From: a virus
Virus record (IMG/VR): IMGVR_UViG_3300035698_009139
Length of the DNA: 64,000 nucleotides
Reading direction: 5' to 3' (one strand)
Shown here: piece by piece, positions 1 through 64,000 of the stretch
Position numbering within the stretch: the stretch's first letter is position 1
How the letters are laid out: every line of letters begins with the position of its first letter
Position numbers and translations under genes: made by a program
The notes under the pieces: generated by a model
Told to the model about the DNA's origin: nothing
Seen by the model: the letters and a program-made list of their open reading frames with translations, nothing else
Database searches by the model: none

Positions 1-52
1 GAGATTGTCAGATCGGGATGGTCTCGCTTCGTCCGTGCCTTCCGACTCACCC

Positions 53-81
53 AATATCACACATTGCACATTCCGAGACAA
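53..81 (-). promoter_or_regulatory. Leftward sigma70-type early promoter, back-to-back with the promoter at 106-134
   Basis: Minus strand TTGTCT (81-76), 17 nt, GATATT (58-53). Confidence 0.6.
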
Positions 82-148
82 CAGCAAATTAAATCATTTT
101 ATCTGTTGTCTGACAACACGAGCAGGCCTATATTGAGGGGGTCAACAA
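79..148 (+). repeat. 70-bp exact direct repeat (copy 1) containing an early promoter
   Basis: Identical to 2685-2754; TTGTCT(106-111)-17-TATATT(129-134), then GTCAAC. Confidence 0.95.
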
Positions 149-161
149 ACGGAGAAATCAA

Positions 162-932
162 ATGCGCGTTACCGAAGAAATCAAGCAGCAGATCAATGAG
201 AAGCTGCAGCAGTCGATCGACCTCGCCGAAGCACATTTCGTCGGCATGAAGTTCCCCTTCCCCACTGTGTCATATAAGGTCAGAGGTCGTGTGGCCGGAT
301 ATGCCAACACCACCCACAACACCGTTGACTTCAATCAGGTCTTGCTGATGGAAAATGTCGATGCATTTATCGCACGAACAGTTCCACATGAAATGGCCCA
401 CCTGATTGATGGTAAAGTCAACCCGGCAGGACATGAAGGCGGCGCCACAGCCGATCGGCACGGTCGGTTCCGGCGCATCAAACGCGACATACACGGTGAG
501 TCGTGGAAGAACGTGATGCGCGTCGTCGGTGCTGAGGCCAGTCGCACGCACTCGTATGACACATCCAACAGCACCGTCCGCACGAAGGCCAAATTCATCT
601 ACAAGTGTGTTGAGCACGGTGCAGAGATGCACCTTGGCGCAAAACGCCACAAGAAACATCAGTCCGGCATCACATACCACCTGAGTGGGCATAAAGGGTG
701 CACATTCGCTCTGCAGTCTGCCAATGCACCTACAGCCCCAGTGCCGGACGACGTGCGTACAAACGCTCCTACCGGGTATTCAAAGCTGGACAAGTGCAGA
801 TCGATATACAGCCTGGAATGGACCAGGCAAGAAGCGCTCGCCGAGTTTCAGGCAGGCGACATCGGATGCACGCCGGCCGGCGCAGCAACATACTACGCCA
901 AGCTGAAAAAAGAATTTGAAGAACAGAGTTGA
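162..932 (+). CDS. SprT-like zinc metalloprotease with a C-terminal small helical (TPAGAxTYY) domain
   Basis: HEMAH (HExxH), HGESWK and RVAGYA motifs of SprT; GGAG RBS. Confidence 0.8.
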   Translation: MRVTEEIKQQINEKLQQSIDLAEAHFVGMKFPFPTVSYKVRGRVAGYANTTHNTVDFNQVLLMENVDAFIARTVPHEMAHLIDGKVNPAGHEGGATADRHGRFRRIKRDIHGESWKNVMRVVGAEASRTHSYDTSNSTVRTKAKFIYKCVEHGAEMHLGAKRHKKHQSGITYHLSGHKGCTFALQSANAPTAPVPDDVRTNAPTGYSKLDKCRSIYSLEWTRQEALAEFQAGDIGCTPAGAATYYAKLKKEFEEQS

Positions 933-969
933 CCCGCACACCCGATTGTGGGATATTAAGTGAGTCAAC
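928..969 (+). promoter_or_regulatory. Early promoter cassette GTTGAC-N30-GTCAAC
   Basis: TTGACC-17-GATATT, followed by AAGGAG RBS. Confidence 0.75.
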
Positions 970-986
970 CAACAAGGAGATACAAG

Positions 987-1898
987 ATGCATACAGTAGA
1001 AGCGAGAGGCGGCCGTTACCACATCGTGAATGGTGAGGGTGTGTCGGTCAAAGATTACGGACACAAGCATACTGCAACGAGCAAGCTCGAAGCGTTCAAC
1101 ACAGTGGCTGACCCGACTGAACAGCTGCTGACATCGCCGGCAGCTCGCTATCCGATCAACAAGCGGTTCGAATTCACATCCGCTCTGGTTCAGATGGTGG
1201 TGGATGGAATCACTCCATCTGCAATTGTCACTGGCGACGGTGGTCTCGGCAAGAGCCATACCGTTCTGGAATCGCTGTACGCTTCCGATATGGAAGACAT
1301 CTCGCTGCTTGAGATGGAAGAAGGCGATGAGATCGAATGCAAAAACGCAGACGGCTCGTTCCGGTACTACAATATTGTCAAAGGTTTTTCAACAGCAAAA
1401 GGGCTGTATGAGATGCTTTATGACAATCGCCACAACCTGATCATCTTCGATGATTGCGATAGTATTCAGAAGGATGCCAACGCGATCAACTTACTGAAAG
1501 GTGCACTTGACTCGTATGACAAGCGTACCATTAGTTGGCAGAAGTCGGCTGGCTTTGGTGATGACTACCCCCGTACTTTCCAGTTCGAGGGCGGTGTAAT
1601 ATTCATCAGCAACATGACACAGGAGCGTCTCGATCAGGCCCTGCGCACACGAGCTATGTGTGTTGATCTCAGCATGACGGTCGCTCAGAAGATAGATCGG
1701 ATTGAGTTTGTTAGTAAGGAGCGCAAATTCCTTCCTGACTATACAGCAGAAGTCAAGGCCGAATCTGTTGAGCTGATTCGGGAGCACATGACCGATGCCA
1801 ATGAGCTGTCAATCCGGTCACTGATCAATGTGTGCAAGATCGCCAAGAACGGTAATGCCGATTGGAAAGACCTCGCGACCTACATGCTCACGAACTAA
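987..1898 (+). CDS. AAA+ / P-loop ATPase
   Basis: Walker A GDGGLGKS, Walker B LIIFDD, sensor FISN, ALRTR arginine finger; start set by AAGGAG RBS. Confidence 0.85.
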   Translation: MHTVEARGGRYHIVNGEGVSVKDYGHKHTATSKLEAFNTVADPTEQLLTSPAARYPINKRFEFTSALVQMVVDGITPSAIVTGDGGLGKSHTVLESLYASDMEDISLLEMEEGDEIECKNADGSFRYYNIVKGFSTAKGLYEMLYDNRHNLIIFDDCDSIQKDANAINLLKGALDSYDKRTISWQKSAGFGDDYPRTFQFEGGVIFISNMTQERLDQALRTRAMCVDLSMTVAQKIDRIEFVSKERKFLPDYTAEVKAESVELIREHMTDANELSIRSLINVCKIAKNGNADWKDLATYMLTN

Positions 1899-1908
1899 AG
1901 GTCAACAG

Positions 1909-1960
1909 GTAATTAATTGTTGACTGGGTCGGTGTCCTCCGGGATGCTGGCTCAGTCAAC
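1909..1960 (+). promoter_or_regulatory. Hairpin early promoter cassette (52-bp exact repeat of 3493-3544)
   Basis: TTGACT-17-GATGCT; 1919-1960 folds into a ~19-bp stem with G:T pairs. Confidence 0.8.
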
Positions 1961-1976
1961 CAAAAGGAACGATGTG

Positions 1977-2147
1977 ATGAATGAACTGATCAAAGCGATG
2001 GAACGTCTGACAGCATGGAACGCATTTGCGATCGCTGTCATCGATGGAAACCGATTCGAAGACATGGGCCCGGCATATTGCCACCAGGTGCCCGTCGATG
2101 ACGCAATAGCGAACGGCGCGCGGTACATGGCGAGGTACGCCCGATGA
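1977..2147 (+). CDS. Hypothetical early protein
   Basis: ATG after promoter and AAGGA RBS; overlaps the start of the next gene. Confidence 0.65.
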   Translation: MNELIKAMERLTAWNAFAIAVIDGNRFEDMGPAYCHQVPVDDAIANGARYMARYAR

Positions 2148-2356
2148 TGTGCTCCGAGTGCAAGGACCGCGCACACACCGCTGCTGATGACGCACAGCTC
2201 GTTGCTGACCAGCGGGAAGTGTTCATCGGCTGGATGGAGAGCATCGCAGCGGACAAGCCCGGACACACGCTGTCTACCACCTTCCTGCAGGAGAAGGCAG
2301 CAGTCGTGTCGCGCAACGTGCAGGGCGCTCTGGACCAGTGGGTTGAGATAATCTGA
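2144..2356 (+). CDS. Hypothetical early protein
   Basis: ATGA overlap with upstream gene. Confidence 0.6.
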   Translation: MMCSECKDRAHTAADDAQLVADQREVFIGWMESIAADKPGHTLSTTFLQEKAAVVSRNVQGALDQWVEII

Positions 2357-2363
2357 TATAGCT

Positions 2364-2405
2364 GTTGACCTCGATTGATGTACGACGTACATTGATCAAG
2401 TCAAC
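2364..2405 (+). promoter_or_regulatory. Hairpin early promoter cassette
   Basis: TTGACC-17-TACATT; GTTGAC-N30-GTCAAC with internal ATGTACG-A-CGTACAT palindrome. Confidence 0.8.
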
Positions 2406-2423
2406 ACACAACGGAGAAATAAG

Positions 2424-2564
2424 ATGCCAGATCGCGATGATACGGACTACAAGAACAACCTCGACCTGTTCGAAAACGACACACAGTTCGATGCAGACTT
2501 CGAGCGCTATCTGGACCAGAAATATGATGTGGAGCAGTATCTCCGGGCGGCTGACGCGGCCTAA
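2424..2564 (+). CDS. 46-aa acidic early mini-protein (not in ORF track)
   Basis: GGAG RBS; MPDRDDTDYKNNLDLFENDTQFDADFERYLDQKYDVEQYLRAADAA; flanked by promoter and terminator. Confidence 0.75.
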   Translation: MPDRDDTDYKNNLDLFENDTQFDADFERYLDQKYDVEQYLRAADAA

Positions 2565-2589
2565 CACAGGCGCGACAAGCTGCTAACTT

Positions 2590-2626
2590 ACCGCCGGGTG
2601 GCTCACGCTGCTCGGCGGTCTTTTTA
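2590..2626 (+). terminator. Rho-independent terminator
   Basis: ACCGCCGGGTGGC-TCAC-GCTGCTCGGCGGT stem followed by CTTTTT. Confidence 0.8.
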
Positions 2627-2658
2627 TATGCGCCCGCCGAAAATCAAGACGGCACTTC

Positions 2659-2687
2659 ATTGTCGCACACCCCTGGCCCAACGTCAA
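2659..2687 (-). promoter_or_regulatory. Leftward (antisense) sigma70-type promoter candidate
   Basis: Minus strand TTGACG-17-GACAAT, back-to-back with the promoter at 2712. Confidence 0.5.
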
Positions 2688-2754
2688 CAGCAAATTAAAT
2701 CATTTTATCTGTTGTCTGACAACACGAGCAGGCCTATATTGAGGGGGTCAACAA
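2685..2754 (+). repeat. 70-bp exact direct repeat (copy 2) containing an early promoter
   Basis: Identical to 79-148. Confidence 0.95.
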
Positions 2755-2767
2755 CAGGAGCAATCGA

Positions 2768-3232
2768 ATGAACAAGTGGATCAAAATAGCAGCAGTCGCA
2801 TTAGCAGTAGCAGCGCCCAGCACGGCAGCAGCAGGCTACTATGACGCCGACCGCTCTACCGTTCGCAACATTCATCTGGATGTCAACTGGGAGATCAAAT
2901 ACACATCTGATAAGAAGCAGTATGGCGTAACCGACAAATGGGTTGTTGACCCGGCCAGCAAAAAAGGGGACTGCGAGGACTACGCAGTTACCAAGCGGGC
3001 GAAAGCAATCGCCGCCGGGATTGCACCGGATCGGCTGAAGCTGATCATGTTTATCAGCAAGCGATACGCCACCGGCCACCTTGTGCTGATGCTGGATGAT
3101 AAGCATGTGTATGACAACGTTGCAAAACGCAGCTATGACAATCCCTGGTCGGGGAAGCGGATGTTGAAGTTCACGAAGTATGGATTTAATGTGCATGCGG
3201 TCGGATATGCTGTTGTGCCGAATCACGATTAG
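2768..3232 (+). CDS. Secreted transglutaminase-like cysteine peptidase (BTLCP / peptidase C93, LapG-like)
   Basis: Signal peptide; GDCEDYA catalytic Cys motif, GHLVL His, YDN Asp. Confidence 0.85.
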   Translation: MNKWIKIAAVALAVAAPSTAAAGYYDADRSTVRNIHLDVNWEIKYTSDKKQYGVTDKWVVDPASKKGDCEDYAVTKRAKAIAAGIAPDRLKLIMFISKRYATGHLVLMLDDKHVYDNVAKRSYDNPWSGKRMLKFTKYGFNVHAVGYAVVPNHD

Positions 3233-3241
3233 TCCTATATT
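3213..3241 (+). promoter_or_regulatory. Early promoter overlapping the 3' end of the BTLCP gene
   Basis: TTGTGC-17-TATATT. Confidence 0.65.
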
Positions 3242-3274
3242 GCGGGGGTCAGCAATCAACCAAGGAACAAACAA

Positions 3275-3496
3275 ATGACCGTACGAATTTGGAACAAGAC
3301 AGATACCCAGGCAACGATCAAGCGGCTTCGTGAAGCTGGATACATCGTTGCAAAGAGCGCGGCCGGCACCTACCGGATCGTTGATGACATTATCAACAAC
3401 AAGGAATGGATGCATGAGGACGGCAAGCCGCTGTTCCGCGCAATGATCGGAAACAACGGATATCTGGTCAACTTCCATTCGGATCTGATGTCGTAA
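3275..3496 (+). CDS. Hypothetical early protein
   Basis: AAGGA RBS, promoter upstream. Confidence 0.75.
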   Translation: MTVRIWNKTDTQATIKRLREAGYIVAKSAAGTYRIVDDIINNKEWMHEDGKPLFRAMIGNNGYLVNFHSDLMS

Positions 3497-3544
3497 TTAA
3501 TTGTTGACTGGGTCGGTGTCCTCCGGGATGCTGGCTCAGTCAAC
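3493..3544 (+). repeat. Hairpin promoter cassette, exact copy of 1909-1960
   Basis: 52-bp identity. Confidence 0.95.
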
Positions 3545-3558
3545 TGAGGAGATTCAAA

Positions 3559-3729
3559 ATGGCGAAAACAGTAGCTGAGCGTCTCGATGCGATGGACCAG
3601 CAGATCTTCAACCTGCAGTCGGAATTGGAATTCGGTCACGCCACCGGCCGCGAGCGGGTCAATAAGGTGGGCAAGTTGGCCGAGTTGTTCTTGCGCTTCG
3701 ATGCGCTGCGCAAGCAGGCGGGCGTCTGA
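3559..3729 (+). CDS. 56-aa helical early protein (not in ORF track)
   Basis: GAGGAG RBS; MAKTVAERLDAMDQQIFNLQ...; TGATG coupling to the next gene. Confidence 0.75.
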   Translation: MAKTVAERLDAMDQQIFNLQSELEFGHATGRERVNKVGKLAELFLRFDALRKQAGV

Positions 3730-3953
3730 TGAACGGCCCATGGAATCACGCACGAGCAGAGTGGCAGCAGCATGTCGAGCGCAAGCTGGTCAAGCTGCGG
3801 AAGTGCCACCAGCATCTGGTAGGCGTCCGGATCGATGGCGACGGCCTGTTCGACATGGGCCCGATCGACCGGATGATCGCAGACACTGTTTCCAACATAG
3901 CTGAATATGAGGCGGAAGTCAACGCTAAAATAAATGGAGATAATCTAAATTAG
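3729..3953 (+). CDS. Hypothetical early protein
   Basis: Translational coupling to the upstream gene. Confidence 0.65.
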   Translation: MNGPWNHARAEWQQHVERKLVKLRKCHQHLVGVRIDGDGLFDMGPIDRMIADTVSNIAEYEAEVNAKINGDNLN

Positions 3954-3956
3954 TTG

Positions 3957-3985
3957 TTGTGCCATAATGCTAGCTGTCCTATATT
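3957..3985 (+). promoter_or_regulatory. Early promoter
   Basis: TTGTGC-17-TATATT. Confidence 0.65.
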
Positions 3986-4028
3986 GGGGTTGTTAGAGAG
4001 ACATCAATCAAACCAAGGAAGAAAACAG

Positions 4029-4274
4029 ATGACCAAATTATCCAACGTCGCAGTCGCAGTTGAAGCCATCACCACCAATAAGGCTTCGGAAGTTCCGGAA
4101 TCTGCCAAGGCCGTGATCACCTCGCTCCAGACCACGTTCGGCAAATCTCGCGCATCGGCATCGTCCACCTACTACGCTGCCAAGCAGCTGGTTGAAAAGA
4201 CCGAAGCTGATGCGAAGCGTGAGGCCAAGAATGCCAAGCGTCGGAAATCCAATGCGGCCAAAAAGGCCGACTAA
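4029..4274 (+). CDS. Small basic protein, putative DNA-binding (SASSTYY motif, Lys/Ala tail)
   Basis: AAGGA RBS; resembles the TPAGASTYY domain at 12268-12630. Confidence 0.7.
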   Translation: MTKLSNVAVAVEAITTNKASEVPESAKAVITSLQTTFGKSRASASSTYYAAKQLVEKTEADAKREAKNAKRRKSNAAKKAD

Positions 4275-4281
4275 TCGGACC

Positions 4282-4307
4282 GGGGCTTGATGCAGAAGTC
4301 AAGCCCC
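4282..4307 (+). terminator. Stem-loop downstream of the gene
   Basis: GGGGCTTGA-8nt-TCAAGCCCC; no clear U-tract. Confidence 0.45.
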
Positions 4308-4315
4308 AATTCGCT

Positions 4316-4357
4316 GTTGTCTGGCAATCGACCAGCTGCTAGGTTGGGGAGGTCAAC
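4316..4357 (+). promoter_or_regulatory. Early promoter cassette
   Basis: TTGTCT-17-TAGGTT, then GTCAACAACAGGAGCAATCGAATG identical to the leader at 2747. Confidence 0.7.
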
Positions 4358-4372
4358 AACAGGAGCAATCGA

Positions 4373-4504
4373 ATGACAACCAAACAAAACGTTTTCCTCT
4401 TTCTCGGGGCCCTCACAGTAAATTCCAAAGTTCCTCATTTCATCCAAATCAGAGCACTCAAAATCCAAACTTGGATGGGATCATATGAAGAGATGGGTTT
4501 GTAA
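4373..4504 (+). CDS. 43-aa early mini-protein (not in ORF track)
   Basis: AGGAG RBS; MTTKQNVFLFLGALTV...EEMGL, between two promoters. Confidence 0.6.
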   Translation: MTTKQNVFLFLGALTVNSKVPHFIQIRALKIQTWMGSYEEMGL

Positions 4505-4518
4505 CAGCAAAATAAGCT

Positions 4519-4560
4519 GTTGACCCAAATCCCCCAAACAGGTAGATTGGGGGAGTCAAC
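4519..4560 (+). promoter_or_regulatory. Hairpin early promoter cassette
   Basis: TTGACC-17-TAGATT; GTTGAC/GTCAAC plus TCCCCCAA/TTGGGGGA pairing. Confidence 0.8.
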
Positions 4561-4578
4561 AAACAAAGGAACGACCAG

Positions 4579-4938
4579 ATGGCACAGATCGAAATCACAG
4601 ATGCAATCGCCTACGAAGGAAACGCCTATCAGTATGCGATGGAAGATGGAGTGGGAACATATCTGGTCCCCTGCATCGAAGCTCATACAGCTGATGGTGG
4701 GACGTTCACATTCCCGAACGAGGTTCACACCACGTGGGATGATCGAGGCGGCGCTGGGCTTCACGCCCGCTTCGATATTATGAAGGGACACGAGATCGCA
4801 GCCGAAGTCAAGCGCCGCGGATGGATCGATGGAGATCATTGGCAGGACGTTACCGGCTTCGTAGACACTCGCTCATACGAGCAGAAGTGTGACGATGAAT
4901 ACGAACGCGAGTGCATGGAGCGTGCAGGCTGGCGTTAA
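4579..4938 (+). CDS. Acidic hypothetical early protein
   Basis: AAGGA RBS, promoter upstream. Confidence 0.8.
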   Translation: MAQIEITDAIAYEGNAYQYAMEDGVGTYLVPCIEAHTADGGTFTFPNEVHTTWDDRGGAGLHARFDIMKGHEIAAEVKRRGWIDGDHWQDVTGFVDTRSYEQKCDDEYERECMERAGWR

Positions 4939-4945
4939 TTTAATC

Positions 4946-4986
4946 GTTGACTGGGGCATCGTTCTCGGGATGATGTCTCAGTCAAC
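4946..4986 (+). promoter_or_regulatory. Hairpin early promoter cassette
   Basis: TTGACT-16-GATGAT; 19-bp stem with G:T pairs. Confidence 0.75.
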
Positions 4987-5001
4987 AACAGGAGATATGA
5001 G

Positions 5002-5187
5002 ATGAAGATCGGTGATACAGTTAGCTTCAAAGACGATGTCGAGATGACCGGCAAGATCACCCACCGGCATGTGATGATGAACACTTACGGCAGTAACGCA
5101 CTGGTGTTTGATATCGAGGTCGATCAGGGACGTGGTGCTGAATCGTACCGTGTCGAAGCCAAGTCCTGCTGGGTCGAGGAAGACTGA
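5002..5187 (+). CDS. Small SH3/KOW-like beta protein
   Basis: MKIGDTVSF...GKI motif; AGGAG RBS. Confidence 0.7.
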   Translation: MKIGDTVSFKDDVEMTGKITHRHVMMNTYGSNALVFDIEVDQGRGAESYRVEAKSCWVEED

Positions 5188-5399
5188 TGAGTACGTATGA
5201 TTTTATCAGGGCGGCGTGGGAGCTGAAGCAGGTCGAGCTGAAAGCAGCTCGGGAGCATGTTCGGCAGCTGGAGGATCATGTCAGTGACCTCGCGGACATG
5301 TTACATGATGAGGTTGAGGCATCCCGAGTCCTGCTGGGCTTGATTCAGCCGGACGAAGAGGCGGACTGCAACCCGACGGTGCCGCGGAAGCTGCGTTGA
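5187..5399 (+). CDS. Hypothetical coiled-coil protein
   Basis: TGATG coupling. Confidence 0.65.
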   Translation: MSTYDFIRAAWELKQVELKAAREHVRQLEDHVSDLADMLHDEVEASRVLLGLIQPDEEADCNPTVPRKLR

Positions 5400-5541
5400 C
5401 TTTTGAAAACAGCCGGGGGGCGTATATACGGCGGCCGGTAGTTTCGACGTACGTGGTAGATATCCATCATATAGAATCGACGGCCGGCGGACAAAATAAC
5501 ACGACTCGAATTTTTTTCCACACAGATAAAAGGCGTCAGAG

Positions 5542-5772
5542 ATGAGTTTGCCAGAACGCGGAAGTTTCATCGATCATCAGAATTTTCTTGAGCACCGGAT
5601 CGAGAAAAACCGCGCATCTTTGTTTAAGATGAAGATCACGTGGTTATGGAGCGATCCAGACTACAAACGGATTGGAGACCAGCTGATTGAGTCGTGTCAG
5701 CATGCAATACAAGCTGATGAGCGCGAGTGGGAGCAGTTGACCGGAAAAGATATCAGAGAATGTGAGGATTAA
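5542..5772 (+). CDS. Hypothetical protein
   Basis: ORF with AAGG RBS. Confidence 0.6.
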   Translation: MSLPERGSFIDHQNFLEHRIEKNRASLFKMKITWLWSDPDYKRIGDQLIESCQHAIQADEREWEQLTGKDIRECED

Positions 5773-5775
5773 CTG

Positions 5776-5804
5776 TTGTCTGATGATCTCGATGTGTATA
5801 CGAT
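5776..5804 (+). promoter_or_regulatory. Early promoter of paralog array A
   Basis: TTGTCT-17-TACGAT; leader GAGGTATC..AAATGGAG shared with 8739-8790. Confidence 0.65.
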
Positions 5805-5831
5805 GAGGTATCGAATAAATGGAGCGATATT

Positions 5832-6278
5832 ATGAGCGACACATACGACGAACAAATTGAGGCGCTGCTGAGCGGCGATGTTTCGACCTACTATAAATTG
5901 GTCGGCGATTATTATCGGCGATACGACCGATACGACCTCGAAAGACCGCCGACATTCCACTTCACTGCTTGGAATGTCGGCGGCGATTACCCGGATAGCA
6001 TTTTCTCGAAGATTGGGGAGACTGGGCGATGCGCTTCCCAGATCGAGTACTCGCGGCGATGGTGGGGTGCCGGCAAGATAGATGCAGCTGGCGCGAAAAT
6101 CAAGGCCGCCGTGATGAAAGGATCGACCGTATCTCTGCCGCGATTGGCAAATCCGTTTCTCCTCCGAAAGACCGTTTTCACCCGAGAGCAGCTGGAAGAG
6201 TTCGCCCGGCGGCAACGCGCGGCGGCCGCATATGCAGAAGAACTCGAATCACTGAAGGAGTTTACCGCAGATGTTTAA
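5832..6278 (+). CDS. Hypothetical protein, tandem paralog family A (1/3)
   Basis: DTYDEQI...WN...CAS.IE...FTREQLEEFARRQR shared with the next two genes. Confidence 0.85.
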   Translation: MSDTYDEQIEALLSGDVSTYYKLVGDYYRRYDRYDLERPPTFHFTAWNVGGDYPDSIFSKIGETGRCASQIEYSRRWWGAGKIDAAGAKIKAAVMKGSTVSLPRLANPFLLRKTVFTREQLEEFARRQRAAAAYAEELESLKEFTADV

Positions 6279-6786
6279 TACACCGAGCGCCGACACATAC
6301 GACACATACGACGAACAAATCGATGCGATTATGTCCAGCGACAAGCTTGCCTACTGGGAGCTGATAACCGAAGACTGGATCGATGCGGCCGACCATACGC
6401 GCGAGTCTGGTACCTCACATTACGAGATGTGGAACAGCAGTGGGGCCCACAAATCCAGCCTATTTGCATTCCTTCCGCAAGGGTGTGTCGGCGGGCAGTG
6501 TGCTAGCACAATCGAGCACATGTACTCGGGCGAGATCGAGGAGGAAGGCTCTACTGCAATCAAGGATATCAGAGATGCTATAATGCTGGGCAGCACCCCT
6601 CTGCCGGACATGCAAAGCAATCGGTTTCAGACGCCGGATGGGGATTCGGGTTTTGACTCTGCTGCGCAGCTGATGGCCGATACCATCCGGCGGCAAGATC
6701 AACGCCACGACTTCAAATTCACCCTCGGTGAGCTGAAAGAGTTTGCTCGCCGGCAACGCATAGCAAGGATCGAATACAATGCCTGA
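6271..6786 (+). CDS. Hypothetical protein, family A (2/3)
   Basis: Same motifs. Confidence 0.85.
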   Translation: MFNTPSADTYDTYDEQIDAIMSSDKLAYWELITEDWIDAADHTRESGTSHYEMWNSSGAHKSSLFAFLPQGCVGGQCASTIEHMYSGEIEEEGSTAIKDIRDAIMLGSTPLPDMQSNRFQTPDGDSGFDSAAQLMADTIRRQDQRHDFKFTLGELKEFARRQRIARIEYNA

Positions 6787-7225
6787 TACATATGACGCCC
6801 AAATTGACGCGCTACTCAGCCACGACTACCAAGCGTTCTGGGATCTGATTTATCCGGAGGAAGAAGGCGGCCACCACGGTCAATCGAAAGATCACTTCGA
6901 GATGTGGAACAGCTCTGGTGCCGTCTCGCACAGTCTATTCGCATTCCTTCCGCAGGAATATGTGTGCGGCTTATGTGCTTCAACAATTGAGCACATAAGC
7001 CTGGGATCGGTCGCCGGCCGCCTCGCAGAGATTCGAAGTAAACTAATTGCTGGCGGGCCCTCGCTGCCTAACATGCAGACCTCGGAGTTCATGGATCCGA
7101 GTTTTGAGGTGCCTTCTGACGCAGTGGCGTTGTCCCGCAGTCAGAACAGGCGCAGCTTCAAATTCACCCGCGAGCAGCTGGAAGAGTTCGCTCGTCGGCA
7201 ACGATTGGCAAGGAGCATGTTATGA
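6779..7225 (+). CDS. Hypothetical protein, family A (3/3)
   Basis: Same motifs. Confidence 0.85.
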   Translation: MPDTYDAQIDALLSHDYQAFWDLIYPEEEGGHHGQSKDHFEMWNSSGAVSHSLFAFLPQEYVCGLCASTIEHISLGSVAGRLAEIRSKLIAGGPSLPNMQTSEFMDPSFEVPSDAVALSRSQNRRSFKFTREQLEEFARRQRLARSML

Positions 7226-7608
7226 TAGGACCTCATACGTTCGACGACTTCAAGACGTGGCTTTTGGAACAGGATCCGGACCTCACCTACGATTGGTTCG
7301 ACGGCAAGATGTGCCCCGTCGGCCGGTTCTTAGCTGATTATGGCTACCAGGGATTCACCAGCGAGTTTAGTGAGCTGTTCGAAGGTGTCACCGTGATCAG
7401 CGGGCCCGATGTTGAATTTGATGCATTTGATGCGTTCCGGGCCCGGTTCAACCAAGACCCACGTGAAATCATATATGAGTTCCTGCTGCTGAACAATGAA
7501 GGGAAAGATGTATCAACGAAGTATTCTAGTTCTGGTGGGCGGCGAGGTTCGTTGATGGCTACGGCGCAGGCTCGGATCAAGCGATTCGAATACACCGGTG
7601 ATGTCTGA
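7222..7608 (+). CDS. Hypothetical protein, paralog family B
   Basis: TFDDFKTWL..QDP...YDW.....CPVGRF. Confidence 0.8.
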   Translation: MIGPHTFDDFKTWLLEQDPDLTYDWFDGKMCPVGRFLADYGYQGFTSEFSELFEGVTVISGPDVEFDAFDAFRARFNQDPREIIYEFLLLNNEGKDVSTKYSSSGGRRGSLMATAQARIKRFEYTGDV

Positions 7609-7931
7609 TGGCTCGGAAATTCGAACGGACGTTTGCAGACTTCGTTGAATGGTACGGCACCGATAAGAAAGGCTGCTGTGTCAGTCAGTTCTTTGAAGCG
7701 GCAGAAGCACAGTACGCGGCACCGCTGACTCCCGACGGGTTCAGTATTCTGAAGGTTGGCCAGTTCCACGACATATTTGTTGATGCTACTGGTGATCGGG
7801 AAGAAGGGGTTCGCCTGTATTGGAACATCGTCGCTGGTGGTACCGACAAGATCGATCTGAACCCGGACGAGTTGTACATCACATTCGGCGACGTGCTGGA
7901 CCGTGCGCTCGAATATCAGTTGAACACATGA
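7608..7931 (+). CDS. Hypothetical protein, family B
   Basis: TFADFVEW, CCVSQF, TFGDVLDRA. Confidence 0.8.
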   Translation: MARKFERTFADFVEWYGTDKKGCCVSQFFEAAEAQYAAPLTPDGFSILKVGQFHDIFVDATGDREEGVRLYWNIVAGGTDKIDLNPDELYITFGDVLDRALEYQLNT

Positions 7932-8053
7932 TCGTAACAATTCGCAATAGGACGCTACTGAAGTTGTTGTGGCCAAGGCCGGAAGGATATCCACCGAGTG
8001 TTACAGCAAGTCATAAATTGTGGTTGCAGTGGGCAACACATTGGTTTAAATGA
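7928..8053 (+). CDS. 41-aa Trp-rich mini-protein
   Basis: ATGA overlaps at both ends. Confidence 0.45.
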   Translation: MIVTIRNRTLLKLLWPRPEGYPPSVTASHKLWLQWATHWFK

Positions 8054-8393
8054 TGGGACGTAAAATGAAGTATGCAAATAACATCGATGGGTTGATTGAT
8101 TGATGACCAAGCCTCGTGATGAAGAGTTCGACTGGGACTCGACAGCCACTTGTTGTATGGGTCAATTCTATAATAGATCCAACGCCGGATACACCCGATA
8201 CGCCGACATGTTTATTGCGTCCGTAGGCGGCAATGGCAGAGAAGGTGTTCAATTATACAAATGGATATGTGCCGGCGGGACGGACGCTATCAGGGCTAAC
8301 CGGATGGCCCGCAATAGTTTTTCGACAAGTATGATGGTCAAATTCGGTGACGTGTTGGACCGTGCATGTGAATGGCAAGCGAGGGCAAAATGA
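8053..8393 (+). pseudogene. Family B member frameshifted near 8100
   Basis: MGRKMKYANNIDGLID* then a different frame MTKPRDEEFDW..CCMGQF..KFGDVLDRA; break lies in a TTGA x3 tract. Confidence 0.55.
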
Positions 8394-8734
8394 TGGAATA
8401 TACTTTCGAAGGATTCGTTAATTGGCTGGGCACACAGGACCCAGACGATGGCTATTGTTGGGGTGATCATCTGGATTGCCCTGTAGGCCGCTTCCAACAG
8501 GCCTGCCGAGATAGCGGGACGATAGTCATCGACCCAAAGTGTGAGTATGCCACGCTGTTCAAGGGACTCAGAAAGCGTCCGACAGCCTGGTCGTTGGTCT
8601 GGGAGTTACTTTTCAAAAATACTCCGTTGAAAACGACCACCCCTTACTGGGATATCACAGCATCAGACGGACCCCGTACCATGGGCGCGTGTTTGAAACG
8701 TGCACTAAAATATACGTATATCGGTACCGAATAA
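8390..8734 (+). CDS. Hypothetical protein, family B
   Basis: YTFEGFVNWLGTQDP...CPVGRF. Confidence 0.8.
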   Translation: MMEYTFEGFVNWLGTQDPDDGYCWGDHLDCPVGRFQQACRDSGTIVIDPKCEYATLFKGLRKRPTAWSLVWELLFKNTPLKTTTPYWDITASDGPRTMGACLKRALKYTYIGTE

Positions 8735-8738
8735 ATCG

Positions 8739-8766
8739 TTGACCCATTTACGAAATCGTGTATGAT
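8739..8766 (+). promoter_or_regulatory. Early promoter
   Basis: TTGACC-16-TATGAT. Confidence 0.6.
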
Positions 8767-8793
8767 GAGGTATCAAACAAATGGAGATCTCGA

Positions 8794-9165
8794 ATGGAAT
8801 ACGACTTCAACGACTTCACTAAATGGCTCGGCCGCCAAGACCCGAATACCAAGTATGACTGGCATTCTTGTGCCGAATGCGCTGTTGGGTCGTTCCTGAT
8901 AGACCAGGGCGTTTCGAAAGATGACGTTCATGGGATGCTATCGAAATTCAGCGAGATCTTCGATAATGTTGAGGCGATCGACCCCAGCAAGGTCAGCATC
9001 AACGATCGAAAATCCTCTCGTGATCGATATCACTATATCACTCACGACCTGTTGCAGCGGGCCGATGTCTCAGATGTCGACGACACAAAAGCGGGCGGCA
9101 GAATTCCGGATGGTGTCACATGCCTAAAGATAGACTCAACCCATCAATCATGGACGTGGCCATAA
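8794..9165 (+). CDS. Hypothetical protein, family B
   Basis: YDFNDFTKWLGRQDP...YDW...CAVGSF; GGAG RBS. Confidence 0.8.
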   Translation: MEYDFNDFTKWLGRQDPNTKYDWHSCAECAVGSFLIDQGVSKDDVHGMLSKFSEIFDNVEAIDPSKVSINDRKSSRDRYHYITHDLLQRADVSDVDDTKAGGRIPDGVTCLKIDSTHQSWTWP

Positions 9166-9371
9166 CATTCTTCCAGGCGGTACTATTGTGTGTTGCCTTG
9201 GCTCTCCTTGCCCACTTAATAATCGCGTTCACCAAATGGTCCATTCCGATGTATCTGATGGATTGGAACTCCGCTGGGTGGGAAATAACTCGGATGCTTG
9301 GGGGTGGATTGTCTATCTTATTCACCGTTATGTATCACTTCATCGAAGACACAGCGGAAACCAGCAAATGA
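9120..9371 (+). CDS. Small membrane protein (2 TM)
   Basis: Two hydrophobic segments; start may be 9150. Confidence 0.6.
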   Translation: MPKDRLNPSIMDVAITFFQAVLLCVALALLAHLIIAFTKWSIPMYLMDWNSAGWEITRMLGGGLSILFTVMYHFIEDTAETSK

Positions 9372-9802
9372 TTATATCCGACACAGAGAAGCTGCAGTCG
9401 AAGGTCCTAGAGTTCAAGGACATGCAGAAGTGGGCCGACGTCCACATCGATGGGATTCTGGGTGAATACCTGGACATGGTTGGCGAGTCTGGACTGAACC
9501 TATATGTCGACAAATGGGAATTCTCAGATACGTCAGACTTGGTCGTGATCGAATGGATCGGATATGGTGCTCGTGGGTACACGGATGGTGGATCGATCTC
9601 GATGCCAATCGAGTATCTGTGGGACTCGGATTGGCAGGATAAAGCTAGAGCTGCCATGGAAGAAAAAAAGCGCGTCGAACGGGAAGAAAAGGCGGCGGAC
9701 GAGGCCCGGCGCATACAAATGGATCTGGAACACGACCGGGACACGCTGGCCGAACTGCTCCGCCGCGAAAAGTTGGGTGATCTGTGTTGGAAAGGTCGAT
9801 AG
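9368..9802 (+). CDS. Hypothetical protein with charged C-terminal helix
   Basis: ATGA overlap; coding-like composition. Confidence 0.7.
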   Translation: MIISDTEKLQSKVLEFKDMQKWADVHIDGILGEYLDMVGESGLNLYVDKWEFSDTSDLVVIEWIGYGARGYTDGGSISMPIEYLWDSDWQDKARAAMEEKKRVEREEKAADEARRIQMDLEHDRDTLAELLRREKLGDLCWKGR

Positions 9803-10018
9803 ATGATAACTGATGTACAAGCGTTGTTTGTCATCGTGGCGTTAATGCTTGCGTATATTTTCGCCGCCACCGCTACATATGGGTATGCACACAACCGATG
9901 CACGACTTTTCGAAGTCAACCGAACACGTGCATAGTTGATGGTGCGCTTTATGGTGGTGGGTGGCCGGTGTATTGGGTTATGCATACTGGGTATTTAGTG
10001 GGGACATCATCCAAATGA
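9803..10018 (+). CDS. Small membrane protein
   Basis: N-terminal TM, WPVYW motif. Confidence 0.65.
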   Translation: MITDVQALFVIVALMLAYIFAATATYGYAHNRCTTFRSQPNTCIVDGALYGGGWPVYWVMHTGYLVGTSSK

Positions 10019-10194
10019 CTAAAATCATAATAGGTGTTGTTGTGTTAGGATCATTGGTTTTTCTCGGAGGCATTGGCATCAAAATCGTCGATATCTGGAA
10101 CAGAGGTGAACCTGGGCCTGCTATAATGATCGGCGGGCTGCTCATTATAGCAGGGGCCCTTATATCGTACCTTGTTTCCACAACGTCCCGATGA
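10015..10194 (+). CDS. Small 2-TM membrane protein
   Basis: Hydrophobic; ATGA overlaps. Confidence 0.65.
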   Translation: MTKIIIGVVVLGSLVFLGGIGIKIVDIWNRGEPGPAIMIGGLLIIAGALISYLVSTTSR

Positions 10195-10379
10195 GCAAAC
10201 TTACACCGGACCAGCAAACGCACAATATCACGATGCAGATGGCTGCAGATATAGGTCGTCAGATGAAGGACCAGTTGTTATATGACGCTGGAGTCAGCCC
10301 ACATTCCTATGTTGGCGAGTCAGCTTTAAAAGTGATTGATGAATATATTCGGCGAATCGAGACATTATACCACATATGA
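10191..10379 (+). CDS. Hypothetical protein
   Basis: ATGA overlap. Confidence 0.55.
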   Translation: MSKLTPDQQTHNITMQMAADIGRQMKDQLLYDAGVSPHSYVGESALKVIDEYIRRIETLYHI

Positions 10380-10409
10380 GCCAATAAATACATCTGAAAG
10401 GATCGTATT

Positions 10410-10727
10410 ATGATTAAATCATTACTAATGTCCGTCGTTTTAGCGGCCGGATTAATTCTCTCAACCCCAGCAATCGGGCAGCAACAAGCTGCCTGTGCTA
10501 AGCGGGCAGACATAGTCAAGCATATGCACAAGAAGTATAAAGAGGCCCCCGTTGCCATCGGATTGGCAAACAACGGTGGCGTGCTTGAAACGCTCGTTGG
10601 GCCTAAAGGTAAATCCTGGACGATTATCATCACAATGCCATCTGGGAAGACGTGTATGGTCGCGGCCGGGGAAAACTGGGAGCGTATTCCACAAAAAGCT
10701 ACGACACCGGAAGGAACAGACAGCTGA
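10410..10727 (+). CDS. Secreted/periplasmic small protein resembling a conserved alphaproteobacterial family
   Basis: Signal peptide; C..R......KY.E...G...WT...T.P.G.TC..A.G..W pattern. Confidence 0.7.
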   Translation: MIKSLLMSVVLAAGLILSTPAIGQQQAACAKRADIVKHMHKKYKEAPVAIGLANNGGVLETLVGPKGKSWTIIITMPSGKTCMVAAGENWERIPQKATTPEGTDS

Positions 10728-10942
10728 TGGAAAGTTACAACGCAGAGGACGATCAGTCTGAAAACAACTACAGCTGGGCAGTGCATCGTACTCCCACCGA
10801 GGACTGGGTGCTGCTGAAGAACGGTGAAGAGCAGTTCAGAACACCTCAGTCGTTGATATTCAACTCATATGCATATTCGATGTTCGCATCAGAAGAAAAT
10901 CTGATGACGTTCACACGTCCAGAAGGCATGCCGCTCAATTAA
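10727..10942 (+). CDS. Hypothetical protein
   Basis: TGATG coupling; last gene of the rightward block. Confidence 0.6.
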   Translation: MESYNAEDDQSENNYSWAVHRTPTEDWVLLKNGEEQFRTPQSLIFNSYAYSMFASEENLMTFTRPEGMPLN

Positions 10943-10963
10943 TAATTCGTTTCGATCGTCAGA

Positions 10964-11218
10964 TCAACCAAACCGTTTTGCAGCTTCTCGGACAGCTTCT
11001 CGGATCTCGTTAGGGTCCACTGCATTTCTGTCACGATCGAATATCACAAAATCACCTCTACGTGTGTCGATCCGAATGTTCAAATACTTCAGCTTCGGGT
11101 TGATCAACCACATTTTGTTGTTGCTGTTGATAACGGAAACCATCGCATGCAACTCTTTGTACCACACGTTGAATCCAGCTCCGTTCGTGGGCCAGTCATT
11201 CAATTCACTCATAACCAT
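10964..11218 (-). CDS. Hypothetical protein
   Basis: ORF with AGGAG RBS; last gene of the leftward block. Confidence 0.7.
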   Translation of the reverse strand: MVMSELNDWPTNGAGFNVWYKELHAMVSVINSNNKMWLINPKLKYLNIRIDTRRGDFVIFDRDRNAVDPNEIREAVREAAKRFG

Positions 11219-11762
11219 CTCCTACGTCGTTGTTTGCATACCCACACGTGCATCCTATAGGTACCGGTGTGTGACCGAGCTCCATCGGTCCATGCACGAT
11301 TGAATCACCGCACCAGCACCATTGATCGTCTATGATGTTGTTGCAGCCCATACAAAACATGATATGACCGTCCGCACCGATAGGGAATGTCTCGATATGC
11401 TCAACAGGGAACGGGCAGTCTTGGTCCATCGTTCTATGTGCGTTTAAATTAGGTTCATCATCATGCTCGCCGTCTTTGCGATTGACATCAACCGTCTTCC
11501 GACGCCACGCCCGCAGTTCATAATTATACAATGCCATCCGCATATGATACACTGCATCTAACGTCTCAGCACACGGTAGTATATCGTGCAGGTAGAGGGT
11601 GCGGTCTATTAGAGCCCGCAACACCTCCTGCGTTTGTAGGCCCGGCCATTCCTGATCATATGAAACAGCCCCACCGCTACGTTTAATGAATGTCAGACGG
11701 TGTTTGTCTTCAGTGCCAAGCTGCTCGAGGTCATACACATGGCCATCGTCAACCATTCTCAT
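11205..11762 (-). CDS. Tad1-like (Thoeris anti-defence sponge fold) protein with Cys-rich C-terminal extension
   Basis: HxY, LxFxK, G....EVL..LIDR, PCxE...AV.H...AL.....R...R pattern matches Tad1 by eye. Confidence 0.55.
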   Translation of the reverse strand: MRMVDDGHVYDLEQLGTEDKHRLTFIKRSGGAVSYDQEWPGLQTQEVLRALIDRTLYLHDILPCAETLDAVYHMRMALYNYELRAWRRKTVDVNRKDGEHDDEPNLNAHRTMDQDCPFPVEHIETFPIGADGHIMFCMGCNNIIDDQWCWCGDSIVHGPMELGHTPVPIGCTCGYANNDVGDGYE

Positions 11763-12118
11763 ATGAAGTCAGCAATTTGATTATTGAACTGTGTAATAAT
11801 GGTATCAGGAGGGGCATCGATACTCAGCGCAGCGCTATACCCATCGACCTTAACGACGGTCATCCATCCCGGTAGCGGAACGTCCTCGTCGACTAATGCG
11901 ATAGAGAACGACCATTCACCGTGGTAGTGCGCGAGAACAACCATCTCACGCGGGTCATCAAAGTCGTACTCGTGTTCTAGTGCCGGTGCGCTCAGCTTGA
12001 AAGCAGCAAAAGCACAATTAAGATAGTCGTCTCCATATCGCTCTTCATCCCCATTATGAAACACACAATCGCCTTCGATGTACACGATGTCATCGCTGTG
12101 GCCTTTGAACTTGATCAT
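11759..12118 (-). CDS. Acidic hypothetical phage protein (GxSDD motif)
   Basis: GAGGA RBS. Confidence 0.7.
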   Translation of the reverse strand: MIKFKGHSDDIVYIEGDCVFHNGDEERYGDDYLNCAFAAFKLSAPALEHEYDFDDPREMVVLAHYHGEWSFSIALVDEDVPLPGWMTVVKVDGYSAALSIDAPPDTIITQFNNQIADFI

Positions 12119-12311
12119 TGTACCATTCCTCAATTCTCAATTGGATTTTAGTCCGAACTTGATCAGGGGCATCCGACCACACCAGCACCATCGAAAACAA
12201 TATCTTTGGCAATCTGCTGGTGTGGAAGAAACATCCCCACTCATCTTCGCCGACTTCTTTATCGCAGTTACCCGGCCAGCGACAGTTGGCTTTCGGGTTC
12301 CCACACTGCAT
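12090..12311 (-). CDS. Small Cys/His (zinc-finger-like) protein
   Basis: C..PG.C...WGC..H...LP pattern; fills the gap in the leftward block. Confidence 0.55.
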   Translation of the reverse strand: MQCGNPKANCRWPGNCDKEVGEDEWGCFFHTSRLPKILFSMVLVWSDAPDQVRTKIQLRIEEWYNDQVQRPQR

Positions 12312-12630
12312 CAGCCATCTCTTGAGCGATGCGCACAACTTCTTCCGCAGTACGATTATTCGGCTTGTATTTGACATCCTTTTCAACCTTCTTCGGTTGC
12401 CGAACCAACATTTGCGGACGAGTAGCTTTCGTCTCCTCCTGCTTCTTCGGTTCAGGCGTTACGGTAACAGGGTCGGTGCCCTGCTTGCTCGCCTTATTTA
12501 CCTTCGCATAATAGGTAGATGCGCCGGCCGGTGTCATATCTGCTCCGTCGACGAACAAAACGATCATTTCTTTCCGAGTCAACCCCGGGTTGGCTGCGAA
12601 TATTTCGGTAACCATTTCAAGTTTTGTCAT
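12268..12630 (-). CDS. Putative HTH-like DNA-binding early protein (TPAGASTYY)
   Basis: Consensus promoter and AAGGA RBS upstream. Confidence 0.75.
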   Translation of the reverse strand: MTKLEMVTEIFAANPGLTRKEMIVLFVDGADMTPAGASTYYAKVNKASKQGTDPVTVTPEPKKQEETKATRPQMLVRQPKKVEKDVKYKPNNRTAEEVVRIAQEMADAVWEPESQLSLAG

Positions 12631-12632
12631 TT

Positions 12633-12959
12633 TCAATTTCCTTCGGGTTCTGATGTTATTATTATACCAGATTCCCGGTCATAGGTCAACGGTTTGTTGA
12701 AATAATTATTCAAAAACCTACGATCAGCAAAGAAATCATCACACGCAGTCGTGGTGTTGAATTCCGGTCCTACTTTAGTCGTATGAGCGTATCTGATTGT
12801 TATCTCATATCTCAATTGCCGGCCGCATAGACCCCACCACCGTCGCTCACCCACTTCTATCGGTTCTTTTAGGTATAAGGTAATTGTGTAGTAGGCGAAT
12901 TCGGCTCGAACCTCAAAATGTGTGGCATCTTTTAAAATCTCAGACGAGAATTGAGTCAT
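12633..12959 (-). CDS. Hypothetical protein
   Basis: Overlap-coupled ORF. Confidence 0.6.
   Translation of the reverse strand: MTQFSSEILKDATHFEVRAEFAYYTITLYLKEPIEVGERRWWGLCGRQLRYEITIRYAHTTKVGPEFNTTTACDDFFADRRFLNNYFNKPLTYDRESGIIITSEPEGN
12661..12689 (-). promoter_or_regulatory. Consensus sigma70 promoter
   Basis: TTGACC-17-TATAAT with extended TG. Confidence 0.8.
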
Positions 12960-13201
12960 TTTACACCTGCATGTCTGATTTCAGCTGTAAGTATGTGTAT
13001 ATCTTCTCCTGGGCTACCAAGCCCCTCGCATACAAAGAAAAAATCAGAATCCAGGCGGCACAACGATTTTGTTTCATCCGCATATACTTCGTATACAAAG
13101 CCATCGAAGTGGGACCAAGTTTTCCGAGTAGCGAGGCTGGCGTCGAAAATTTGGTTGAGTTCTCCCATCACTTTGTCAACTTTTTCATCTAATGTCATCA
13201 T
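12956..13201 (-). CDS. Hypothetical protein
   Basis: Promoter directly upstream. Confidence 0.6.
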   Translation of the reverse strand: MMTLDEKVDKVMGELNQIFDASLATRKTWSHFDGFVYEVYADETKSLCRLDSDFFFVCEGLGSPGEDIHILTAEIRHAGVK

Positions 13202-13222
13202 ATGCTTTCTTAAATTTGAATC

Positions 13223-13251
13223 AGTATACCACTAATCCACATAAGATTCAA
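13223..13251 (-). promoter_or_regulatory. Sigma70 promoter flanked by a TTGAATC/GATTCAA inverted repeat
   Basis: TTGAAT-17-TATACT on the minus strand. Confidence 0.7.
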
Positions 13252-13709
13252 TTAGATTTATGGGACACAATTTTGATGTGGGGTGCGTATTGAGCTACGT
13301 GTTTGCCTATCTTGCGTTTTTCTTCGCGCGTGTGGTCACTAGACAGAGACAAATGTGTAACATGCTTCAAAGGTATAGGTCCTTTGACGGATTCTTCTGA
13401 TTCGTGGCGCCGCAGACTAGTATCCCGTTCATTATCGTCGTGGCGGGCGGGAGAATTCTTATGAGACCCTCCCATGTACCAATCAGTGGGTTGAATTTTT
13501 GAGTGATGTTTCAGTTTGTCGTGATCGATTTTCCAATGAACTTTACTCCATCCTTTGGCATAATGCTCGCTGCGAGAAACACTGACATGGCCATTTTCAG
13601 AGGGATCAATCTTGCCTGCTTTCAGAGTGTCATGCACATTATCAGTGTGGGTTGCGTGGTACAGAGGAGCTCTACTCTGCTCGGCGATGAATGTCTTGAA
13701 TCTTTGCAT
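13248..13709 (-). CDS. Putative capsid-packaged ADP-ribosyltransferase-fold protein
   Basis: N-term MQRFKTFIAE (T4 capsid-targeting-like); LYHAT, VSVS, ESE motifs; late promoter and AAGGAG RBS. Confidence 0.6.
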   Translation of the reverse strand: MQRFKTFIAEQSRAPLYHATHTDNVHDTLKAGKIDPSENGHVSVSRSEHYAKGWSKVHWKIDHDKLKHHSKIQPTDWYMGGSHKNSPARHDDNERDTSLRRHESEESVKGPIPLKHVTHLSLSSDHTREEKRKIGKHVAQYAPHIKIVSHKSN

Positions 13710-13728
13710 ATATCCACTCCTTTAATTG

Positions 13729-13755
13729 TATTTATATAGACAGCATTTATAAATA
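13729..13755. promoter_or_regulatory. Divergent pair of T4-type late promoters
   Basis: TATAAATA on minus (13729-13736) and plus (13748-13755). Confidence 0.8.
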
Positions 13756-13808
13756 TAACATCCACATTCTAGCTAAATACCATAGCAACATAAAAAGAGA
13801 TTGTATAC

Positions 13809-15344
13809 ATGCCAGGCATTGTTACCAAAAGATTCCGCATCCATAATGCTGAGCAATTCAAAGAAGCATTTTCTGAAGCGGCCGATTCCGTAATGTACTT
13901 ATTCGTCGGCCAGATTGCAAGTTGGTCAAATGATGCTGCGCCACCTACACCATCAGATACTGTGCAGGAAACTCGGTATGACATCTGGCGGACGATGATC
14001 GGTGGCAAACGCATTCAATCCGCGGATGTATCATTCGCTGCAAGTAGGTACAATTGGGCCAATAACACGCTATATCACGAATATGACAGCAATGATGCTA
14101 CGCTCGCCTCTAATACGTTCTATGTGATGACGGATGATTACAACGTATACAAGTGCCTGTTTAACAACAACACAGCAAATAGCACGATCAAGCCAACCGG
14201 TACAGCGACATCAACGCTGAATACGGCGGATGGATACAAATGGAAATTCCTGTACAATATCAGTGCGGCAGAAGCTCTGAAATTTGTAACAACCAATTAC
14301 ATCCCTGTTAAAACACTATCTGCAAATGATGGATCCTCGCAGTGGTCGGTGCAGCAAGCAGCATCCAATGGCGCAATCGAAATTATCGACGTGCTAGCTA
14401 ACGGAACCAGCTACGACAGTAGTAATGGGACAATTTCTGGTGTGACTAACACGAGCGTTATCGTATTGCCATCCCACGCAAGCGGTACGGATAACATTTA
14501 CAATGGATATACGTTATATATTCCTAATGGTCTTGGCGCTGGCCAGATAAAAGAAGTTGTTGACTATGTCGGCACATCTAGAACTGTTACTCTGAATAGT
14601 GGATTCTCGATATCTCCCAACACATCTAGTCTATTCCACATTGCCCCAAAGATTGCAATTGGTGGCGACGGCTCGGGTGCATCGGCTTATGCCAATGTCA
14701 CCTCCGGCCAGCTAACGCATATCAACATTATCAATATTGGTAGCAGTTACAGCAAAGCTAATGTTGTGATCACAGCAAATGCTGGGTCTGGTGCTACGGC
14801 ACATGCCCACATTGCGCAGCCAGACGGACATGGCAGCAACCCAGTAGGGGAGCTATTTGCCCACAACGTCATGCTCAATGTGCAGCTAAACGGGTCGGAA
14901 GGCAATACGCTTCCAACAAACAACGATTTCCGCATTATCGGCCTATTGAAAGATCCTATCCTGGCCAATGGGTTGGAAGCTAATACGTCGACATTCAATC
15001 AGACTGCTCAATTGACCGTTAGCTCTGTTAGTGGGTCGTATACGATCGATGAAGTGATATCTGGTGGTACAAGTACATCGAATGGTCGCATCGTTAGATT
15101 TGCTAATACAAATGCTGGTGGTACGGCCGGTGTGTTGCACGTAGTCAATGAGAATTTTGAAAACAGCTTCAGTAATGGTGAAGTAATTACGGGTGGAACC
15201 AGTAGCGTGACAGCGACTATTACGAATATTGCAGCTGGCGATTTAACGCCATATAAGGGTGATGTGATTTACATCGAGAACAGATCACCAATATCGAGAA
15301 GTGTCGATCAAATTGAAGACATCAAAATTGTTGTCCAGTTCTAA
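13809..15344 (+). CDS. gp8: Baseplate wedge subunit
   Basis: FYV...YNVYKCL, DGYKWKFLY and IYIENR.PI.R..DQ.ED.K motifs. Confidence 0.9.
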   Translation: MPGIVTKRFRIHNAEQFKEAFSEAADSVMYLFVGQIASWSNDAAPPTPSDTVQETRYDIWRTMIGGKRIQSADVSFAASRYNWANNTLYHEYDSNDATLASNTFYVMTDDYNVYKCLFNNNTANSTIKPTGTATSTLNTADGYKWKFLYNISAAEALKFVTTNYIPVKTLSANDGSSQWSVQQAASNGAIEIIDVLANGTSYDSSNGTISGVTNTSVIVLPSHASGTDNIYNGYTLYIPNGLGAGQIKEVVDYVGTSRTVTLNSGFSISPNTSSLFHIAPKIAIGGDGSGASAYANVTSGQLTHINIINIGSSYSKANVVITANAGSGATAHAHIAQPDGHGSNPVGELFAHNVMLNVQLNGSEGNTLPTNNDFRIIGLLKDPILANGLEANTSTFNQTAQLTVSSVSGSYTIDEVISGGTSTSNGRIVRFANTNAGGTAGVLHVVNENFENSFSNGEVITGGTSSVTATITNIAAGDLTPYKGDVIYIENRSPISRSVDQIEDIKIVVQF

Positions 15345-15380
15345 TAAATAGATTTAGATAAAACGGAAATATAGCAAACT

Positions 15381-18300
15381 ATGGCCACAGGTAATACAGT
15401 TTCTCTTCAAACTGATTTTAACGTCGATCCTTATTATGATGATTTTGACGAGACGAAGAACTTCCATCGTGTGTTGTTCCGCCCAGGCCTGGCCGTGCAG
15501 GGCCGCGAGCTTACACAGATGCAGACGATTCAACAGAATCAGCTTGATCGCTTCGCCGAGCACATCTTCAAAGAAGGCAGCGTTGTTCGTGGCAGTGAAA
15601 TCAACTACGATTTTGGGTATTCTTACGTAAAGGTACGCGATGCGGATGCGGCTGTTGCTACTGTAAACGCAGCAGCTTTTGTAGGCACGTCTGTTACGGG
15701 CGGTACGTCTGGTGTTACGGCTGTAGTTGTTAATAGCACGGATGGTAGTGAAGCCAATACCCCACATACTAAAACCCTATACATCAAGTATACAGGCAGC
15801 GGTAGTAACAATACAACTGATAGATTCCAGGCCGGTGAAACACTGACAGCTAATTCCGGAATTGCAGCTAACGTAGTATCTACGGCCGGCGCAGCTGGCT
15901 TCGGGTCTGCTATGTCCGTTGGCGAGGGTGTAATCTTTGCAAAAGATCATTTCATCCGAGTTGACCCACAAACTTTGATCTTGGAAAAGTATGCAGCCAA
16001 CAGCTCATACAGTATTGGGTACTTTGTACAAGAGAGTGTCATTACTGAAAGCACGGATACTACTCTGCTTGACCCTGCACAGGGCTCATACAACTACACG
16101 GCACCTGGTGCTGCTCGTTTGAAGCTGTCGGCCGTTTTGTCTAAAGCCGTGACTGGTGCCTCAAGTAACGCCAATTTTGTTGAACTCGTTCGCACTAAGA
16201 ATGGTGTGCTACAGAACCGCAAAGATAAGCCACAGTACGCGGCGATCAACGATTACATCGCCCAGAGAACATTTGACGAAAGTGGCAACTACATCGTTCG
16301 TGGAATGAATGTACGTCTGCGAGAGCATCTGAACACAGGCAACAACCAGGGTGTATACACTTCTGGTAATGGTGGCAACACGAGTCTGTTGAGCGCGGGT
16401 GTGGAATCCGGGTCGGCATATGTTCAGGGTTACAATTTCGAGAATCTAGTAACTCGCCAGGTCAACGTCCGCAAAGGCCTTGATGCAGAGTCAATCAACG
16501 GAACTACAGTGCCATCCAATTACGGCAACTACGTTAACGTCAACGAAATGGTTGGCGTGTGGGATGTCAATGCACAGGGCTTGGTGAGTCTGCGAGACAC
16601 GCCAGCTAATGCAGTATCCAATGCAGACTTTAGCACAACAACTGCCGTTGGCGCACAAATTGGTACTGCTCGTGTAAAGGCAGTCGAGTATTCAACAGGA
16701 ACAAAAGGTAGTGCGGAAGCTGCCTACAAGCTATATCTATACGATGTGCAAATGTCAAGTGGCGCATTCACGGGTGTCAAGAGCATCTATTTGAATAACG
16801 CATCAATCGCTGACGCTAAAGCCGACTTGGTGCTTTCAGCTAACGGGCAAGCTTCTGTCAATGAAGTTAGCTTCAACAAGTCCATCTTCAACATCAACGC
16901 ATCTAGCGTTAAGCGTCTACGCGATAGCGGCGGAACGATTGACACCAACTTCAAGTTTGTTAAAAAGTTCGACGTAACTGTTGCAACAGATGGCACGTTC
17001 AGTATCGCTACAGGTAGTGCCGATGAGCAATGGCCGTTCAGCACAGGTGCATTGAACGCCACACAGAAACGTGGCGCATTCACGGTTGTGTTGAACGCGG
17101 CCGGCAACACAACGACCACACTGTCAGGCACGGCGTCTATTTTAACAGGATCTAATTCAGTTACGGGTAGTGGTACAGCGTTCGCTGCCGAGCTGAACAT
17201 CGGCGATCGTGTAAAATTTGCAACGTATGCTAACACATTAACAGTTAGCTCAATTTCCGGTGCAACATCCATGACGGTTGCAGAGACAACGGCCGGTGCT
17301 ATTTCCAGCCAGGCATTCACAAAAGAATTTGAAATCGGCCAGGTGATCGATATGGCTGCAGTAGGATCTGATGCAGCAACTCGCACAGTCACAATCAATA
17401 GTGGCACGAGCGCAACATTTGATGTGCAAGAAACATTGAATGGAACGATTGCCGCTTCTGCCATTGTTGAATTGAACAAAGTAGCTGGCCAGGAAATTGC
17501 AAAGACTTATCGACCAGATCGCTACGTAATCATCGACATCTCAAGCAATGGCGGTAGCACGGCAGGTCCGTGGAACCTAGGATTTGCTGACGTATTAGCC
17601 ATCAAGGAAGTTCGCCAGAAGTCCGGCAGCACGTTCTCTGCCGCATCCGAGGGCACGGATGTAACTGCGCAGTTCACATTCGATTCTGGTCAAACAGATA
17701 ACATCTACGGCCACGGCAAGCTTCGCAAAAAGAGCACGAGTGGACTAACTGTTGGTGCGTCTGATTTCCTTCTGATCAAGTTAGATTATTTCACACATGA
17801 TACGTCTCAAGGTGTTGGATATCTTTCCGTAGACAGTTACCCAATCGATGACGTCAATACGGCAAACACCACGGCCATCACTACGCAGGAAATTCCTATT
17901 CACACGTCGCCGGTAACTGGCGATGCATATAGGTTGCGTGATTGCATAGATATCCGCCCTCGTGTGACGGATACAGCAACTTCGAGCACAACAGTTGGGT
18001 CTGCTTCTACCGATCCGGCAGTCAACACAACGATCATCGAGCCTTCTGGTGGTTTGCACTATAGTGTGCCAAATGAAGACTTCACATTTGATTTTGAATA
18101 CTATTTGAGTCGCCGTGATCTAGTTGTATTGGATGGCACAGGTACCTTCCGAATAATTGAAGGTCAGGCCGATCTGTATCCTGTTACACCAGCAGAGCCA
18201 AGCGATGCTATGGCTATCAGTAAAATATATGTAGCACCTTATCCTTCACTACCGCCCGAAATATCTCGTCGATCTAATCGACCTCTGATGGCATGCCGTT

Positions 18301-21300
18301 TGACACCAGTTAAGAATGACCGATACACGATGAGAGATATTGGCGCATTGAAGGATCGTATTGATCGTGTCGAGTATTACACATCACTATCATTACTTGA
18401 GTCTGAGGCATCTTCTTTGTTGATCTCAGATGCTAATGGTGTTGACCGATTCAAGAACGGTATACTGGTTGATAACTTTGTTGGCCATAATATCGGTAAT
18501 GTGCATGACATTGATTATGCCATTGCCGTTGACCGTAAGCGCAATGAGATGCGCCCAACATTCAAACTAGATGCAGTTGAGATGCAGTATTCTGCCAACA
18601 GCTCGAATGTTAGACGAGCGGCTAATGATGCTGTGCTAACAGTTGGTGCCGGTACATACACTAATGGTGAGTCCATATCAGTTGGCAGTGCATCAGGTAC
18701 GTTGACGTATCAGGTTGGCAGTAGATTGTATTTGGAACAAGTAGTTGGTACATTCAGCGTTTCTGGATCAGCAGTCGGTGGATCAAGTGGCACATCATCT
18801 GTAGTAGCGTCGGTCAAGACGCCATCGCAGGGTGATTTGATAGTACTTCCTTATACCCACACAGAAATCATAGACCAGCCAAATGCTTCTACTATTCGTA
18901 ATGCAGCTGGCGGCATGTATCTGTGGAACGGTATACTTAACCTGACACCAGATAATGATTACTGGCTGGACACTACACAGCGTCCAGACAACCAGGTCAA
19001 TTTTGACTTTGTTGGTGACAACTGGGACCAGCTATCTAATAGCTTCGGTACTGATTGGAACGATTGGCAGACAGTGTGGTCGGGAACACAGGATCTAGGC
19101 ATCGTCGAAGTCACTCGCGGCGGCGCTGAAGGTTGGGTTAACCTGGAAGCTACATCTATAACGACTGAGCGGCAGACACGTTCTGGTATCCAGACAACAG
19201 CCATTCCTGAAACACAGACCCAACGTACTGGTTCGCGCCTTGTCGACGTAAACATCATTCCGTTCGTCCGCTCAAGAGTTATTGAGATGCGGGCAGTTGG
19301 CTTGAAGCCATCTACTAAATTATATACATACTTTGACGGCGAAGATGTATCGTCTTACGTAACACCTGCCAACAGCAGCATGTCTAACACAGGATCTGAA
19401 GGTTCAATCCTGACATCCGATGTCGGTGGCAACACATATGCACTTCTTCGTATTCCCAATGAAGATAGTCTTCGATTCCGTACAGGTGTTAAGCCAGTTA
19501 GATTGACAGACAGTGTGACTAACGACAGCACATTCGGATCAACAATCACGTCCGCTACGACGCAGTATATTGCCGAAGGACTATCACAGACTTCACAGGA
19601 CACGATTATCAGCACAAGGGCTCCAGTCGTATCTACGACGGCCGTGTCTGAGGAACAGACTGTTACGTCCAGATCATCGGTTGCAATCGGCGGTGGTGCG
19701 CGATTCCTGGGATGGAATGACGGCGTTGACCCAATTGCACAGACGTTCAAGATGAATGATAGATCGTCTAGCCAGATCAACAGCCCTGGTACGTTTGTCA
19801 CAAAAATCGATCTATTCTTCCAAGCAAAAGATGCCAACTTCCCTGTTACTATTCAGATCAGAGAAGTCGATCCAAGCACGCAATATATAACCAATCGAAT
19901 CGTTCCTTTCGGATCCGTTACTTTGGCTCCTGGAGATATTAACATCAGCGAAGACGGTAGTGCACCCACACCAGTGGTATTTGATTCACCAGTATATCTA
20001 TTGAACAACCAGTATTATGCTATCGCTGTTGTTCCTGGCGCCGCCAGCCCAGAATACAAGCTGTGGATCAGTCGATTGGGTGAGACAGATTTGCTAACAG
20101 GTAATCGGATCACCAAACAGCCTGATGCGGGTATATTGTTCATCAGTGCTAATGACTCAACATGGACAGCTGTCCAGGAAGAAGATCTGAAGTTCAAATT
20201 ACACGTTGCTACATTTAACACGGCTATAACTGGTTCAGCAATCTTGAAGAACGAGTCAAGAGATATGTTCAGCATTGCTAATGTGTCATCTGCATTCTCT
20301 ACGATTGGTGAAATCGTCCACGGTGAAACAACCATGACGACCAGCAGCAGTGCAGGTGTCAACACAGGCGTATATGCTAGTGGTGGAACTTCGTTGGCTA
20401 ACGGTGTTGTATCATCAATCAGCGGAACAACTGTTCGCGTCAAAGATATTACAACAGCTTACAAATATGCCAATACAGAAACGATCACATTCTACCATGC
20501 GAACGGCCTTACTACTGGCGTAACGACGCAGCTAAACGCTCAATCTACGCCATCTGGCAAAGTGACGTTCTATGATGCAGTGACAGCCGCAAACGTATAT
20601 GCACATTTGGATAATTCATCTGGCAACTTTGTAGCCAATACCTTCATCAAAGGCCAGGTAAATGGTCAAACAGCACGCATCCTATCAGTCGACGATATCA
20701 GAATCGATACGGCCTATACTAACCTTGGTGTGATGGATCTGCAGGGTACAACGCTGACAGTTTCTGGCAAGTTTGCTACCTCATCTTCAACAAGAGACAC
20801 GTCTTTCGTTAGCTTGAATCTAAACGACAACTCTACGTTCAAGGCTAGCAGAAATCTATTGAGCACAACAAATGAAGTCAATGGCATCTCTAGTGAAAAG
20901 AGCGCTGAGATCAAAGGTGTTATGACAACGAACAACGCTCGTCATAGCCCAGTAATTGATCTGCAGAAGGCCAGTTTAACAACTGTTCAGAACTTGATCA
21001 ATAATGATAGCACGGGTGAAGCCAATACATCTGGTGGTAATGCCACTGCACGTTACATCACGAGAAAAGTGACATTAGCAGATGGCCAGGACGCAGAAGA
21101 TATGAAGGTCTACTTGGGAGCATATAAGCCAAGTGGTTCATCGATTCAGGTGTATTATAAGATTGTGCACGCTGAAGACAGTGATGGATTCATCGACCGC
21201 TCTTGGGTATTGATGGATCAGGTAACATCATCCAATATCATCAGTGATGCCGAGAACACAGAAGACTTTGTCGAGTACGAGTATGGTATTCTTGCCGCTG

Positions 21301-21458
21301 AGTTGTCCGGGTCGGCAGGCGAAGTACAGTATACCAATTCACAGAGTGTTACGTTTAATGGGTATAAATATTTCGCTATCAAGGTGGTTCTGCTGAGCAG
21401 CGATCCAGCAATTCTGCCACGTGTGAAAGATTTGAGAGCTATAGCTCTACAGGTTTAA
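15381..21458 (+). CDS. Giant virion structural protein (VrlC/DUF4815-like baseplate/fibre-associated)
   Basis: NVDPYYDDF..., FRPG..VQ.RELTQ, RYTMRDIG, DPIAQTF, C-term P.VKDLRAIAL. Confidence 0.85.
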   Translation: MATGNTVSLQTDFNVDPYYDDFDETKNFHRVLFRPGLAVQGRELTQMQTIQQNQLDRFAEHIFKEGSVVRGSEINYDFGYSYVKVRDADAAVATVNAAAFVGTSVTGGTSGVTAVVVNSTDGSEANTPHTKTLYIKYTGSGSNNTTDRFQAGETLTANSGIAANVVSTAGAAGFGSAMSVGEGVIFAKDHFIRVDPQTLILEKYAANSSYSIGYFVQESVITESTDTTLLDPAQGSYNYTAPGAARLKLSAVLSKAVTGASSNANFVELVRTKNGVLQNRKDKPQYAAINDYIAQRTFDESGNYIVRGMNVRLREHLNTGNNQGVYTSGNGGNTSLLSAGVESGSAYVQGYNFENLVTRQVNVRKGLDAESINGTTVPSNYGNYVNVNEMVGVWDVNAQGLVSLRDTPANAVSNADFSTTTAVGAQIGTARVKAVEYSTGTKGSAEAAYKLYLYDVQMSSGAFTGVKSIYLNNASIADAKADLVLSANGQASVNEVSFNKSIFNINASSVKRLRDSGGTIDTNFKFVKKFDVTVATDGTFSIATGSADEQWPFSTGALNATQKRGAFTVVLNAAGNTTTTLSGTASILTGSNSVTGSGTAFAAELNIGDRVKFATYANTLTVSSISGATSMTVAETTAGAISSQAFTKEFEIGQVIDMAAVGSDAATRTVTINSGTSATFDVQETLNGTIAASAIVELNKVAGQEIAKTYRPDRYVIIDISSNGGSTAGPWNLGFADVLAIKEVRQKSGSTFSAASEGTDVTAQFTFDSGQTDNIYGHGKLRKKSTSGLTVGASDFLLIKLDYFTHDTSQGVGYLSVDSYPIDDVNTANTTAITTQEIPIHTSPVTGDAYRLRDCIDIRPRVTDTATSSTTVGSASTDPAVNTTIIEPSGGLHYSVPNEDFTFDFEYYLSRRDLVVLDGTGTFRIIEGQADLYPVTPAEPSDAMAISKIYVAPYPSLPPEISRRSNRPLMACRLTPVKNDRYTMRDIGALKDRIDRVEYYTSLSLLESEASSLLISDANGVDRFKNGILVDNFVGHNIGNVHDIDYAIAVDRKRNEMRPTFKLDAVEMQYSANSSNVRRAANDAVLTVGAGTYTNGESISVGSASGTLTYQVGSRLYLEQVVGTFSVSGSAVGGSSGTSSVVASVKTPSQGDLIVLPYTHTEIIDQPNASTIRNAAGGMYLWNGILNLTPDNDYWLDTTQRPDNQVNFDFVGDNWDQLSNSFGTDWNDWQTVWSGTQDLGIVEVTRGGAEGWVNLEATSITTERQTRSGIQTTAIPETQTQRTGSRLVDVNIIPFVRSRVIEMRAVGLKPSTKLYTYFDGEDVSSYVTPANSSMSNTGSEGSILTSDVGGNTYALLRIPNEDSLRFRTGVKPVRLTDSVTNDSTFGSTITSATTQYIAEGLSQTSQDTIISTRAPVVSTTAVSEEQTVTSRSSVAIGGGARFLGWNDGVDPIAQTFKMNDRSSSQINSPGTFVTKIDLFFQAKDANFPVTIQIREVDPSTQYITNRIVPFGSVTLAPGDINISEDGSAPTPVVFDSPVYLLNNQYYAIAVVPGAASPEYKLWISRLGETDLLTGNRITKQPDAGILFISANDSTWTAVQEEDLKFKLHVATFNTAITGSAILKNESRDMFSIANVSSAFSTIGEIVHGETTMTTSSSAGVNTGVYASGGTSLANGVVSSISGTTVRVKDITTAYKYANTETITFYHANGLTTGVTTQLNAQSTPSGKVTFYDAVTAANVYAHLDNSSGNFVANTFIKGQVNGQTARILSVDDIRIDTAYTNLGVMDLQGTTLTVSGKFATSSSTRDTSFVSLNLNDNSTFKASRNLLSTTNEVNGISSEKSAEIKGVMTTNNARHSPVIDLQKASLTTVQNLINNDSTGEANTSGGNATARYITRKVTLADGQDAEDMKVYLGAYKPSGSSIQVYYKIVHAEDSDGFIDRSWVLMDQVTSSNIISDAENTEDFVEYEYGILAAELSGSAGEVQYTNSQSVTFNGYKYFAIKVVLLSSDPAILPRVKDLRAIALQV

Positions 21459-21462
21459 TGTT

Positions 21463-21675
21463 TTGAAACAAGTTGAAAATCTACCTGGGTTTGTGCGAGA
21501 TGAAAAGACCAGCGCTATTATTTGCACTGATCAGAGTGGGCTACAGGCTTACAAGGCTAAGAAAAAGGCCGCTGCTAAAGTTGATATATTGGCTGATGAA
21601 ATTAGCGACATGAAGAACGAAATCGGTGAGATCAAGGAATTGCTGCTTGCCTTAGTTGAAGGGAATAATACGTGA
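21463..21675 (+). CDS. Small conserved coiled-coil protein following the VrlC-like gene
   Basis: VRD..TSAII, EI.EIK.LL; TTG start. Confidence 0.7.
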   Translation: MKQVENLPGFVRDEKTSAIICTDQSGLQAYKAKKKAAAKVDILADEISDMKNEIGEIKELLLALVEGNNT

Positions 21676-22796
21676 CCATTTCGGTAGTTAATGCCAATGC
21701 AGATAATTTTCAGACGTGGCTGAACAAGACTAACGAGCTTGTCACGCGGATGAATACTGTATCTGATTCAGCTAACACGCTTAATGCCAACGCAGTTACT
21801 ACGGCTGCCTTAACGCTGAACGGTCTTGATGTAGAATCTACATACGCCAGCAACACGGACGCTAACAACAGATTTGCTACTAAAGCGTTCGCTGCATCCA
21901 ACACGGTGATGCGATCAACATACGCCCAGAATACAGCTGTATATGCAACACGGGCGTCAAATGTATATGTGACCAGCACATTCACTTCGAACACATTTGC
22001 TAAAAGCTGGTTTGCTAACACATCATTCGCTGCATCAAACACCGATGTACAGTCTCATATAAGCAACACAGCTGCACATGGCACGACCGGAGCGATGGTG
22101 GGCACTACCAATGTGCAAACGCTGACTAATAAAACGGTCACTGCTCCTACGATCACTCTGATGACATCTACTGGACCAGGATCTATCGATGGCCATGCGA
22201 TCGGAGCCACTGTCGCCAATACCGGCGCATTCACTACTGTAACTGATGACGGCAATCGGGTGCTGACGACGGGTACACGAGTATTACCGATTAAAGCATC
22301 CAGCTTCATCCCATCGTTGGTAGCAGGCCCGTCATCTATCATTAGAGTGTTGGGATCCGGCCGAGCAACAACAGCCATGTCATTGCTCAGCTTCGACTCA
22401 TCTACAGAACAATATGCTTCGTTGTCGATTCCTATGCCAAAGAGCTGGGATTCCGGCACCGTGACTGGCAAATTCAGATGGATGGGCGTAGCAGGATCTG
22501 GTAATACAAACTGGGGCTTCACTTGCGCCGCTGTAAACCATGACCAGACATTGACCGGGCTGACGTATGGGGCCGATAAATTCGTTGGGTCGACGTTCAC
22601 AGCTGGATACGACCACATCGTGTCAAGCAACACATCGACGCAAACTCCTTCCGGCACGGGCGGAGACGCTACTGAATTATACATAACAGTATTCAGAGAT
22701 GCTGCAAGTGCAAACGGCATCGACTCGTATACGTCCAATGCTGAGCTGATATCTTTCGAACTATACTACAACATTAACTCTCCGAATGATGACTAA
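21672..22796 (+). CDS. Tail fibre-like protein
   Basis: N-term NF..W..KTN anchor, SNT repeats, QTLTNKT fibre motif. Confidence 0.75.
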   Translation: MTISVVNANADNFQTWLNKTNELVTRMNTVSDSANTLNANAVTTAALTLNGLDVESTYASNTDANNRFATKAFAASNTVMRSTYAQNTAVYATRASNVYVTSTFTSNTFAKSWFANTSFAASNTDVQSHISNTAAHGTTGAMVGTTNVQTLTNKTVTAPTITLMTSTGPGSIDGHAIGATVANTGAFTTVTDDGNRVLTTGTRVLPIKASSFIPSLVAGPSSIIRVLGSGRATTAMSLLSFDSSTEQYASLSIPMPKSWDSGTVTGKFRWMGVAGSGNTNWGFTCAAVNHDQTLTGLTYGADKFVGSTFTAGYDHIVSSNTSTQTPSGTGGDATELYITVFRDAASANGIDSYTSNAELISFELYYNINSPNDD

Positions 22797-22798
22797 TT

Positions 22799-23452
22799 AT
22801 GTACATGAATTTGGCCTTGGGTTTAGGTGGTAAGCGAAGAATATCTGTTACGTTGGCGGCCCAGAACAGCCTAGATCTGTTTGCGTTTCTTGTTGCCAAT
22901 CACGATTTCAACGACAATATTCCCACAGACGTATATATTCTGATCCCGGCGGGCGTGACAATTGGTAGCTCATCTACTGGAACAGCTGCGTTGACAGTAG
23001 ATACCTTTACGGCAAATAGACACAATGTACGTATAGTGAATTTGGGAAACATTTATGGTAAGGGTGGTGCTGGTGGTGCTGGTGGGGCAACCACACATCT
23101 TCCGGCACTGGCCAACGGATCAGGTGGAGGGGCGGGTGGATTAGCTCTATCCACATCGACCGCCATTTTTATAGACAATATCGGGATTATCGGCGGCGGC
23201 GAAGGTGGTGATGGCGGCAACGGGTCGGCGGGCAGCGGTGGTGATAAAGATGGTGGATGGGATGCCGGCAACGCCGGTGCAGCTGGTGCAGATGGGTTGG
23301 GTATCAGTGGAGGCGCTGGAGGTGCTGGCTCAGCTAGTGTGGGCTGGTTTGGTGGTACCGGCGGCTCTGGGGGCAGTGCAGGAGCGGCTATCACTGGGGT
23401 ATCAAACATTGAGTTCATAACTGCTGGTACAGTAAATGGAGCTACTTCATAA
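22799..23452 (+). CDS. Glycine-rich adhesin (gp38-like receptor-recognition protein)
   Basis: IPAGVTIGS, N.G.IYGKGG.GG and polyglycine motifs. Confidence 0.7.
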   Translation: MYMNLALGLGGKRRISVTLAAQNSLDLFAFLVANHDFNDNIPTDVYILIPAGVTIGSSSTGTAALTVDTFTANRHNVRIVNLGNIYGKGGAGGAGGATTHLPALANGSGGGAGGLALSTSTAIFIDNIGIIGGGEGGDGGNGSAGSGGDKDGGWDAGNAGAAGADGLGISGGAGGAGSASVGWFGGTGGSGGSAGAAITGVSNIEFITAGTVNGATS

Positions 23453-24096
23453 TGACGATTAAATTAGACAGCAAAATAGCAAATGTGTGTCCACCCAACA
23501 GCCCTGAGTGGAATACATTAAAAAGTGAGCGGGTGTTTACAGCGGCCGATGATTCTTTTTATGTGTACAAATTATCAGGAGATGCCGGCCAATTTCTTAG
23601 ATCCCGATCGAGATCACAGGCGGCTAAAGGCGGCCACGGCCCTCGAGTCAGCAACACTGTTGTGACTAAAGGCCGGATGACGGTCGAATATCGGGATACT
23701 GACACTGACGAGTTGATCAAACGATTTAATAGAAAACAGGGTGTGGTGAATTCAGCTGAAAAAGTTGACCCTTGTAATATCGTATTCAAAATTGAAGAAG
23801 ACGATACCGAGTGGTGGTGTGTTTCTGTTGCCGGTCGCACGGGCTACAAAGTTAAATTAATGAAGAAAAAGGCCGGCGCCGTTTTCCACATTAACGCTCG
23901 CGTCAACCCCATCAATTTGGTGTTGATAGATGGCCACATGCAATTAGAACACGGGTCTATTGCAACAGCGCCGGATATCATCGAAGAAGACACAAATACG
24001 CCCGATATCAAGCAGAAACTGGAGTGTATCACCGATTGCACATATCTTCAGATCATTTCGAAGAAAGAAGAAGAGCTCAACGCCGTCCAATCATAA
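23452..24096 (+). CDS. Hypothetical beta-rich protein next to the adhesin
   Basis: TAATG coupling. Confidence 0.7.
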   Translation: MTIKLDSKIANVCPPNSPEWNTLKSERVFTAADDSFYVYKLSGDAGQFLRSRSRSQAAKGGHGPRVSNTVVTKGRMTVEYRDTDTDELIKRFNRKQGVVNSAEKVDPCNIVFKIEEDDTEWWCVSVAGRTGYKVKLMKKKAGAVFHINARVNPINLVLIDGHMQLEHGSIATAPDIIEEDTNTPDIKQKLECITDCTYLQIISKKEEELNAVQS

Positions 24097-24121
24097 ATAA
24101 TACAAGCGTTAAGGATGGCAT

Positions 24122-25816
24122 ATGACTGTTTCTACTATATTTGCAGCTAACAATTGGAGCGATTTCGGTGAGCAGATAAACCAATCTGCTACGCTAATTT
24201 CGTCCGTCTCTGCAGCATCCAATAACGTCAACGCCACCAGCATAATTGCAAACACGGTTTACGTTACTGATCTCGCTAAGTATGGATCCAGTCTGACGTT
24301 TGGGACACTCGTATCCAACACATATGCTCGAATAGCAATCGCCAATGCATCCCATTGGATGTCAAATAATTATGTCTACAGAAGCGGTATATTTGCAAAC
24401 ACGGGATATGTGGCGGCCAACACATACGTTCAAGGGATATTCCTGACGCTATCGGGCGGCGGCACTGTCACCAACACAACTATCTTTGCAGCAGGAACAG
24501 TAGCGAATGCCCATCTACTTACTGCTAACAACATCAAGCTGGCCCCTTCTGGGCAAAGAGCTGCTATTCAGCCTACGCGCACATGGAACTTTGAGCGTGG
24601 TGTAATGCCCGGCGGTAACTTTACGTTTACGCGATCGACAGTGGGTGCACGGCGAGCGGCTAATGGAACAATTGAATACGTCGCTGCAAACTTGCCTCGG
24701 TTTGATTATGACCCAATATCATTACAGTGCATGGGCGTGCTGCTTGAAGCAAACTCTGTTAATATGGTTCCATATTCATCTAGATTTGATCAGTGGACGG
24801 ATGGCGCTGCGATGGGTACACCGACGTCCAACGTCGCTGTGTCGCCGACTGGCGCAAACACTGCAGATCTGCTGATTGTTACTACTGCTTCGGCTATTCA
24901 TTACCAACGCAAAAATATGACCAAGGTCGCCGCCAATGTATCATATGCAATGTCGGTATATTTAAAGCAAGCAAATAGCACAACAACACCGTATGCTTAT
25001 CCTACAATGTACGATGGTAGTTCTGGTGAAATCGGCATGCGTGTTGATCTCAGAGATGGATCTACTGACCAACTTATTCAGTCTGGTGGGTTTAGCCGCC
25101 GAAGCTATTCAGTTACAGATGAAGGTGACGGGTGGTATAGAGCTCGGGTGTCTGGTATTTCGACAACTACTACTGCAATTTCTCCAACTATCCACATCGG
25201 TGATGACAGCCAAGGGTCCTTTACTGCAACATATGTAGGCAACACAGTATACAACCAGATATTGTCTTGGGGTGGACAAGTAGAGCCTAATAAACTATAC
25301 AGTACATCCCATATCGATACAACGGCGTCGTTTGTTCACCGAGAAGCTGATGTATTATATCTCGGCCCTGTCAACCAGTTCGTCAATTTTTATCAGGGCA
25401 CTTTGTATGCCAAGTGGTCTTCGTATGTGCCTAATGATTTAGTCGAAGAGCAAAAGATTGTGTCTATTGAAAAAGATGCATCAAATTATATGACGATGTA
25501 TCGAACGTCAACAACCAACTTTATGCGGTTTAGATTCAAGGTAGCTGGCGATGACAAAATGATCGCTGACACAGGAACAGATACAGCCCTTTCTGACACA
25601 ACGCACCATAGCGCCCTTATATGGAATTCGAATACTGGTTATGGTGTATCAGATCAGTCAGTTACCGGCTTGGATTCAATTATATCCACACCAACCACTT
25701 CTGATAAAATAAGATTTGGAGACTGGGCGGGTGCTCAGCCGCTCAATGGTCATCTGAAAGAAGTTAAAATTTTCGGCGCCCCATTATCAAACACTAATAT
25801 TAAGGCGATGAGCTAA
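24122..25816 (+). CDS. Fibre/spike protein with lectin/LamG-like C-terminus (paralog 1)
   Basis: FTRST..., PRFDYDP...C.G.LLE, GWYR, WGGQVE, QGTLY; CATAAATA late-promoter variant upstream. Confidence 0.8.
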   Translation: MTVSTIFAANNWSDFGEQINQSATLISSVSAASNNVNATSIIANTVYVTDLAKYGSSLTFGTLVSNTYARIAIANASHWMSNNYVYRSGIFANTGYVAANTYVQGIFLTLSGGGTVTNTTIFAAGTVANAHLLTANNIKLAPSGQRAAIQPTRTWNFERGVMPGGNFTFTRSTVGARRAANGTIEYVAANLPRFDYDPISLQCMGVLLEANSVNMVPYSSRFDQWTDGAAMGTPTSNVAVSPTGANTADLLIVTTASAIHYQRKNMTKVAANVSYAMSVYLKQANSTTTPYAYPTMYDGSSGEIGMRVDLRDGSTDQLIQSGGFSRRSYSVTDEGDGWYRARVSGISTTTTAISPTIHIGDDSQGSFTATYVGNTVYNQILSWGGQVEPNKLYSTSHIDTTASFVHREADVLYLGPVNQFVNFYQGTLYAKWSSYVPNDLVEEQKIVSIEKDASNYMTMYRTSTTNFMRFRFKVAGDDKMIADTGTDTALSDTTHHSALIWNSNTGYGVSDQSVTGLDSIISTPTTSDKIRFGDWAGAQPLNGHLKEVKIFGAPLSNTNIKAMS

Positions 25817-27480
25817 TGGCTATTGCAAACGTATCAACATCAGATAGCATCCAAGTGTGGCGCGTGGAAACAGACGAACAAGTTGGTCGTCTTACGTCCA
25901 TCAGTCCTGTAGCCAATAGCATCAGTGTCAATTTGGCTAACACGGTTACGTTGAATGTCTCCAGCCAGCTGTATGTCGGTAATGTAACATTCTCCTCAAT
26001 ATATGTTCAGAACACATATGCTCAGGTCGCATTCAGCCGCAAAGATGAAAACATTTTACGCCAGTCATCTAGCTTCTCTACGTCACCTTGGACCAATAAT
26101 GCTGTATCCATAACAAAAGATGCAGTGTCAGGCCCATTCGTGGACAGCTCAGCAGATACATTGACCGGTGCAACCGGTAGCTCATATGCTCAACAAACAT
26201 TTACAGCTATTCCCAACGAGCGGCTAACATTATCAGTGTATGCTAAATCTGGATCGGGCAACTCACTGTTCCTGGAGTTAACGGACGATGATGGCACTCG
26301 TCATTACAATAGATTCAATCTAGTCACCGGCCAAGCAAATCTACAGTTGTTGAATTCTGCTCACGCTGTCATGGTTCCTCGATCAGATGGCTGGTACCGT
26401 TGTTGGATCGTTGCCAACACTTCTTCTGGATTGACAGCTACTACGAGTGCTCGGGTGATAGTAGATCACGACCCCGAAAATATCCACGTGTTCGGGGCGC
26501 AGGTGCGACAGGGCAATGGTGTTGGCCAGTTTGTAAACACAACGACGCAGTCGATGTATCTGATGGCAGCTAATAATTTGGTGCGTGCTAACACAGCGAT
26601 CGCTACTGCATCTAGTTACACATCAAACGCATACATACAGGCTAATTTGTTGAAGAAGGACACGGGCGGCGTGATGACAGCCAATGTAACCTTTACTGCA
26701 GATGTAACTGGCGACAAAATATATGCTAACACATTTGTCGTTAAATCCGGCGGGCGGCGATTCACGACGTTTCCTTCGCTACGATTCAATTTTGCCAAAA
26801 CACAGGATGCTGGATGGGTCAACACCGATAGGTCCTCAAACGCAGAATATATTGCTGCTAATGGCACAATGACGAATGCAATATCAACTGTTCCTCGCAT
26901 AAACTATGATGCGGTTACTGGCGAATGTATGGGGTTGTTGACCGAACGATCTGCTGTGGATCAGCCTTATATCACTGTAGGCATCAACGAGCAATATAAT
27001 AATGAGCAAGGTACGGTTGTGATGCACATGCATACAACTAACTCCATTTCCTCAGTTATTGCTAATAACTCCCCGGCTGGCCCAGCGCTAACAATCAGTG
27101 ATGGGGGTGCATCGACTGATTGGTTTAGAGTTTTATACGATGGTAAATCAGGTGAAGAACGGTTTGAATATGACGTTACCAGCAATAATGTTGGAGGTAT
27201 CACGGCCGGTCACCAATCTATAACTACAGATGGCGACCACTTAATTGCATTTAGCTATAACGTATCGGCAAACACTTTTGTAGCATACGTTGATGGTATT
27301 GTTGATGAAGTTAGAGGTGCAGAAACTGTCCCACAAAATCTTAACCACATATATTTCGGTTCAGATGGCCCTGGCCAGCAACTAGATTTCCCACAGATGC
27401 ATGTTAAGGATTTCATGTACTTCCCAGTTGCAATGTCTAACACAGAAATGGCAACCATAACTACGTTGAGCACACAGTAA
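25816..27480 (+). CDS. Fibre/spike protein (paralog 2)
   Basis: PRINYDAVTGECMGLL, GWYRC, FGAQV, EQGT. Confidence 0.8.
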   Translation: MAIANVSTSDSIQVWRVETDEQVGRLTSISPVANSISVNLANTVTLNVSSQLYVGNVTFSSIYVQNTYAQVAFSRKDENILRQSSSFSTSPWTNNAVSITKDAVSGPFVDSSADTLTGATGSSYAQQTFTAIPNERLTLSVYAKSGSGNSLFLELTDDDGTRHYNRFNLVTGQANLQLLNSAHAVMVPRSDGWYRCWIVANTSSGLTATTSARVIVDHDPENIHVFGAQVRQGNGVGQFVNTTTQSMYLMAANNLVRANTAIATASSYTSNAYIQANLLKKDTGGVMTANVTFTADVTGDKIYANTFVVKSGGRRFTTFPSLRFNFAKTQDAGWVNTDRSSNAEYIAANGTMTNAISTVPRINYDAVTGECMGLLTERSAVDQPYITVGINEQYNNEQGTVVMHMHTTNSISSVIANNSPAGPALTISDGGASTDWFRVLYDGKSGEERFEYDVTSNNVGGITAGHQSITTDGDHLIAFSYNVSANTFVAYVDGIVDEVRGAETVPQNLNHIYFGSDGPGQQLDFPQMHVKDFMYFPVAMSNTEMATITTLSTQ

Positions 27481-29069
27481 TGACTCTCTCAAATACAACA
27501 ACGGCCAACACAACCGACCAATGGCTCCACAATTTTAATCAGACATCATCGCGAGTTAATTCGCTGATTCCAGTGTCTGGTTTGTTAAACGTCAATACGT
27601 TCACGGCCAACACACTATCAGTCAATGGTGTAATCAGATTGGCAGGCGAGATTGTGTCAAACACATTTGCCAGCAACAGCTATATGCTGTCCGTGTTCTC
27701 AAATACAGCATATAGCATTGCAAATGGCGCACTGCAACTTACAGTTGGAGCAGCAAGTAACACATACGTCAACACTCTGATACTGGACGGCAATTATTTC
27801 CGTAAAGCTATTGGTGGAACGATGACAGCTAATTTGGAAGTTGCCAACACTGCTAATGTGTATACATTGACCGCAAATAATTTTGGATTCAATAATACGG
27901 ATCGGACAATGCCAGAACTCAGCATGGTATTCAATAGAGGTTTTGTACCGTCCAATGTAGATTGGGTGAGAAATTCTATTGCGACCCAAACAGCCCCTTC
28001 TGGTATTGTTGAAACTGTCGCTTTGAATACTGCCCGAATCAATTATAACGCCAATACTGGTGAATGTATGGGCCTATTGGTTGAGAGCAATACGCAAAAT
28101 ATGTTGCTGCATTCTTCTGACTTCACACAATCTTGGTGGATTGGTGGTACTGGCACAACAATTACGTCTAATACGGGCCCCAGTATAGATGGAGCCAACA
28201 CAGCTGATACATTGCTAATGACTTCTGGTAGCAGCAAGTCTATCAACCAAACATTTACCGATTTGCCTGCCAATACCGAGTTTACATTCTCGCTATATAT
28301 TAAACACAAATCTGGAACGATCTCTTCCGATCAGCAAGTGTCGATGCATCTGTGGGGAGACTGGGGCGATGGGCCGACTGCTGTCAGTAACAATATCGGA
28401 TATGCTGTGTCGTCGACGTTTAAACGATTCGATATGACGGCTACAACGAGTGCTACTCCCACTACTTGTTACGTCCAAGTTAGAGGAGATCCGGCCGCAA
28501 CGATTGAGTTGGATTTGGCAGGCGGACAGCTGGAAGAGCGATCTGAAGCATCAACATTAGTACCAACAAGTGCATCACGAGTTGTTAGAGACAACGAATA
28601 TGGTCAGTTTGCTTACGCACACCCAAATAGCACCGAAGGATCACTGGTAGTGGAGATGGGTCCAGTAGTTGCAGATACCTCTTCTACTATTATAGAGTTG
28701 TTTGATTCGGGAGAAACATCCTTTATGAGTTTGGCTAACCGACCTAGTGGTTTTGCTTTTAACGTGCATGTGGCTGGGGTGCGAACCTGGACGGCAGCTA
28801 GCGATTATCCAGTGTCTGGCAGCAAAGCAGCCTTGGTATGGAAATCTAGTCAAAACGCTTTCTTCTCTCGAGGATCCCAAAAATCTCCAACGGGTGGAGG
28901 CGGGACTGCAGCCACCGATGCATTCGCGGGCCCGGCAAATCTACTAACAGCTATAATAGGTGTTAGTCCCAGCACTACATCCGGCCAAATGACAAGTGCA
29001 CACTACAAAAAAATAGCTATTTACGGCAAACGGTTATCGGACGCTACGGCGAGATCAATGGTAACTTAA
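27480..29069 (+). CDS. Fibre/spike protein (paralog 3)
   Basis: ARINYNANTGECMGLLVE, GGQLE, TEGSL. Confidence 0.8.
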   Translation: MTLSNTTTANTTDQWLHNFNQTSSRVNSLIPVSGLLNVNTFTANTLSVNGVIRLAGEIVSNTFASNSYMLSVFSNTAYSIANGALQLTVGAASNTYVNTLILDGNYFRKAIGGTMTANLEVANTANVYTLTANNFGFNNTDRTMPELSMVFNRGFVPSNVDWVRNSIATQTAPSGIVETVALNTARINYNANTGECMGLLVESNTQNMLLHSSDFTQSWWIGGTGTTITSNTGPSIDGANTADTLLMTSGSSKSINQTFTDLPANTEFTFSLYIKHKSGTISSDQQVSMHLWGDWGDGPTAVSNNIGYAVSSTFKRFDMTATTSATPTTCYVQVRGDPAATIELDLAGGQLEERSEASTLVPTSASRVVRDNEYGQFAYAHPNSTEGSLVVEMGPVVADTSSTIIELFDSGETSFMSLANRPSGFAFNVHVAGVRTWTAASDYPVSGSKAALVWKSSQNAFFSRGSQKSPTGGGGTAATDAFAGPANLLTAIIGVSPSTTSGQMTSAHYKKIAIYGKRLSDATARSMVT

Positions 29070-29094
29070 TGATAAATACCGTACGGAGGAATTA

Positions 29095-30360
29095 ATGTCT
29101 GCTAACAATCTTATAGGATCTGCGCCATACCAGGTGCCAACCAACGCCGACTTAGGTAGTATGGCGTTTCAGGACCACAGATATGTGTCTGTTGGGCGGA
29201 TGACTGCGTCGGGCAACATAGCAATTGGTACGTCTGCTGCAGTAGCACTGACTATCAAACGCAACACCGGATCGATGATTCGGCTGGATCGCACAGACCA
29301 TGCAGACGTAGATTCCACGTTTGATATTGGTGTGTCAACTGATGGCGCTACGGCTACGGATTTCGCATTTTTCGGTGGGTCCACCGGCCTAAAAATATAC
29401 GGAAATGCTCAGGCCCGTTTTCAAAGCTTGGTGGGCATCAACGTCGCCCCAGCAGCGGGTGTGCTGTTAAACGTCAATGGTGCTATTCGTGTAACAGAAG
29501 ACGAATACTTGCAGTTTGGCGGCACAAACAACCGGATCGGTGGCGGCGGCTCATCAAATTCCTTTGTAATCCAGACGGGCGGTACAGAACGGGTGCGTAT
29601 TAATAGTGCTAATGGTATTGGCATTAATAGAGGATCGCCAGTAGATTCAGCTGGTTTTGGCGACTACATTGATTTCAATGGTGGTGGTGGATCAGCAATA
29701 TATTTCAGAACCAACAACAGCGCCACAGAATACACAATGTTCGGCAATTTTGGTGCCGATGGTTATATCAGAAATCAAGGTGCTGGTAACCTAATCATCA
29801 ATAATAATGGCGCCGAGCGTATGAGAATAAGTCCGTCTGGTAATGTTGGTATTGGCACGACATCGCCAGAAACCAAATTAGACATCAACGGCAACATTCG
29901 AGCATCTGCTGGTATCATGTTCGGTACGGATACAGATGTTTCCAATACGTTGGATGATTATGAAGAAGACACATGGGTACCAATTGTTCAATTCGGTGAT
30001 GCCAACAACGGTATAACGTATTCTATTCAGGAAGGCCAATATACAAAGATCGGCAATATTTGCCACATCTATTGCAAAGTGGCTCTGACGAGTAAAGGCA
30101 CCTCAACTGGTAACATGACAATCACTGGTCTTCCGTTCACACCCGGCGGCCATAATTGGCAGGCGTGGCATATGCCTAGAACGGGTACAGGGCTTGCATC
30201 CAATAATTTACCGTTCTTCTCCGTGACCAGTTCTGTTGCAGCAATTCAAACTGAAACTCGATTGGCTAGTTCTTACGGAGCCGCTGGTTCCCCTATTCAG
30301 GAGCATGAAGTATATAACACATCTGAATTCATTTCCACATTCAGTTATTTCACGACATAA
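29095..30360 (+). CDS. Tail fibre protein
   Basis: ERMRI..SGNVGIGT.SP and LDDYEE.TW.P, YTKIGN fibre motifs; GATAAATA upstream. Confidence 0.8.
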   Translation: MSANNLIGSAPYQVPTNADLGSMAFQDHRYVSVGRMTASGNIAIGTSAAVALTIKRNTGSMIRLDRTDHADVDSTFDIGVSTDGATATDFAFFGGSTGLKIYGNAQARFQSLVGINVAPAAGVLLNVNGAIRVTEDEYLQFGGTNNRIGGGGSSNSFVIQTGGTERVRINSANGIGINRGSPVDSAGFGDYIDFNGGGGSAIYFRTNNSATEYTMFGNFGADGYIRNQGAGNLIINNNGAERMRISPSGNVGIGTTSPETKLDINGNIRASAGIMFGTDTDVSNTLDDYEEDTWVPIVQFGDANNGITYSIQEGQYTKIGNICHIYCKVALTSKGTSTGNMTITGLPFTPGGHNWQAWHMPRTGTGLASNNLPFFSVTSSVAAIQTETRLASSYGAAGSPIQEHEVYNTSEFISTFSYFTT

Positions 30361-30368
30361 GGTACACC

Positions 30369-31112
30369 ATGTCATTACCAACATCTAGAGACGAGTTCAA
30401 AGAATATTGCTTGCGTAAACTTGGCAAGCCAGTGATTGACATCAATATCGATGATGCTCAGGTCGAGGACCGCCTTGATGATGCTCTACAGTATTACCGC
30501 GACTATCATTTTGATGGCACGGAACACATCTACTTGGAATATCCGGTCACGCAAGCTGATAAAGATAATGGATATCTAACGACGACAAGTAACGTCGTTG
30601 GGGTGGTCGGTGTGTTCGATATTGGCGACAGCCTACAGACCAAGAATCTGTTTGACATCCGATATCAAATTCATCTAAACGATCTGTTCGATTACACATC
30701 CGGCCGATTCGCGCCATATGTAATGGCCATGCGACAGATTGAAACATTGGAAGAGATCTTTGTAGGCAAGAAACCTATCCGATGGAATCGACACGTTAAT
30801 AAATTGCACATCGATATGGATTGGCGCTACGATGTCGAGGTTGGGTCGTTCATCGTTGTCGAAATGTACCGAGTGGTTGATCCAACTACATACACTGATG
30901 TGTGGTCTGATAGATGGCTGCTTGAGTATGCACCCGCTCTTGTTCAACGTCAGTGGGGTCAGAACCTCAGCAAATTTGAAGGTCAGCAGCTTCCCGGCGG
31001 CGTGACACTAAACGTCGATCGCATTATGAACGATGCCAAAGAAACGATCATGCGCCTAGAAGATGAGATGATCAACAGCTACAGCCTACCAGTATCTGAC
31101 TTGACAGGATAA
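30369..31112 (+). CDS. gp13: Neck protein
   Basis: YCLR.LG.PVI.IN, QWG.NL.KF....LPGGV. Confidence 0.95.
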   Translation: MSLPTSRDEFKEYCLRKLGKPVIDINIDDAQVEDRLDDALQYYRDYHFDGTEHIYLEYPVTQADKDNGYLTTTSNVVGVVGVFDIGDSLQTKNLFDIRYQIHLNDLFDYTSGRFAPYVMAMRQIETLEEIFVGKKPIRWNRHVNKLHIDMDWRYDVEVGSFIVVEMYRVVDPTTYTDVWSDRWLLEYAPALVQRQWGQNLSKFEGQQLPGGVTLNVDRIMNDAKETIMRLEDEMINSYSLPVSDLTG

Positions 31113-31115
31113 GAT

Positions 31116-31946
31116 GTGGCCACAAACAAATACTTTAACCACTTTGGACATGGACGTGAACAGGATCTAATCCAAGACCTGATCATCGAAAACATCAAGA
31201 TTTACGGGCACAACGTAAAGTACATCCCACGCGTCTATGTTAATAAAGACGAGTTGTTTGGTGAAGACACTTTGTCTAAATTCATCAACGCAATTGATGT
31301 TGAGATGTACATCAAAGAGGTTGATGGATTTGGTGGAGATGGCGACTTTCTGTCCAAGTTCAACTTAGAAATTCGTGATACGGTTACCCTGACGATCGCA
31401 AAGAAGCGCTTTGAGCAAATCAGAACTGAAAAACTATACGACGAAGTTGGATTCAACTATCAGCTTGAATCGGCCAACACTAACTCACCAGGTAACAGCC
31501 ATTCGGTTATGTTGGAAGATGGAAACGGCAACAACTATTCCATTACATCAACGCGGCCAATGGAAGGTGACCTGATCTACTTCCCAATGTCAGATGACAT
31601 TTTCGAAATATCATTTGTAGAGCATGAGGCCATCTTCTATACGCATGGTAGCCTGCAGACGTTTGACCTAACGTGTGAGAAATTCTCATATAGTTCTGAA
31701 GTATTCGATACAGGTGAGGCATTGATCGATATCATTGAAGATACTAATAGTCTGGATGCTCTATTCAACGAGATTCAGCTGGAAACAGGTGACACGTTGC
31801 TTCACGAGTCTGGCGGCGTAATGCTGGTCGAGTTCCGCATCGAAAGTACGGATAAATCGGCCAACAACGAGTTCTTCCAGAACCAGAGTACGAGCATTAT
31901 CGATTGGAGCGAGAACAGCCCATTTAGCGATACAGGGATATACTAA
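31116..31946 (+). CDS. gp14: Neck protein
   Basis: EQ.L...L..E.I...G..V.Y.PR, RP.EGDLIYFP, E.F.YS.E. Confidence 0.95.
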   Translation: MATNKYFNHFGHGREQDLIQDLIIENIKIYGHNVKYIPRVYVNKDELFGEDTLSKFINAIDVEMYIKEVDGFGGDGDFLSKFNLEIRDTVTLTIAKKRFEQIRTEKLYDEVGFNYQLESANTNSPGNSHSVMLEDGNGNNYSITSTRPMEGDLIYFPMSDDIFEISFVEHEAIFYTHGSLQTFDLTCEKFSYSSEVFDTGEALIDIIEDTNSLDALFNEIQLETGDTLLHESGGVMLVEFRIESTDKSANNEFFQNQSTSIIDWSENSPFSDTGIY

Positions 31947-32842
31947 TGTTTGGGTCACCATATTTCTACCACTCAACGATGCGCAATTACATTATTATGT
32001 TCGGCAATTACTTCAATGACATTGTAGTACAGAGAACCAATACAGCTGGCACCAGACTGCAAACTATATCTGTGCCGATTTCGTACGGCCCAAAAGAGAA
32101 GTTCATCGTGCGATTGGCACAGGATCCTGATGTCGATCGAAAGATTGCAATCAGCTTGCCTCGCCTAGGTTTTGAAATTACTGGCATGTATTATGACGGG
32201 TCGCGGATGCTGAGCAAAACACAGCAGAATAAGCACATCGTGACGACAGATTACAACAACGTCAGAACACAATTCACACCATCGCCTTTCAACTTCAACA
32301 TTTCGCTAAACATCTTCGTCCGCAACGCCGATGATGGCACGCAGATCGTTGAGCAGATTCTACCGTACTTCACACCAGAGTGGACGTCATCGGTTAAGAT
32401 CGTCCCCGAAATGTCTATTGCATTGGATGTACCAACCGTGCTGCAGAACGTGATCATTGAAGACGCATACGAAGGCGACTTCCAAACACGGCGAGCAATG
32501 ATATGGACGATGGATTTTCTAGTTAAGGGTTGGCTGTTTGGTCCCGTGCATGATGGCGGCCGCGGCGGTGCCGGAGTGATCAAAAGAGCTCAGGTTGATT
32601 TCCACTTGGGATCCAACAACTCACCTTGGGGTGCTTCACAAATACTAGCAGCATCTGCTAGAGGTGAGCGGGTGGTGGTGACCCCCGGCCTATTGGCAAA
32701 CGGCTCACCAACAACTAACAGTTCTGCTTCTATTCCATACAGCCAGATATCGGCAAATGATACGTTTGGATTCGCGCAGGATATATATCATTATGATGAT
32801 GGCTTGTCTTACGACCCTTCATCAGGAACTGATGCACCATAA
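31946..32842 (+). CDS. gp15: Tail sheath stabiliser / terminator
   Basis: VP..Y.PK.KF, LPR..FE, QI.EQILPYF.P. Confidence 0.95.
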   Translation: MFGSPYFYHSTMRNYIIMFGNYFNDIVVQRTNTAGTRLQTISVPISYGPKEKFIVRLAQDPDVDRKIAISLPRLGFEITGMYYDGSRMLSKTQQNKHIVTTDYNNVRTQFTPSPFNFNISLNIFVRNADDGTQIVEQILPYFTPEWTSSVKIVPEMSIALDVPTVLQNVIIEDAYEGDFQTRRAMIWTMDFLVKGWLFGPVHDGGRGGAGVIKRAQVDFHLGSNNSPWGASQILAASARGERVVVTPGLLANGSPTTNSSASIPYSQISANDTFGFAQDIYHYDDGLSYDPSSGTDAP

Positions 32843-32852
32843 GTGAGGTATT

Positions 32853-33326
32853 ATGAAGAAGAGTAACGTAGAGACCGGTTTGGAGAACGCTTTGAACATA
32901 GCAGAGTCTCCTTCGATCGGATCACACATGGAGATATTGCCGCCTAGCACAGATATCACGGAAGTAACGCCAGTCGACGCCAAAAACGATCAGGTTGAAG
33001 ATGATTACCAGATGGCCCGCGAGCAATTACGAGAGCTCGCCCACAACGGACAAGCTGTAATTACCCGAATGAACCAGTTAGCGGAGATTGCTGAGTCACC
33101 ACGCATGTTTGAAGTGTTGGCTAAGATGATTGATTCCGTAGCCAAGGTTAACCAGGATCTTTTGAATCTATCTGATCAAAAAGCCACGATCGACAATAAA
33201 CATGGTCGCTCTGGCACAATTGAAGGCGACGCAGAAGGCGAAGTCAATATATATTTCCGGGGGACCACTTCTGATCTCTTAGCCACAATGAAGAACGCGG
33301 CCGCCGAGAAAAAAGATAAAAAATAA
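32853..33326 (+). CDS. gp16: Terminase small subunit
   Basis: DY..AR, PR.FEV, F.GTT.DL. Confidence 0.9.
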   Translation: MKKSNVETGLENALNIAESPSIGSHMEILPPSTDITEVTPVDAKNDQVEDDYQMAREQLRELAHNGQAVITRMNQLAEIAESPRMFEVLAKMIDSVAKVNQDLLNLSDQKATIDNKHGRSGTIEGDAEGEVNIYFRGTTSDLLATMKNAAAEKKDKK

Positions 33327-34963
33327 TGTCTGACAGCACCATTTATATGAATAATCCCAACCTCAAACGGGTCGGGATTCCAGTTGAGTTTACACAAGAG
33401 CAAGTGCAAGAGTACATCAAGTGCGCCGCCGATCCTGAGTACTTCATCAGCAAGTACGTTAAGATCGTCAACGTCGATGAAGGCCTTGTGCCATTTGATA
33501 TGTATCCGTTTCAGCGGACGATGGTCAACACTTTCCACGACAATCGATTCGTAATTTGCAAGCTACCACGTCAGTCCGGCAAATCAACCGTCGTTGTTTC
33601 GTATATGCTGCATCAGATTCTGTTCAAAGACCGACAAAGTATTGCCATTCTAGCTAATAAGGGCCAGCTTGCTCGCGATCTGTTGGCTAAGATTAAGTTA
33701 GCATACGAACATTTACCGAAATGGCTGCAACAGGGAATCAAGAAGTGGAATGAGGGTGGCGTTGAAGTAGAAAACGGCAGTAAGATCATCGCTGCAGCAA
33801 CGAGTTCAAGTGCTGTTCGTGGTGGATCTTACAACCTTGTGTTTCTTGACGAGTTTGCGTTCGTTGGAAACAACATGGCTGATGATTTCTTCAGCTCAGT
33901 TTATCCTACGATTTCATCTGGTACAACGACGAAAGTGTTCATTGTGTCTACACCAAATGGCATGAATCACTTCTACAAAAGATGGTGTGATGCCGATGAA
34001 GGGCGATCACAGTACATTCCTATCGAAGTTCAATGGAATCAGATTCCAGGCCGCGACGAGAAATGGCGGATCGACCAGATCTCTAACACCAGCGAAGAGC
34101 AGTTCAAACAGGAGTTTGAGTGCGAGTTTCTTGGCAGTGTTAACACGCTTATCAACGCAGCAAAATTACGCCAGATGGCATTTGTTAAGCCGATCGAAAC
34201 CAAAAACGACTTCCATATATATGTGCAGCCACAAAAGAAGCACACGTACGTGATTACAGTTGACACATCAAGAGGTGTCGGCATTGATAACCACGCGTTC
34301 ATCGTTGTCGACGTAACGGAAATGCCGTATCAGGTTGTCGGTAAGTATTATAGCTCGGTCGAATCGCCGCTAATGTATCCAAGCATCATATACAATGTGG
34401 CTAAGGAATACAACGATGCATTTGTGCTTGTTGAAAGCAATGATCTAGGCGAGCAGGTAGCTAATATTCTGCACCATGACCTGGAATATGAAAATATGCT
34501 AACTACAGTTCTGAAAGGGCGCGCCGGTCAGCAGCTGGGCGGCGGGTTCGGTCAGAAAGTTGGACTAGGCGTCAAGACAACTAAGCAGGTTAAACGGATC
34601 GGTTGTTCCAACATCAAGGATCTGATCGAGGGCGACAAGATTCTGATTCAGGATTTTGATATCATCAGCGAGCTTTCATCGTTTGTTCAAAAAGGCAATT
34701 CATATGAGGCCGATGAGGGCTTTCACGATGATTTGGTGATGTGCTTAGTATTGTTTGGCTGGGCGGCGAGATCGGACTATTTCAAAGAGCTGACTGACAT
34801 AGATATAAGGCAGAAGCTATACGACACCAAAATCAGTGGCATGGAAGATGATATGCTACCGTTTGGATTGTATGAAGACGGCCTCGAAGATGCCGCAGAG
34901 ATGGTGGATGCAGCAGGAGATGTGTGGACAGTCGTCGACTTCAACCCATTTGGCATCTATTAG
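33326..34963 (+). CDS. gp17: Terminase large subunit
   Basis: PRQSGKST, LDEFAF, STPNG, DDLVM. Confidence 0.98.
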   Translation: MSDSTIYMNNPNLKRVGIPVEFTQEQVQEYIKCAADPEYFISKYVKIVNVDEGLVPFDMYPFQRTMVNTFHDNRFVICKLPRQSGKSTVVVSYMLHQILFKDRQSIAILANKGQLARDLLAKIKLAYEHLPKWLQQGIKKWNEGGVEVENGSKIIAAATSSSAVRGGSYNLVFLDEFAFVGNNMADDFFSSVYPTISSGTTTKVFIVSTPNGMNHFYKRWCDADEGRSQYIPIEVQWNQIPGRDEKWRIDQISNTSEEQFKQEFECEFLGSVNTLINAAKLRQMAFVKPIETKNDFHIYVQPQKKHTYVITVDTSRGVGIDNHAFIVVDVTEMPYQVVGKYYSSVESPLMYPSIIYNVAKEYNDAFVLVESNDLGEQVANILHHDLEYENMLTTVLKGRAGQQLGGGFGQKVGLGVKTTKQVKRIGCSNIKDLIEGDKILIQDFDIISELSSFVQKGNSYEADEGFHDDLVMCLVLFGWAARSDYFKELTDIDIRQKLYDTKISGMEDDMLPFGLYEDGLEDAAEMVDAAGDVWTVVDFNPFGIY

Positions 34964-34997
34964 CCCGATCCCACTAAGGGTCGGTATCTTATAAATA
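34964..34997 (+). promoter_or_regulatory. Stem-loop followed by late promoter TATAAATA (34990-34997)
   Basis: CCGATCCC-ACTAA-GGGTCGG then consensus. Confidence 0.75.
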
Positions 34998-35047
34998 ATT
35001 AAAATCGATTTATATGCGCTCGATTGCAAAATAAGAGGAGATTAGCA

Positions 35048-36985
35048 ATGCCATTCAGAGTTTCGCCAGGTATTGACGTACGTGAGATTGATCTAACGAC
35101 AGTTGTCCCATCTGTATCGACAACGGAAGCCGGCATCGCCGGGCATTTCCGCTGGGGTCCAGTGGAGCAGCGCGTTTTGATAGAGAGTGAAACCTCTCTT
35201 GTAGGTAATTTCCAGACGCCAAATTCAAACACTGCTGATGACTTCTTCACAGCCGCCAGCTTTCTTTCATACGGCAACAAGCTATGGACAGTTCGCATCA
35301 TTGACGATACGACATCTGGTGCAACAGGTCGTAACGCTACGACAAACTCAGCCAACACAGCAGACACGATCATCAAGAACGAAGATCTGTACAACGAAAA
35401 CAATTCAACAGGTATTTCTGGTGTTGGCTCATGGGTTGCAAAATATCCGGGCGAGCTAGGCAACACATTGAAGGTTTCTGTATGTGCCAGTCCTGCAGCA
35501 TGGTCGAGTTCACTGTCTGGTAACATTGCTGTTTCTGCTAACACAAAAGCAGTGACGGGCAACAACACATTCTTCGACACACAGCTAATAGTCGGTGACA
35601 AAATCGTTGTCGGGCCCGACCGCGAAGTTCGTAGAGTTTCTGCGATTGCTTCTAACGTAGCCATGACGCTTGAAAACAAATACACAGGCAACACTGTGTT
35701 GATCAACTCTACCCATTCCAGCTCAGTAACACGCCGCTGGGAATATTACGATTCATTCGATATTGCTCCAGGTACATCTGATTACGCCAATACACAGGGC
35801 GCGACGTCCGATGAAATGCATGTGGTTGTGGTTGACGAGGACGGGCAGTGGACGACAGTTCGCGGTCAGGTAATGGAGACATTCGAAAAGGTATCTCTGG
35901 CATCCGATGCTAAAACATCGGCCGGTGCTACGAACTATTACAAAGAGGTTATCAACCAACAGTCACGTTTTGTTTGGTGGGCAGCTCACAGTGGTTCGAA
36001 CGCAAGCGCAGGCACAAAAGCATCTGGTATCACATTTGCTGGTGGATTTGTACCGCAGACCAATTCGTTTGTAAATGGTCGTGATGGCAATCAGCCAACC
36101 AATGGTCAGTACAACACCGGCTTCGATATGTTCAACAATAGCGAAGACGTCGATGTGTCTTTCCTACTAGGAGCAGCAGCCAACCAGACACGTGCCATTC
36201 ATTTGATGAACAACATCTCTGAAGTTCGTAAGGACTGCTTGGCTTGTATCTCACCACGGCGCGCGGACGTTGTCAACAACAGCGGCTACAGTGGTTCGGA
36301 AATGGACGACATCATCGCATATCGCGATACGTTGCCTTCTTCGTCATATGCCGTAATGGATAGTGGCTGGAAGTACATGTACGACAAGTACAACGACATT
36401 TACCGATATGTGCCATGTAATGGTGACACGGCCGGTACAATGGTTCGTACTGATAGCGTTCGTGATCCTTGGTTTAGCCCAGCTGGCTTCAATCGAGGCA
36501 ACTTGAAGAACGTAATCAAGCTGGCTTACAACCCATCTGCAGGTCAGCGTGATCAGCTTTACAAGAAGGGCGTCAACCCAATTGTGACATTCCCAGGTCA
36601 GGGAACGATCTTGTATGGTGATAAGACGATGCTTGCAAAGCCAAGTGCATTTGACCGTATCAACGTGCGGCGCTTGTTTATCGTGCTTGAGAAAGCAATT
36701 GCAACAGCAGCCAACTTCACATTGTTCGAGTTCAATGATGAGTTCACGCGCGCACAGTTCAAGAATCTAGTCGAGCCATTCCTACGGGATGTCCAGGGTC
36801 GTCGAGGCATCTTTGATTTCCGCGTAGTAGTGGATGAGTCAAATAACACCGGAGAAGTGATTGACCGTAACGAGTTTATTGGTGACATCTACATCAAACC
36901 AGCTCGCTCAATCAACTTCATTCAGCTTAACTTCGTGGCTGTTCGATCTGGTGTTGACTTCGAAGAAATCGTAGGCAGCTTCTAA
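35048..36985 (+). CDS. gp18: Tail sheath protein
   Basis: SPG..V.E.D, WFSPAG.NRG, DRINVRRLF, IKPARSINFI. Confidence 0.98.
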   Translation: MPFRVSPGIDVREIDLTTVVPSVSTTEAGIAGHFRWGPVEQRVLIESETSLVGNFQTPNSNTADDFFTAASFLSYGNKLWTVRIIDDTTSGATGRNATTNSANTADTIIKNEDLYNENNSTGISGVGSWVAKYPGELGNTLKVSVCASPAAWSSSLSGNIAVSANTKAVTGNNTFFDTQLIVGDKIVVGPDREVRRVSAIASNVAMTLENKYTGNTVLINSTHSSSVTRRWEYYDSFDIAPGTSDYANTQGATSDEMHVVVVDEDGQWTTVRGQVMETFEKVSLASDAKTSAGATNYYKEVINQQSRFVWWAAHSGSNASAGTKASGITFAGGFVPQTNSFVNGRDGNQPTNGQYNTGFDMFNNSEDVDVSFLLGAAANQTRAIHLMNNISEVRKDCLACISPRRADVVNNSGYSGSEMDDIIAYRDTLPSSSYAVMDSGWKYMYDKYNDIYRYVPCNGDTAGTMVRTDSVRDPWFSPAGFNRGNLKNVIKLAYNPSAGQRDQLYKKGVNPIVTFPGQGTILYGDKTMLAKPSAFDRINVRRLFIVLEKAIATAANFTLFEFNDEFTRAQFKNLVEPFLRDVQGRRGIFDFRVVVDESNNTGEVIDRNEFIGDIYIKPARSINFIQLNFVAVRSGVDFEEIVGSF

Positions 36986-37010
36986 GAGCTGATAAAGGGA
37001 GAAGAAACAA

Positions 37011-37559
37011 ATGGCATTTAACGTAAACGCCTTCCAGGGTGCTATGAAGTTCGGCGGAGCTCGCTCGTCGCTGTTCGAAGTAAATATCACGAATCCAGTC
37101 AATGGCATCTCAGACATTGACGCACCGTTCAAAATCAGAGCTTCTCAGATCCCATCAGCCACGGTTGGTGTGATCGAAACTCCGTATTTTGGTCGCCGAG
37201 TTAAGTTCGCTGGCAACAGAATCTATCCAGAATGGTCTGTTGTATGCCTTAACGACGAAGACTTCTTGCTGCGTAATGCACTTGAAGAATGGTCACATAA
37301 AATCAATGGCGCCCAGTCTAACTTGAGAGAGTTCGAAGCCGCTTCACCAACGTTGTATAAGTCTACAGCACAGGTAACGCAGTTCAGCAAGACAGGTGTC
37401 CCTCTACGAGTGTATAACTTCATTGGCCTATGGCCAGCCGATGTCCAGGCCATCGACTTGGGTTGGGATCAGGGAGATCAAATCCAGGAATTTTCTTGCA
37501 CATTTGTGTATGATTACTGGGAAGTTAGTGGTGGTATTACCGGCAACGGCGGAACCTAA
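37011..37559 (+). CDS. gp19: Tail tube protein
   Basis: GAR..LF.V, P..GR..K.AG.R, WP.....I.L.W. Confidence 0.95.
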   Translation: MAFNVNAFQGAMKFGGARSSLFEVNITNPVNGISDIDAPFKIRASQIPSATVGVIETPYFGRRVKFAGNRIYPEWSVVCLNDEDFLLRNALEEWSHKINGAQSNLREFEAASPTLYKSTAQVTQFSKTGVPLRVYNFIGLWPADVQAIDLGWDQGDQIQEFSCTFVYDYWEVSGGITGNGGT

Positions 37560-37585
37560 TTTAACACTATTTGAACGATTTTTTG

Positions 37586-37624
37586 GACGGAGGCTCGCTA
37601 AATATACGCGACGCCTCCGTTTTC
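37586..37624 (+). terminator. Hairpin/terminator enclosing a late-promoter variant (CTAAATA)
   Basis: ACGGAGGC-TCGC...GCGA-C-GCCTCCGT then TTT. Confidence 0.6.
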
Positions 37625-37639
37625 AATAAGGGTATATGA

Positions 37640-39358
37640 ATGGTACAGCTTTTCGGATTTAAATTCGGCGAGACCAAGAAACAAGAAAAAGCCGATCCTA
37701 ATATTAAATCTTTTGCGCCACCGCCTAACGAAGACGGTGCTATTGAGGTTGCTCCAGGTGGCGCTTATGGCACGTTTGTTGATCTCGAAGGTACGGCTAA
37801 AAATGAAGCCGAGCTTGTAACACGTTATCGTGGCATGTCTCTGCAGGCCGAGTGCGATAAGGCAATTGAAGACATCATTGATGAGGCTATCATCACTGAG
37901 AACCCAGATAAATTGGCGGTTGAAATCAACCTAGAAAACACCAAACTATCTGACGGAATCAAAAAGAAGATTTTGGTCGAATATGAGGAAATGGTTAAGC
38001 TATTGAAGTTTGACCACAAAGCTCACGATCTATTCCGCCGTTGGTATGTCGATGGCCGTATGTATTATCATATGATGATTGACATCGAGAACCCCAAAAA
38101 GGGCATCGTCGAGCTTCGCTATGTAGATCCTCGCAAGATCAGAAAGATCCGCGAGCCAATCAATGAAAAAGATCCAGCATCTGGCCAGATGGTTAACAAA
38201 GGTTTCCGGGAATATTACATCTACAGCCCGCGAGGCCTATCAGCTACAGCACAGGGAATCAGAATTTCTCCTGATGCAGTTTGCTATGTAACTAGCGGTG
38301 TGATGGATCAGAAAAACACAATGGTACTCGGCCATCTTCATAAGGCCATTAAGCCTCTGAACCAGTTGCGTATGCTAGAAGATGCTACAGTCATTTATCG
38401 TCTATCAAGAGCACCAGAACGTCGAATCTTCTATATCGATGTTGGTAATTTGCCTAAAGCTAAGGCCGAGCAGTATCTACGCGATATGATGGTTAAGCAC
38501 AAGAACCGCCTTGTGTATGATGCGTCGACTGGAGCTGTACGCGATGATCGTAAATTTATGACAATGTTGGAAGATTTCTGGCTACCTCGTCGTGAAGGCG
38601 GTAAAGGTACTGAAATCACAACGTTACCAGGCGGCCAGAATCTAGGTGAGATGGATGACGTCGAATACTTCAAAAAGGGATTGTATAAGTCACTTAATGT
38701 GCCGCTATCTCGTATGGAGTCAGAGACCCAGTTCAACCTCGGCCGATCAACTGAAATTTCTCGAGATGAGGTGATGTTCAATAAGTTTGTTCAGCGCCTG
38801 CGTGCTCGATTCACTATGTTGTTTTTGCAGTTGTTAAAGACCCAGCTTATGCTAAAAGGCGTGATGACATCTGAAGAATGGAAAGAAGTCAAGCACAAGA
38901 TCAAGTTCGATTTTCAGCAGGACAATTATTTCACTGAGCTTAAAGAAGGCGAAATGATGAAAGAGCGTCTTGCTATTCTGCAGGAGGCTGACCAGTTCGA
39001 AGGTCGTTACGTATCTCAGGGCGAGATTTGGAGAGAAATCCTTCGATACGACGAAGAGAAGATTCAGCAAATCAAAGACGAAATCGCCGCAGAGGATCCT
39101 ATGTCTGTGCCGCCTGATAAAATGCAGGATGGTGCTATGCCAGAAGATACACCTGTGCCTGATATACCTGAACCGGACGCTGAAAAGCCGAAGAAGGAGC
39201 ACATGTACGTTAAAAACGCCGACATGTTGAACGAGACTTTTGAGCAGACATTCGGCGGCAGTGATAAACTGGCCGGATTGTTCGAGGAACTGGATAAGGG
39301 TGTAAACAAGCCATCATCGAAAGCTCTCGACAAACTGTTCAATGCACTAGGAAAGTAA
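37640..39358 (+). CDS. gp20: Portal vertex protein
   Basis: RAPERRIFYIDVGNLP, EDFWLPRREGG.GTEI.TLPGG. Confidence 0.98.
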   Translation: MVQLFGFKFGETKKQEKADPNIKSFAPPPNEDGAIEVAPGGAYGTFVDLEGTAKNEAELVTRYRGMSLQAECDKAIEDIIDEAIITENPDKLAVEINLENTKLSDGIKKKILVEYEEMVKLLKFDHKAHDLFRRWYVDGRMYYHMMIDIENPKKGIVELRYVDPRKIRKIREPINEKDPASGQMVNKGFREYYIYSPRGLSATAQGIRISPDAVCYVTSGVMDQKNTMVLGHLHKAIKPLNQLRMLEDATVIYRLSRAPERRIFYIDVGNLPKAKAEQYLRDMMVKHKNRLVYDASTGAVRDDRKFMTMLEDFWLPRREGGKGTEITTLPGGQNLGEMDDVEYFKKGLYKSLNVPLSRMESETQFNLGRSTEISRDEVMFNKFVQRLRARFTMLFLQLLKTQLMLKGVMTSEEWKEVKHKIKFDFQQDNYFTELKEGEMMKERLAILQEADQFEGRYVSQGEIWREILRYDEEKIQQIKDEIAAEDPMSVPPDKMQDGAMPEDTPVPDIPEPDAEKPKKEHMYVKNADMLNETFEQTFGGSDKLAGLFEELDKGVNKPSSKALDKLFNALGK

Positions 39359-39359
39359 T

Positions 39360-40322
39360 ATGGAGCAGCTATACGAATTAGGTGTTAGACTGAAGGATTA
39401 CGTCGACGATAAAGTTGACGGTCTGGAGACATCTATTGTCGAGGAGGCTAAGGTTCCTGGCCCAAAAGGCGAACGCGGCCCCCGCGGCGATCCGGGTGGC
39501 CCGGTTGGGCCTCAAGGCGATAAGGGCGACACTGGCGATAAAGGTGAGGCGGGAACTAATGGCGATCGCGGCCCAGAAGGTCTGATTGGTCCCAAGGGTG
39601 ATCGGGGCCCCAAAGGCGACACTGGCGAAACAGGTATTCGCGGCCATAACGGGCCTAAGGGTGATCGCGGTGCTAGAGGCGTTGTTGGCCCTAAAGGTGT
39701 GCCAGGTGTCAAAGGATCTGATGGATCTGATGGCAAGAACGGTAAGGATGGTAAAGTTGGGCCTAAAGGCGCAGCAGGACCAACTGGTGTAGTCGGACCT
39801 CAGGGCGGTACCGGCGCACAAGGTGAGCAAGGCACATTCGACAGAGATGAGCTATATCGAGAAGTCGATAAGAAGGTCGAAGCTGAATTCAATAAGATGC
39901 AGGGCGACTACAATCAGCGGATATCAAACTTATCCAATCGAGTAGCAGCATTTTCACCTGGTTCAGGCTCGTACAGCATCGTTGATATGCGCGACGTAGA
40001 ATTTACACAATTGGAAGCTTTGGCTAACAACACAGTACTGGTATTCGACAATACCATCGATAAGTTTAAAGCATACCCGCTAGCGACTATCATAAATAAC
40101 ATAAGGGCCGATTTAGAGATGCAGTATAACAAACAGATTGATGTGGTAGGATCTGTAACGTACATCGGCGAGTCATTGCCAGGTACGGCAGACTCTGCTT
40201 CTCTTTGGCGTATTAAAAAGGTCGATGAAACGTCGACACCAGACATTACTATCACATGGGCTGGGGGCGATGAAAATTTCGACAAGGTTTGGGATGATCG
40301 TGTATCCCTTTCATATAGCTAG
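39360..40322 (+). CDS. Collagen-like (Gly-X-Y) virion protein
   Basis: Long GXY run at ~39459-39833. Confidence 0.9.
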   Translation: MEQLYELGVRLKDYVDDKVDGLETSIVEEAKVPGPKGERGPRGDPGGPVGPQGDKGDTGDKGEAGTNGDRGPEGLIGPKGDRGPKGDTGETGIRGHNGPKGDRGARGVVGPKGVPGVKGSDGSDGKNGKDGKVGPKGAAGPTGVVGPQGGTGAQGEQGTFDRDELYREVDKKVEAEFNKMQGDYNQRISNLSNRVAAFSPGSGSYSIVDMRDVEFTQLEALANNTVLVFDNTIDKFKAYPLATIINNIRADLEMQYNKQIDVVGSVTYIGESLPGTADSASLWRIKKVDETSTPDITITWAGGDENFDKVWDDRVSLSYS

Positions 40323-40330
40323 GATTAAAA

Positions 40331-40765
40331 ATGCCAACACTAAAAGAAGAAATGTTAGTCGAAGTTACATACGATGGGCTGTCTAATCTAGAAATTGCGG
40401 CTGTCTTGAACACATTAAATCAAGACGCGCCAATACCATCAATCGACGTCAAGCGGTATCTTTTGTTGAAAGGTAAATGGCCGGGTATTGTTGATGCCGC
40501 CGCCCATAGTGATACAGCGGCGATTAGACAAGCAGCAACAAATATGGTGGAAAGTCTGGCGTCGTTTGTGGATTTCAATACTGGTGATGCCACTATTTTG
40601 GCAGCGGTTACAGCCGGATTAGATGCGCTTGTGGCAACAGCTTTGATGACAGCCACCAACAAAACAGAAATTTTAGCAATGAAGTCGAATCGAAAGAGTC
40701 TCGCTGATGTCAACGGGTGGGGTTACCTTAAAGAAGGCGACATAGAAATGGCGAAGGTAATATAA
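40331..40765 (+). CDS. Hypothetical helical protein
   Basis: AGGA RBS; coupled to the next gene. Confidence 0.75.
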   Translation: MPTLKEEMLVEVTYDGLSNLEIAAVLNTLNQDAPIPSIDVKRYLLLKGKWPGIVDAAAHSDTAAIRQAATNMVESLASFVDFNTGDATILAAVTAGLDALVATALMTATNKTEILAMKSNRKSLADVNGWGYLKEGDIEMAKVI

Positions 40766-41232
40766 TGGCACTTTCATATTCAGCAGTACAAACTATAACA
40801 CTGACAGCAACTTCGGTTACTGATGGTGCATGGCGTCAAAGTGCCGCAATAAATAACTCAACAAATTTGTTTGAAGACGCCCTTCTGGGTGGAACACTCC
40901 AAACAGGCACAACTCCTACTGATGGCGGCACAATAGATATTTACATCTATGCCTCATATGATGGGACGAAATATACAGCCGGTGCTTCTGGATCAGATGA
41001 AGCTTATACGGCTGATGGTGAAGAATATCTTCTACATCTAATAGAAAGTATCGTTGTTGATACGACAAGTGATATTGATTATGTCTTTGGACCGCGTTCC
41101 GTTGCCGCTTTATTTGGTGGGACAATGCCACAGAAATGGGGTGTAGTGATCGAAAATAATTCAGGTGCAACCCTTCACGCGACCGGGACGAACAACGAAA
41201 TTCAGTTCACGGGCGTTAAGTTCTCGGCATAA
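40765..41232 (+). CDS. Hypothetical beta-sandwich virion-type protein
   Basis: TAATG coupling; Thr/Gly-rich. Confidence 0.75.
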   Translation: MALSYSAVQTITLTATSVTDGAWRQSAAINNSTNLFEDALLGGTLQTGTTPTDGGTIDIYIYASYDGTKYTAGASGSDEAYTADGEEYLLHLIESIVVDTTSDIDYVFGPRSVAALFGGTMPQKWGVVIENNSGATLHATGTNNEIQFTGVKFSA

Positions 41233-41242
41233 GGGGCACGCT

Positions 41243-44200
41243 ATGCCAGCAATTGAAAATATTTATACAGGCAGCCATACCTATTCGAGTGGCGAAGTTG
41301 CAGTAACCGAACCTATCGGTGCGACTGTAGTGATGGAAAATTGTCTTCTGACATTCACACAAGAGGGTGGCCACACGGCAGCGTCCCAATCTGATCACAG
41401 TCTTGTCCGTGGCCAAATTACATCCACCACGGAAATGACGTTCACGCGCGCCGCAAATCACTCGACAGTATTACCTACTGTATATTGGACAATAACAGAA
41501 TTTGCGGCTGGTGCACTCAACAGTGACGTTCAACGCGGCGATCTTGATCTTATAGGGTCGGAAATGACTGTTACTATTGATCCTGTTACATTGGCTCAAT
41601 CTTCAGTTATGTTGTCAAGAACCACTAACGTAGCTGGCCTAACTGCCCCAGGTCAAGTAAGATGTGAATTAACATCACCCACTACTATCAAATTTTCATC
41701 TACTTATTCAACACCATCATCCGGCACTCATTATTGTGAGTGGCAATTAATCGAATTCAAAGAAAATGAAGCTGTTGTTAATCGAGGTGATTGGGATTTA
41801 GCGCCGTCCGATGCCGGTGACAACATTCCTGTAGTCTTTAATGCGAATACTACATTATTGAACATATCAGGAGAATCATCTGAGGGATACTATTCTCAAT
41901 CAATAGCATACGGACTTATTGATGGTGACGACAATCTTAATGTAGAACGCGGCCTAACGGCTGGCGGTGGTGCTGGATTGATAGGAATTAGTTACGAATT
42001 AATTACATTCTTTGATGGGACAACAGTAAAACGTGGTGTGCAACTTCTTGAAGATACTACAACTGATTATTCAGTAGACCCCGGAGTTGTGGATGCCAGT
42101 GTTGCATCTGTTTGGGGTCAAGGCCATGCTGGCCAAACCAAAGGTACTATAACATCCCAAGCGCACGGCGAATTTCTTGTTGGTGCTGTTCTGACAGATA
42201 AAGATACTCTGGACATTCAACGTTTCACGGGTGTTTCCGGTAGAGACGTGTCTCTCGCTTGGCAGATTGTCGAGTGGGGTAGTGATGTTATTGCTGCACC
42301 CGAAGCACAAACAATATTCAGATATCCACGTCACCGTGTTTATGCACCAAAAGGTTTAGATTTTGCACCAAACGGTTCTGGCGCTGGTTTAAGACTCAGT
42401 AGAGTACATGACGATTCATTTGAATATACGTTATCAACATGGTTCCGCCGTAGTGCAACACCGTCAAGCGAAGAAACGATATTGAGCCTTGGTAGTGATA
42501 GCAGTGGAACTCCTTTATTACGAATCCATATGGTATCAAGTGGTGTGGGTGTTTCTTTTCAGGTGCGCTCTATCAACGGCAATGCTATAAACAATGTACA
42601 TACGCCAGATGTAATTGATAATCGTTGGCACCATATATCAGGAACAGTTTATCACGGCGAAAACGGTGCTGCGTCATCTTTCAGTAGAATATTAGTAGAT
42701 GGTAAAATTTCGGCGGCAGTGACAGGAAGTTATCTTGATCCAACCACATTCGATAATGTGACGCTTGGATATCTAGACAGAACTTCATCGGCACTTGAAT
42801 ACAATGGTGAAATTGCTTTACCCGCTGTATGGAATCGAACGATGTCCCTTCAAGAACAGCATAAGCTATATCAACATGGTGGACATCCTCTATGTCTACC
42901 CCATAAATTACAGCATTTTGTTGATTTCACACAGGGATTTGCTGATTCATCTGATGGCGCGTTCAAAGATTTAGGAAAGGGCGGCGGTAGATTTTTCGAT
43001 AAAACCTCAACTATGACACCCGCGAATTTGACGGCAGTTGGTGGTGTTACCGCCAGACATCCAGCCGGACCAAGATTCATTTACAAAGACGCTATTCTAG
43101 CTCCCGTACCTGAAACACCACTACGTATTATTAATTCGGGCCATGCTCTAGCTAATAACGTAGTAGCGGCGTATGTGTTCGATCAAAATTCTGGAATTAC
43201 AATTCCCGATATCCATTCTGATGGTAACGATGCTGTATTGTGTCGTTATTTACCTGTGTCGGAAGCAAACACTATTTACTCTACAACATATGTTGGTGGT
43301 CAGGGATTTGCAACTGATGGTACCTATGGATATATCAGTGGATATGCTGGCACTAATATAGGTCGTTTGTCTGGTGATACATGGGCCACTCTAGATTATT
43401 CTAATAATCCCAATAATGATTCCGTTGCTACTGCCGTTGGTACTACCGATAGAGTGGGGGATTTGTGCTACTACTTCGATGATTCATCTGTATTGGTTGC
43501 AATGTATCTCAATGCTGGTGGTGTTGGTATGATCGGTATTTGTGAAGACCCCGGAATTGATATGAATCTTGATCGGGTGATTGATACTACGGCAGAAATA
43601 GACAAACCATCCGGCGTATTTTGTGAGAATAATAGTGTGTACGTGACATCATTTTCCACTGGTGATGGTACGGGCGTATTCGAATACAATTACACTACGG
43701 GTGCATACATAGGCGTAACTAATTTCGCCTTTGATCTGGTGAATGTTCAGGGCGTATCAAAAGATAGTGATGGAAATTGGTATTTTTCATTCTTCATCAA
43801 TACAAGTGATTCTCAGAGTTACATTTTCCGATTTGATGCAGATAGGAAAGTAACCGGTTCATGGTGGATGAAAGGCGGTACTAATTATGAAATTGAAGGC
43901 ATAGACGCCACACAGGATGGATTTCTTTATCTGAATTTTAAAGATTTATCATTAAAAAATATGCGCTTTAATATATCTGATATGGATACGGTCCCGGGTA
44001 CTTCTACAGTTCCTTGGGGCGCAGACAAAATACAGTTGGACGAATCAGATGCCGATAAATGGAAAATAATGATTCCACGAACATTTGGTACTGAAGGATC
44101 AATTCATACTGTCTGTCATCCAACCACTTTGTTCAATTACAATAATTGGCTTGCTTCATGGAGTCTATCTAATAACCATTGGGAAGGTTGGTGTTACAGC

Positions 44201-44602
44201 GACGGGCGCAGAGCGTTCCGCTCCAATAACTCAACTGCATCGATATTAGCAGGTAGCGCCATAGAAACAGCATTGACTGCAACTTGGTCTGCTACCAATA
44301 CCCGCGAATATATCTATCAAGATAAAACACAAGGTACATCCCGAACGCCCGGCGCCGCGCACGTAGGACCAATCATTCTTGGTGGTGTTGAAGTTTATGG
44401 TGCACGAAGCGATTTTGCGTTTAATAATGCATTCGTCTTTGATCGCGAATTAACTTCAGCGGAAGTAGATGATCTTATTGATAATCCTGAAAGCTTGTGG
44501 GCATTATCGCCCGTTGCATCTAGTGGTTTAATCAATATCGGGGCTGGCTTGTTTATGTCACCACTATTACACAGACGTTTACTGATAGCATCTTATAAAT
44601 AA
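41243..44602 (+). CDS. Large multidomain protein with LamG/concanavalin-like and beta-propeller-like domains
   Basis: TLSTWF, DNRWHHI, YNGEI..PAVWNR.MS, VFDRELT..EV; repeated N-terminal modules. Confidence 0.75.
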   Translation: MPAIENIYTGSHTYSSGEVAVTEPIGATVVMENCLLTFTQEGGHTAASQSDHSLVRGQITSTTEMTFTRAANHSTVLPTVYWTITEFAAGALNSDVQRGDLDLIGSEMTVTIDPVTLAQSSVMLSRTTNVAGLTAPGQVRCELTSPTTIKFSSTYSTPSSGTHYCEWQLIEFKENEAVVNRGDWDLAPSDAGDNIPVVFNANTTLLNISGESSEGYYSQSIAYGLIDGDDNLNVERGLTAGGGAGLIGISYELITFFDGTTVKRGVQLLEDTTTDYSVDPGVVDASVASVWGQGHAGQTKGTITSQAHGEFLVGAVLTDKDTLDIQRFTGVSGRDVSLAWQIVEWGSDVIAAPEAQTIFRYPRHRVYAPKGLDFAPNGSGAGLRLSRVHDDSFEYTLSTWFRRSATPSSEETILSLGSDSSGTPLLRIHMVSSGVGVSFQVRSINGNAINNVHTPDVIDNRWHHISGTVYHGENGAASSFSRILVDGKISAAVTGSYLDPTTFDNVTLGYLDRTSSALEYNGEIALPAVWNRTMSLQEQHKLYQHGGHPLCLPHKLQHFVDFTQGFADSSDGAFKDLGKGGGRFFDKTSTMTPANLTAVGGVTARHPAGPRFIYKDAILAPVPETPLRIINSGHALANNVVAAYVFDQNSGITIPDIHSDGNDAVLCRYLPVSEANTIYSTTYVGGQGFATDGTYGYISGYAGTNIGRLSGDTWATLDYSNNPNNDSVATAVGTTDRVGDLCYYFDDSSVLVAMYLNAGGVGMIGICEDPGIDMNLDRVIDTTAEIDKPSGVFCENNSVYVTSFSTGDGTGVFEYNYTTGAYIGVTNFAFDLVNVQGVSKDSDGNWYFSFFINTSDSQSYIFRFDADRKVTGSWWMKGGTNYEIEGIDATQDGFLYLNFKDLSLKNMRFNISDMDTVPGTSTVPWGADKIQLDESDADKWKIMIPRTFGTEGSIHTVCHPTTLFNYNNWLASWSLSNNHWEGWCYSDGRRAFRSNNSTASILAGSAIETALTATWSATNTREYIYQDKTQGTSRTPGAAHVGPIILGGVEVYGARSDFAFNNAFVFDRELTSAEVDDLIDNPESLWALSPVASSGLINIGAGLFMSPLLHRRLLIASYK
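44594..44601 (+). promoter_or_regulatory. Late promoter
   Basis: TATAAATA. Confidence 0.75.
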
Positions 44603-44624
44603 GATGTAACTATAGGGACTTACG

Positions 44625-46734
44625 ATGACCGGTTATCTCGGCGATTTTGCAATAAATTCAAACGTGTACATGTCATTCAGTACGTTTGCCAACACTGGTG
44701 GCTCAGCTACAGCCACTGGCTTCGCCAACACTGACGTCCTGGTATTTAAAAATGGGTCGTCCACATCAAAAGTATCATCTAACAGCTGCTTTGTTGTCAC
44801 AGACTTCAGCAGCCAAACTGGCCTACATCACGTAACAATCGATACATCTGACAATTCCGGTGATGTAGGGTTCTACGGTGCTAGTGGAGATTACCAGGTA
44901 GCTGTCGCTGATATAACAGTGGCTGGTGAGACTGTTCGAACATGGCTCGGCCAATTTTCTCTACAGAACAGATATGCTCCCGCTGCAACGGTTTCTGGGA
45001 TCGTTCAGGCCAATGTGACGCATGTTAATGGCGGCGCTGTAGCTAGTGTGATAGATTTCAGAGCTAACACATCGACGCTGGCTTTAGCCTCAGCTGTTTC
45101 TGGATTGAATAACATATCAACCGCAGACGTACTTACTCAGGCAAATGCTGTCATCCAGTTTTACGACGGGCCAACCAAAGCAGAATTGGACTCTGGGTTC
45201 TCTGGATTGAATAACATATCAGCTGCAGACGTACTTACTCAGGCAAATGCAGCCATTACCTTCTATGATGGTCTGATTGCGGCAGACCTGCCAACCAACT
45301 TCAGCGTGCTAGACATCAACGGTCAGGGTCGCGTGGTTGCAAACGTTGCAGCTATCGGCACAAATGATGTTACCACGCCTAATGATTTTAAAGCTGATGT
45401 AACGGGAATTGCTACACCAGCCGATGTGCTTGTTCAGGCAAACGCCGCCCTGCAGACATATGATGCCCCCACTAAAGCTGAGCTTGATACTGGTTTCAGC
45501 AATCAAAATGATGTATCAGTTGCGGACATTTTAACACAATCTAATGCTGCTATAGTATTTTATAATGGCCTAGTCGCGGCAGACCTGCCAACGAACTTCA
45601 GCGCACTATCAATCAACGGCCAGGGCCGGGTTGCATCGAACGTGGTGTCTGTTGGTACAAATGATGTATCTACACCAGATGATTTCAAATCCGGCGGTGG
45701 GGTAGTGACAGCTAATATAGCATTCGTTAACGGATCAGCAGTAACGGGAGTCGCTGATTTCAAAGCTGATGTTTGGAGTTGCAACTCCAGCAGATGTTCT
45801 CACTCAGGCCAATGCAGCTATATCGTTCTATGATGGCCTGGTTGCAGCTGATTTGCCAACGAACTTCAGCGCACTATCAATCAACGGCCAGGGTCGCGTA
45901 GTTGCAAACGTTGCATCAATCGGCACAAATGCTGTTACAACACCGAACGATTTCAAAGCAGATGTTTCTGGTGTCGTAACCCCAGCAGATATTCTTGCAC
46001 AGGCAAACGCCGCTCTTCAAGCATACGATGCACCTACTAAAGCCGAACTTGACACTGGTTTCAGTAACCTGAATGATGTGTCGGCCGCTGATATTCTGAC
46101 ACAAGCAAACGCCGCTATCACGTTCTATGATGGCTTGGTTGCAGCTGATTTGCCAACACACTTCAGTGCTTTAGCAATCAATGGTCAGGGCCGCGTAGTT
46201 GCAAATGTAGCGTCCATCGGCACAAATGCTGTCACGACACCAGATGATTTCAAAGCTGATGTTTCTGGAGTAGCCACCCCAGCTAATGTGCTCATCCAAG
46301 CGAATGCGGCGCTACAATCATATGACGCCCCAACCAAGGCTGAGTTGGACACCGGATTTAGCAGTCTAAATGATGTGTCCGCGGCCGATATCCTAGTGCA
46401 GTCGAATGCAGCTATTACCTTCTATGATGGGCTAGTTGCAGCTGATTTGCCAACAAACTTCAATGCTCTGACAATTTCTGTTGGCGGCACAGTGGATGCA
46501 TCGATCAGTGATATTCAGGCTAACTCGATTGCAAATACTGTTGTGGATAACATCAACGTGACGGGTGTCAATTTGACAACCCAACAACAGGCTAATTTGG
46601 CTGCAGATGTCGCAGCTAATATTTCTTCCAATATTGTTGCATCTGTGTCTGTAAATGATCGCATCCAGATCGCTAACACAATATTGAACGACAGCAGAAG
46701 CTTGACGGTCGGCAAATTCCTATCGTTTAGCTAA
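44625..46734 (+). pseudogene. Repeat-rich structural protein split by a 2-nt frameshift at ~45773 (ORFs 44625-45833 and 45769-46734)
   Basis: GATGTTTGGAGTT where sister repeats read GATGTTTCTGG(A/T)GT; the repeat continues in the other frame. Confidence 0.75.
45096..46470 (+). repeat. Degenerate tandem coding repeats (~98 aa units)
   Basis: ADxLxQANAA..FYDGL.AADLPTNFS.L.INGQGRV / YDAPTKAELDTGFS recurring. Confidence 0.9.
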
Positions 46735-46750
46735 CCAAACGAAAAGAACT

Positions 46751-46758
46751 TATAAATA
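46751..46758 (+). promoter_or_regulatory. Late promoter
   Basis: TATAAATA. Confidence 0.8.
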
Positions 46759-46775
46759 AAGTAATGGAGGTTATT

Positions 46776-46979
46776 ATGACAAATGAACGTACAGCACAGG
46801 CGATTGAAGCACTAAACGCGGGTAATACGACAGAATTTGCCGACGCAGTGACAAATGATTTGATGGACCGAGTTGCGGCCGCAGTTGAATCCCAAAAGCA
46901 AGACGTTGCAGCATCAATGTTTAGTACAGGCGCGCAAGAAAACAACGATGGAGAAACGTCGGATGGCGAAGACATTTAA
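46776..46979 (+). CDS. gp67: Prohead core protein (gp67-like)
   Basis: Small acidic protein, K..VA.SMF motif, position before gp21; GGAGG RBS. Confidence 0.65.
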   Translation: MTNERTAQAIEALNAGNTTEFADAVTNDLMDRVAAAVESQKQDVAASMFSTGAQENNDGETSDGEDI

Positions 46980-47607
46980 TACATTATTCGAAAAGTATGG
47001 TTCTGATAACAGCTATAGCGTTCCGGCCGATGATGACCGAGAGGCTAAAGATATCAAGCCGCGTTCGAAAGGCGAGGAGAAATTCGTCGCTAAACATACA
47101 ACCAAAGTTACCAAACATCCAGTAGCCAAGGACAACCAGTTCAAGTCTACCAATAAGCCAAGTCTGCATAAAGGTTTCGAATCTAAGCATGCTGGTGAAA
47201 TGAAAGCTCCAAAACAGGGTACTTCAGAAGCTGGCAACAATGGTGATGGTGGAAATAAACAGACTCCTTCCCGCCGCGGTGATCAGATGGGTGGAGAGAC
47301 TAGCACAGTCAAGGCTGGCAGCTCAGACGTCCGTGTGGAGAATGTAACCGCACTACAGGATGAACGCAATGCTCTCCAGGAACGGATCGATGAGATTGAG
47401 CAGCTTTTGGACGAGAGCTATGAAACCAATATCGATTTAGAAGATGGCAACACAGCATTTCTTACGAAAGCTGACGCCAGAAATATTGACGAGGTTCGTG
47501 GTCGGCTAACAGATTTCAACAAAAAGCAGTTCAACGAACGGCTTCAGAAAGACGAAGCATCATTCAAACACGTACTTAGCTTCGTACGAGATCAAGTAAG
47601 GGACTAA
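46963..47607 (+). CDS. Prohead core / internal protein
   Basis: MAKTFNTLFE N-terminus, charged; shares motifs with gp22. Confidence 0.6.
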   Translation: MAKTFNTLFEKYGSDNSYSVPADDDREAKDIKPRSKGEEKFVAKHTTKVTKHPVAKDNQFKSTNKPSLHKGFESKHAGEMKAPKQGTSEAGNNGDGGNKQTPSRRGDQMGGETSTVKAGSSDVRVENVTALQDERNALQERIDEIEQLLDESYETNIDLEDGNTAFLTKADARNIDEVRGRLTDFNKKQFNERLQKDEASFKHVLSFVRDQVRD

Positions 47608-47610
47608 TAG

Positions 47611-47958
47611 ATGACAGTTGTCAATAAAGCCAAAGGCGGACAAGTCACGCTTCGTTTCGAAACGACGGGCTTTGCTAACCTAGGCCAGGTTAATGCTATC
47701 GGTGAAACTGTTACCAGTATGAGAATTACTGATGTACTTTGGTCGGCTAACGGTGGCGCCTGGTTGATTAAACGCGGAGCCAACACAGTTCTCAAATTGA
47801 ATGGCAACGGTATCTGGCCTCTAAGGGACAACAACATTGTAGTTGATAATGTTGGCGGTGAATCAGCTGCTAACATCCAATGCATTCTAACAGCCGGGTC
47901 TGGTTCTCTTGTTATTAAGTTGGCCAAAGACTCAACAACATTTACGAGGCAGTACTAA
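47611..47958 (+). CDS. Conserved small virion protein upstream of the prohead protease
   Basis: I..V.WS, G.G.W motifs; TAATG coupling. Confidence 0.7.
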   Translation: MTVVNKAKGGQVTLRFETTGFANLGQVNAIGETVTSMRITDVLWSANGGAWLIKRGANTVLKLNGNGIWPLRDNNIVVDNVGGESAANIQCILTAGSGSLVIKLAKDSTTFTRQY

Positions 47959-48614
47959 TGAAACTGATATGTGAAGTAGCTGACGACCAGGCATTGCAGT
48001 TTCTTGAAGAAGCTGATGCATCTGGTGGCAAGAAACTGTACATCCAGGGCCCGTTCCTACAGGCAGAGCAGCCTAATAAGAACCACCGACAGTATCGCAT
48101 CGAGACGCTGCAGCGTGAAGTAAAACGCTACAATGAAAATTACGTGCAGAAGAATCGTGCATACGGAGAGCTTGGGCATCCACAGGGCCCAACGATCAAC
48201 TTGGATCGTGTTTCACATATGATTGTCAAGCTCGAGCAGAGCGGCAACGACTTCATTGGTAAAGCTAAGATCACAGATACGCCATCTGGTAACATCGTAA
48301 AGGCTCTTATGGGTGAAGGTGCTTCATTGGGCGTCAGCTCACGTGGGATGGGATCACTGAAAGACATCGGCAGCGGCCTTTCAGAGGTCCAGGACGATTA
48401 TTATTTGGCCACACCAGCAGACATCGTGGCCGATCCATCAGCTCCAGACGCATTTGTCCAGGGTATTATGGAAAACAAAGAGTGGACGTGCGTTGAAGGA
48501 ATCTGGATGGAACAGCACCTTGATGCGGCTAAAAAGTTTATAAATAACACGCCGGCTCCAGAACTAAATGCAGCCAAAATCAAAGTATTTGAGGCCTTTA
48601 TCCAATCTCTATAG
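47958..48614 (+). CDS. gp21: Prohead core protease
   Basis: GELGHP, GVSSRG.GS, DIVADPSAPDAFV. Confidence 0.97.
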   Translation: MKLICEVADDQALQFLEEADASGGKKLYIQGPFLQAEQPNKNHRQYRIETLQREVKRYNENYVQKNRAYGELGHPQGPTINLDRVSHMIVKLEQSGNDFIGKAKITDTPSGNIVKALMGEGASLGVSSRGMGSLKDIGSGLSEVQDDYYLATPADIVADPSAPDAFVQGIMENKEWTCVEGIWMEQHLDAAKKFINNTPAPELNAAKIKVFEAFIQSL

Positions 48615-48636
48615 GATAGCCTGAAACAACTAGATA

Positions 48637-48644
48637 TATAAATA
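48637..48644 (+). promoter_or_regulatory. Late promoter
   Basis: TATAAATA. Confidence 0.8.
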
Positions 48645-48679
48645 GTAACAAGAAATTTATAATTCGTAAGGAGATACCG

Positions 48680-49789
48680 ATGGCCGTAAAGACACAGGTT
48701 GTAGAAGACCAGGAAATCGAAAATGCAGTCGATCAGCTGGATGAATTCAAGGCCGATGGTGAAGCTTCATCAGTAGCCGAGCCTGTAGCAGGTCAGACTC
48801 CAACACGTCGTGCAGATCAGCGTAAGGGCGAAACAGCTCCTATCATGCAGGGTACTTCTAAAGTATCCAAAGCAGCAATGCTTAAGCAGATGGTTGAAAA
48901 GCTTTCACAGCTTAAAGATACAGATCTGAAAGCCGCATACAAAGGCGTGATGAATACTTCGAAGCAGGAAAATCCTGGTGAGAAGCCAATCGCCCAGGGT
49001 ACGACAGACATCAAGCAGCCACCTCGCGTAACCAAAGAAGACCTAGACATCGCTTCTGATCTAGCAGCAATCTTCGCCGGCGACGAGACGCTTTCAGCAG
49101 AATTCAAAACTCAGGCAACTGAAGTATTCGAAACTGCAGTGGTATCAAAAATCAATGAGCACCTAGAAGACATCTTCGAGACAGCAGAAACAAGCGTCGA
49201 GACAATGACGGAATCTGCTAAAGAAGAATTGTCAACGAAATTGGACAGCTATCTTGACTACGTAGTCGAGCAGTGGATGGACGATAACAAGTTGGCAGTT
49301 GATCGCGGCATCCGCGCCGAGATCGTTGAAAACTTCATGGGTGGCCTACGCAACCTATTCGTAGAGCATTATGTAGACATCCCAGAAGACAAGGTAGACG
49401 TCGTAGATGACCTTGTTGTCCGTGTTGAAGAGCTTGAGTCGGCTCTTAGTGAGCAGATTGACGTGAACGTCACATTGGTCGCTGAAAACGAAGACCTTGC
49501 ACGTTCGCGAGTTCTTTCTCAGGTGACTGAGGGCTTGACGGAAACTCAGGCAGAAAAGATTACTTACCTGAGTGAAGCAGTAACATTCGATTCGTCTAAT
49601 GATTTCCAGACGGCTGTCGAGGGACTGAAAGAGAGTTATTTTGCAGGCGGCACAGTACGAACAATCGTTGAAGAAGACGACATCGACGGCCCAGTAGGCC
49701 TTGCCGAAGCAGCACCAGAGGGTTCCGCTCAAATGAAACCTTATATTGATGCCATCACACGCTCACTTGGCGCGCCCGCAAAAAAATAA
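48680..49789 (+). CDS. gp22: Prohead scaffold protein
   Basis: LS.EFK..A...FE.AV, D.YLDYVVE.W, F.EHY.D.P. Confidence 0.95.
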   Translation: MAVKTQVVEDQEIENAVDQLDEFKADGEASSVAEPVAGQTPTRRADQRKGETAPIMQGTSKVSKAAMLKQMVEKLSQLKDTDLKAAYKGVMNTSKQENPGEKPIAQGTTDIKQPPRVTKEDLDIASDLAAIFAGDETLSAEFKTQATEVFETAVVSKINEHLEDIFETAETSVETMTESAKEELSTKLDSYLDYVVEQWMDDNKLAVDRGIRAEIVENFMGGLRNLFVEHYVDIPEDKVDVVDDLVVRVEELESALSEQIDVNVTLVAENEDLARSRVLSQVTEGLTETQAEKITYLSEAVTFDSSNDFQTAVEGLKESYFAGGTVRTIVEEDDIDGPVGLAEAAPEGSAQMKPYIDAITRSLGAPAKK

Positions 49790-49793
49790 ATAT

Positions 49794-49801
49794 TATAAAT
49801 A
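49794..49801 (+). promoter_or_regulatory. Late promoter
   Basis: TATAAATA. Confidence 0.85.
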
Positions 49802-49837
49802 AGCCAAAGACCGAATTGGTAAACAAGGAGACCGACT

Positions 49838-51226
49838 ATGGACATGAATAAGAGTCATCTAGAGCAGCTACAGGAAAAGTGGGACGGCGTTATCAATCAC
49901 GATGGCCTTCCTTCAATCGCCGACGGTCACCGCCGTTCAGTTTTGGCAACCCTTCTGGAAAACCAGGAATTGGATGCCCGTCAGCAAGCCGCTGGTTCAG
50001 GTGGATATGGCGCTCCAACGCTTTTGGGTGAGTCTTCACCTACAAATGCCATGGGTGCTTCTAGCTCCACAGCAGGCGACGGCGCAGTAGACATCTTCGA
50101 CCCCGTACTGATTTCACTTGTACGTCGTTCGATGCCTAACCTTGTTGCTTATGACCTTTGTGGCGTACAGCCAATGACAGGTCCAACCGGTCTTATCTTT
50201 GCCCTTCGTTCACGTTATACGAACCAGGCAGGAGCCGAAGCACTGTTCAACGAAGCCAATACTTCGTTTGCATCATCTGCTGCAGGCAACACAGCATCGA
50301 TTGGTGCTCGTGACGAAATCGGTACAAACGTTGGCCAGGTTGGTAATGATCCAACGGCACGCGCATTTGCTAACGGTTATTCAGTAGAACACGGCATGAC
50401 TACAGCTCAGGCTGAAGCACTTGGCGATGTGACAACGAATGGCTTCCAGGAAATGGCATTCAGCGTAGAGAAGGTTGCTGTAACAGCAGTATCCAAGGCT
50501 CTAAAGGCTGAGTACACGATGGAACTTGCACAGGACTTGAAAGCAGTTCACGGTCTTGACGCAGAGACAGAGCTTGCCAATATCCTTTCTGCTGAAATTC
50601 TTGCAGAAATCAACCGCGAAGTTGTTCGTACGATCAACTACACGGCTACAGCAGGCGCCCAGGAAAATGTAACAACGGCCGGCACGTTCGACCTTGATAC
50701 AGATTCGAACGGTCGTTGGATGGTAGAGCGCTTCAAGGGTCTTATCTTCCAGCTAGAGCGTGAATGTAACGCCATTGCCAAGGCGACCCGTCGAGGCAAG
50801 GGCAATGTGATGATCGTTGGTTCGGACGTCGCATCAGCACTTCACCTAGCAGGTGTTCTGGATTATACTCCAGCCCTAAACAACAACCTTCAGGTTGACG
50901 ACACAGGTAACACATTCGCTGGTGTTATGAATGGTCGCATTCGCGTTTACATCGATCCGTACTTCGCAAGTGCTTCAGGCAAGCAGTATGCAACACTTGG
51001 TTATAAGGGGTCTTCAGCCTTCGACGCCGGATTGTTCTACTGCCCTTACGTACCTCTACAGATGGTACGTGCCGTTGGCGAGAATACGTTCCAGCCAAAA
51101 ATCGGCTTCAAGACGCGATATGGCATCATCGCCAATCCTTTCGCAACGTCAGCAGCCGACGGAACGATCAGCTTCAACAACAAGAACGTTTATTACCGCT
51201 TCATGCAGATTTCGAACTTGATGTAA
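49838..51226 (+). CDS. gp23: Major capsid protein
   Basis: GVQPMTGPTGL, ELAQDLKAVHGLDAE, FYCPYVPL, FQPKIGFKTRYG. Confidence 0.99.
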   Translation: MDMNKSHLEQLQEKWDGVINHDGLPSIADGHRRSVLATLLENQELDARQQAAGSGGYGAPTLLGESSPTNAMGASSSTAGDGAVDIFDPVLISLVRRSMPNLVAYDLCGVQPMTGPTGLIFALRSRYTNQAGAEALFNEANTSFASSAAGNTASIGARDEIGTNVGQVGNDPTARAFANGYSVEHGMTTAQAEALGDVTTNGFQEMAFSVEKVAVTAVSKALKAEYTMELAQDLKAVHGLDAETELANILSAEILAEINREVVRTINYTATAGAQENVTTAGTFDLDTDSNGRWMVERFKGLIFQLERECNAIAKATRRGKGNVMIVGSDVASALHLAGVLDYTPALNNNLQVDDTGNTFAGVMNGRIRVYIDPYFASASGKQYATLGYKGSSAFDAGLFYCPYVPLQMVRAVGENTFQPKIGFKTRYGIIANPFATSAADGTISFNNKNVYYRFMQISNLM

Positions 51227-51246
51227 TCTGAGCGATCAATAAGAAG

Positions 51247-51287
51247 AGAGAGCGGCGCCCTAGTGGCGTCGTTTTCCGTTATAAATA
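51247..51287 (+). terminator. Terminator hairpin after gp23, followed by late promoter TATAAATA (51280-51287)
   Basis: GAGAGCGGCGCC-CTAGT-GGCGTCGTTTTC. Confidence 0.75.
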
Positions 51288-51305
51288 CTGTCGAAGGGAA
51301 TCGGC

Positions 51306-51827
51306 ATGGCTTTTAGCAATCAACCAGAAAATCTGAACCAACTATCACCACTAGGCTTTCGATTTGTATTGAATAGAACCCCGACAGTGACGTATTTCTG
51401 CCAGCAAGCTCCTATACCGGGCATATCGATCCCTGAAGTCCCGCAGATGACGCCAACTTTGAGCATTCCTCTACCAGGAACACCAATGACCTTTGAGCCG
51501 TTCAATATACGCTTTAAGGTCGACGAAGACATGGTTAATTGGATGGAAATATTCAATTGGATGAATGGGTTAGCATTCCCGGGTGACACAAATGCATATA
51601 AGTCACTTGTGGGTGGGGTGGACGGACCGATTCGTAACGGTTTGAGTGATGGCCGCCTGATAGTATCCACCAATCAGCATAATCCTTCGATCAGTGTGTC
51701 ATTCTATGATATGTGGCCAACCAACTTATCACAGATAGATTTCGACACAACGCATCATGACGTCGAGTATATGGAGGCCGAAGTTACGTTCAGGTATCGT
51801 AACTACACTGTTGCCTCAGTGGCGTAA
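51306..51827 (+). CDS. gp3: Tail completion / tube terminator protein
   Basis: N.LSP.GF.F, YFCQ...IPG, F.VDED..N..EI..W. Confidence 0.9.
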   Translation: MAFSNQPENLNQLSPLGFRFVLNRTPTVTYFCQQAPIPGISIPEVPQMTPTLSIPLPGTPMTFEPFNIRFKVDEDMVNWMEIFNWMNGLAFPGDTNAYKSLVGGVDGPIRNGLSDGRLIVSTNQHNPSISVSFYDMWPTNLSQIDFDTTHHDVEYMEAEVTFRYRNYTVASVA

Positions 51828-51839
51828 TTGTGGTATAAT
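51811..51839 (+). promoter_or_regulatory. Sigma70-type promoter for the uvsY block
   Basis: TTGCCT-17-TATAAT with extended TG. Confidence 0.75.
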
Positions 51840-51874
51840 AGATAAGTTTTACTACACAGTTGGTTATTGTATAC

Positions 51875-52315
51875 ATGAAAAGTGAAGACATCATCGACCT
51901 TTGGACAGATGATTGCAAAGTAGACGACGTCGACCTAGATGTTGAGAGTCTGAAGATTCCTACTTTACATGGCAAGTATCTGAGAATCTACAGCAAGGAG
52001 CGCAAAATACTTCGGGCGCTGGAGATCAAACGCAAACAACTAAAGCAAACATTGTACGATTATTTTAAGGGCGATCTGAATGATCCGTCGACGCTAGAAG
52101 AATTGAAGCGTCAGCCTTTCGATCGGATTGTTTTGAAGAATGAGATCCCTGATATGATCGACGCCGACAACGCAATGATGCAGCTGAATATCAGAATGGC
52201 TGTTCAACGTGAGAGTGTTGAGGTATGTGAAGAGATTATGAAGTCGATTAACACACGTGGATTTGCAATCAAAAACGCTATTGAGTGGCGTCGCCTAACC
52301 AATTTTGGGACATAA
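51875..52315 (+). CDS. uvsY: Recombination mediator
   Basis: ESL.IP.LH.KY, R.F.IKNAIEW. Confidence 0.93.
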   Translation: MKSEDIIDLWTDDCKVDDVDLDVESLKIPTLHGKYLRIYSKERKILRALEIKRKQLKQTLYDYFKGDLNDPSTLEELKRQPFDRIVLKNEIPDMIDADNAMMQLNIRMAVQRESVEVCEEIMKSINTRGFAIKNAIEWRRLTNFGT

Positions 52316-52318
52316 ATC

Positions 52319-52597
52319 ATGGGATATCTACCGCTAGAAAATCTGGCCGTATTCGCAGTCAAGAACACACAAGATAGCACTTATTTGAAACGCAGCAATG
52401 GCAAGCAAGCATGGGCTACGATCGGTGCCGCCAAAAATGCCTGGAATGCTGAGCACGAATCAGCTAGGGGTGAGTTCGATCGAATGGTCCGACATGGTAA
52501 ATGGGAGAGCGACCAGAGTACTGCAGAATGTGTTCGATTTAACCAACAGACCAAGTATGCAATCGTTAGACTGGAGTTGGTCCCGGATGGAGTTTGA
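52319..52597 (+). CDS. Hypothetical phage protein
   Basis: GK.AW...G.AK.AW motif. Confidence 0.7.
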   Translation: MGYLPLENLAVFAVKNTQDSTYLKRSNGKQAWATIGAAKNAWNAEHESARGEFDRMVRHGKWESDQSTAECVRFNQQTKYAIVRLELVPDGV

Positions 52598-52760
52598 TAG
52601 AAAAGGCCTAGACGCAGCATTGCTAGCGATTGCTGATGGTTATGATTACAAAGTATTTGAAACATATGCTGAAGTAATGGTTGTAGTGACCAACCCGGAT
52701 TTTCAAGAAGACGACGGCAGCGACGTTAACCTAGTCATTGAAGTTTTGAATAGAGGATAA
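52587..52760 (+). CDS. Hypothetical 57-aa protein
   Basis: GGAG RBS; weak similarity to the next gene. Confidence 0.6.
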   Translation: MEFDRKGLDAALLAIADGYDYKVFETYAEVMVVVTNPDFQEDDGSDVNLVIEVLNRG

Positions 52761-52765
52761 CTAGT

Positions 52766-52951
52766 ATGCGAGCAGACTGGAAAGATTATGCTGACCGTGT
52801 AATGACAGCCGTATCTAGGGGTGCTGCATATCAACTAACATCTCGATTCGGGGGCGGGTATTATCTAACGGTTGATAACCCCGAGTGGAAAGTAGGTAGG
52901 AAATGCAACCGCCATTTGGTGCTATTTTTATCTGATGAGATATATGAATGA
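52766..52951 (+). CDS. Hypothetical protein
   Basis: GAGGA RBS. Confidence 0.6.
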   Translation: MRADWKDYADRVMTAVSRGAAYQLTSRFGGGYYLTVDNPEWKVGRKCNRHLVLFLSDEIYE

Positions 52952-53151
52952 CCATCCATTGCCCTGACTGCGGGTCGTTGATGGAGAGCATCAAAGATAT
53001 GTTCGAGCATCTGTATATGGCCCACGAGACCCCCATCGACGAAATCGCTGACCGCATGATACAGGTTGGCTTAATTAATCAAAAAGAACATGCATTTCTA
53101 ATGGAGAGGCACGAAGAAATCCTTGAGCAAAGTAACCGTTACAAAAGTTAA
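52948..53151 (+). CDS. Small C2H2 zinc-finger-like protein
   Basis: CPDC...H....H. Confidence 0.65.
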   Translation: MTIHCPDCGSLMESIKDMFEHLYMAHETPIDEIADRMIQVGLINQKEHAFLMERHEEILEQSNRYKS

Positions 53152-54601
53152 CAACGTATTTCTAAGCGTAGAGTGCGATAGAGGTGTTGCCCAAGAACTC
53201 GGGGAATACTTCTGCTTCTATGCTTATAATTATCAATTCCATCCGATGTATAAAAATAAGGTTTGGGATGGTAAAATCCGTCTGCTAGACCGCCGAACAA
53301 ATCAGATGTACCTTGGCTTGTTCAAATATATTGAAAAGTTCTGCACGGAACGTGGATATTCCTTGGATATGGATCCGAGGCTCAGCGAGACTACTGAATA
53401 CTCTTTGCATGAAGCTCAAGTATTCAGTCGAGATCTGGCTGCGAAGTTAGACTTCGATCCTCACGATTTCCAGGAAGAGGGTTTAGCTCATGTGGTACGT
53501 AATAACGGCCGCTCTATATTGTTGTCTCCTACTGCAAGCGGTAAGTCATTCCTTATATATCTTCTGATCAAATATTACAACAGCAAAACTCTGATCATTG
53601 CGGATACAATCGGTCTAGTCGGCCAGATGAGAGACGACCTAATCGAATATGGGTATCCAGCCGATCAAATCCATACAGTAACTGGCGTTGATAAAAAATC
53701 ATCAGATAAGCAGTTGGTGATTGCTACCTGGAAGGGGTTGTACCGTCAAGACAAAAAGTATTTTGCACAGTACGAAGTAACGATTGGCGACGAGGTGCAT
53801 TTGTTTAATGCTAAGTCGCTGATCAAAATTATGACAAGTCTGACAAACAGCGGAGTGCGCGTCGGGCTTACTGGTACGTTGGACGATGTCCAAGTCCATC
53901 AGATTTCATTGGAGGGATTGTTCGGGCCCGTCAGACGTCTCGCTGAAACCAAGGATCTGATCGAGCGTGGAATTCTCAGCGACGTCAATATCAAAGGGCT
54001 GGTTCTGAAATACCACGCCGACGACCGAGCTATTTTGCGCAAACTGACAATGAAGCTCACCACTACAAAGAAGTTTCAAGCAGAGCGCTTGTATCTAACT
54101 AACCATAAGAGACGCCAGCGGTTCATCGTCAACTTAGCTCTATCGATGAAGGAAAACTCATTGGTGTTGTTTCAAATCGTCGAGCAAGGCAAAGAGCTTT
54201 ATGAGATGGTTAAAGCTGAAGCTGGCGATCGAAAAGTGTTTCTCGTTTATCAGAAAACTTCGATGGAGGCTCGACAAGAGATCCGCCGCATTACAGAGAA
54301 AGAAAAAGATGCCATTATCATTGCCTCATTCAAAACATTCGCTACGGGAACAAATATTCGCAATCTGTATCATGTCATTCTTGCAAATTCAGGTAAAGGC
54401 AAAATACGACTGCTGCAGAGTATCGGCCGCTCGCTACGAATCGGTCAGGATACTGCGTCGCTCGGAGCTACCATTTACGATATAGCTGATGATTTATCTA
54501 TGGGATCTTATGTGAATTATGCCATGCAACATTTTGTCGCGCGCATTAAAATATACGCTAAGGAAGGTTTCAAGTTCAAAACATACAACATTAAGCTTTA
54601 G
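53123..54601 (+). CDS. uvsW: RNA-DNA/DNA helicase
   Basis: WDGKIRL, PTASGKS, DEVH, GLTGT, QSIGR. Confidence 0.95.
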   Translation: MSKVTVTKVNNVFLSVECDRGVAQELGEYFCFYAYNYQFHPMYKNKVWDGKIRLLDRRTNQMYLGLFKYIEKFCTERGYSLDMDPRLSETTEYSLHEAQVFSRDLAAKLDFDPHDFQEEGLAHVVRNNGRSILLSPTASGKSFLIYLLIKYYNSKTLIIADTIGLVGQMRDDLIEYGYPADQIHTVTGVDKKSSDKQLVIATWKGLYRQDKKYFAQYEVTIGDEVHLFNAKSLIKIMTSLTNSGVRVGLTGTLDDVQVHQISLEGLFGPVRRLAETKDLIERGILSDVNIKGLVLKYHADDRAILRKLTMKLTTTKKFQAERLYLTNHKRRQRFIVNLALSMKENSLVLFQIVEQGKELYEMVKAEAGDRKVFLVYQKTSMEARQEIRRITEKEKDAIIIASFKTFATGTNIRNLYHVILANSGKGKIRLLQSIGRSLRIGQDTASLGATIYDIADDLSMGSYVNYAMQHFVARIKIYAKEGFKFKTYNIKL

Positions 54602-54647
54602 CTGCCAGCAGCAACCGTAGCTATCCTATTTCTGGGGGTACACCCCT

Positions 54648-54676
54648 ATTATACTCAAGTTCAGAAGCCCCGACAA
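54648..54676 (-). promoter_or_regulatory. Antisense sigma70 promoter firing into the 3' end of uvsW
   Basis: Minus strand TTGTCG-17-TATAAT. Confidence 0.65.
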
Positions 54677-54690
54677 CAAGGAATTTCGCC

Positions 54691-55263
54691 ATGAAGATGA
54701 AAAAGATTAAAAAGAAGCCGATTAATTATATTGACAAACCAGTATTCCTAGAAGCGATGCGCCAGCATAAGGAAAAGGTCAAGCAATATGAAATAGATAG
54801 AGTTGAAAACCCCGACCTGCTTGCACCGATGGTTTCAAATTACATTGGCGATTGTCTGTTGAAGATAGCAAAAGGTATCTCGTCGCGGCCCAACTTCTCC
54901 AGATATCCGTTCAGGGAAGAAATGGAAGGCGACGGAATTCAGAACTGTCTGCAGTATATAAACAACTTTGATCCAGCGCTGTCCAATAACCCGTTCGGTT
55001 ATTTTTCCAAGATCATATGGTTCGCCTTCCTTCGCAGAATCGAAAAAGAGCATACCAACCTATACACCAAGTATAAGATGATTCAGAACAATACAGCCCA
55101 GGTGGTCGACGGGGTCGATGGTGCAATCGAGTTGGGTATGATGTCCGATCACTCTGAATACTCGCAGGATTATATGTCTGAGTTTATTATCAACTACGAG
55201 CGAAAAAGAGATGAGAAAAGGGCCAAGACTAAGCTGGCTGCACAAAAGAAAAATGCTGTATAA
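54691..55263 (+). CDS. gp55: Late-transcription sigma factor
   Basis: YIG.C.LKIA, PNF..Y..REEM..DG, NPF.YF..I...AF.RRI.KE. Confidence 0.95.
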   Translation: MKMKKIKKKPINYIDKPVFLEAMRQHKEKVKQYEIDRVENPDLLAPMVSNYIGDCLLKIAKGISSRPNFSRYPFREEMEGDGIQNCLQYINNFDPALSNNPFGYFSKIIWFAFLRRIEKEHTNLYTKYKMIQNNTAQVVDGVDGAIELGMMSDHSEYSQDYMSEFIINYERKRDEKRAKTKLAAQKKNAV

Positions 55264-55291
55264 TACAACTAACTAAGAAAAGGTTAAGATA

Positions 55292-56359
55292 TTGAAGATC
55301 GCCTGTATAACTGATACCCACTTTGGCGCCCGAAACGATTCGCAAATATTCTTTGACTATTTTATGAAATTCTACGACGAGGTGTTCTTTCCCTATCTGG
55401 AGAAGAATGGCATCACGACGGTGATTCATTTGGGGGATATTGTTGATCGCCGGAAGTTCATCAACTTTGTTGTGCTTCATGGGTTCAGGAATCAATTCAT
55501 CAAGCAGTTTGTAGATCGCGGTATAGATCTGCACGTACTCGTTGGCAACCACGACACACCATATCGTAACACCAATGACATCAACGCCATGCAAGAATTG
55601 ATCAGCGAAGAAACAATCAAGCTGTACAGCGAGCCTGAATTGATGAACTTCGACGGCACGGATATTCTGATGATGCCGTGGATCAATAACGGCAACTTCT
55701 CCAAATGCATGGAGGTGATTGATAAGACGCCAGCGCAAATCATGTTCGCTCATTTAGAGATCATGGGTTTTGACACTATGGCAGCCGGCCTGAAATGTGA
55801 TACTGGATTCGACCGCAAGGTGTTCAATAAGTTTGATATTGTAGCATCCGGCCACTTTCATCACAGATCGTCTCAGGACAATATTCAATACCTTGGCGCC
55901 CCATATGAAATGACATGGGCTGATTACGGCGACCCTCGAGGATTCAATATATTCGATACGGATAAGAGAGAGTTCACGTTTATTCAGAACCCATACAAGA
56001 TGCACTATAAGTTGTTCTATGATGACAGCAATAAAACGGCCGGCGATATCATGCAAGCGGATTTTTCGTTTGTTGAAGACCGCTATATCAAAGTAGTTGT
56101 CGTCAGTAAGAAGAACAGTCTTTGGTTCGATAGCTATCTCGATCGCCTATATAAATTCAATCCTCAGAAGGTGACGATTATTGATGATGGGCGGCTGAGA
56201 GAAAACTTCGATGGGGATCTGATCGTCAATGAAGCAGAAGACACGCTGACGATCATAAATAACCGAATCGATCTAATCCGAGATGACGCGATCGACCCGA
56301 ATAGCGTAAAGCAAACTATTCAACGCTTGTATAACGAAGCGCTGATGATGGAGTATTGA
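55292..56359 (+). CDS. gp47: Mre11/SbcD-like nuclease
   Basis: DTHFG, GDIVD, GNHD, SGHFH. Confidence 0.95.
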   Translation: MKIACITDTHFGARNDSQIFFDYFMKFYDEVFFPYLEKNGITTVIHLGDIVDRRKFINFVVLHGFRNQFIKQFVDRGIDLHVLVGNHDTPYRNTNDINAMQELISEETIKLYSEPELMNFDGTDILMMPWINNGNFSKCMEVIDKTPAQIMFAHLEIMGFDTMAAGLKCDTGFDRKVFNKFDIVASGHFHHRSSQDNIQYLGAPYEMTWADYGDPRGFNIFDTDKREFTFIQNPYKMHYKLFYDDSNKTAGDIMQADFSFVEDRYIKVVVVSKKNSLWFDSYLDRLYKFNPQKVTIIDDGRLRENFDGDLIVNEAEDTLTIINNRIDLIRDDAIDPNSVKQTIQRLYNEALMMEY

Positions 56360-58081
56360 TTGGCTATACAATTTGAGACTGTTCGTTATAAGAACTTTTT
56401 ATCCACTGGCAATGTATTCACAGAGATTCAACTAAATCGCACAACGACGACGTTGATTACTGGTGAGAATGGCGCAGGCAAGTCCACGTTGGCTGATGCT
56501 ATCTGCTTCGTGCTGTTTGGTTTACCTTACCGCGGCATCAACAAACCACAACTGGTCAACTCAATAAACAAAAAGCATCTACTCGTTGAAATTGAGTTCA
56601 ATGTTAATGGCATTGACTACCGAGTGCGCCGCGGAATCAAGCCGACTGTATTTGAAGTGTTCCGCGATGATACGCTTCTAAACCAGAATGCGAAGGCAGC
56701 AGACTACCAAGAACACTTGGAACGCCACATCCTCAATTTGAATTATCGGACGTTCAAGCAGATCGTAATCCTGGGGTCGTCGTCATTTATCCCATTCATG
56801 TCGCTGAAATCTGGGCCTCGCCGAGAAATTATTGAATCGCTGCTCGACCTACAGATCTTCACTTCGATGAATCGTCTACTGTCCGATAAATTCAAAGCAG
56901 TCAAGCGAAAGATATCTGATGCCGACCATAGCCTAATGTTGGCTACAGAGAAGCTGCAGATACATGAAGGCCATATGGCCACAATCAATCAGAGTGTTGC
57001 TGAACAGCTAGATCAGTTGAATAGTAAATTAGATGCCACGCACGCATCAATTGCTAGCAAAAGTGCGACAAGAGATAAGTTGCATCTCAAAATTGATGGG
57101 ATGAGCAAGCAGTTGTATGCATTCGCTAATACTGTACCTAAGATGGACAGAGCGCGTGGCTTGAGGGATCAAATCGTCTCCAAAAAAGACCGCGCCCTGA
57201 AACGAATTGAATTCTTCTATGATAACGATGAGTGTCCTACCTGTGCACAGAGTATCGATATTGCGTTTAAGAAAATTCAGGTGGATACGAAGAATCAATT
57301 TGTAATGGACGCAGAAGATGCCATCCGTAAAATCAAACAAACAATGGATGACTTGCTACAGGACGTGGAATCGCAAAATGATATCAATAGCCAGATCACA
57401 TCAACGAACGAGCGAATCATTGAGCTGAATACTGAGATACAAACGCTGAGCCGAGCGGGCGAGCAGATCGTTGCAGATATTGATTCAGTCAAAGAGGACA
57501 AGACCAATCTGAAAGAGAATCGGCGCGTTCAAAAGAATCTACGGCAACAGAAGAAGAACGCTGAACAGAAGCTCGCTGAAAACAAAAAGCAGCAAATCGA
57601 GCTAAATGTGTGCGGGGCTCTGTTGAAGGATAAGGGTATCAAGGCGGACATAATCAAACAGTATGTCCCTATTATGAATCAGGTCGTCAATCAGAATTTA
57701 GCTGCAATGGATTTCTTTGTTAACTTCGAGTTGGATGAAAATTTCAACGAGGTGATCAAATCCCGCCACCGAGATGAGTTTTCGTATACGTCATTCAGTG
57801 AGGGTGAGAAACAAAGAATCGATTTGGCCCTATTGTTTACGTGGCGAGCCATCGCGAAAATGAAGAACAGCATGTCAACGAATCTGCTGATACTTGACGA
57901 GACGTTTGATAGCAGCTTGGACACTACGGGTTGCGAAGACTTCTTGAAATTGATTTACAATCTTGGTGGGCAAACAAATACGTTTGTTATCAGTCATAAA
58001 GGTGATATGCTACAGGATAAATTCCATTCCAACATTAGATTTGAAAAAATCAAAGGATTCTCAAAGGTGACAGATGCTTGA
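56360..58081 (+). CDS. gp46: Rad50/SbcC-like ATPase
   Basis: GENGAGKS, CPTC hook, FSEGEK, ILDE. Confidence 0.97.
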   Translation: MAIQFETVRYKNFLSTGNVFTEIQLNRTTTTLITGENGAGKSTLADAICFVLFGLPYRGINKPQLVNSINKKHLLVEIEFNVNGIDYRVRRGIKPTVFEVFRDDTLLNQNAKAADYQEHLERHILNLNYRTFKQIVILGSSSFIPFMSLKSGPRREIIESLLDLQIFTSMNRLLSDKFKAVKRKISDADHSLMLATEKLQIHEGHMATINQSVAEQLDQLNSKLDATHASIASKSATRDKLHLKIDGMSKQLYAFANTVPKMDRARGLRDQIVSKKDRALKRIEFFYDNDECPTCAQSIDIAFKKIQVDTKNQFVMDAEDAIRKIKQTMDDLLQDVESQNDINSQITSTNERIIELNTEIQTLSRAGEQIVADIDSVKEDKTNLKENRRVQKNLRQQKKNAEQKLAENKKQQIELNVCGALLKDKGIKADIIKQYVPIMNQVVNQNLAAMDFFVNFELDENFNEVIKSRHRDEFSYTSFSEGEKQRIDLALLFTWRAIAKMKNSMSTNLLILDETFDSSLDTTGCEDFLKLIYNLGGQTNTFVISHKGDMLQDKFHSNIRFEKIKGFSKVTDA

Positions 58082-58580
58082 GCTATTGAAATCGGCCGAT
58101 CCGCGCCTGCGGCAAGAGACTAAGCCGTATGTGTTCCACGACCACTCTGATGTGCAGGCGCAGCAGATTGTTGATGCTCTTACGGAAGTCATGCGATCTA
58201 GTGGTGGGGTGGGGTTATCAGCGAATCAAATTGGAATGAAGTGGCGGGTGTTTATTATCAAAGTCGGTGATGAAATCGTGCCAATTTTTAATCCGAAACT
58301 CGTTGACACCTTCGGCGAAAACGTGTATTATGATGAAGGTTGTCTATCCTTCCCAAACCTGTTTATGAAAGTCAAACGCTTCCAAGGATTGCGTCTACGC
58401 TTTGCATCACAGAACGGTGAAGTTGATACGAAGAAATTCACAGGGATGACAGCGCGGATCATGCTGCATGAGATCGATCATTTGGACGGTGTAGTGTTTA
58501 CGGACCGGGCTAATCGTATGCAGCGTGAGCGTGGGATGAAAAAGAAGAAGCAACTAGATAGGCGAGCAAAGGCAGCATGA
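58074..58580 (+). CDS. def: Peptide deformylase
   Basis: GVGLSANQIG, EGCLS, HEIDHLDG. Confidence 0.95.
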   Translation: MLELLKSADPRLRQETKPYVFHDHSDVQAQQIVDALTEVMRSSGGVGLSANQIGMKWRVFIIKVGDEIVPIFNPKLVDTFGENVYYDEGCLSFPNLFMKVKRFQGLRLRFASQNGEVDTKKFTGMTARIMLHEIDHLDGVVFTDRANRMQRERGMKKKKQLDRRAKAA

Positions 58581-59035
58581 AATATGTATCAACAAAAACC
58601 TATAAAGACTTGGGTCCAGTGGCATATCGTCAATGGCGAGCTGAAAGTCACTGTAGGCACATTCACGGGTATTCGTTGTCATTCCACTTCGAGTTCACAG
58701 CAGATACCTTGGATGCACGAAACTGGGTTATGGACTTCGGCGGGCTCGGACCACTGAAGGATAATCTAGAAGACTGGTTCGACCATACGATGTTGGTGGC
58801 TGTTGATGACCCTGAGCGAGAAACTTTGTTAGCGCTTGCTGCAAAGGATTTGATCAAGGTAACGGAAGTGGAAAAGACCGGCTGTGAGGGGCTGGCAACA
58901 TTTCTATATGAATACATCAACACGATCTTTCTGAAAAATTACGGCGAGCAGGATCGCATCTGGTGCACTAAAGTAGAAGTGCGCGAGACTGAAAAGAACA
59001 TGGCGTATGTGACCGGGTATAGAGACATTGAGTAG
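58577..59035 (+). CDS. queD: 6-carboxy-5,6,7,8-tetrahydropterin synthase
   Basis: C..IHGY, DFG, FDH, GCE, V.E. Confidence 0.9.
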   Translation: MKYVSTKTYKDLGPVAYRQWRAESHCRHIHGYSLSFHFEFTADTLDARNWVMDFGGLGPLKDNLEDWFDHTMLVAVDDPERETLLALAAKDLIKVTEVEKTGCEGLATFLYEYINTIFLKNYGEQDRIWCTKVEVRETEKNMAYVTGYRDIE

Positions 59036-59417
59036 TATCAAGAACGACACTATGAGTGACCTCGCCGCCATAATTTGTAGAGAGATACAAATCGAAATCG
59101 ATAAAGAAATAACAGAATTACTTGCTTCTTCTGCAATAACTGGAGTGACAAAAGAACTGCCGGCCGCACCAACCGGTGATATGTTAGCTATACATAGATT
59201 CATCGGTTGGAAAGAAGACGGTCGCCAAGTGTATGGTGTTCGAGGAATGGGTCCCACTTACAAGAAATTCTACAATGAGTGGTATAACTCTACTCGAGTA
59301 GTGTGGTGCAGAGATGATTTTCCTTGGGACTACAACACTTTCACCAAACTCAGCGAAGCCGATCTAATAGATCAATGGGGCACCTATATTGAAGACATAG
59401 AGGAGGATACTGAATGA
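59028..59417 (+). CDS. Hypothetical protein with an N-terminal helix resembling a gp23 segment
   Basis: LAAIICREIQIEIDKEI vs gp23 LANILSAEILAEINREV. Confidence 0.6.
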   Translation: MSSIKNDTMSDLAAIICREIQIEIDKEITELLASSAITGVTKELPAAPTGDMLAIHRFIGWKEDGRQVYGVRGMGPTYKKFYNEWYNSTRVVWCRDDFPWDYNTFTKLSEADLIDQWGTYIEDIEEDTE

Positions 59418-60325
59418 TAGATAAAGAACACTTATACAGCGAAATCTTCTACTCGATTCAGGGTGAAGGCAAATACACTGGAGTTCCTACAGCTTGGCTG
59501 AGGTATTTCTCGTGTAACCTACAGTGTAATGGATTCGGTCAAGACTTTCCAACCAATCCATCAACACATGAGTTGCCTTACAAGGATATCAACCCGGCCG
59601 ATTACGATACGATGGAGGAATTGCCGGTGTTCGATAAGGGCTGCGATAGCTCGTATTCGTGGGCGTCCAAGTTCAAGTGCCTGCAACACAGCGACACTGC
59701 TGATGTGATTGTGGATAAGATTGCAGAAGCAGTTAGCACGGAAAGCAATCCAGAAGGGCTTTTCCACCACCCGAAAACACTGCAGCCAATTCATATGTGT
59801 TTCACAGGCGGAGAGCCAATGCTGAAAAACGCACAGCTTGCATCAGTTGAGATACTGAAACGTATGAGGGGCACATGTAATATTCCATCATCGATCACAT
59901 TTGAGACCAATGGCACTCAGCCGCTGACGGAAGAATTTACCAATCTGTTTGAAAACAAAGGGATGTTCTCAGGCGAACTATTCTTCTCAGTCAGCCCCAA
60001 ACTATATAACGTGTCTGGTGAAAAGCCAGAAAAGGCTATTAAGCCAGATGTTGTTAGACAGTATCAATATTTGTCAGGTGTCAAGAACGGCCAGCTGAAG
60101 TTCGTTGTGCGCGACAAACCCGAGGTCTGGGATGAGTTAGAAAAAGTGATCGAGCAGTTCAGATACGCCGGCGTGCAGTATCCTGTGTGGATCATGCCGG
60201 TTGGTGCTACAGTAGAAGAGCAAGAATCTTCGGCTGGCGATGTAGCAGAGAAGGCCTTCAAAAAAGGCTATAACGTAAGTTCCAGAGTGCATTGCTATCT
60301 CTGGGGAAACAAGATAGGAGTCTGA
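59414..60325 (+). CDS. queE: 7-carboxy-7-deazaguanine synthase (radical SAM)
   Basis: EIFYSIQGEG, CNLQC..GCDS, TGGEP, ETNG, SVSPK. Confidence 0.93.
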   Translation: MIDKEHLYSEIFYSIQGEGKYTGVPTAWLRYFSCNLQCNGFGQDFPTNPSTHELPYKDINPADYDTMEELPVFDKGCDSSYSWASKFKCLQHSDTADVIVDKIAEAVSTESNPEGLFHHPKTLQPIHMCFTGGEPMLKNAQLASVEILKRMRGTCNIPSSITFETNGTQPLTEEFTNLFENKGMFSGELFFSVSPKLYNVSGEKPEKAIKPDVVRQYQYLSGVKNGQLKFVVRDKPEVWDELEKVIEQFRYAGVQYPVWIMPVGATVEEQESSAGDVAEKAFKKGYNVSSRVHCYLWGNKIGV

Positions 60326-60329
60326 GAAA

Positions 60330-61256
60330 TTGGGTATTGACTATTCTGGTAAAATGCCAGACTTGAAATTTGAATATGATGAAGCCCACGTTCCTGATCT
60401 GGAGAATCTACCTGACCCACAAGTAGACCCAATCATTCCTGGTGCACGTGTACCGATTCGTAAAGTCGGTATAGCGCCAGTTGATCTACCAATCATGGTT
60501 AAACGTCGTGATGGTACAACACAACAACTCCAAGCTCAGGCATCGTTGTACTGCTCATTGGACGATCCCGAAGCGAAGGGATTGAATCTATCACGCCTAT
60601 ATCTGATCATGCACGAAACGATCAAAGACCATTTGACGATCGAGGGATTGTCTGGCGCACTGAAACAATTGGCTGAAAAGCAGCACAGTAAGCATGCGTA
60701 CTGCAAGCTTCGGTTCAAGTATCCTTGGACGCAAGAGGCTTTACGTACTAAGGGCCTGCGTGGCCACATCGCATACGAGTGTGAAGTAGAAGCACAGCTG
60801 CATGACGGCGAGTATCGATTCTTTTTGACAGTTGATTACGTATACAGTAGCACATGTCCTTGTAGTTTCGAGTTAGCACATGATGCTACTTCGAAGCGCA
60901 ATGCAGCAGCGAATGCGCATTCCCAACGCAGCCACCTCAAGACCAAGATTGAATTCAGCTTGGACAATATTGTGTGGATCGAGGATCTGGTTGATCTATG
61001 TCGCCTGCATATTCCCACGGAGGTTCAAATCGTAGTTAAGCGAGCTGATGAGCAGGCGTTTGCAGAATTGAATGGAGCTAACCTTTTATTCAGTGAAGAC
61101 GTATGTCGTCTGATGTATGCAGCATTAGATAATTGGTTCGATGCTGGTGTGATCAGTGATTTCAGCATTGTTGTGTCACATGAGGAAAGCCTGCATCCTT
61201 GGAACGCTGTGGCTGTTACCAGCAAGTATAGTAATGATATGGGAGCACTGATGTGA
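60330..61256 (+). CDS. folE2: GTP cyclohydrolase type IB
   Basis: STCPCS, AHSQRS, VKR.DE, F.ED, ES.H. Confidence 0.9.
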   Translation: MGIDYSGKMPDLKFEYDEAHVPDLENLPDPQVDPIIPGARVPIRKVGIAPVDLPIMVKRRDGTTQQLQAQASLYCSLDDPEAKGLNLSRLYLIMHETIKDHLTIEGLSGALKQLAEKQHSKHAYCKLRFKYPWTQEALRTKGLRGHIAYECEVEAQLHDGEYRFFLTVDYVYSSTCPCSFELAHDATSKRNAAANAHSQRSHLKTKIEFSLDNIVWIEDLVDLCRLHIPTEVQIVVKRADEQAFAELNGANLLFSEDVCRLMYAALDNWFDAGVISDFSIVVSHEESLHPWNAVAVTSKYSNDMGALM

Positions 61257-62017
61257 TTAGTCGAGATGCAAAACGGGTATTGGCTGGTAAGATTTGGCAT
61301 GCTATGTATCCCAACAAGAACTTTTTTGACAACGAGAGTGGCATGTGGTCCGCTGGTGACAAAGAGCGAAGGATGTTTGCGTTGATCGATGAAATTGAAC
61401 CAGTGATGCGAGATCTATTCGGCCCATCGGCGGCCGAGAAAGCCTCAGATTTTCCTACTAATTCAATTGGGTCGATACCAAACATGGCTCCTACCCCACC
61501 ACCTATGGTAATCCTGGGCCCTATAGATACATCTAATGTGCAGCGTCACGACAATATAACAACAGCGGCCGTTCCACCAACAAACAACATGAAAGCTGTT
61601 TGGGTGACGTTTCAGAAAGAAGGCATGCACTGCTATCCGGATGCTGAGTATCTACCAGGCGTCGAGTTCCTATCATATCCACACCGCCACATCTTCAAGT
61701 TTAAGGTATGGATCCAGGTGTTCGATGACGATCGGGACATTGAGTTCATCCTATTTAAGCGAGAACTGGAAGCGCTGTATACTGGCTCTGTGCTCGAGTT
61801 AGATCACAAGTCTTGTGAGATGATTTCTGATGATCTTGCGGGGTATATTAAAGATAAATACGTGGGTCGCCACTTGCAGATTGAAGTCAGCGAGGATGGC
61901 GAGAACGGTAGTACATGCACATATGGAGTGACAAATGCAGAATTACAAGAGTTTCATCGCCGAGGAAGACAAAAAGCACATGACCCGATGGATCCAAAAA
62001 CAGGTTCATCAGACTGA
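61253..62017 (+). CDS. dpdL: QueD-like T-fold protein, probable CDG decarboxylase, with N-terminal extension (core from ~61589)
   Basis: LSYPHRHIF (LxxxHRHxF), DR..EFI, SCE, EDGENG; located in the deazaguanine cluster. Confidence 0.65.
   Translation: MISRDAKRVLAGKIWHAMYPNKNFFDNESGMWSAGDKERRMFALIDEIEPVMRDLFGPSAAEKASDFPTNSIGSIPNMAPTPPPMVILGPIDTSNVQRHDNITTAAVPPTNNMKAVWVTFQKEGMHCYPDAEYLPGVEFLSYPHRHIFKFKVWIQVFDDDRDIEFILFKRELEALYTGSVLELDHKSCEMISDDLAGYIKDKYVGRHLQIEVSEDGENGSTCTYGVTNAELQEFHRRGRQKAHDPMDPKTGSSD
61853..61860 (+). promoter_or_regulatory. Late-promoter variant inside the dpdL-like gene
   Basis: GATAAATA, the same variant as the intergenic one at ~29071; 75 nt upstream of the hidden ORF. 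Confidence 0.45.
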
Positions 62018-62114
62018 GCGTCCCCACGACGAAATCCGTACCGAATTTAAAAAGAAGTACGGCGATAAGCACCTGACACATTTTGACAGTACGGTGCAAC
62101 ACGAAGTCGGCTAA
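61935..62114 (+). CDS. 59-aa putative internal head protein (not in ORF track)
   Basis: GGAG RBS; MQNYKSFIAE capsid-targeting-like N-terminus; fills the gap before the dpdA-like gene. Confidence 0.7.
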   Translation: MQNYKSFIAEEDKKHMTRWIQKQVHQTERPHDEIRTEFKKKYGDKHLTHFDSTVQHEVG

Positions 62115-62135
62115 CATTTGAAAGGCCTTTTTATT

Positions 62136-63005
62136 ATGATTAATTTTTGCCACATTTCACCACCGAAGTTTCAAATCGATTGCGAATGGATTATGCCCAA
62201 CCAGTTGATGCTAGCCCACTTGCTGGAAGATGAGCACGGTGATTACGCCACATTGCATAATGGTATATCGGCACGGAATGCTGGTCTACGCATCATGGAC
62301 AACAGCGCGTTTGAGATGTTCATGGAGGACCGGCCGATGTTCAGTGAGAGCAAGTTGCTTGAACTCGGCCGCCGCTGCAAAGCAGAATACCTCGTGATGA
62401 CGGATTACCCACTAGAGCCGTCGATCAAGACAATAAATGTAGCATGCAATCAGGGCCCCCAATTCCACGAGGCCGGGTTCAAAACATTCTTCGTACCCCA
62501 ATCAGAGCTCGGAGATCTTGAGGATTTTATTACAGCGTTTGCATTCGGCTGTGTGTCTCCCCACGTTGATATGATTGGTGTCAGTATTCTTGCAGCTCCC
62601 CACGCATTAGGGATTGATGCCAAGAACAAGGGGCCCAACAGATACTTATCCAGAACGGTGTTAATGCAAAAACTCAGAAGTAGAGGACTGCTGGATCTTG
62701 CTGCCAACAATGGCAAAAAGATCCATATGCTCGGGATGACGGATGGCCCAAGAGAAATTCAATTGATGCACAATGCTCGTCTCACTGGTGGTATATACAG
62801 TTGGGATTCTAGCGCGGCGGTTTGGGCAGGGATGAATGGGATTGTATTCGATGATTCCCCGACCGGGCTAATCAATGGTAAATTTGAAACACCAGTTGAT
62901 TTTGGGTATAGCGATGAAATATCTGAGGCCGCCCGCAACATGGCTATGCACAATTGCAGAGTGATGCGTCGATATTGTGAAGGAAAGTTTAACGATGGCG
63001 AATGA
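62136..63005 (+). CDS. dpdA: TGT-fold DNA-guanine transglycosylase (DpdA family)
   Basis: MDNSAFE, HMLG and SWDSS motifs of TGT-like barrels; cluster context. Confidence 0.65.
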   Translation: MINFCHISPPKFQIDCEWIMPNQLMLAHLLEDEHGDYATLHNGISARNAGLRIMDNSAFEMFMEDRPMFSESKLLELGRRCKAEYLVMTDYPLEPSIKTINVACNQGPQFHEAGFKTFFVPQSELGDLEDFITAFAFGCVSPHVDMIGVSILAAPHALGIDAKNKGPNRYLSRTVLMQKLRSRGLLDLAANNGKKIHMLGMTDGPREIQLMHNARLTGGIYSWDSSAAVWAGMNGIVFDDSPTGLINGKFETPVDFGYSDEISEAARNMAMHNCRVMRRYCEGKFNDGE

Positions 63006-63279
63006 GAAACCAGCATTTCGGTTCGAAGAAGATACCAACATACAAGAGGTGTTGGATTATATAGGATCGACGTACGACCAGCATTATGTTGGCGGGAATG
63101 ACCTACAGACAGTTGATGTTTGGGAGATGATGAATATCGCCCAGGAGATGTGCCAGGGTACTGCAGTCAAGTATCTGGCTCGGTTTGGTAAGAAGGAAGG
63201 CCTGAACCGCAAAGACTTGTTGAAGTGCGCCCACTACGTAATCCTTCTGATGCATTTTGCAGGCAAGGAGGATAGCTGA
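62995..63279 (+). CDS. DUF3310-type protein (nucleotide kinase-like)
   Basis: HY, KY..R.GKK, DL.K..HY. Confidence 0.75.
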   Translation: MANEKPAFRFEEDTNIQEVLDYIGSTYDQHYVGGNDLQTVDVWEMMNIAQEMCQGTAVKYLARFGKKEGLNRKDLLKCAHYVILLMHFAGKEDS

Positions 63280-63797
63280 TGTTTGTTCATCCAAAAAGTA
63301 AATCTAACACCAGAATATCAGCACCACACGTATGGCCAATAGAAGACAATCAAATTCAGCCAAATGCAGTAGATCTGCGCGTGGATAAGATATACCAACA
63401 GAGGGGCTTTTTTGCACTGACTAAAGCCCACACCGAGCACAGAGATAAAAAAGAATTGAATCCTGATTGGGATAGCTCCAATGATATCAGCTTATTCAAA
63501 TTGGTACCTGGCGCGTACGAGGTCACGTTCTTGGAAACGGTCAAAATGGCCGATGATGAGCTTGGATGGGTAACCCAGCGGTCGTCTCTGTTACGGAATG
63601 GGCTAACACTTACTAGCGGGTTGTACGATGCTGGGTATGAGGGACAGGTGGGTGGCTTGTTAGTGGTTAGAGGTTTTGAAGCCTACATCGAACGCCATAC
63701 TCGATTAGCCCAATTCTTAGTTGCCAAAGCAGACACGTACAAAAAGTATGAGGGGCAATATGGCGCTGGTTCAAAGCATGACGAAATTTATCAGTAA
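63279..63797 (+). CDS. dUTPase / dCTP deaminase family protein
   Basis: NAVDLR, RSS..R.G, DAGYEG, R.AQ, Y.GQY. Confidence 0.85.
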   Translation: MFVHPKSKSNTRISAPHVWPIEDNQIQPNAVDLRVDKIYQQRGFFALTKAHTEHRDKKELNPDWDSSNDISLFKLVPGAYEVTFLETVKMADDELGWVTQRSSLLRNGLTLTSGLYDAGYEGQVGGLLVVRGFEAYIERHTRLAQFLVAKADTYKKYEGQYGAGSKHDEIYQ

Positions 63798-64000
63798 CGT
63801 ATTCTACTCGGCACTAGAAATAGGATTTTTAGTGGCTATGGTTGGCGTAATATGTTTTATATCTGTTCTTGATTTATATATGACGCAAAGAGATATATAC
63901 ATCGACGTTAAGCATCGACGGAGTAAAGACCGCGGCAAGACTTGGTGGCAAAAGATTTCAGAGAGATTCGGCCACGCCAAAAAGACAATGATTGAACGAA
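63778..64000 (+). CDS. Partial membrane protein (runs off the window)
   Basis: Open frame MTKFISNVFYSALEIGFLVAMVGV... to the end. Confidence 0.45.
   Translation, partial: MTKFISNVFYSALEIGFLVAMVGVICFISVLDLYMTQRDIYIDVKHRRSKDRGKTWWQKISERFGHAKKTMIER

Follow-up and report, generated by a model that had tools for sequence, protein, structure and literature searches.

Why should an early promoter of a phage carry, at its own predicted start site, the reverse complement of its -35 box, and would the hairpin that this arrangement allows act in RNA or in DNA? The question is raised by one end of a 64,000-nucleotide viral DNA (IMG/VR record IMGVR_UViG_3300035698_009139), the whole of which is called here the window. 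The motif GTTGAC-N(25-35)-GTCAAC has six exact matches in the 64-kb window, at 928, 1919, 2364, 3503, 4519 and 4946, with arms 29 or 30 nt apart, and dinucleotide shuffles gave 0.05 matches on average and in no case six. Allowing one mismatch adds the cassettes at 105, 2711 and 4316, for a total of nine, together with three more matches inside distant coding regions, where 1.2 would be expected by chance. All nine cassettes lie on the + strand between 105 and 4986, each preceding a small gene, and no cassette beyond these was found in the 64 kb. The original prediction held that the six copies and their three variants place the reverse complement of the -35 box at the predicted +1, and promoter geometry bears this out for 9/9, the predicted start site being the G of GTCAAC each time. 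The nine cassettes represent eight distinct sequences (c1919 and c3503 are identical), and as paralogues their copy counts are not independent events.

The genome contains T4-like profiles for the gp8 wedge, tail sheath, portal, gp23-type major head protein and helicase, and the major head protein shares 60-66% identity with those of diverse T4-like phages, 66% being the maximum for any GenBank phage. By these profiles, the phage is a deep-branching T4-like myovirus. The cassettes are clustered within 5 kb, in a region where nine of ten small ORFs have no PHROG match, and units of 52 nt (100% identical) and 86 nt (95%) are repeated in front of unrelated genes (Table 1). Relatives carrying these cassettes were not found in the collections searched.

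Table 1. Cassettes, related promoters and neighbouring hairpins in the window.
Element	Position	Strand	Features
Type-B cassette c105	79..164	+	AT-rich upstream tract, -35 TTGTCT (106), 17-nt spacer, -10 TATATT; GTCAAC at predicted +1 (141-146), Shine-Dalgarno sequence, ATG of SprT-like gene; terminal pairing weak, nothing further; 86-nt repeat 95% identical to 2685-2770
Type-A cassette c928	928..969	+	Upstream gene's stop codon inside -35 box; 7-bp terminal stem, interior not above chance
Type-A cassette c1919	1909..1960	+	Perfect 19-bp stem (5 G:U), 4-nt loop, -35 to +6; weak -10 box GATGCT; 52-nt unit 100% identical to 3493-3544, ending at exact 3' foot of stem
Type-A cassette c2364	2364..2405	+	Lower stem 7 bp, internal loop, upper stem 11 bp; folds near-symmetric, + vs -
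Canonical intrinsic terminator	2590..2619	+	13-bp stem then T5; contrast to T-less cassette stems
Type-B cassette c2711	2685..2770	+	Copy of c105, after terminator; downstream gene encodes BTLCP-type protease, unrelated to gene after c105
Early promoter c3213	3212..3250	+	TTGTGC-17-TATATT, same family, without hairpin; natural control
Type-A cassette c3503	3493..3544	+	Identical twin of c1919, precedes unrelated gene
Early promoter c3957	3956..3995	+	TTGTGC-17-TATATT, without hairpin; natural control
GC-rich hairpin	4282..4307	+	10 bp, without T tract; closes upstream gene directly before c4316
Type-B cassette c4316	4316..4357	+	-21.5 kcal/mol (+) vs -11.5 (-); 3 G:U pairs
Type-A cassette c4519	4519..4560	+	Lower stem 7 bp; C5/G5 upper stem 8 bp, spacer paired to discriminator
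Type-A cassette c4946	4946..4986	+	Diverged c1919 homologue; perfect 19-bp stem (4 G:U), 16-nt spacer
Related early promoter c5775	5775..5812	+	Without GTCAAC; weak G:U-rich fold (-10)
Related early promoter c8738	8738..8775	+	Consensus-like -35 GTTGACC, TCAAAC at +1, without hairpin

Each cassette has a predicted sigma-70-type layout (-35 box, spacer of 16-18 nt, -10 box), and in the alignment and ORF list it has the preceding gene's stop codon at its 5' end and, at its 3' end, a Shine-Dalgarno sequence and the following gene's start codon. Across 13 aligned promoters GTTG at -35, A at -11 and T at -7 are invariant, while GTCAAC stands exactly 7 nt past the -10 box in nine of them; the mean A+T content of the 20 upstream nt is 68.5%, compared with a background of 48% (sd 11.5). 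In six copies both arms are invariant in sequence, beyond mere complementarity. Four sister promoters (c3213, c3957, c5775 and c8738) have no hairpin, c5775 showing only weak folding, and the sisters carry the similar leader motifs TCAAAC, TCGAAT and ATCAAC. Since c8738 has GTTGACC at -35 but TCAAAC at +1, complementarity between the two sites is not obligatory.

Folded as RNA, c1919 and its twin c3503 reach -32.5/-32.9 kcal/mol (19 bp, 5 G:U) and c4946 reaches -28.9 kcal/mol (19 bp, 4 G:U), as had been foreseen for 1919-1960 and 4946-4986, which were described as stems of about 19 bp whose only irregular pairs are G:T on the top strand. No other 50-nt hairpin in the 64 kb is as stable as these three; among the cassettes they are followed by c4316 (-21.5), c4519 (-21.1), c2364 (-18.8), c2711 (-14.7), c928 (-12.4) and c105 (-10.9 kcal/mol). 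Interior pairing was compared with shuffles in which the -35, -10 and +1 boxes were held fixed, and only c1919/c3503 and c4946 (z about -6) and c2364 (p 0.006) exceed them; c4519 and c4316 are marginal, and c928, c105 and c2711 show no interior pairing above the shuffles, only a terminal repeat of 6-11 bp. Under these box-fixed shuffles, the description of the promoters as covarying hairpins is strictly true of three of the eight distinct sequences and not of all. A further frame proposed around the promoter at 13223-13251 (TTGAATC/GATTCAA) does exist, but its fold of -8 kcal/mol (z -1.7) is chance-like, and the minimum-energy structure uses other pairs. Given that three cassettes lack interior pairing above chance and four sister promoters lack the hairpin, it is not needed in every unit. 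Moreover, the quality of the -10 box is inversely related to stem strength, and because the strongest stems carry the poorest -10 boxes, some copies may be mainly hairpin and hardly promoter.

All non-Watson-Crick pairs of c1919 and c4946 are G:U on the + strand, and the reverse strands fold to only -13.6 and -15.9, respectively, in agreement with the claim that pairing is strand-specific; the folds of c1919, c3503 and c4946 are more asymmetric than any others in the first 10 kb (background -0.66 +/- 3.8). With DNA parameters c1919 gives -12.2 for the top and -7.1 for the bottom strand, compared with -32.5 as RNA, and the bottom strand of the strongest copies contains A:C mismatches. The original prediction had admitted both read-through RNA and single-stranded DNA or cruciforms as the place where the stems form; the sense-strand G:U asymmetry and the weak DNA fold support the former, and the same numbers disfavour cruciforms. 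Between c1919 and c4946 there are seven stem substitutions (two double compensatory and three single compatible changes) that break no pair, and random sets of 5+2 substitutions kept all 19 pairs in 3/10,000 trials. Covariation over the five distinct type-A copies is present but modest, with 72.6% of cells paired vs 65.7% in shuffles (4/500; for the covariation score, 20/500).

Judged from motif, enrichment, folds, sense-strand bias, compensatory changes and repeats before unrelated genes, the cassettes are probably promoter-early stem-loops (PeSLs), or elements of that type, of a deep-branching T4-like phage, in which the hairpin would separate early transcription units. The idea of a dual-use promoter design was therefore correct but not new, being the published PeSL concept (Arbiol et al. 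2010, PMC2839356; Comeau et al. 2014, PMC4122927). The proposed unit would run from an AT-rich upstream tract through a sigma-70-type promoter and a short leader with a Shine-Dalgarno sequence to the beginning of a small early gene; its -35 box and the surroundings of +1 are reverse complements, and the better-developed copies also pair the spacer with the -10 box and discriminator. Because the predicted start of transcription lies at the 3' foot of the stem, transcripts from the unit's own promoter would be hairpin-free, and only RNA from an upstream promoter would hold both arms and be able to fold. The hairpin would then be an intercistronic RNA structure insulating adjacent early transcription units, either by slowing or attenuating read-through, or by leaving the upstream message with a 3' end that resists nucleases, or both, and the embedded promoter would restart transcription for the next gene. 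Type-A copies directly follow the upstream stop codon without any other terminator, and separate hairpins precede two of the three type-B copies, in which pairing is weaker or displaced. Efficient intrinsic termination is doubtful, since no U tract comes after any of the nine stems, in a phage that otherwise possesses a canonical terminator at 2590-2619. The repeated units are probably also portable modules for recombination.

An alternative that keeps the structure in RNA, raised in the original prediction as processing to uniform 5' ends, holds that the stems are RNase III-type processing sites, at which read-through RNA is cut near the 3' foot into monocistronic messages with leaders like those of primary transcripts, in the style of the T7 early region. 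It can draw on the specificity of the structure for sense-strand RNA, on the missing U tracts, by which the stems are not classical terminators, and on the likeness of the 19-bp helices of c1919, c3503 and c4946 and the stem/internal-loop/stem of c2364 and c4519 to known substrates, among which are sites of the T7 R1.1 type. We consider it unlikely, however, given that three cassettes pair over only 7-11 bp, too little for the enzyme, that cleavage of a perfect 19-bp stem would fall in both arms, within the stem and not at its foot, leaving ends that differ from +1, and that Rfam has no family matching the cassettes.

It is likewise improbable that the terminal inverted repeat has no function of its own, GTCAAC being a conserved initiation or leader motif, inherited by paralogous cassettes, whose match to the reverse complement of the consensus -35 box is fortuitous, with stems gained later by a few copies. 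The leader motifs of the hairpin-less sisters, the consensus-like -35 box of c8738 without a complementary +1 and the chance-level interiors of three cassettes all fit such an origin, and in paralogous copies one event may account for all six identical arms. Yet one and the same terminal repeat is prolonged into a longer stem by four different interiors (c1919/c4946, c2364, c4519 and c4316), type-B copies keep their complementarity in a shifted register through flanking CTGTTG/CAACAG, and the seven differences between c1919 and c4946 leave every pair intact.

A more elaborate proposal takes the start-site geometry itself to be purposeful: the read-through hairpin would be trimmed by a double-strand-specific nuclease while primary transcripts are hairpin-free, so that a near-identical short leader results whichever promoter is used, and through its G:U pairs the structure would be confined to RNA, which would prevent a mirror-image promoter or cruciform on the other strand. 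We regard this as quite improbable; if true, the cassettes would be self-insulating, self-processing expression units with a promoter/hairpin balance tunable per copy. Very improbable, finally, is an element acting as DNA, whether a cruciform or single-strand hairpin (like those of N4 or of ssDNA promoters) or a pair of half-sites for a dimeric early-shut-off regulator, for although the arms of six copies are invariant and not just complementary, and c2364 and c4519 are near-symmetric on both strands, the strongest copies have the A:C mismatches and feeble DNA folds given above, the centres of the half-sites are separated by 36 bp, or about 3.4 helical turns, which presumably puts them on different helix faces, the copy interiors co-vary as no protein site needs to, and the phage is T4-like, the two giant ORFs scanned matching only DUF4815 (15381-21458) and Laminin_G_3 (41165-44602) and neither a polymerase domain.

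If the cassettes are PeSL-type elements, they bear on a class credited with insulating early genes and with driving the shuffling of genes in T4-type phages. PeSLs have so far been described only in a few enterobacterial and vibrio phage pairs. Published cases are RB49/phi1, T4/PST and KVP40/nt-1 (PMC2839356, PMC4122927). As a very distant T4-like lineage shows the same logic with unrelated sequences, embedding a promoter in a stem-loop is suggested to be a recurrent solution rather than the quirk of one group. The whole-promoter stem, the sense-only G:U pairs and the fall of stem strength with better -10 boxes provide a natural graded series of cassettes, suited to tests of the RNA-level role of the PeSL stem, be it in attenuation, in protecting 3' ends or in processing. 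In practice the gain is modest: better annotation of early transcription units, and compact insulated promoter parts.

Among known systems, phage N4 has a giant virion RNA polymerase whose promoters are short DNA hairpins with a stem of 5-7 bp and a loop of 3 nt; they share with the cassettes the coincidence of a promoter with a hairpin-forming inverted repeat. The cassettes were nevertheless rejected as promoters of the N4 type, having stems of 7-19 bp with sigma-70-type boxes, RNA-favoured structure with weak and strand-asymmetric DNA folds, and a T4-like genome. Intrinsic terminators are likewise GC-containing stem-loops at gene ends, but this candidate was also set aside, the terminator scan flagging 0/9 cassette stems while flagging the U-tract-bearing hairpin at 2590-2619. 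The early RNase III hairpins of T7 also form in sense-strand RNA between short early genes, just before the next ribosome-binding site and without U tracts; they show, however, characteristic internal loops and no overlap with promoters, whereas here the promoter lies inside the predicted hairpin and several copies are too short, sequence folds giving the 19-bp helices in three copies, and less in the others, by comparison with the about two turns of irregular dsRNA of the T7 type.

[quoted passage not shown] The definition of the class further includes a stem-loop that attenuates or terminates transcription coming from upstream, and gain, loss or exchange of genes between related phages, for which cassette-mediated indels or mini-circles are the sign. 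At the level of sequence, all PeSL features are present in the cassettes: a T4-like myovirus; the order stop codon, AT-rich tract, sigma-70-type promoter, stem-loop, Shine-Dalgarno sequence and start codon; clusters among small orphan early genes; near-identical copies before unrelated genes; and a stem, with G-T pairs on the sense strand, that lies between the promoter boxes or extends over them. The arms of the cassettes have no sequence relationship to RB49's G(n)/C(n) stems. The cassettes differ from the PeSL literature in that the stem, which lacks a U tract, wraps the whole promoter from -35 to +1, the -35 hexamer pairing with the +1 region, extends up to 19 bp as against the 6-8 bp stems found inside the promoters of refolded phi1 cassettes, and becomes weaker as the -10 box improves.

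The motif GTTGAC-N(25-35)-GTCAAC occurs six times against 0.05 expected, and all six exact matches sit where the original prediction had placed its cassettes (the type-A copies c928, c1919, c2364, c3503, c4519, and c4946, each named by its start coordinate). The type-B variants c105, c2711, and c4316 were recovered when one mismatch was allowed, together with three unrelated matches inside distant genes, the chance level being 1.2. A covariance model built from the six copies (R1) and run over the 64 kb returned no further convincing copy, its sole extra match (1449-1490, 23 bits, minus strand) probably being due to chance; this segment is an imperfect inverted repeat within the AAA-like gene. 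In an alignment of the 13 intergenic units of 91-8797 that resemble promoters, GTTG at -35, A-11, and T-7 proved invariant throughout, with a spacer of 16-17 nt, and the 20 nt on the 5′ side of the -35 box have an A+T content of 68.5% vs. 48%. Six bases lie between the -10 hexamer and GTCAAC in each of the nine cassettes, so that standard promoter geometry predicts transcription to start at the G of GTCAAC. Downstream come a short A/C-rich leader, a GGAG-type Shine-Dalgarno site, and a start codon. Most of the 13 early-promoter leaders (91-8797) have a GGAG-containing Shine-Dalgarno sequence, and GGAG is the motif cut by the RegB endoribonuclease in T4 early messages.

The RNA folds of the identical pair c1919 and c3503 reach -32.5/-32.9 kcal/mol with 19 consecutive pairs including five G:U, and c4946 reaches -28.9 kcal/mol, also with 19 consecutive pairs, four of them G:U; no other 50-nt segment on either strand of the window folds as stably as these three. 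The diverged homologues c1919 and c4946 differ at seven stem positions without a single broken pair, the changes comprising two double compensatory and three single compatible ones, and random substitution sets preserved every pair in only 3 of 10,000 trials. When the -35, -10, and +1 boxes were held fixed and the spacer and discriminator shuffled, interior pairing was highly significant in c1919/c3503 and c4946 (z about -6) and in c2364 (6/1000), marginal in c4519 (55/1000) and c4316 (76/1000), and not beyond shuffles in c928, c105, and c2711. No hairpin is found in four sister promoters outside the nine cassettes, c3213, c3957, c5775, and c8738, the last of which has GTTGACC at -35 but TCAAAC at +1. 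Tested formally in a single register, the five distinct type-A copies show modest covariation, with 72.6% of cells paired vs. 65.7% in shuffles (4/500) and a covariation score of 20/500. By the shuffling test, the proposal of covarying hairpins stands strictly for c1919/c3503, c4946, and c2364 and not for the cassettes as a whole. The TTGAATC/GATTCAA frame proposed at 13223-13251 is present, and its fold is indistinguishable from chance. It is unlikely that the terminal repeat is mostly fortuitous, with real stems in a few copies only. RNase III-type processing of the stems, which attain 19 pairs in the best copies, also appears improbable; T7-type RNase III sites would provide a functional analogy, and a search of Rfam with window 1-14000 at E up to 1 gave zero matches.

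The pairing is strongly strand-dependent. The reverse complements of c1919 and c4946 fold to only -13.6 and -15.9 kcal/mol, the largest strand asymmetry in the first 10 kb (background -0.66 ± 3.8 kcal/mol), and with DNA parameters c1919 yields only -12.2 for the top strand and -7.1 for the bottom strand. Given this asymmetry and the weak DNA-parameter folds, the structure is best read as sense-strand RNA and not as a cruciform, and action at the DNA level is very improbable. An antisense promoter was rejected on inspection of the reverse complements, in which the mirrored minus-strand -10 is without T at -7, lost through the G:U design. Elsewhere in the window, a perfect 14-bp inverted repeat at 5946-5983, which folds to -26 to -28 kcal/mol whichever strand is read, lies within the plus-strand ORF 5832-6278 at the head of a tandem of three paralogous genes (5832-7225), and a 16-bp near-palindrome at 10114-10157, with TATAAT on either strand, falls within a small membrane-protein ORF (10016-10194).

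Type-A copies begin 0-20 nt past the upstream stop codon without an intervening terminator; separate hairpins, the terminator and the T-less stem of the table, precede two of the three type-B copies. The sole T-tract terminator within the cassette region (see table) lies after a 46-aa gene (2424-2564). The GC-rich hairpin adjoins c4316 on its 5′ side and also has TTGA/TCAA in its arms.

Separate hairpins near the cassettes and the baseplate gene downstream
Feature	Window coordinates	Strand	Description
Canonical intrinsic terminator	2590-2619	+	13-bp stem then T5
GC-rich hairpin	4282-4307	+	10 bp, T-less; ends gene 4029-4274
gp8-like baseplate wedge	13809-15344		profile search

A U tract follows none of the nine cassette stems, which argues against efficient classical termination. 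Since the transcripts of a cassette itself are predicted to begin at the 3′ foot of the stem, the hairpin would be present solely in RNA coming from upstream. A 52-nt unit at 1909-1960 and 3493-3544, whose 3′ end is exactly the 3′ foot of the stem, is 100% identical between its two copies, and an 86-nt unit at 79-164 and 2685-2770 is 95% identical; each precedes unrelated genes. A MITE-like mobile element was rejected, the unit measuring 42 bp and the inspected flanks being without target duplication. Better -10 boxes go with weaker hairpins (Spearman 0.79, p 0.002, 12 distinct promoters in window 105-8775), the weakest (GATGCT, GATGAT) belonging to the strongest stems, a trade-off that is indicative only because the copies are paralogues. 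The joint reading that we favor, and consider fairly likely, is that the hairpin acts as an intercistronic RNA structure insulating early transcription units, via attenuation and/or 3′-end protection, that the embedded promoter restarts transcription, and that the units double as portable recombination modules. The original observation is confirmed, with true extended hairpins in some copies only, and its interpretation, stems formed in read-through RNA or in DNA around a dual-use promoter, is partly supported.

The first 5 kb of the window consist of small plus-strand genes. Three early genes are recognizable by their domains, namely those for an SprT-like protein, a PHROG 1250 protein of AAA-like type, and a BTLCP protease, and nine of ten other small early genes are without a PHROG match. 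Downstream of the cassettes, profile searches recover structural and replication genes of T4 type, including, besides the baseplate wedge, tail sheath, portal, a gp23-type major head protein, and a helicase. An AT-rich segment at 13720-13790, which carries a T4-type late-promoter motif (TATAAATA), separates the divergent minus-strand gene 13248-13709 from the gp8 homologue. No GenBank phage exceeds 66% identity in the head protein, which is best matched in Stenotrophomonas phage DLP6, Methylophilales and Pelagibacter myophages, and cyanophages, and blastn of window 1-8000 against GenBank phages gave zero nucleotide matches. From these gene profiles, the head protein, and the 8 kb without nucleotide match, the carrier is an uncultured, deep-branching T4-like myovirus.

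Cassette-bearing relatives were not found in IMG/VR, JGI metagenomes, GTDB genomes, GenBank phages, or protein-anchored loci. Cassette patterns gave nothing or single chance matches in IMG/VR, two chance matches in JGI metagenomes (one in a bacterial pyrD region, the other in a eukaryote-like contig), and one in GTDB genomes. Two recorded contigs carry an exact twin of the AAA-like early protein; homologues of this protein and of gp8 reach at most 55% identity, and in their loci the -35/+1 pattern is at chance level (7 in 727 kb). DLP6, the closest cultured relative by head protein, has four pattern matches, none promoter-like, and a literature search for the motif pair returned primer noise only.

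Among known elements, the cassettes lack a defining feature both of N4-type hairpin promoters and of intrinsic terminators. The closest likeness is to the promoter-early stem-loops (PeSLs) of T4-type phages, repeated intergenic elements with an AT-rich tract, a σ70-like early promoter, a stem-loop, and a Shine-Dalgarno sequence, which cluster among orphan genes and have been proposed to attenuate upstream transcription and mediate gene shuffling (PMC2839356, Arbiol et al. 2010; PMC4122927, Comeau et al. 2014). Compared by sequence alone, all sequence-level PeSL features are present here. When refolded, the phi1 intergenic cassettes give 6-8 bp stems within promoters, some with weak outer pairing that extends to the -35 region, whereas here the stem is up to 19 bp, encloses the whole promoter, and has its base formed by the -35 hexamer; its arms are unrelated in sequence to those published. 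The cassettes differ from PeSLs in degree and geometry, and what is new is a geometric variant of a kind of element already known.

What the first reader, a model, noticed from the sequence alone, without database searches (positions are those of the whole stretch)
61853..62114. Hidden capsid-targeted mini-protein nested in the DNA-modification cluster (possible IPI-like guard of modified DNA)
Seen: a 59-aa ORF (61935-62114; MQNYKSFIAE-EDKKHMTRWIQKQVHQTERPHDEIRTEFKKKYGDKHLTHFDSTVQHEVG) below the ORF-track cutoff. It overlaps the dpdL-like tail, has a GGAG RBS and has a GATAAATA late-promoter variant 75 nt upstream. Known: T4 internal proteins carry a ~10-aa capsid-targeting sequence (MKTYQEFIAE type) cleaved by gp21 after Glu, and T4 IPI* is injected to block the modification-dependent nuclease GmrSD. 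Inference: a late-made, packaged, co-injected peptide placed between dpdL and dpdA may protect 7-deazaguanine DNA against a modification-dependent defence, forming a 'modify plus co-inject inhibitor' module.
Basis: partly seen in the sequence, partly recalled or inferred. Interest (0 to 1): 0.85.

Follow-up and report, generated by a model that had tools for sequence, protein, structure and literature searches.

The report
Capsid-targeted mini-protein beside DNA-modification gene
A real, conserved 59-residue phage gene carries the same N-terminal tag that phage T4 uses to load proteins into its head, and it almost always sits just before the enzyme that puts 7-deazaguanine into the phage DNA; what it does after injection is still untested.

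Summary
ORF 61935-62114 exists, with a GGAG ribosome-binding site, an 83-nt overlap with the DpdL gene tail, and GATAAATA 75 nt upstream.

It is a genuine gene of a previously unnamed family: about 20 metagenomic members, plus Vibrio phage D479 and Rhizobium phage RHph_I1_18.

Every member has three parts:
- a T4-type capsid-targeting leader, M-[KQ]-x-[FY]-x-x-[FY]-[ILMV]-x-E
- a linker of 0-35 residues
- a 45-residue three-helix core (W..Q.E.TDRPHDEI..F..KYG..FDK.V)

The window ORF matches T4's MKTYQEFIAE at all four positions shown experimentally to matter (4, 7, 8, 10). The same leader heads unrelated proteins here and in D479 and T4. The window also encodes a gp21-type protease, a gp22 scaffold and the gp55 late sigma factor.

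In 12 of 13 contexts the gene lies directly upstream of a DpdA3-type transglycosylase. In 8 of 13 a NATAAATA late promoter (mostly GATAAATA) lies within 100 nt upstream.

Most likely it is a late-made, head-packaged, gp21-cleaved internal protein (49-residue, 6 kDa mature form). The proposed IPI-like role guarding deazaguanine DNA is plausible but untested. The family is absent from several DpdL/DpdA3 phages, so it is not needed for the modification itself.

The parts
61935..62114 (+). 59-aa small gene (stop included): CTS-like leader plus three-helix core, member of a new small-protein family
   Evidence: profile hit E 6e-26, the only copy in the window
61935..61964 (+). Leader MQNYKSFIAE. 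It matches the T4 CTS MKTYQEFIAE at residues 4 (Y), 7 (F), 8 (I) and 10 (E). Predicted gp21-type cleavage after Glu10 (I-A-E|E).
61965..62111 (+). Predicted mature 49-aa peptide (6.04 kDa, pI 8.4); three helices, conserved core W..Q.H.TERPHDEI..F..KYG..FD..V
61924..61927 (+). GGAG ribosome-binding site, 7 nt before the ATG
61853..61860 (+). GATAAATA, a T4-type late-promoter variant that lies inside the DpdL coding sequence. The same motif lies 19-44 nt upstream of the homologous gene in L004, L011, L020, L001, L034 and L035; L008 has TATAAATA.
61253..62017 (+). 254-aa ORF. Residues about 113-224 are DpdL (phrog_17812, signature LSYPHRHIF). It has an N-terminal extension and a non-conserved 27-aa tail that overlaps the small gene.
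62118..63005 (+). DpdA3-type DNA transglycosylase. The likely true start is the ATG at 62136 (MINFCHISP). It lies 21 nt after the small gene with no terminator between them.
   Evidence: (hhalign to phiST CGPG_00065, probability 97%, E 9e-11)
47958..48614 (+). gp21-type prohead maturation protease, the enzyme expected to remove the leader
   Evidence: phrog_207, E 1e-75
48680..49789 (+). gp22-type scaffolding core protein, the expected docking partner of a CTS
   Evidence: phrog_237, E 1e-75
54691..55263 (+). gp55-type late sigma factor, which reads TATAAATA-type promoters
   Evidence: phrog_234, E 1e-46
13248..13709 (-). Second gene in the window with the same leader (MQRFKTFIAE), 153 aa and unrelated cargo. 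A perfect TATAAATA (13736-13729) and an AAAGGAG site lie just upstream. The predicted fold resembles ADP-ribosyltransferases.
46964..47607 (+). Head-module ORF just upstream of the protease. It starts MAKTFNTLFE (leader-like) after a GGAG.

Best explanation
The ORF encodes a member of a previously unnamed family of small proteins in distant T4-like phages. I read it as a head internal protein.

Proposed mechanism:
- It is transcribed late, from a GATAAATA-type gp55 promoter that probably also serves the downstream dpdA3.
- Its 10-residue N-terminal capsid-targeting sequence docks it onto the gp22 scaffolding core of the prohead.
- The gp21-type protease cuts after Glu10.
- The 49-residue three-helix peptide stays in the head and leaves with the DNA at infection.

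Shown here: the gene is real and conserved. It has a modular leader/linker/core build. The leader is identical to T4's CTS at the four functionally mapped positions and also occurs on unrelated cargo proteins. The protease, scaffold and late sigma factor are in the same window. A late-promoter motif recurs upstream. The gene is almost invariably placed directly 5' of dpdA3.

Inferred, not shown: packaging, cleavage, ejection, and what the peptide does in the cell. By analogy with T4 IPI and IPIII it most likely acts early against a host defence.
For: Gene reality and build
- Homologues. The alignment shows a conserved leader, a 0-35-aa variable linker and a conserved core.
- AF2 predicts a three-helix bundle at pLDDT 81, with the leader at low confidence.

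Leader
- T4 CTS = MKTYQEFIAE (PMC8442874).
- In T4, targeting depends on residues 4 and 7, and processing on residues 8 and 10 (PMC9026906). The window ORF has Y4, F7, I8 and E10.
- The leader DNA pattern gives 2 hits in the window against 0.02 expected.
- In T4 the pattern gives 3 hits: ipII, ipIII and gp61.1.
- In D479 it gives 3 hits on unrelated ORFs.
- Further leader-bearing neighbours occur in L013, L021 and L001, and in the window's head module.

Machinery in the window
- gp21, gp22 and gp23; gp55.

Late promoters
- TATAAATA occurs 9 times on the + strand against 1.8 expected, placed before head and tail genes.
- NATAAATA lies within 100 nt upstream of the family gene in 6 of 10 contexts (binomial tail 2e-8) and in 2 of 3 further contexts.

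Synteny
-.
Against: - There are no virion proteomic or transcript data for any member.
- The promoter motif in the window is 75 nt upstream and inside the DpdL coding sequence. Five of 13 contexts have no such motif within 100 nt.
- Some members deviate in the leader: P0004 INEE, D479 FSES, and P0021/22 have the Glu at residue 13.
- D479 has a weak second copy of the core without a leader.
- The cores are not uniformly basic as T4 IPs are (pI 5.6-9.8).
- The leader could in principle be a conserved first-helix extension; AF2 draws one continuous helix over residues 4-26.
Confidence: 0.6

Rival explanations
1. It is a packaged internal protein, but its position next to dpdA3 is only historical. 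Both genes sit in a plastic region of T4-like genomes (between gp46 and the clamp loader) and share a late promoter. On this reading the peptide's function has nothing to do with 7-deazaguanine DNA.
For: - Most contexts share the same backbone order gp46-PDF-QueD...DCD-clamp loader, so they are not independent.
- Other leader-bearing ORFs of unrelated sequence also accumulate in this region.
- One member (P0011, L008) lies far from any dpd gene, after a tRNA and with its own TATAAATA.
Against: In Vibrio phage D479 the DpdL-small-DpdA3 trio lies in a different genomic neighbourhood, from RNA ligase to topoisomerase. This suggests the three genes travel as a block. Adjacency held in 12 of 13 contexts despite insertions of homing endonucleases around it.
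Confidence: 0.3
2. It is not packaged. It is a cytoplasmic accessory or regulatory partner of DpdA3 (or DpdL), made with DpdA3 from one transcript and needed for efficient base exchange. The N-terminal motif is just family sequence.
For: - The gene is tightly adjacent to dpdA3, with no terminator between them.
- The authors who named DpdL and DpdA3 could not reconstitute dDG formation in E. coli. They noted that other unknown proteins may be required (PMC10516641).
- D479 has a leaderless copy of the core.
Against: - A profile search finds no family member in Cellulophaga phage phiST, Acidovorax phage ACP17, Aeromonas phage Ahp1, Vibrio phage Bakedbeans or Synechococcus phage BUCT-ZZ01, all of which carry DpdL homologues. 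For Ahp1 and Bakedbeans a DpdA3-type gene of the window's own subfamily was matched and for phiST DpdA3 is CGPG_00065; the transglycosylase genes of ACP17 and BUCT-ZZ01 were not examined here. phiST is reported to be fully modified.
- The same leader heads unrelated proteins.
- The variable linker separates the leader from the core.
Confidence: 0.1
3. It is not a gene. It is either a chance ORF in the alternative frame of the DpdL tail, or a frameshifted C-terminus of DpdL.
For: The ORF overlaps the upstream ORF by 83 nt and is short.
Against: - Homologues exist as separate genes, with intergenic spacers after DpdL.
- DpdL homologues end before the overlap.
- The profile E-value is 6e-26.
Confidence: 0.02

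Closest known systems
[quoted passage not shown]
   Same: - A 10-residue N-terminal leader of the same form, identical at the mapped positions 4, 7, 8 and 10.
- Small size and a late-promoter motif.
- The genome encodes gp21, gp22 and gp55 homologues.
- The leader is shared among unrelated cargo proteins in one genome.
   Different: - No sequence similarity of the mature part to any T4 protein.
- No fold match to a known inhibitor.
- The cores are not consistently basic.
- Unlike the fast-changing T-even IPs, this core is conserved across many divergent phages and is fixed next to one gene, dpdA3.
- The function is untested.
T4 gp61.1 (54-aa hypothetical protein, MKTFKEFIKE...)
   Same: A tiny ORF with a CTS-like leader that lies among DNA-metabolism genes rather than in the head module.
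   Different: The cargo sequence is unrelated and low-complexity. I saw no evidence on its packaging either.
Phage 7-deazaguanine DNA modification clusters (FolE-QueD-QueE-DpdL-DpdA3; Hutinet et al. 2023, PMC10516641)
   Same: The small gene lies inside such a cluster. The neighbours carry the DpdL signature LxxxHRHxF and match DpdA3 of phiST.
   Different: The published clusters list no such small gene. The phiST gene in the equivalent position (CGPG_00066) was reported to have no homologues in other deazaguanine phages, and the family profile finds no match anywhere in the phiST genome.

Membership tests
T4-type CTS-tagged head internal proteins | N-terminal leader of about 10 aa with the targeting determinants at residues 4 and 7 (aromatic in T4: Y4, F7) | tested here: met
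   The window ORF has Y4 and F7. By hand count from the sequences, about 13 of 18 family members have [FY]4 and [FYH]7 once extra N-terminal residues are allowed for. The rule is taken from PMC9026906.
T4-type CTS-tagged head internal proteins | gp21 processing determinants: aliphatic residue at 8 and Glu at 10, the (I/L)-x-E cleavage site | tested here: met
   The window has I8-A9-E10. The family consensus is [ILMV]-x-E. A few members deviate: P0004, D479, P0021/22.
T4-type CTS-tagged head internal proteins | The same genome encodes a gp21-type prohead protease and a gp22-type scaffolding core | tested here: met
   phrog_207 and phrog_237, each at E about 1e-75, at 47958-49789
T4-type CTS-tagged head internal proteins | The leader is portable: the same leader sits on unrelated cargo proteins in one genome | tested here: met
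   Window 13709-13248(-) starts MQRFKTFIAE and window 46964-47607 starts MAKTFNTLFE. D479 has at least 4 further ORFs of this kind.
T4-type CTS-tagged head internal proteins | Late (gp55-dependent) expression | tested here: inconclusive
   A motif is present (GATAAATA at -75) and recurs in 8 of 13 contexts. There are no transcript data, and the motif in the window lies inside a coding region.
T4-type CTS-tagged head internal proteins | The processed protein is physically present in the virion and is ejected with the DNA | not testable with these tools
   Needs virion mass spectrometry or N-terminal sequencing
T4 IPI/IPII/IPIII (homology of the mature part) | Sequence similarity of the mature protein to a T4 IP | tested here: not met
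   The family profile finds nothing in the T4 genome at E<=1. Only the leader is shared.
IPI*-like inhibitor of modification-dependent (type IV) nucleases | Binds and blocks a type IV restriction enzyme | not testable with these tools
   No host or nuclease is known. Fold searches gave only generic helical matches.
DpdA3 (neighbouring gene 62118-63005) | Homology to the DpdA3 prototype, phiST CGPG_00065 | tested here: met
   hhalign probability 97%, E 9e-11, 247 aligned columns. tblastn also hits the annotated DNA guanine transglycosylase of Flavobacterium phage immuto.
DpdL (neighbouring ORF 61253-62017) | T-fold QueD paralogue with the signature LxxxHRHxF in place of CxxxHGH | tested here: met
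   LSYPHRHIF is present. phrog_17812 matches at E 6e-33. There are hits to the DpdL genes of ACP17 and phiST. The signature is taken from PMC10516641.

The most novel reading that the evidence does not exclude
The small protein is the injected half of a two-part 'modify and guard' module. DpdL and DpdA3 replace G with 7-deazaguanine. The co-inherited, head-packaged peptide enters with the DNA and neutralises a host factor that recognises deazaguanine DNA, such as a type IV nuclease or a glycosylase. This would be the deazapurine counterpart of T4's glucosyl-hmC plus IPI*.
Probability: 0.2. Interest if true: 0.8.

Novelty: new member of a known kind. Interest (0 to 1): 0.6.

Why it matters
- The family shows that the T4 capsid-targeting leader is conserved in form far outside the T-even phages, in Rhizobium, Vibrio and many uncultured T4-like phages. 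A simple pattern can therefore predict packaged, injected proteins in such genomes.
- This family is unusual among such cargo. It is conserved and fixed beside the DpdA3 transglycosylase, which gives a concrete candidate for a counter-defence tied to 7-deazaguanine DNA. No defence that targets deazaguanine DNA, and no phage answer to one, came up in what I read.
- It is easy to test, because the peptide is short and cultured phages carry it (RHph_I1_18, D479).
- It also flags a gene missing from published deazaguanine cluster maps.

Tried and rejected
Searches that found nothing
- Megablast of the region against GenBank phages: no match.
- The first word-indexed protein search with the single sequence: nothing.
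- The search for related loci in IMG/VR with DpdA3: nothing.
- Pfam, PHROGs and NCBIfam on the small protein: no family. One sub-threshold NCBIfam hit (RmtC, E 0.04) was ignored.
- tblastn with three family members against GenBank phages: only RHph_I1_18.
- No paper in the library holds both 'capsid targeting' and 'deazaguanine'.

Fold searches with the AF2 model
- Foldseek against PDB: no hit at E<=0.001.
- Foldseek against BFVD: the top hit (E 0.034) is a 274-aa protein, probably the Rhizobium phage homologue.
- VIA-align wide: best Z 7.3, generic helical matches.
- The ESM Atlas feature search scored 0.78.

Other checks
- Complex prediction of DpdA3 with the small protein returned 'no answer' (score 0.00). 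This is no evidence either way.
- A profile search of PDB sequences with the DpdA3 alignment found no TGT. The DpdA3 assignment rests on hhalign to phiST instead.
- The whole genome is not held, so leaders outside the 64-kb window could not be counted.

Readings rejected
- A frameshift fusion with DpdL: homologues are separate genes.
- The 'Appr-1-p processing' annotation of the long Rhizobium form: Pfam gives no macro domain.

Full report
**Observation**

The 59-codon ORF at 61935-62114 (+) reads MQNYKSFIAEEDKKHMTRWIQKQVHQTERPHDEIRTEFKKKYGDKHLTHFDSTVQHEVG. It is preceded by GGAG (61924-61927) and by GATAAATA at 61853-61860. It overlaps by 83 nt the 254-aa ORF 61253-62017.

**Setting**

The window comes from a distant T4-like phage.
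- It encodes a gp21-type prohead protease (47958-48614), a gp22 scaffold and a gp23 capsid protein. The capsid protein's best GenBank match is 66% identical, in Stenotrophomonas phage DLP6.
- It also encodes UvsY, a helicase, the gp55 late sigma factor, gp47/gp46 and a peptide deformylase.
- These are followed by QueD, QueE and FolE2.
- The 254-aa ORF carries phrog_17812 in residues 113-224 and the DpdL signature LxxxHRHxF (LSYPHRHIF). It hits the DpdL genes of Acidovorax phage ACP17 and Cellulophaga phage phiST.
- The 295-aa protein downstream is a DpdA3-type transglycosylase. hhalign to phiST CGPG_00065 gives probability 97% and E 9e-11.
- No QueC is present in the window. This is the gene set for which 2'-deoxy-7-deazaguanine DNA was proposed (PMC10516641).

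**The ORF is a real gene**
- phmmer against 1.84 billion cluster representatives found nine proteins, with a best E of 5.8e-6 and 42% identity over the full length.
- A profile of these hits found 17 small and 3 longer proteins at E 1e-10 to 4e-24.
- Profile searches of whole phage records found the family in Rhizobium phage RHph_I1_18 (E 1e-22) and Vibrio phage D479 (E 5e-11), as detailed below.
- In RHph_I1_18 it forms the C-terminus of a 274-aa protein. In D479 it is a 67-aa gene.
- Homologues of the upstream DpdL ORF end at window residue 224-231. In relatives the small gene follows DpdL after a spacer. So the overlap is a non-conserved run-on of DpdL, not an argument against the small gene.

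**Architecture**

The 21-sequence alignment shows three parts.
- An N-terminal leader, M-[KQ]-x-[FY]-x-x-[FY]-[ILMV]-x-E.
- A linker that varies from 0 to about 35 residues.
- A 45-residue core: W..Q.E.TDRPHDEI..F..KYG..FDK.V.E.VD.

AlphaFold2 on the alignment gives a three-helix bundle with mean pLDDT 81. The first ten residues score 62. The variable linker shows that the leader is a separate module.

**The leader is a T4-type capsid-targeting sequence in form**

The T4 CTS is MKTYQEFIAE (PMC8442874). In T4, suppressor analysis placed the targeting determinants at residues 4 and 7 and the processing determinants at residues 8 and 10 (PMC9026906). The window ORF has Y4, F7, I8 and E10, identical at all four positions. 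Most family members keep them.

The leader also occurs on unrelated cargo.
- Written as a DNA pattern, it hits the window twice against 0.02 expected.
- The second hit is a 153-aa ORF at 13709-13248 (-), MQRFKTFIAE... It has a perfect TATAAATA and an AAAGGAG site just upstream. The Atlas model for it resembles DarT/PARP/Arr-type ADP-ribosyltransferases, which is a lead only. T4 packages the ADP-ribosyltransferase Alt in its head.
- A head-module ORF just before the protease starts MAKTFNTLFE.
- As a control, the pattern hits T4 three times with no reversed-pattern hits: ipII, ipIII and the 54-aa gp61.1.
- In D479 it hits three unrelated ORFs, and others with MKTFEQF... lie nearby.
- In L013 and L021 a second, unrelated leader-bearing ORF lies immediately upstream of the family gene. 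In RHph_I1_18 the next gene starts MAKTYKEFIAEAR.

**Late promoter**
- TATAAATA occurs nine times on the + strand against 1.8 expected. The sites lie 20-45 nt before head and tail genes.
- Variants such as GATAAATA sit in the same position before other late genes, for example at 29071.
- For the family gene, NATAAATA lies within 100 nt upstream in 6 of 10 contexts, where the background chance is 0.022 per context (binomial tail 2e-8). It is also there in 2 of 3 further contexts. Seven of the eight sites are GATAAATA.
- The window's site is the most distant one (75 nt) and lies inside the DpdL coding sequence.
- No terminator separates the small gene from dpdA3. The promoter may therefore serve both genes.

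**Linkage to the modification genes**
- In 12 of 13 distinct contexts the family gene lies directly 5' of a DpdA3-type gene, or one to two genes away in L009 and RHph_I1_18. All these downstream genes match the DpdA3 profile at E 1e-96 or better.
- The contexts are the window, L004, L011, L013, L020, L021, L033, L034, L035, L009, D479, RHph_I1_18 and L008 (the one exception, below).
- A gene with the DpdL motif is usually upstream.
- Most contexts share one backbone, so they are not independent. D479 carries the trio DpdL-small-DpdA3 in a different neighbourhood.
- The exception is P0011 in L008, which follows a tRNA with no dpd gene within 6 kb.
- The family is absent from phiST, ACP17, Ahp1, Bakedbeans and BUCT-ZZ01, which all carry DpdL homologues. 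A DpdA3-type gene was matched here in Ahp1 and Bakedbeans, and phiST's DpdA3 is CGPG_00065; I did not look for one in ACP17 or BUCT-ZZ01. So it is dispensable for at least those phages' modification chemistry.
- Ahp1 has a different leader-bearing 70-aa ORF in its cluster.

**Mechanism**

I commit to this reading: a late-made protein, loaded into the prohead core by its CTS, cut after Glu10 by the gp21-type protease, kept as a 49-residue 6.0-kDa peptide (pI 8.4) and ejected with the DNA.
- Shown: the sequence features, the machinery, the promoter motif and the synteny.
- Inferred: packaging, cleavage and ejection.
- Open: the function after entry. By analogy with IPI (which acts against GmrSD) and IPIII (needed on ECOR17; PMC9391042), an early counter-defence role is most likely.
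- The specific idea that it guards deazaguanine DNA rests only on gene order. I give it about 0.2.
- The core's conserved residues are mostly buried hydrophobics and a helix-capping PHDEI. The net charge varies (pI 5.6-9.8). Fold and family searches give nothing specific.

**Comparison and novelty**

It works like a T4 internal protein, but its mature part is not homologous to any T4 internal protein. CTS-tagged cargo is a known kind. This family, its conservation across divergent phages and its fixed place beside dpdA3 appear undescribed: no paper in the library combines the two topics, and the cluster maps of PMC10516641 do not list it. Earlier notes of this scan on the same genome made the same reading of this stretch and of the pathway. 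They are not independent evidence.

Noticed in passing
window 13248-13709 (-), promoter at 13729-13736 (-): A 153-aa ORF starts MQRFKTFIAE, the same leader as the small gene, with a perfect TATAAATA and an AAAGGAG site just upstream. The ESM Atlas model resembles ADP-ribosyltransferases of the DarT/PARP/Arr type (TM about 0.7). It is a candidate packaged enzyme, like T4 Alt. It has no Pfam, PHROG or GenBank-phage match.
   Followed up: partly
window 46964-47607 (+): A head-module ORF just upstream of the prohead protease probably starts at MAKTFNTLFE (GGAG 9 nt before), which is a leader-like N-terminus. A 71-aa ORF (46764-46979) precedes it, after the TATAAATA at 46751. They sit where T4 has gp67/gp68.
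   Followed up: partly
L026:267-431 (-) = T4 NC_000866 18966-19130: T4 gp61.1 is a 54-aa hypothetical protein next to the primase gene. It starts MKTFKEFIKE, a CTS-like leader, and the leader pattern picks it up along with ipII and ipIII.
   Followed up: partly
L015:1501-1773, L017:1501-1815, L017 877-1473 (-), L019:1036-1530 (-), L002:1429-2109: Vibrio phage D479 has at least five further unrelated ORFs that begin MKTF..F..E or MKSF... This suggests a large set of leader-tagged cargo proteins.
   Followed up: partly
L013:3409-3696 and L021:4726-5001: A second small family (91-95 aa; MKTFEMFVEE / MKSFQLFVEE, then KGDK.SRR...) with the same leader lies immediately upstream of the family gene. 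These phages therefore have two tagged genes in a row before dpdA3.
   Followed up: no
L001:5145-5969 and 5969-6376 (Rhizobium phage RHph_I1_18): The 274-aa protein annotated 'Appr-1-p processing enzyme' has no macro domain by Pfam, and its C-terminus is the family core. The next gene (EVB91_071) starts MAKTYKEFIAEAR, almost the T4 IPII N-terminus.
   Followed up: partly
L003:2813-3025 (Aeromonas phage Ahp1, AHP1_641): A 70-aa ORF with the leader MKTFDEYLAE sits inside that phage's deazaguanine cluster, just before FolE. It is not homologous to the family core.
   Followed up: no
window 61253-61590: The DpdL ORF has an N-terminal extension of about 110 aa with no match in the shorter (115-138 aa) DpdL homologues. 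It starts with a GTG that overlaps the end of folE2. It could be a fused domain or a separate upstream gene in the same frame.
   Followed up: no
window 58577-63005: QueD, QueE, FolE2, DpdL and DpdA3 are present and no QueC is seen in the window. This gene set is the one proposed to give 7-deazaguanine (dDG) DNA.
   Followed up: partly
L032:2207-2347 (-) (D479 76706-76846): A 46-aa ORF weakly matches the family core (E 1e-4) but has no leader. It may be a leaderless paralogue.
   Followed up: partly
L008 about 5900-5960: A tRNA 3' end (GGTTCGAATCC...CCA-like) lies just upstream of the TATAAATA that precedes family member P0011. This is the one context without dpd genes nearby.
   Followed up: no
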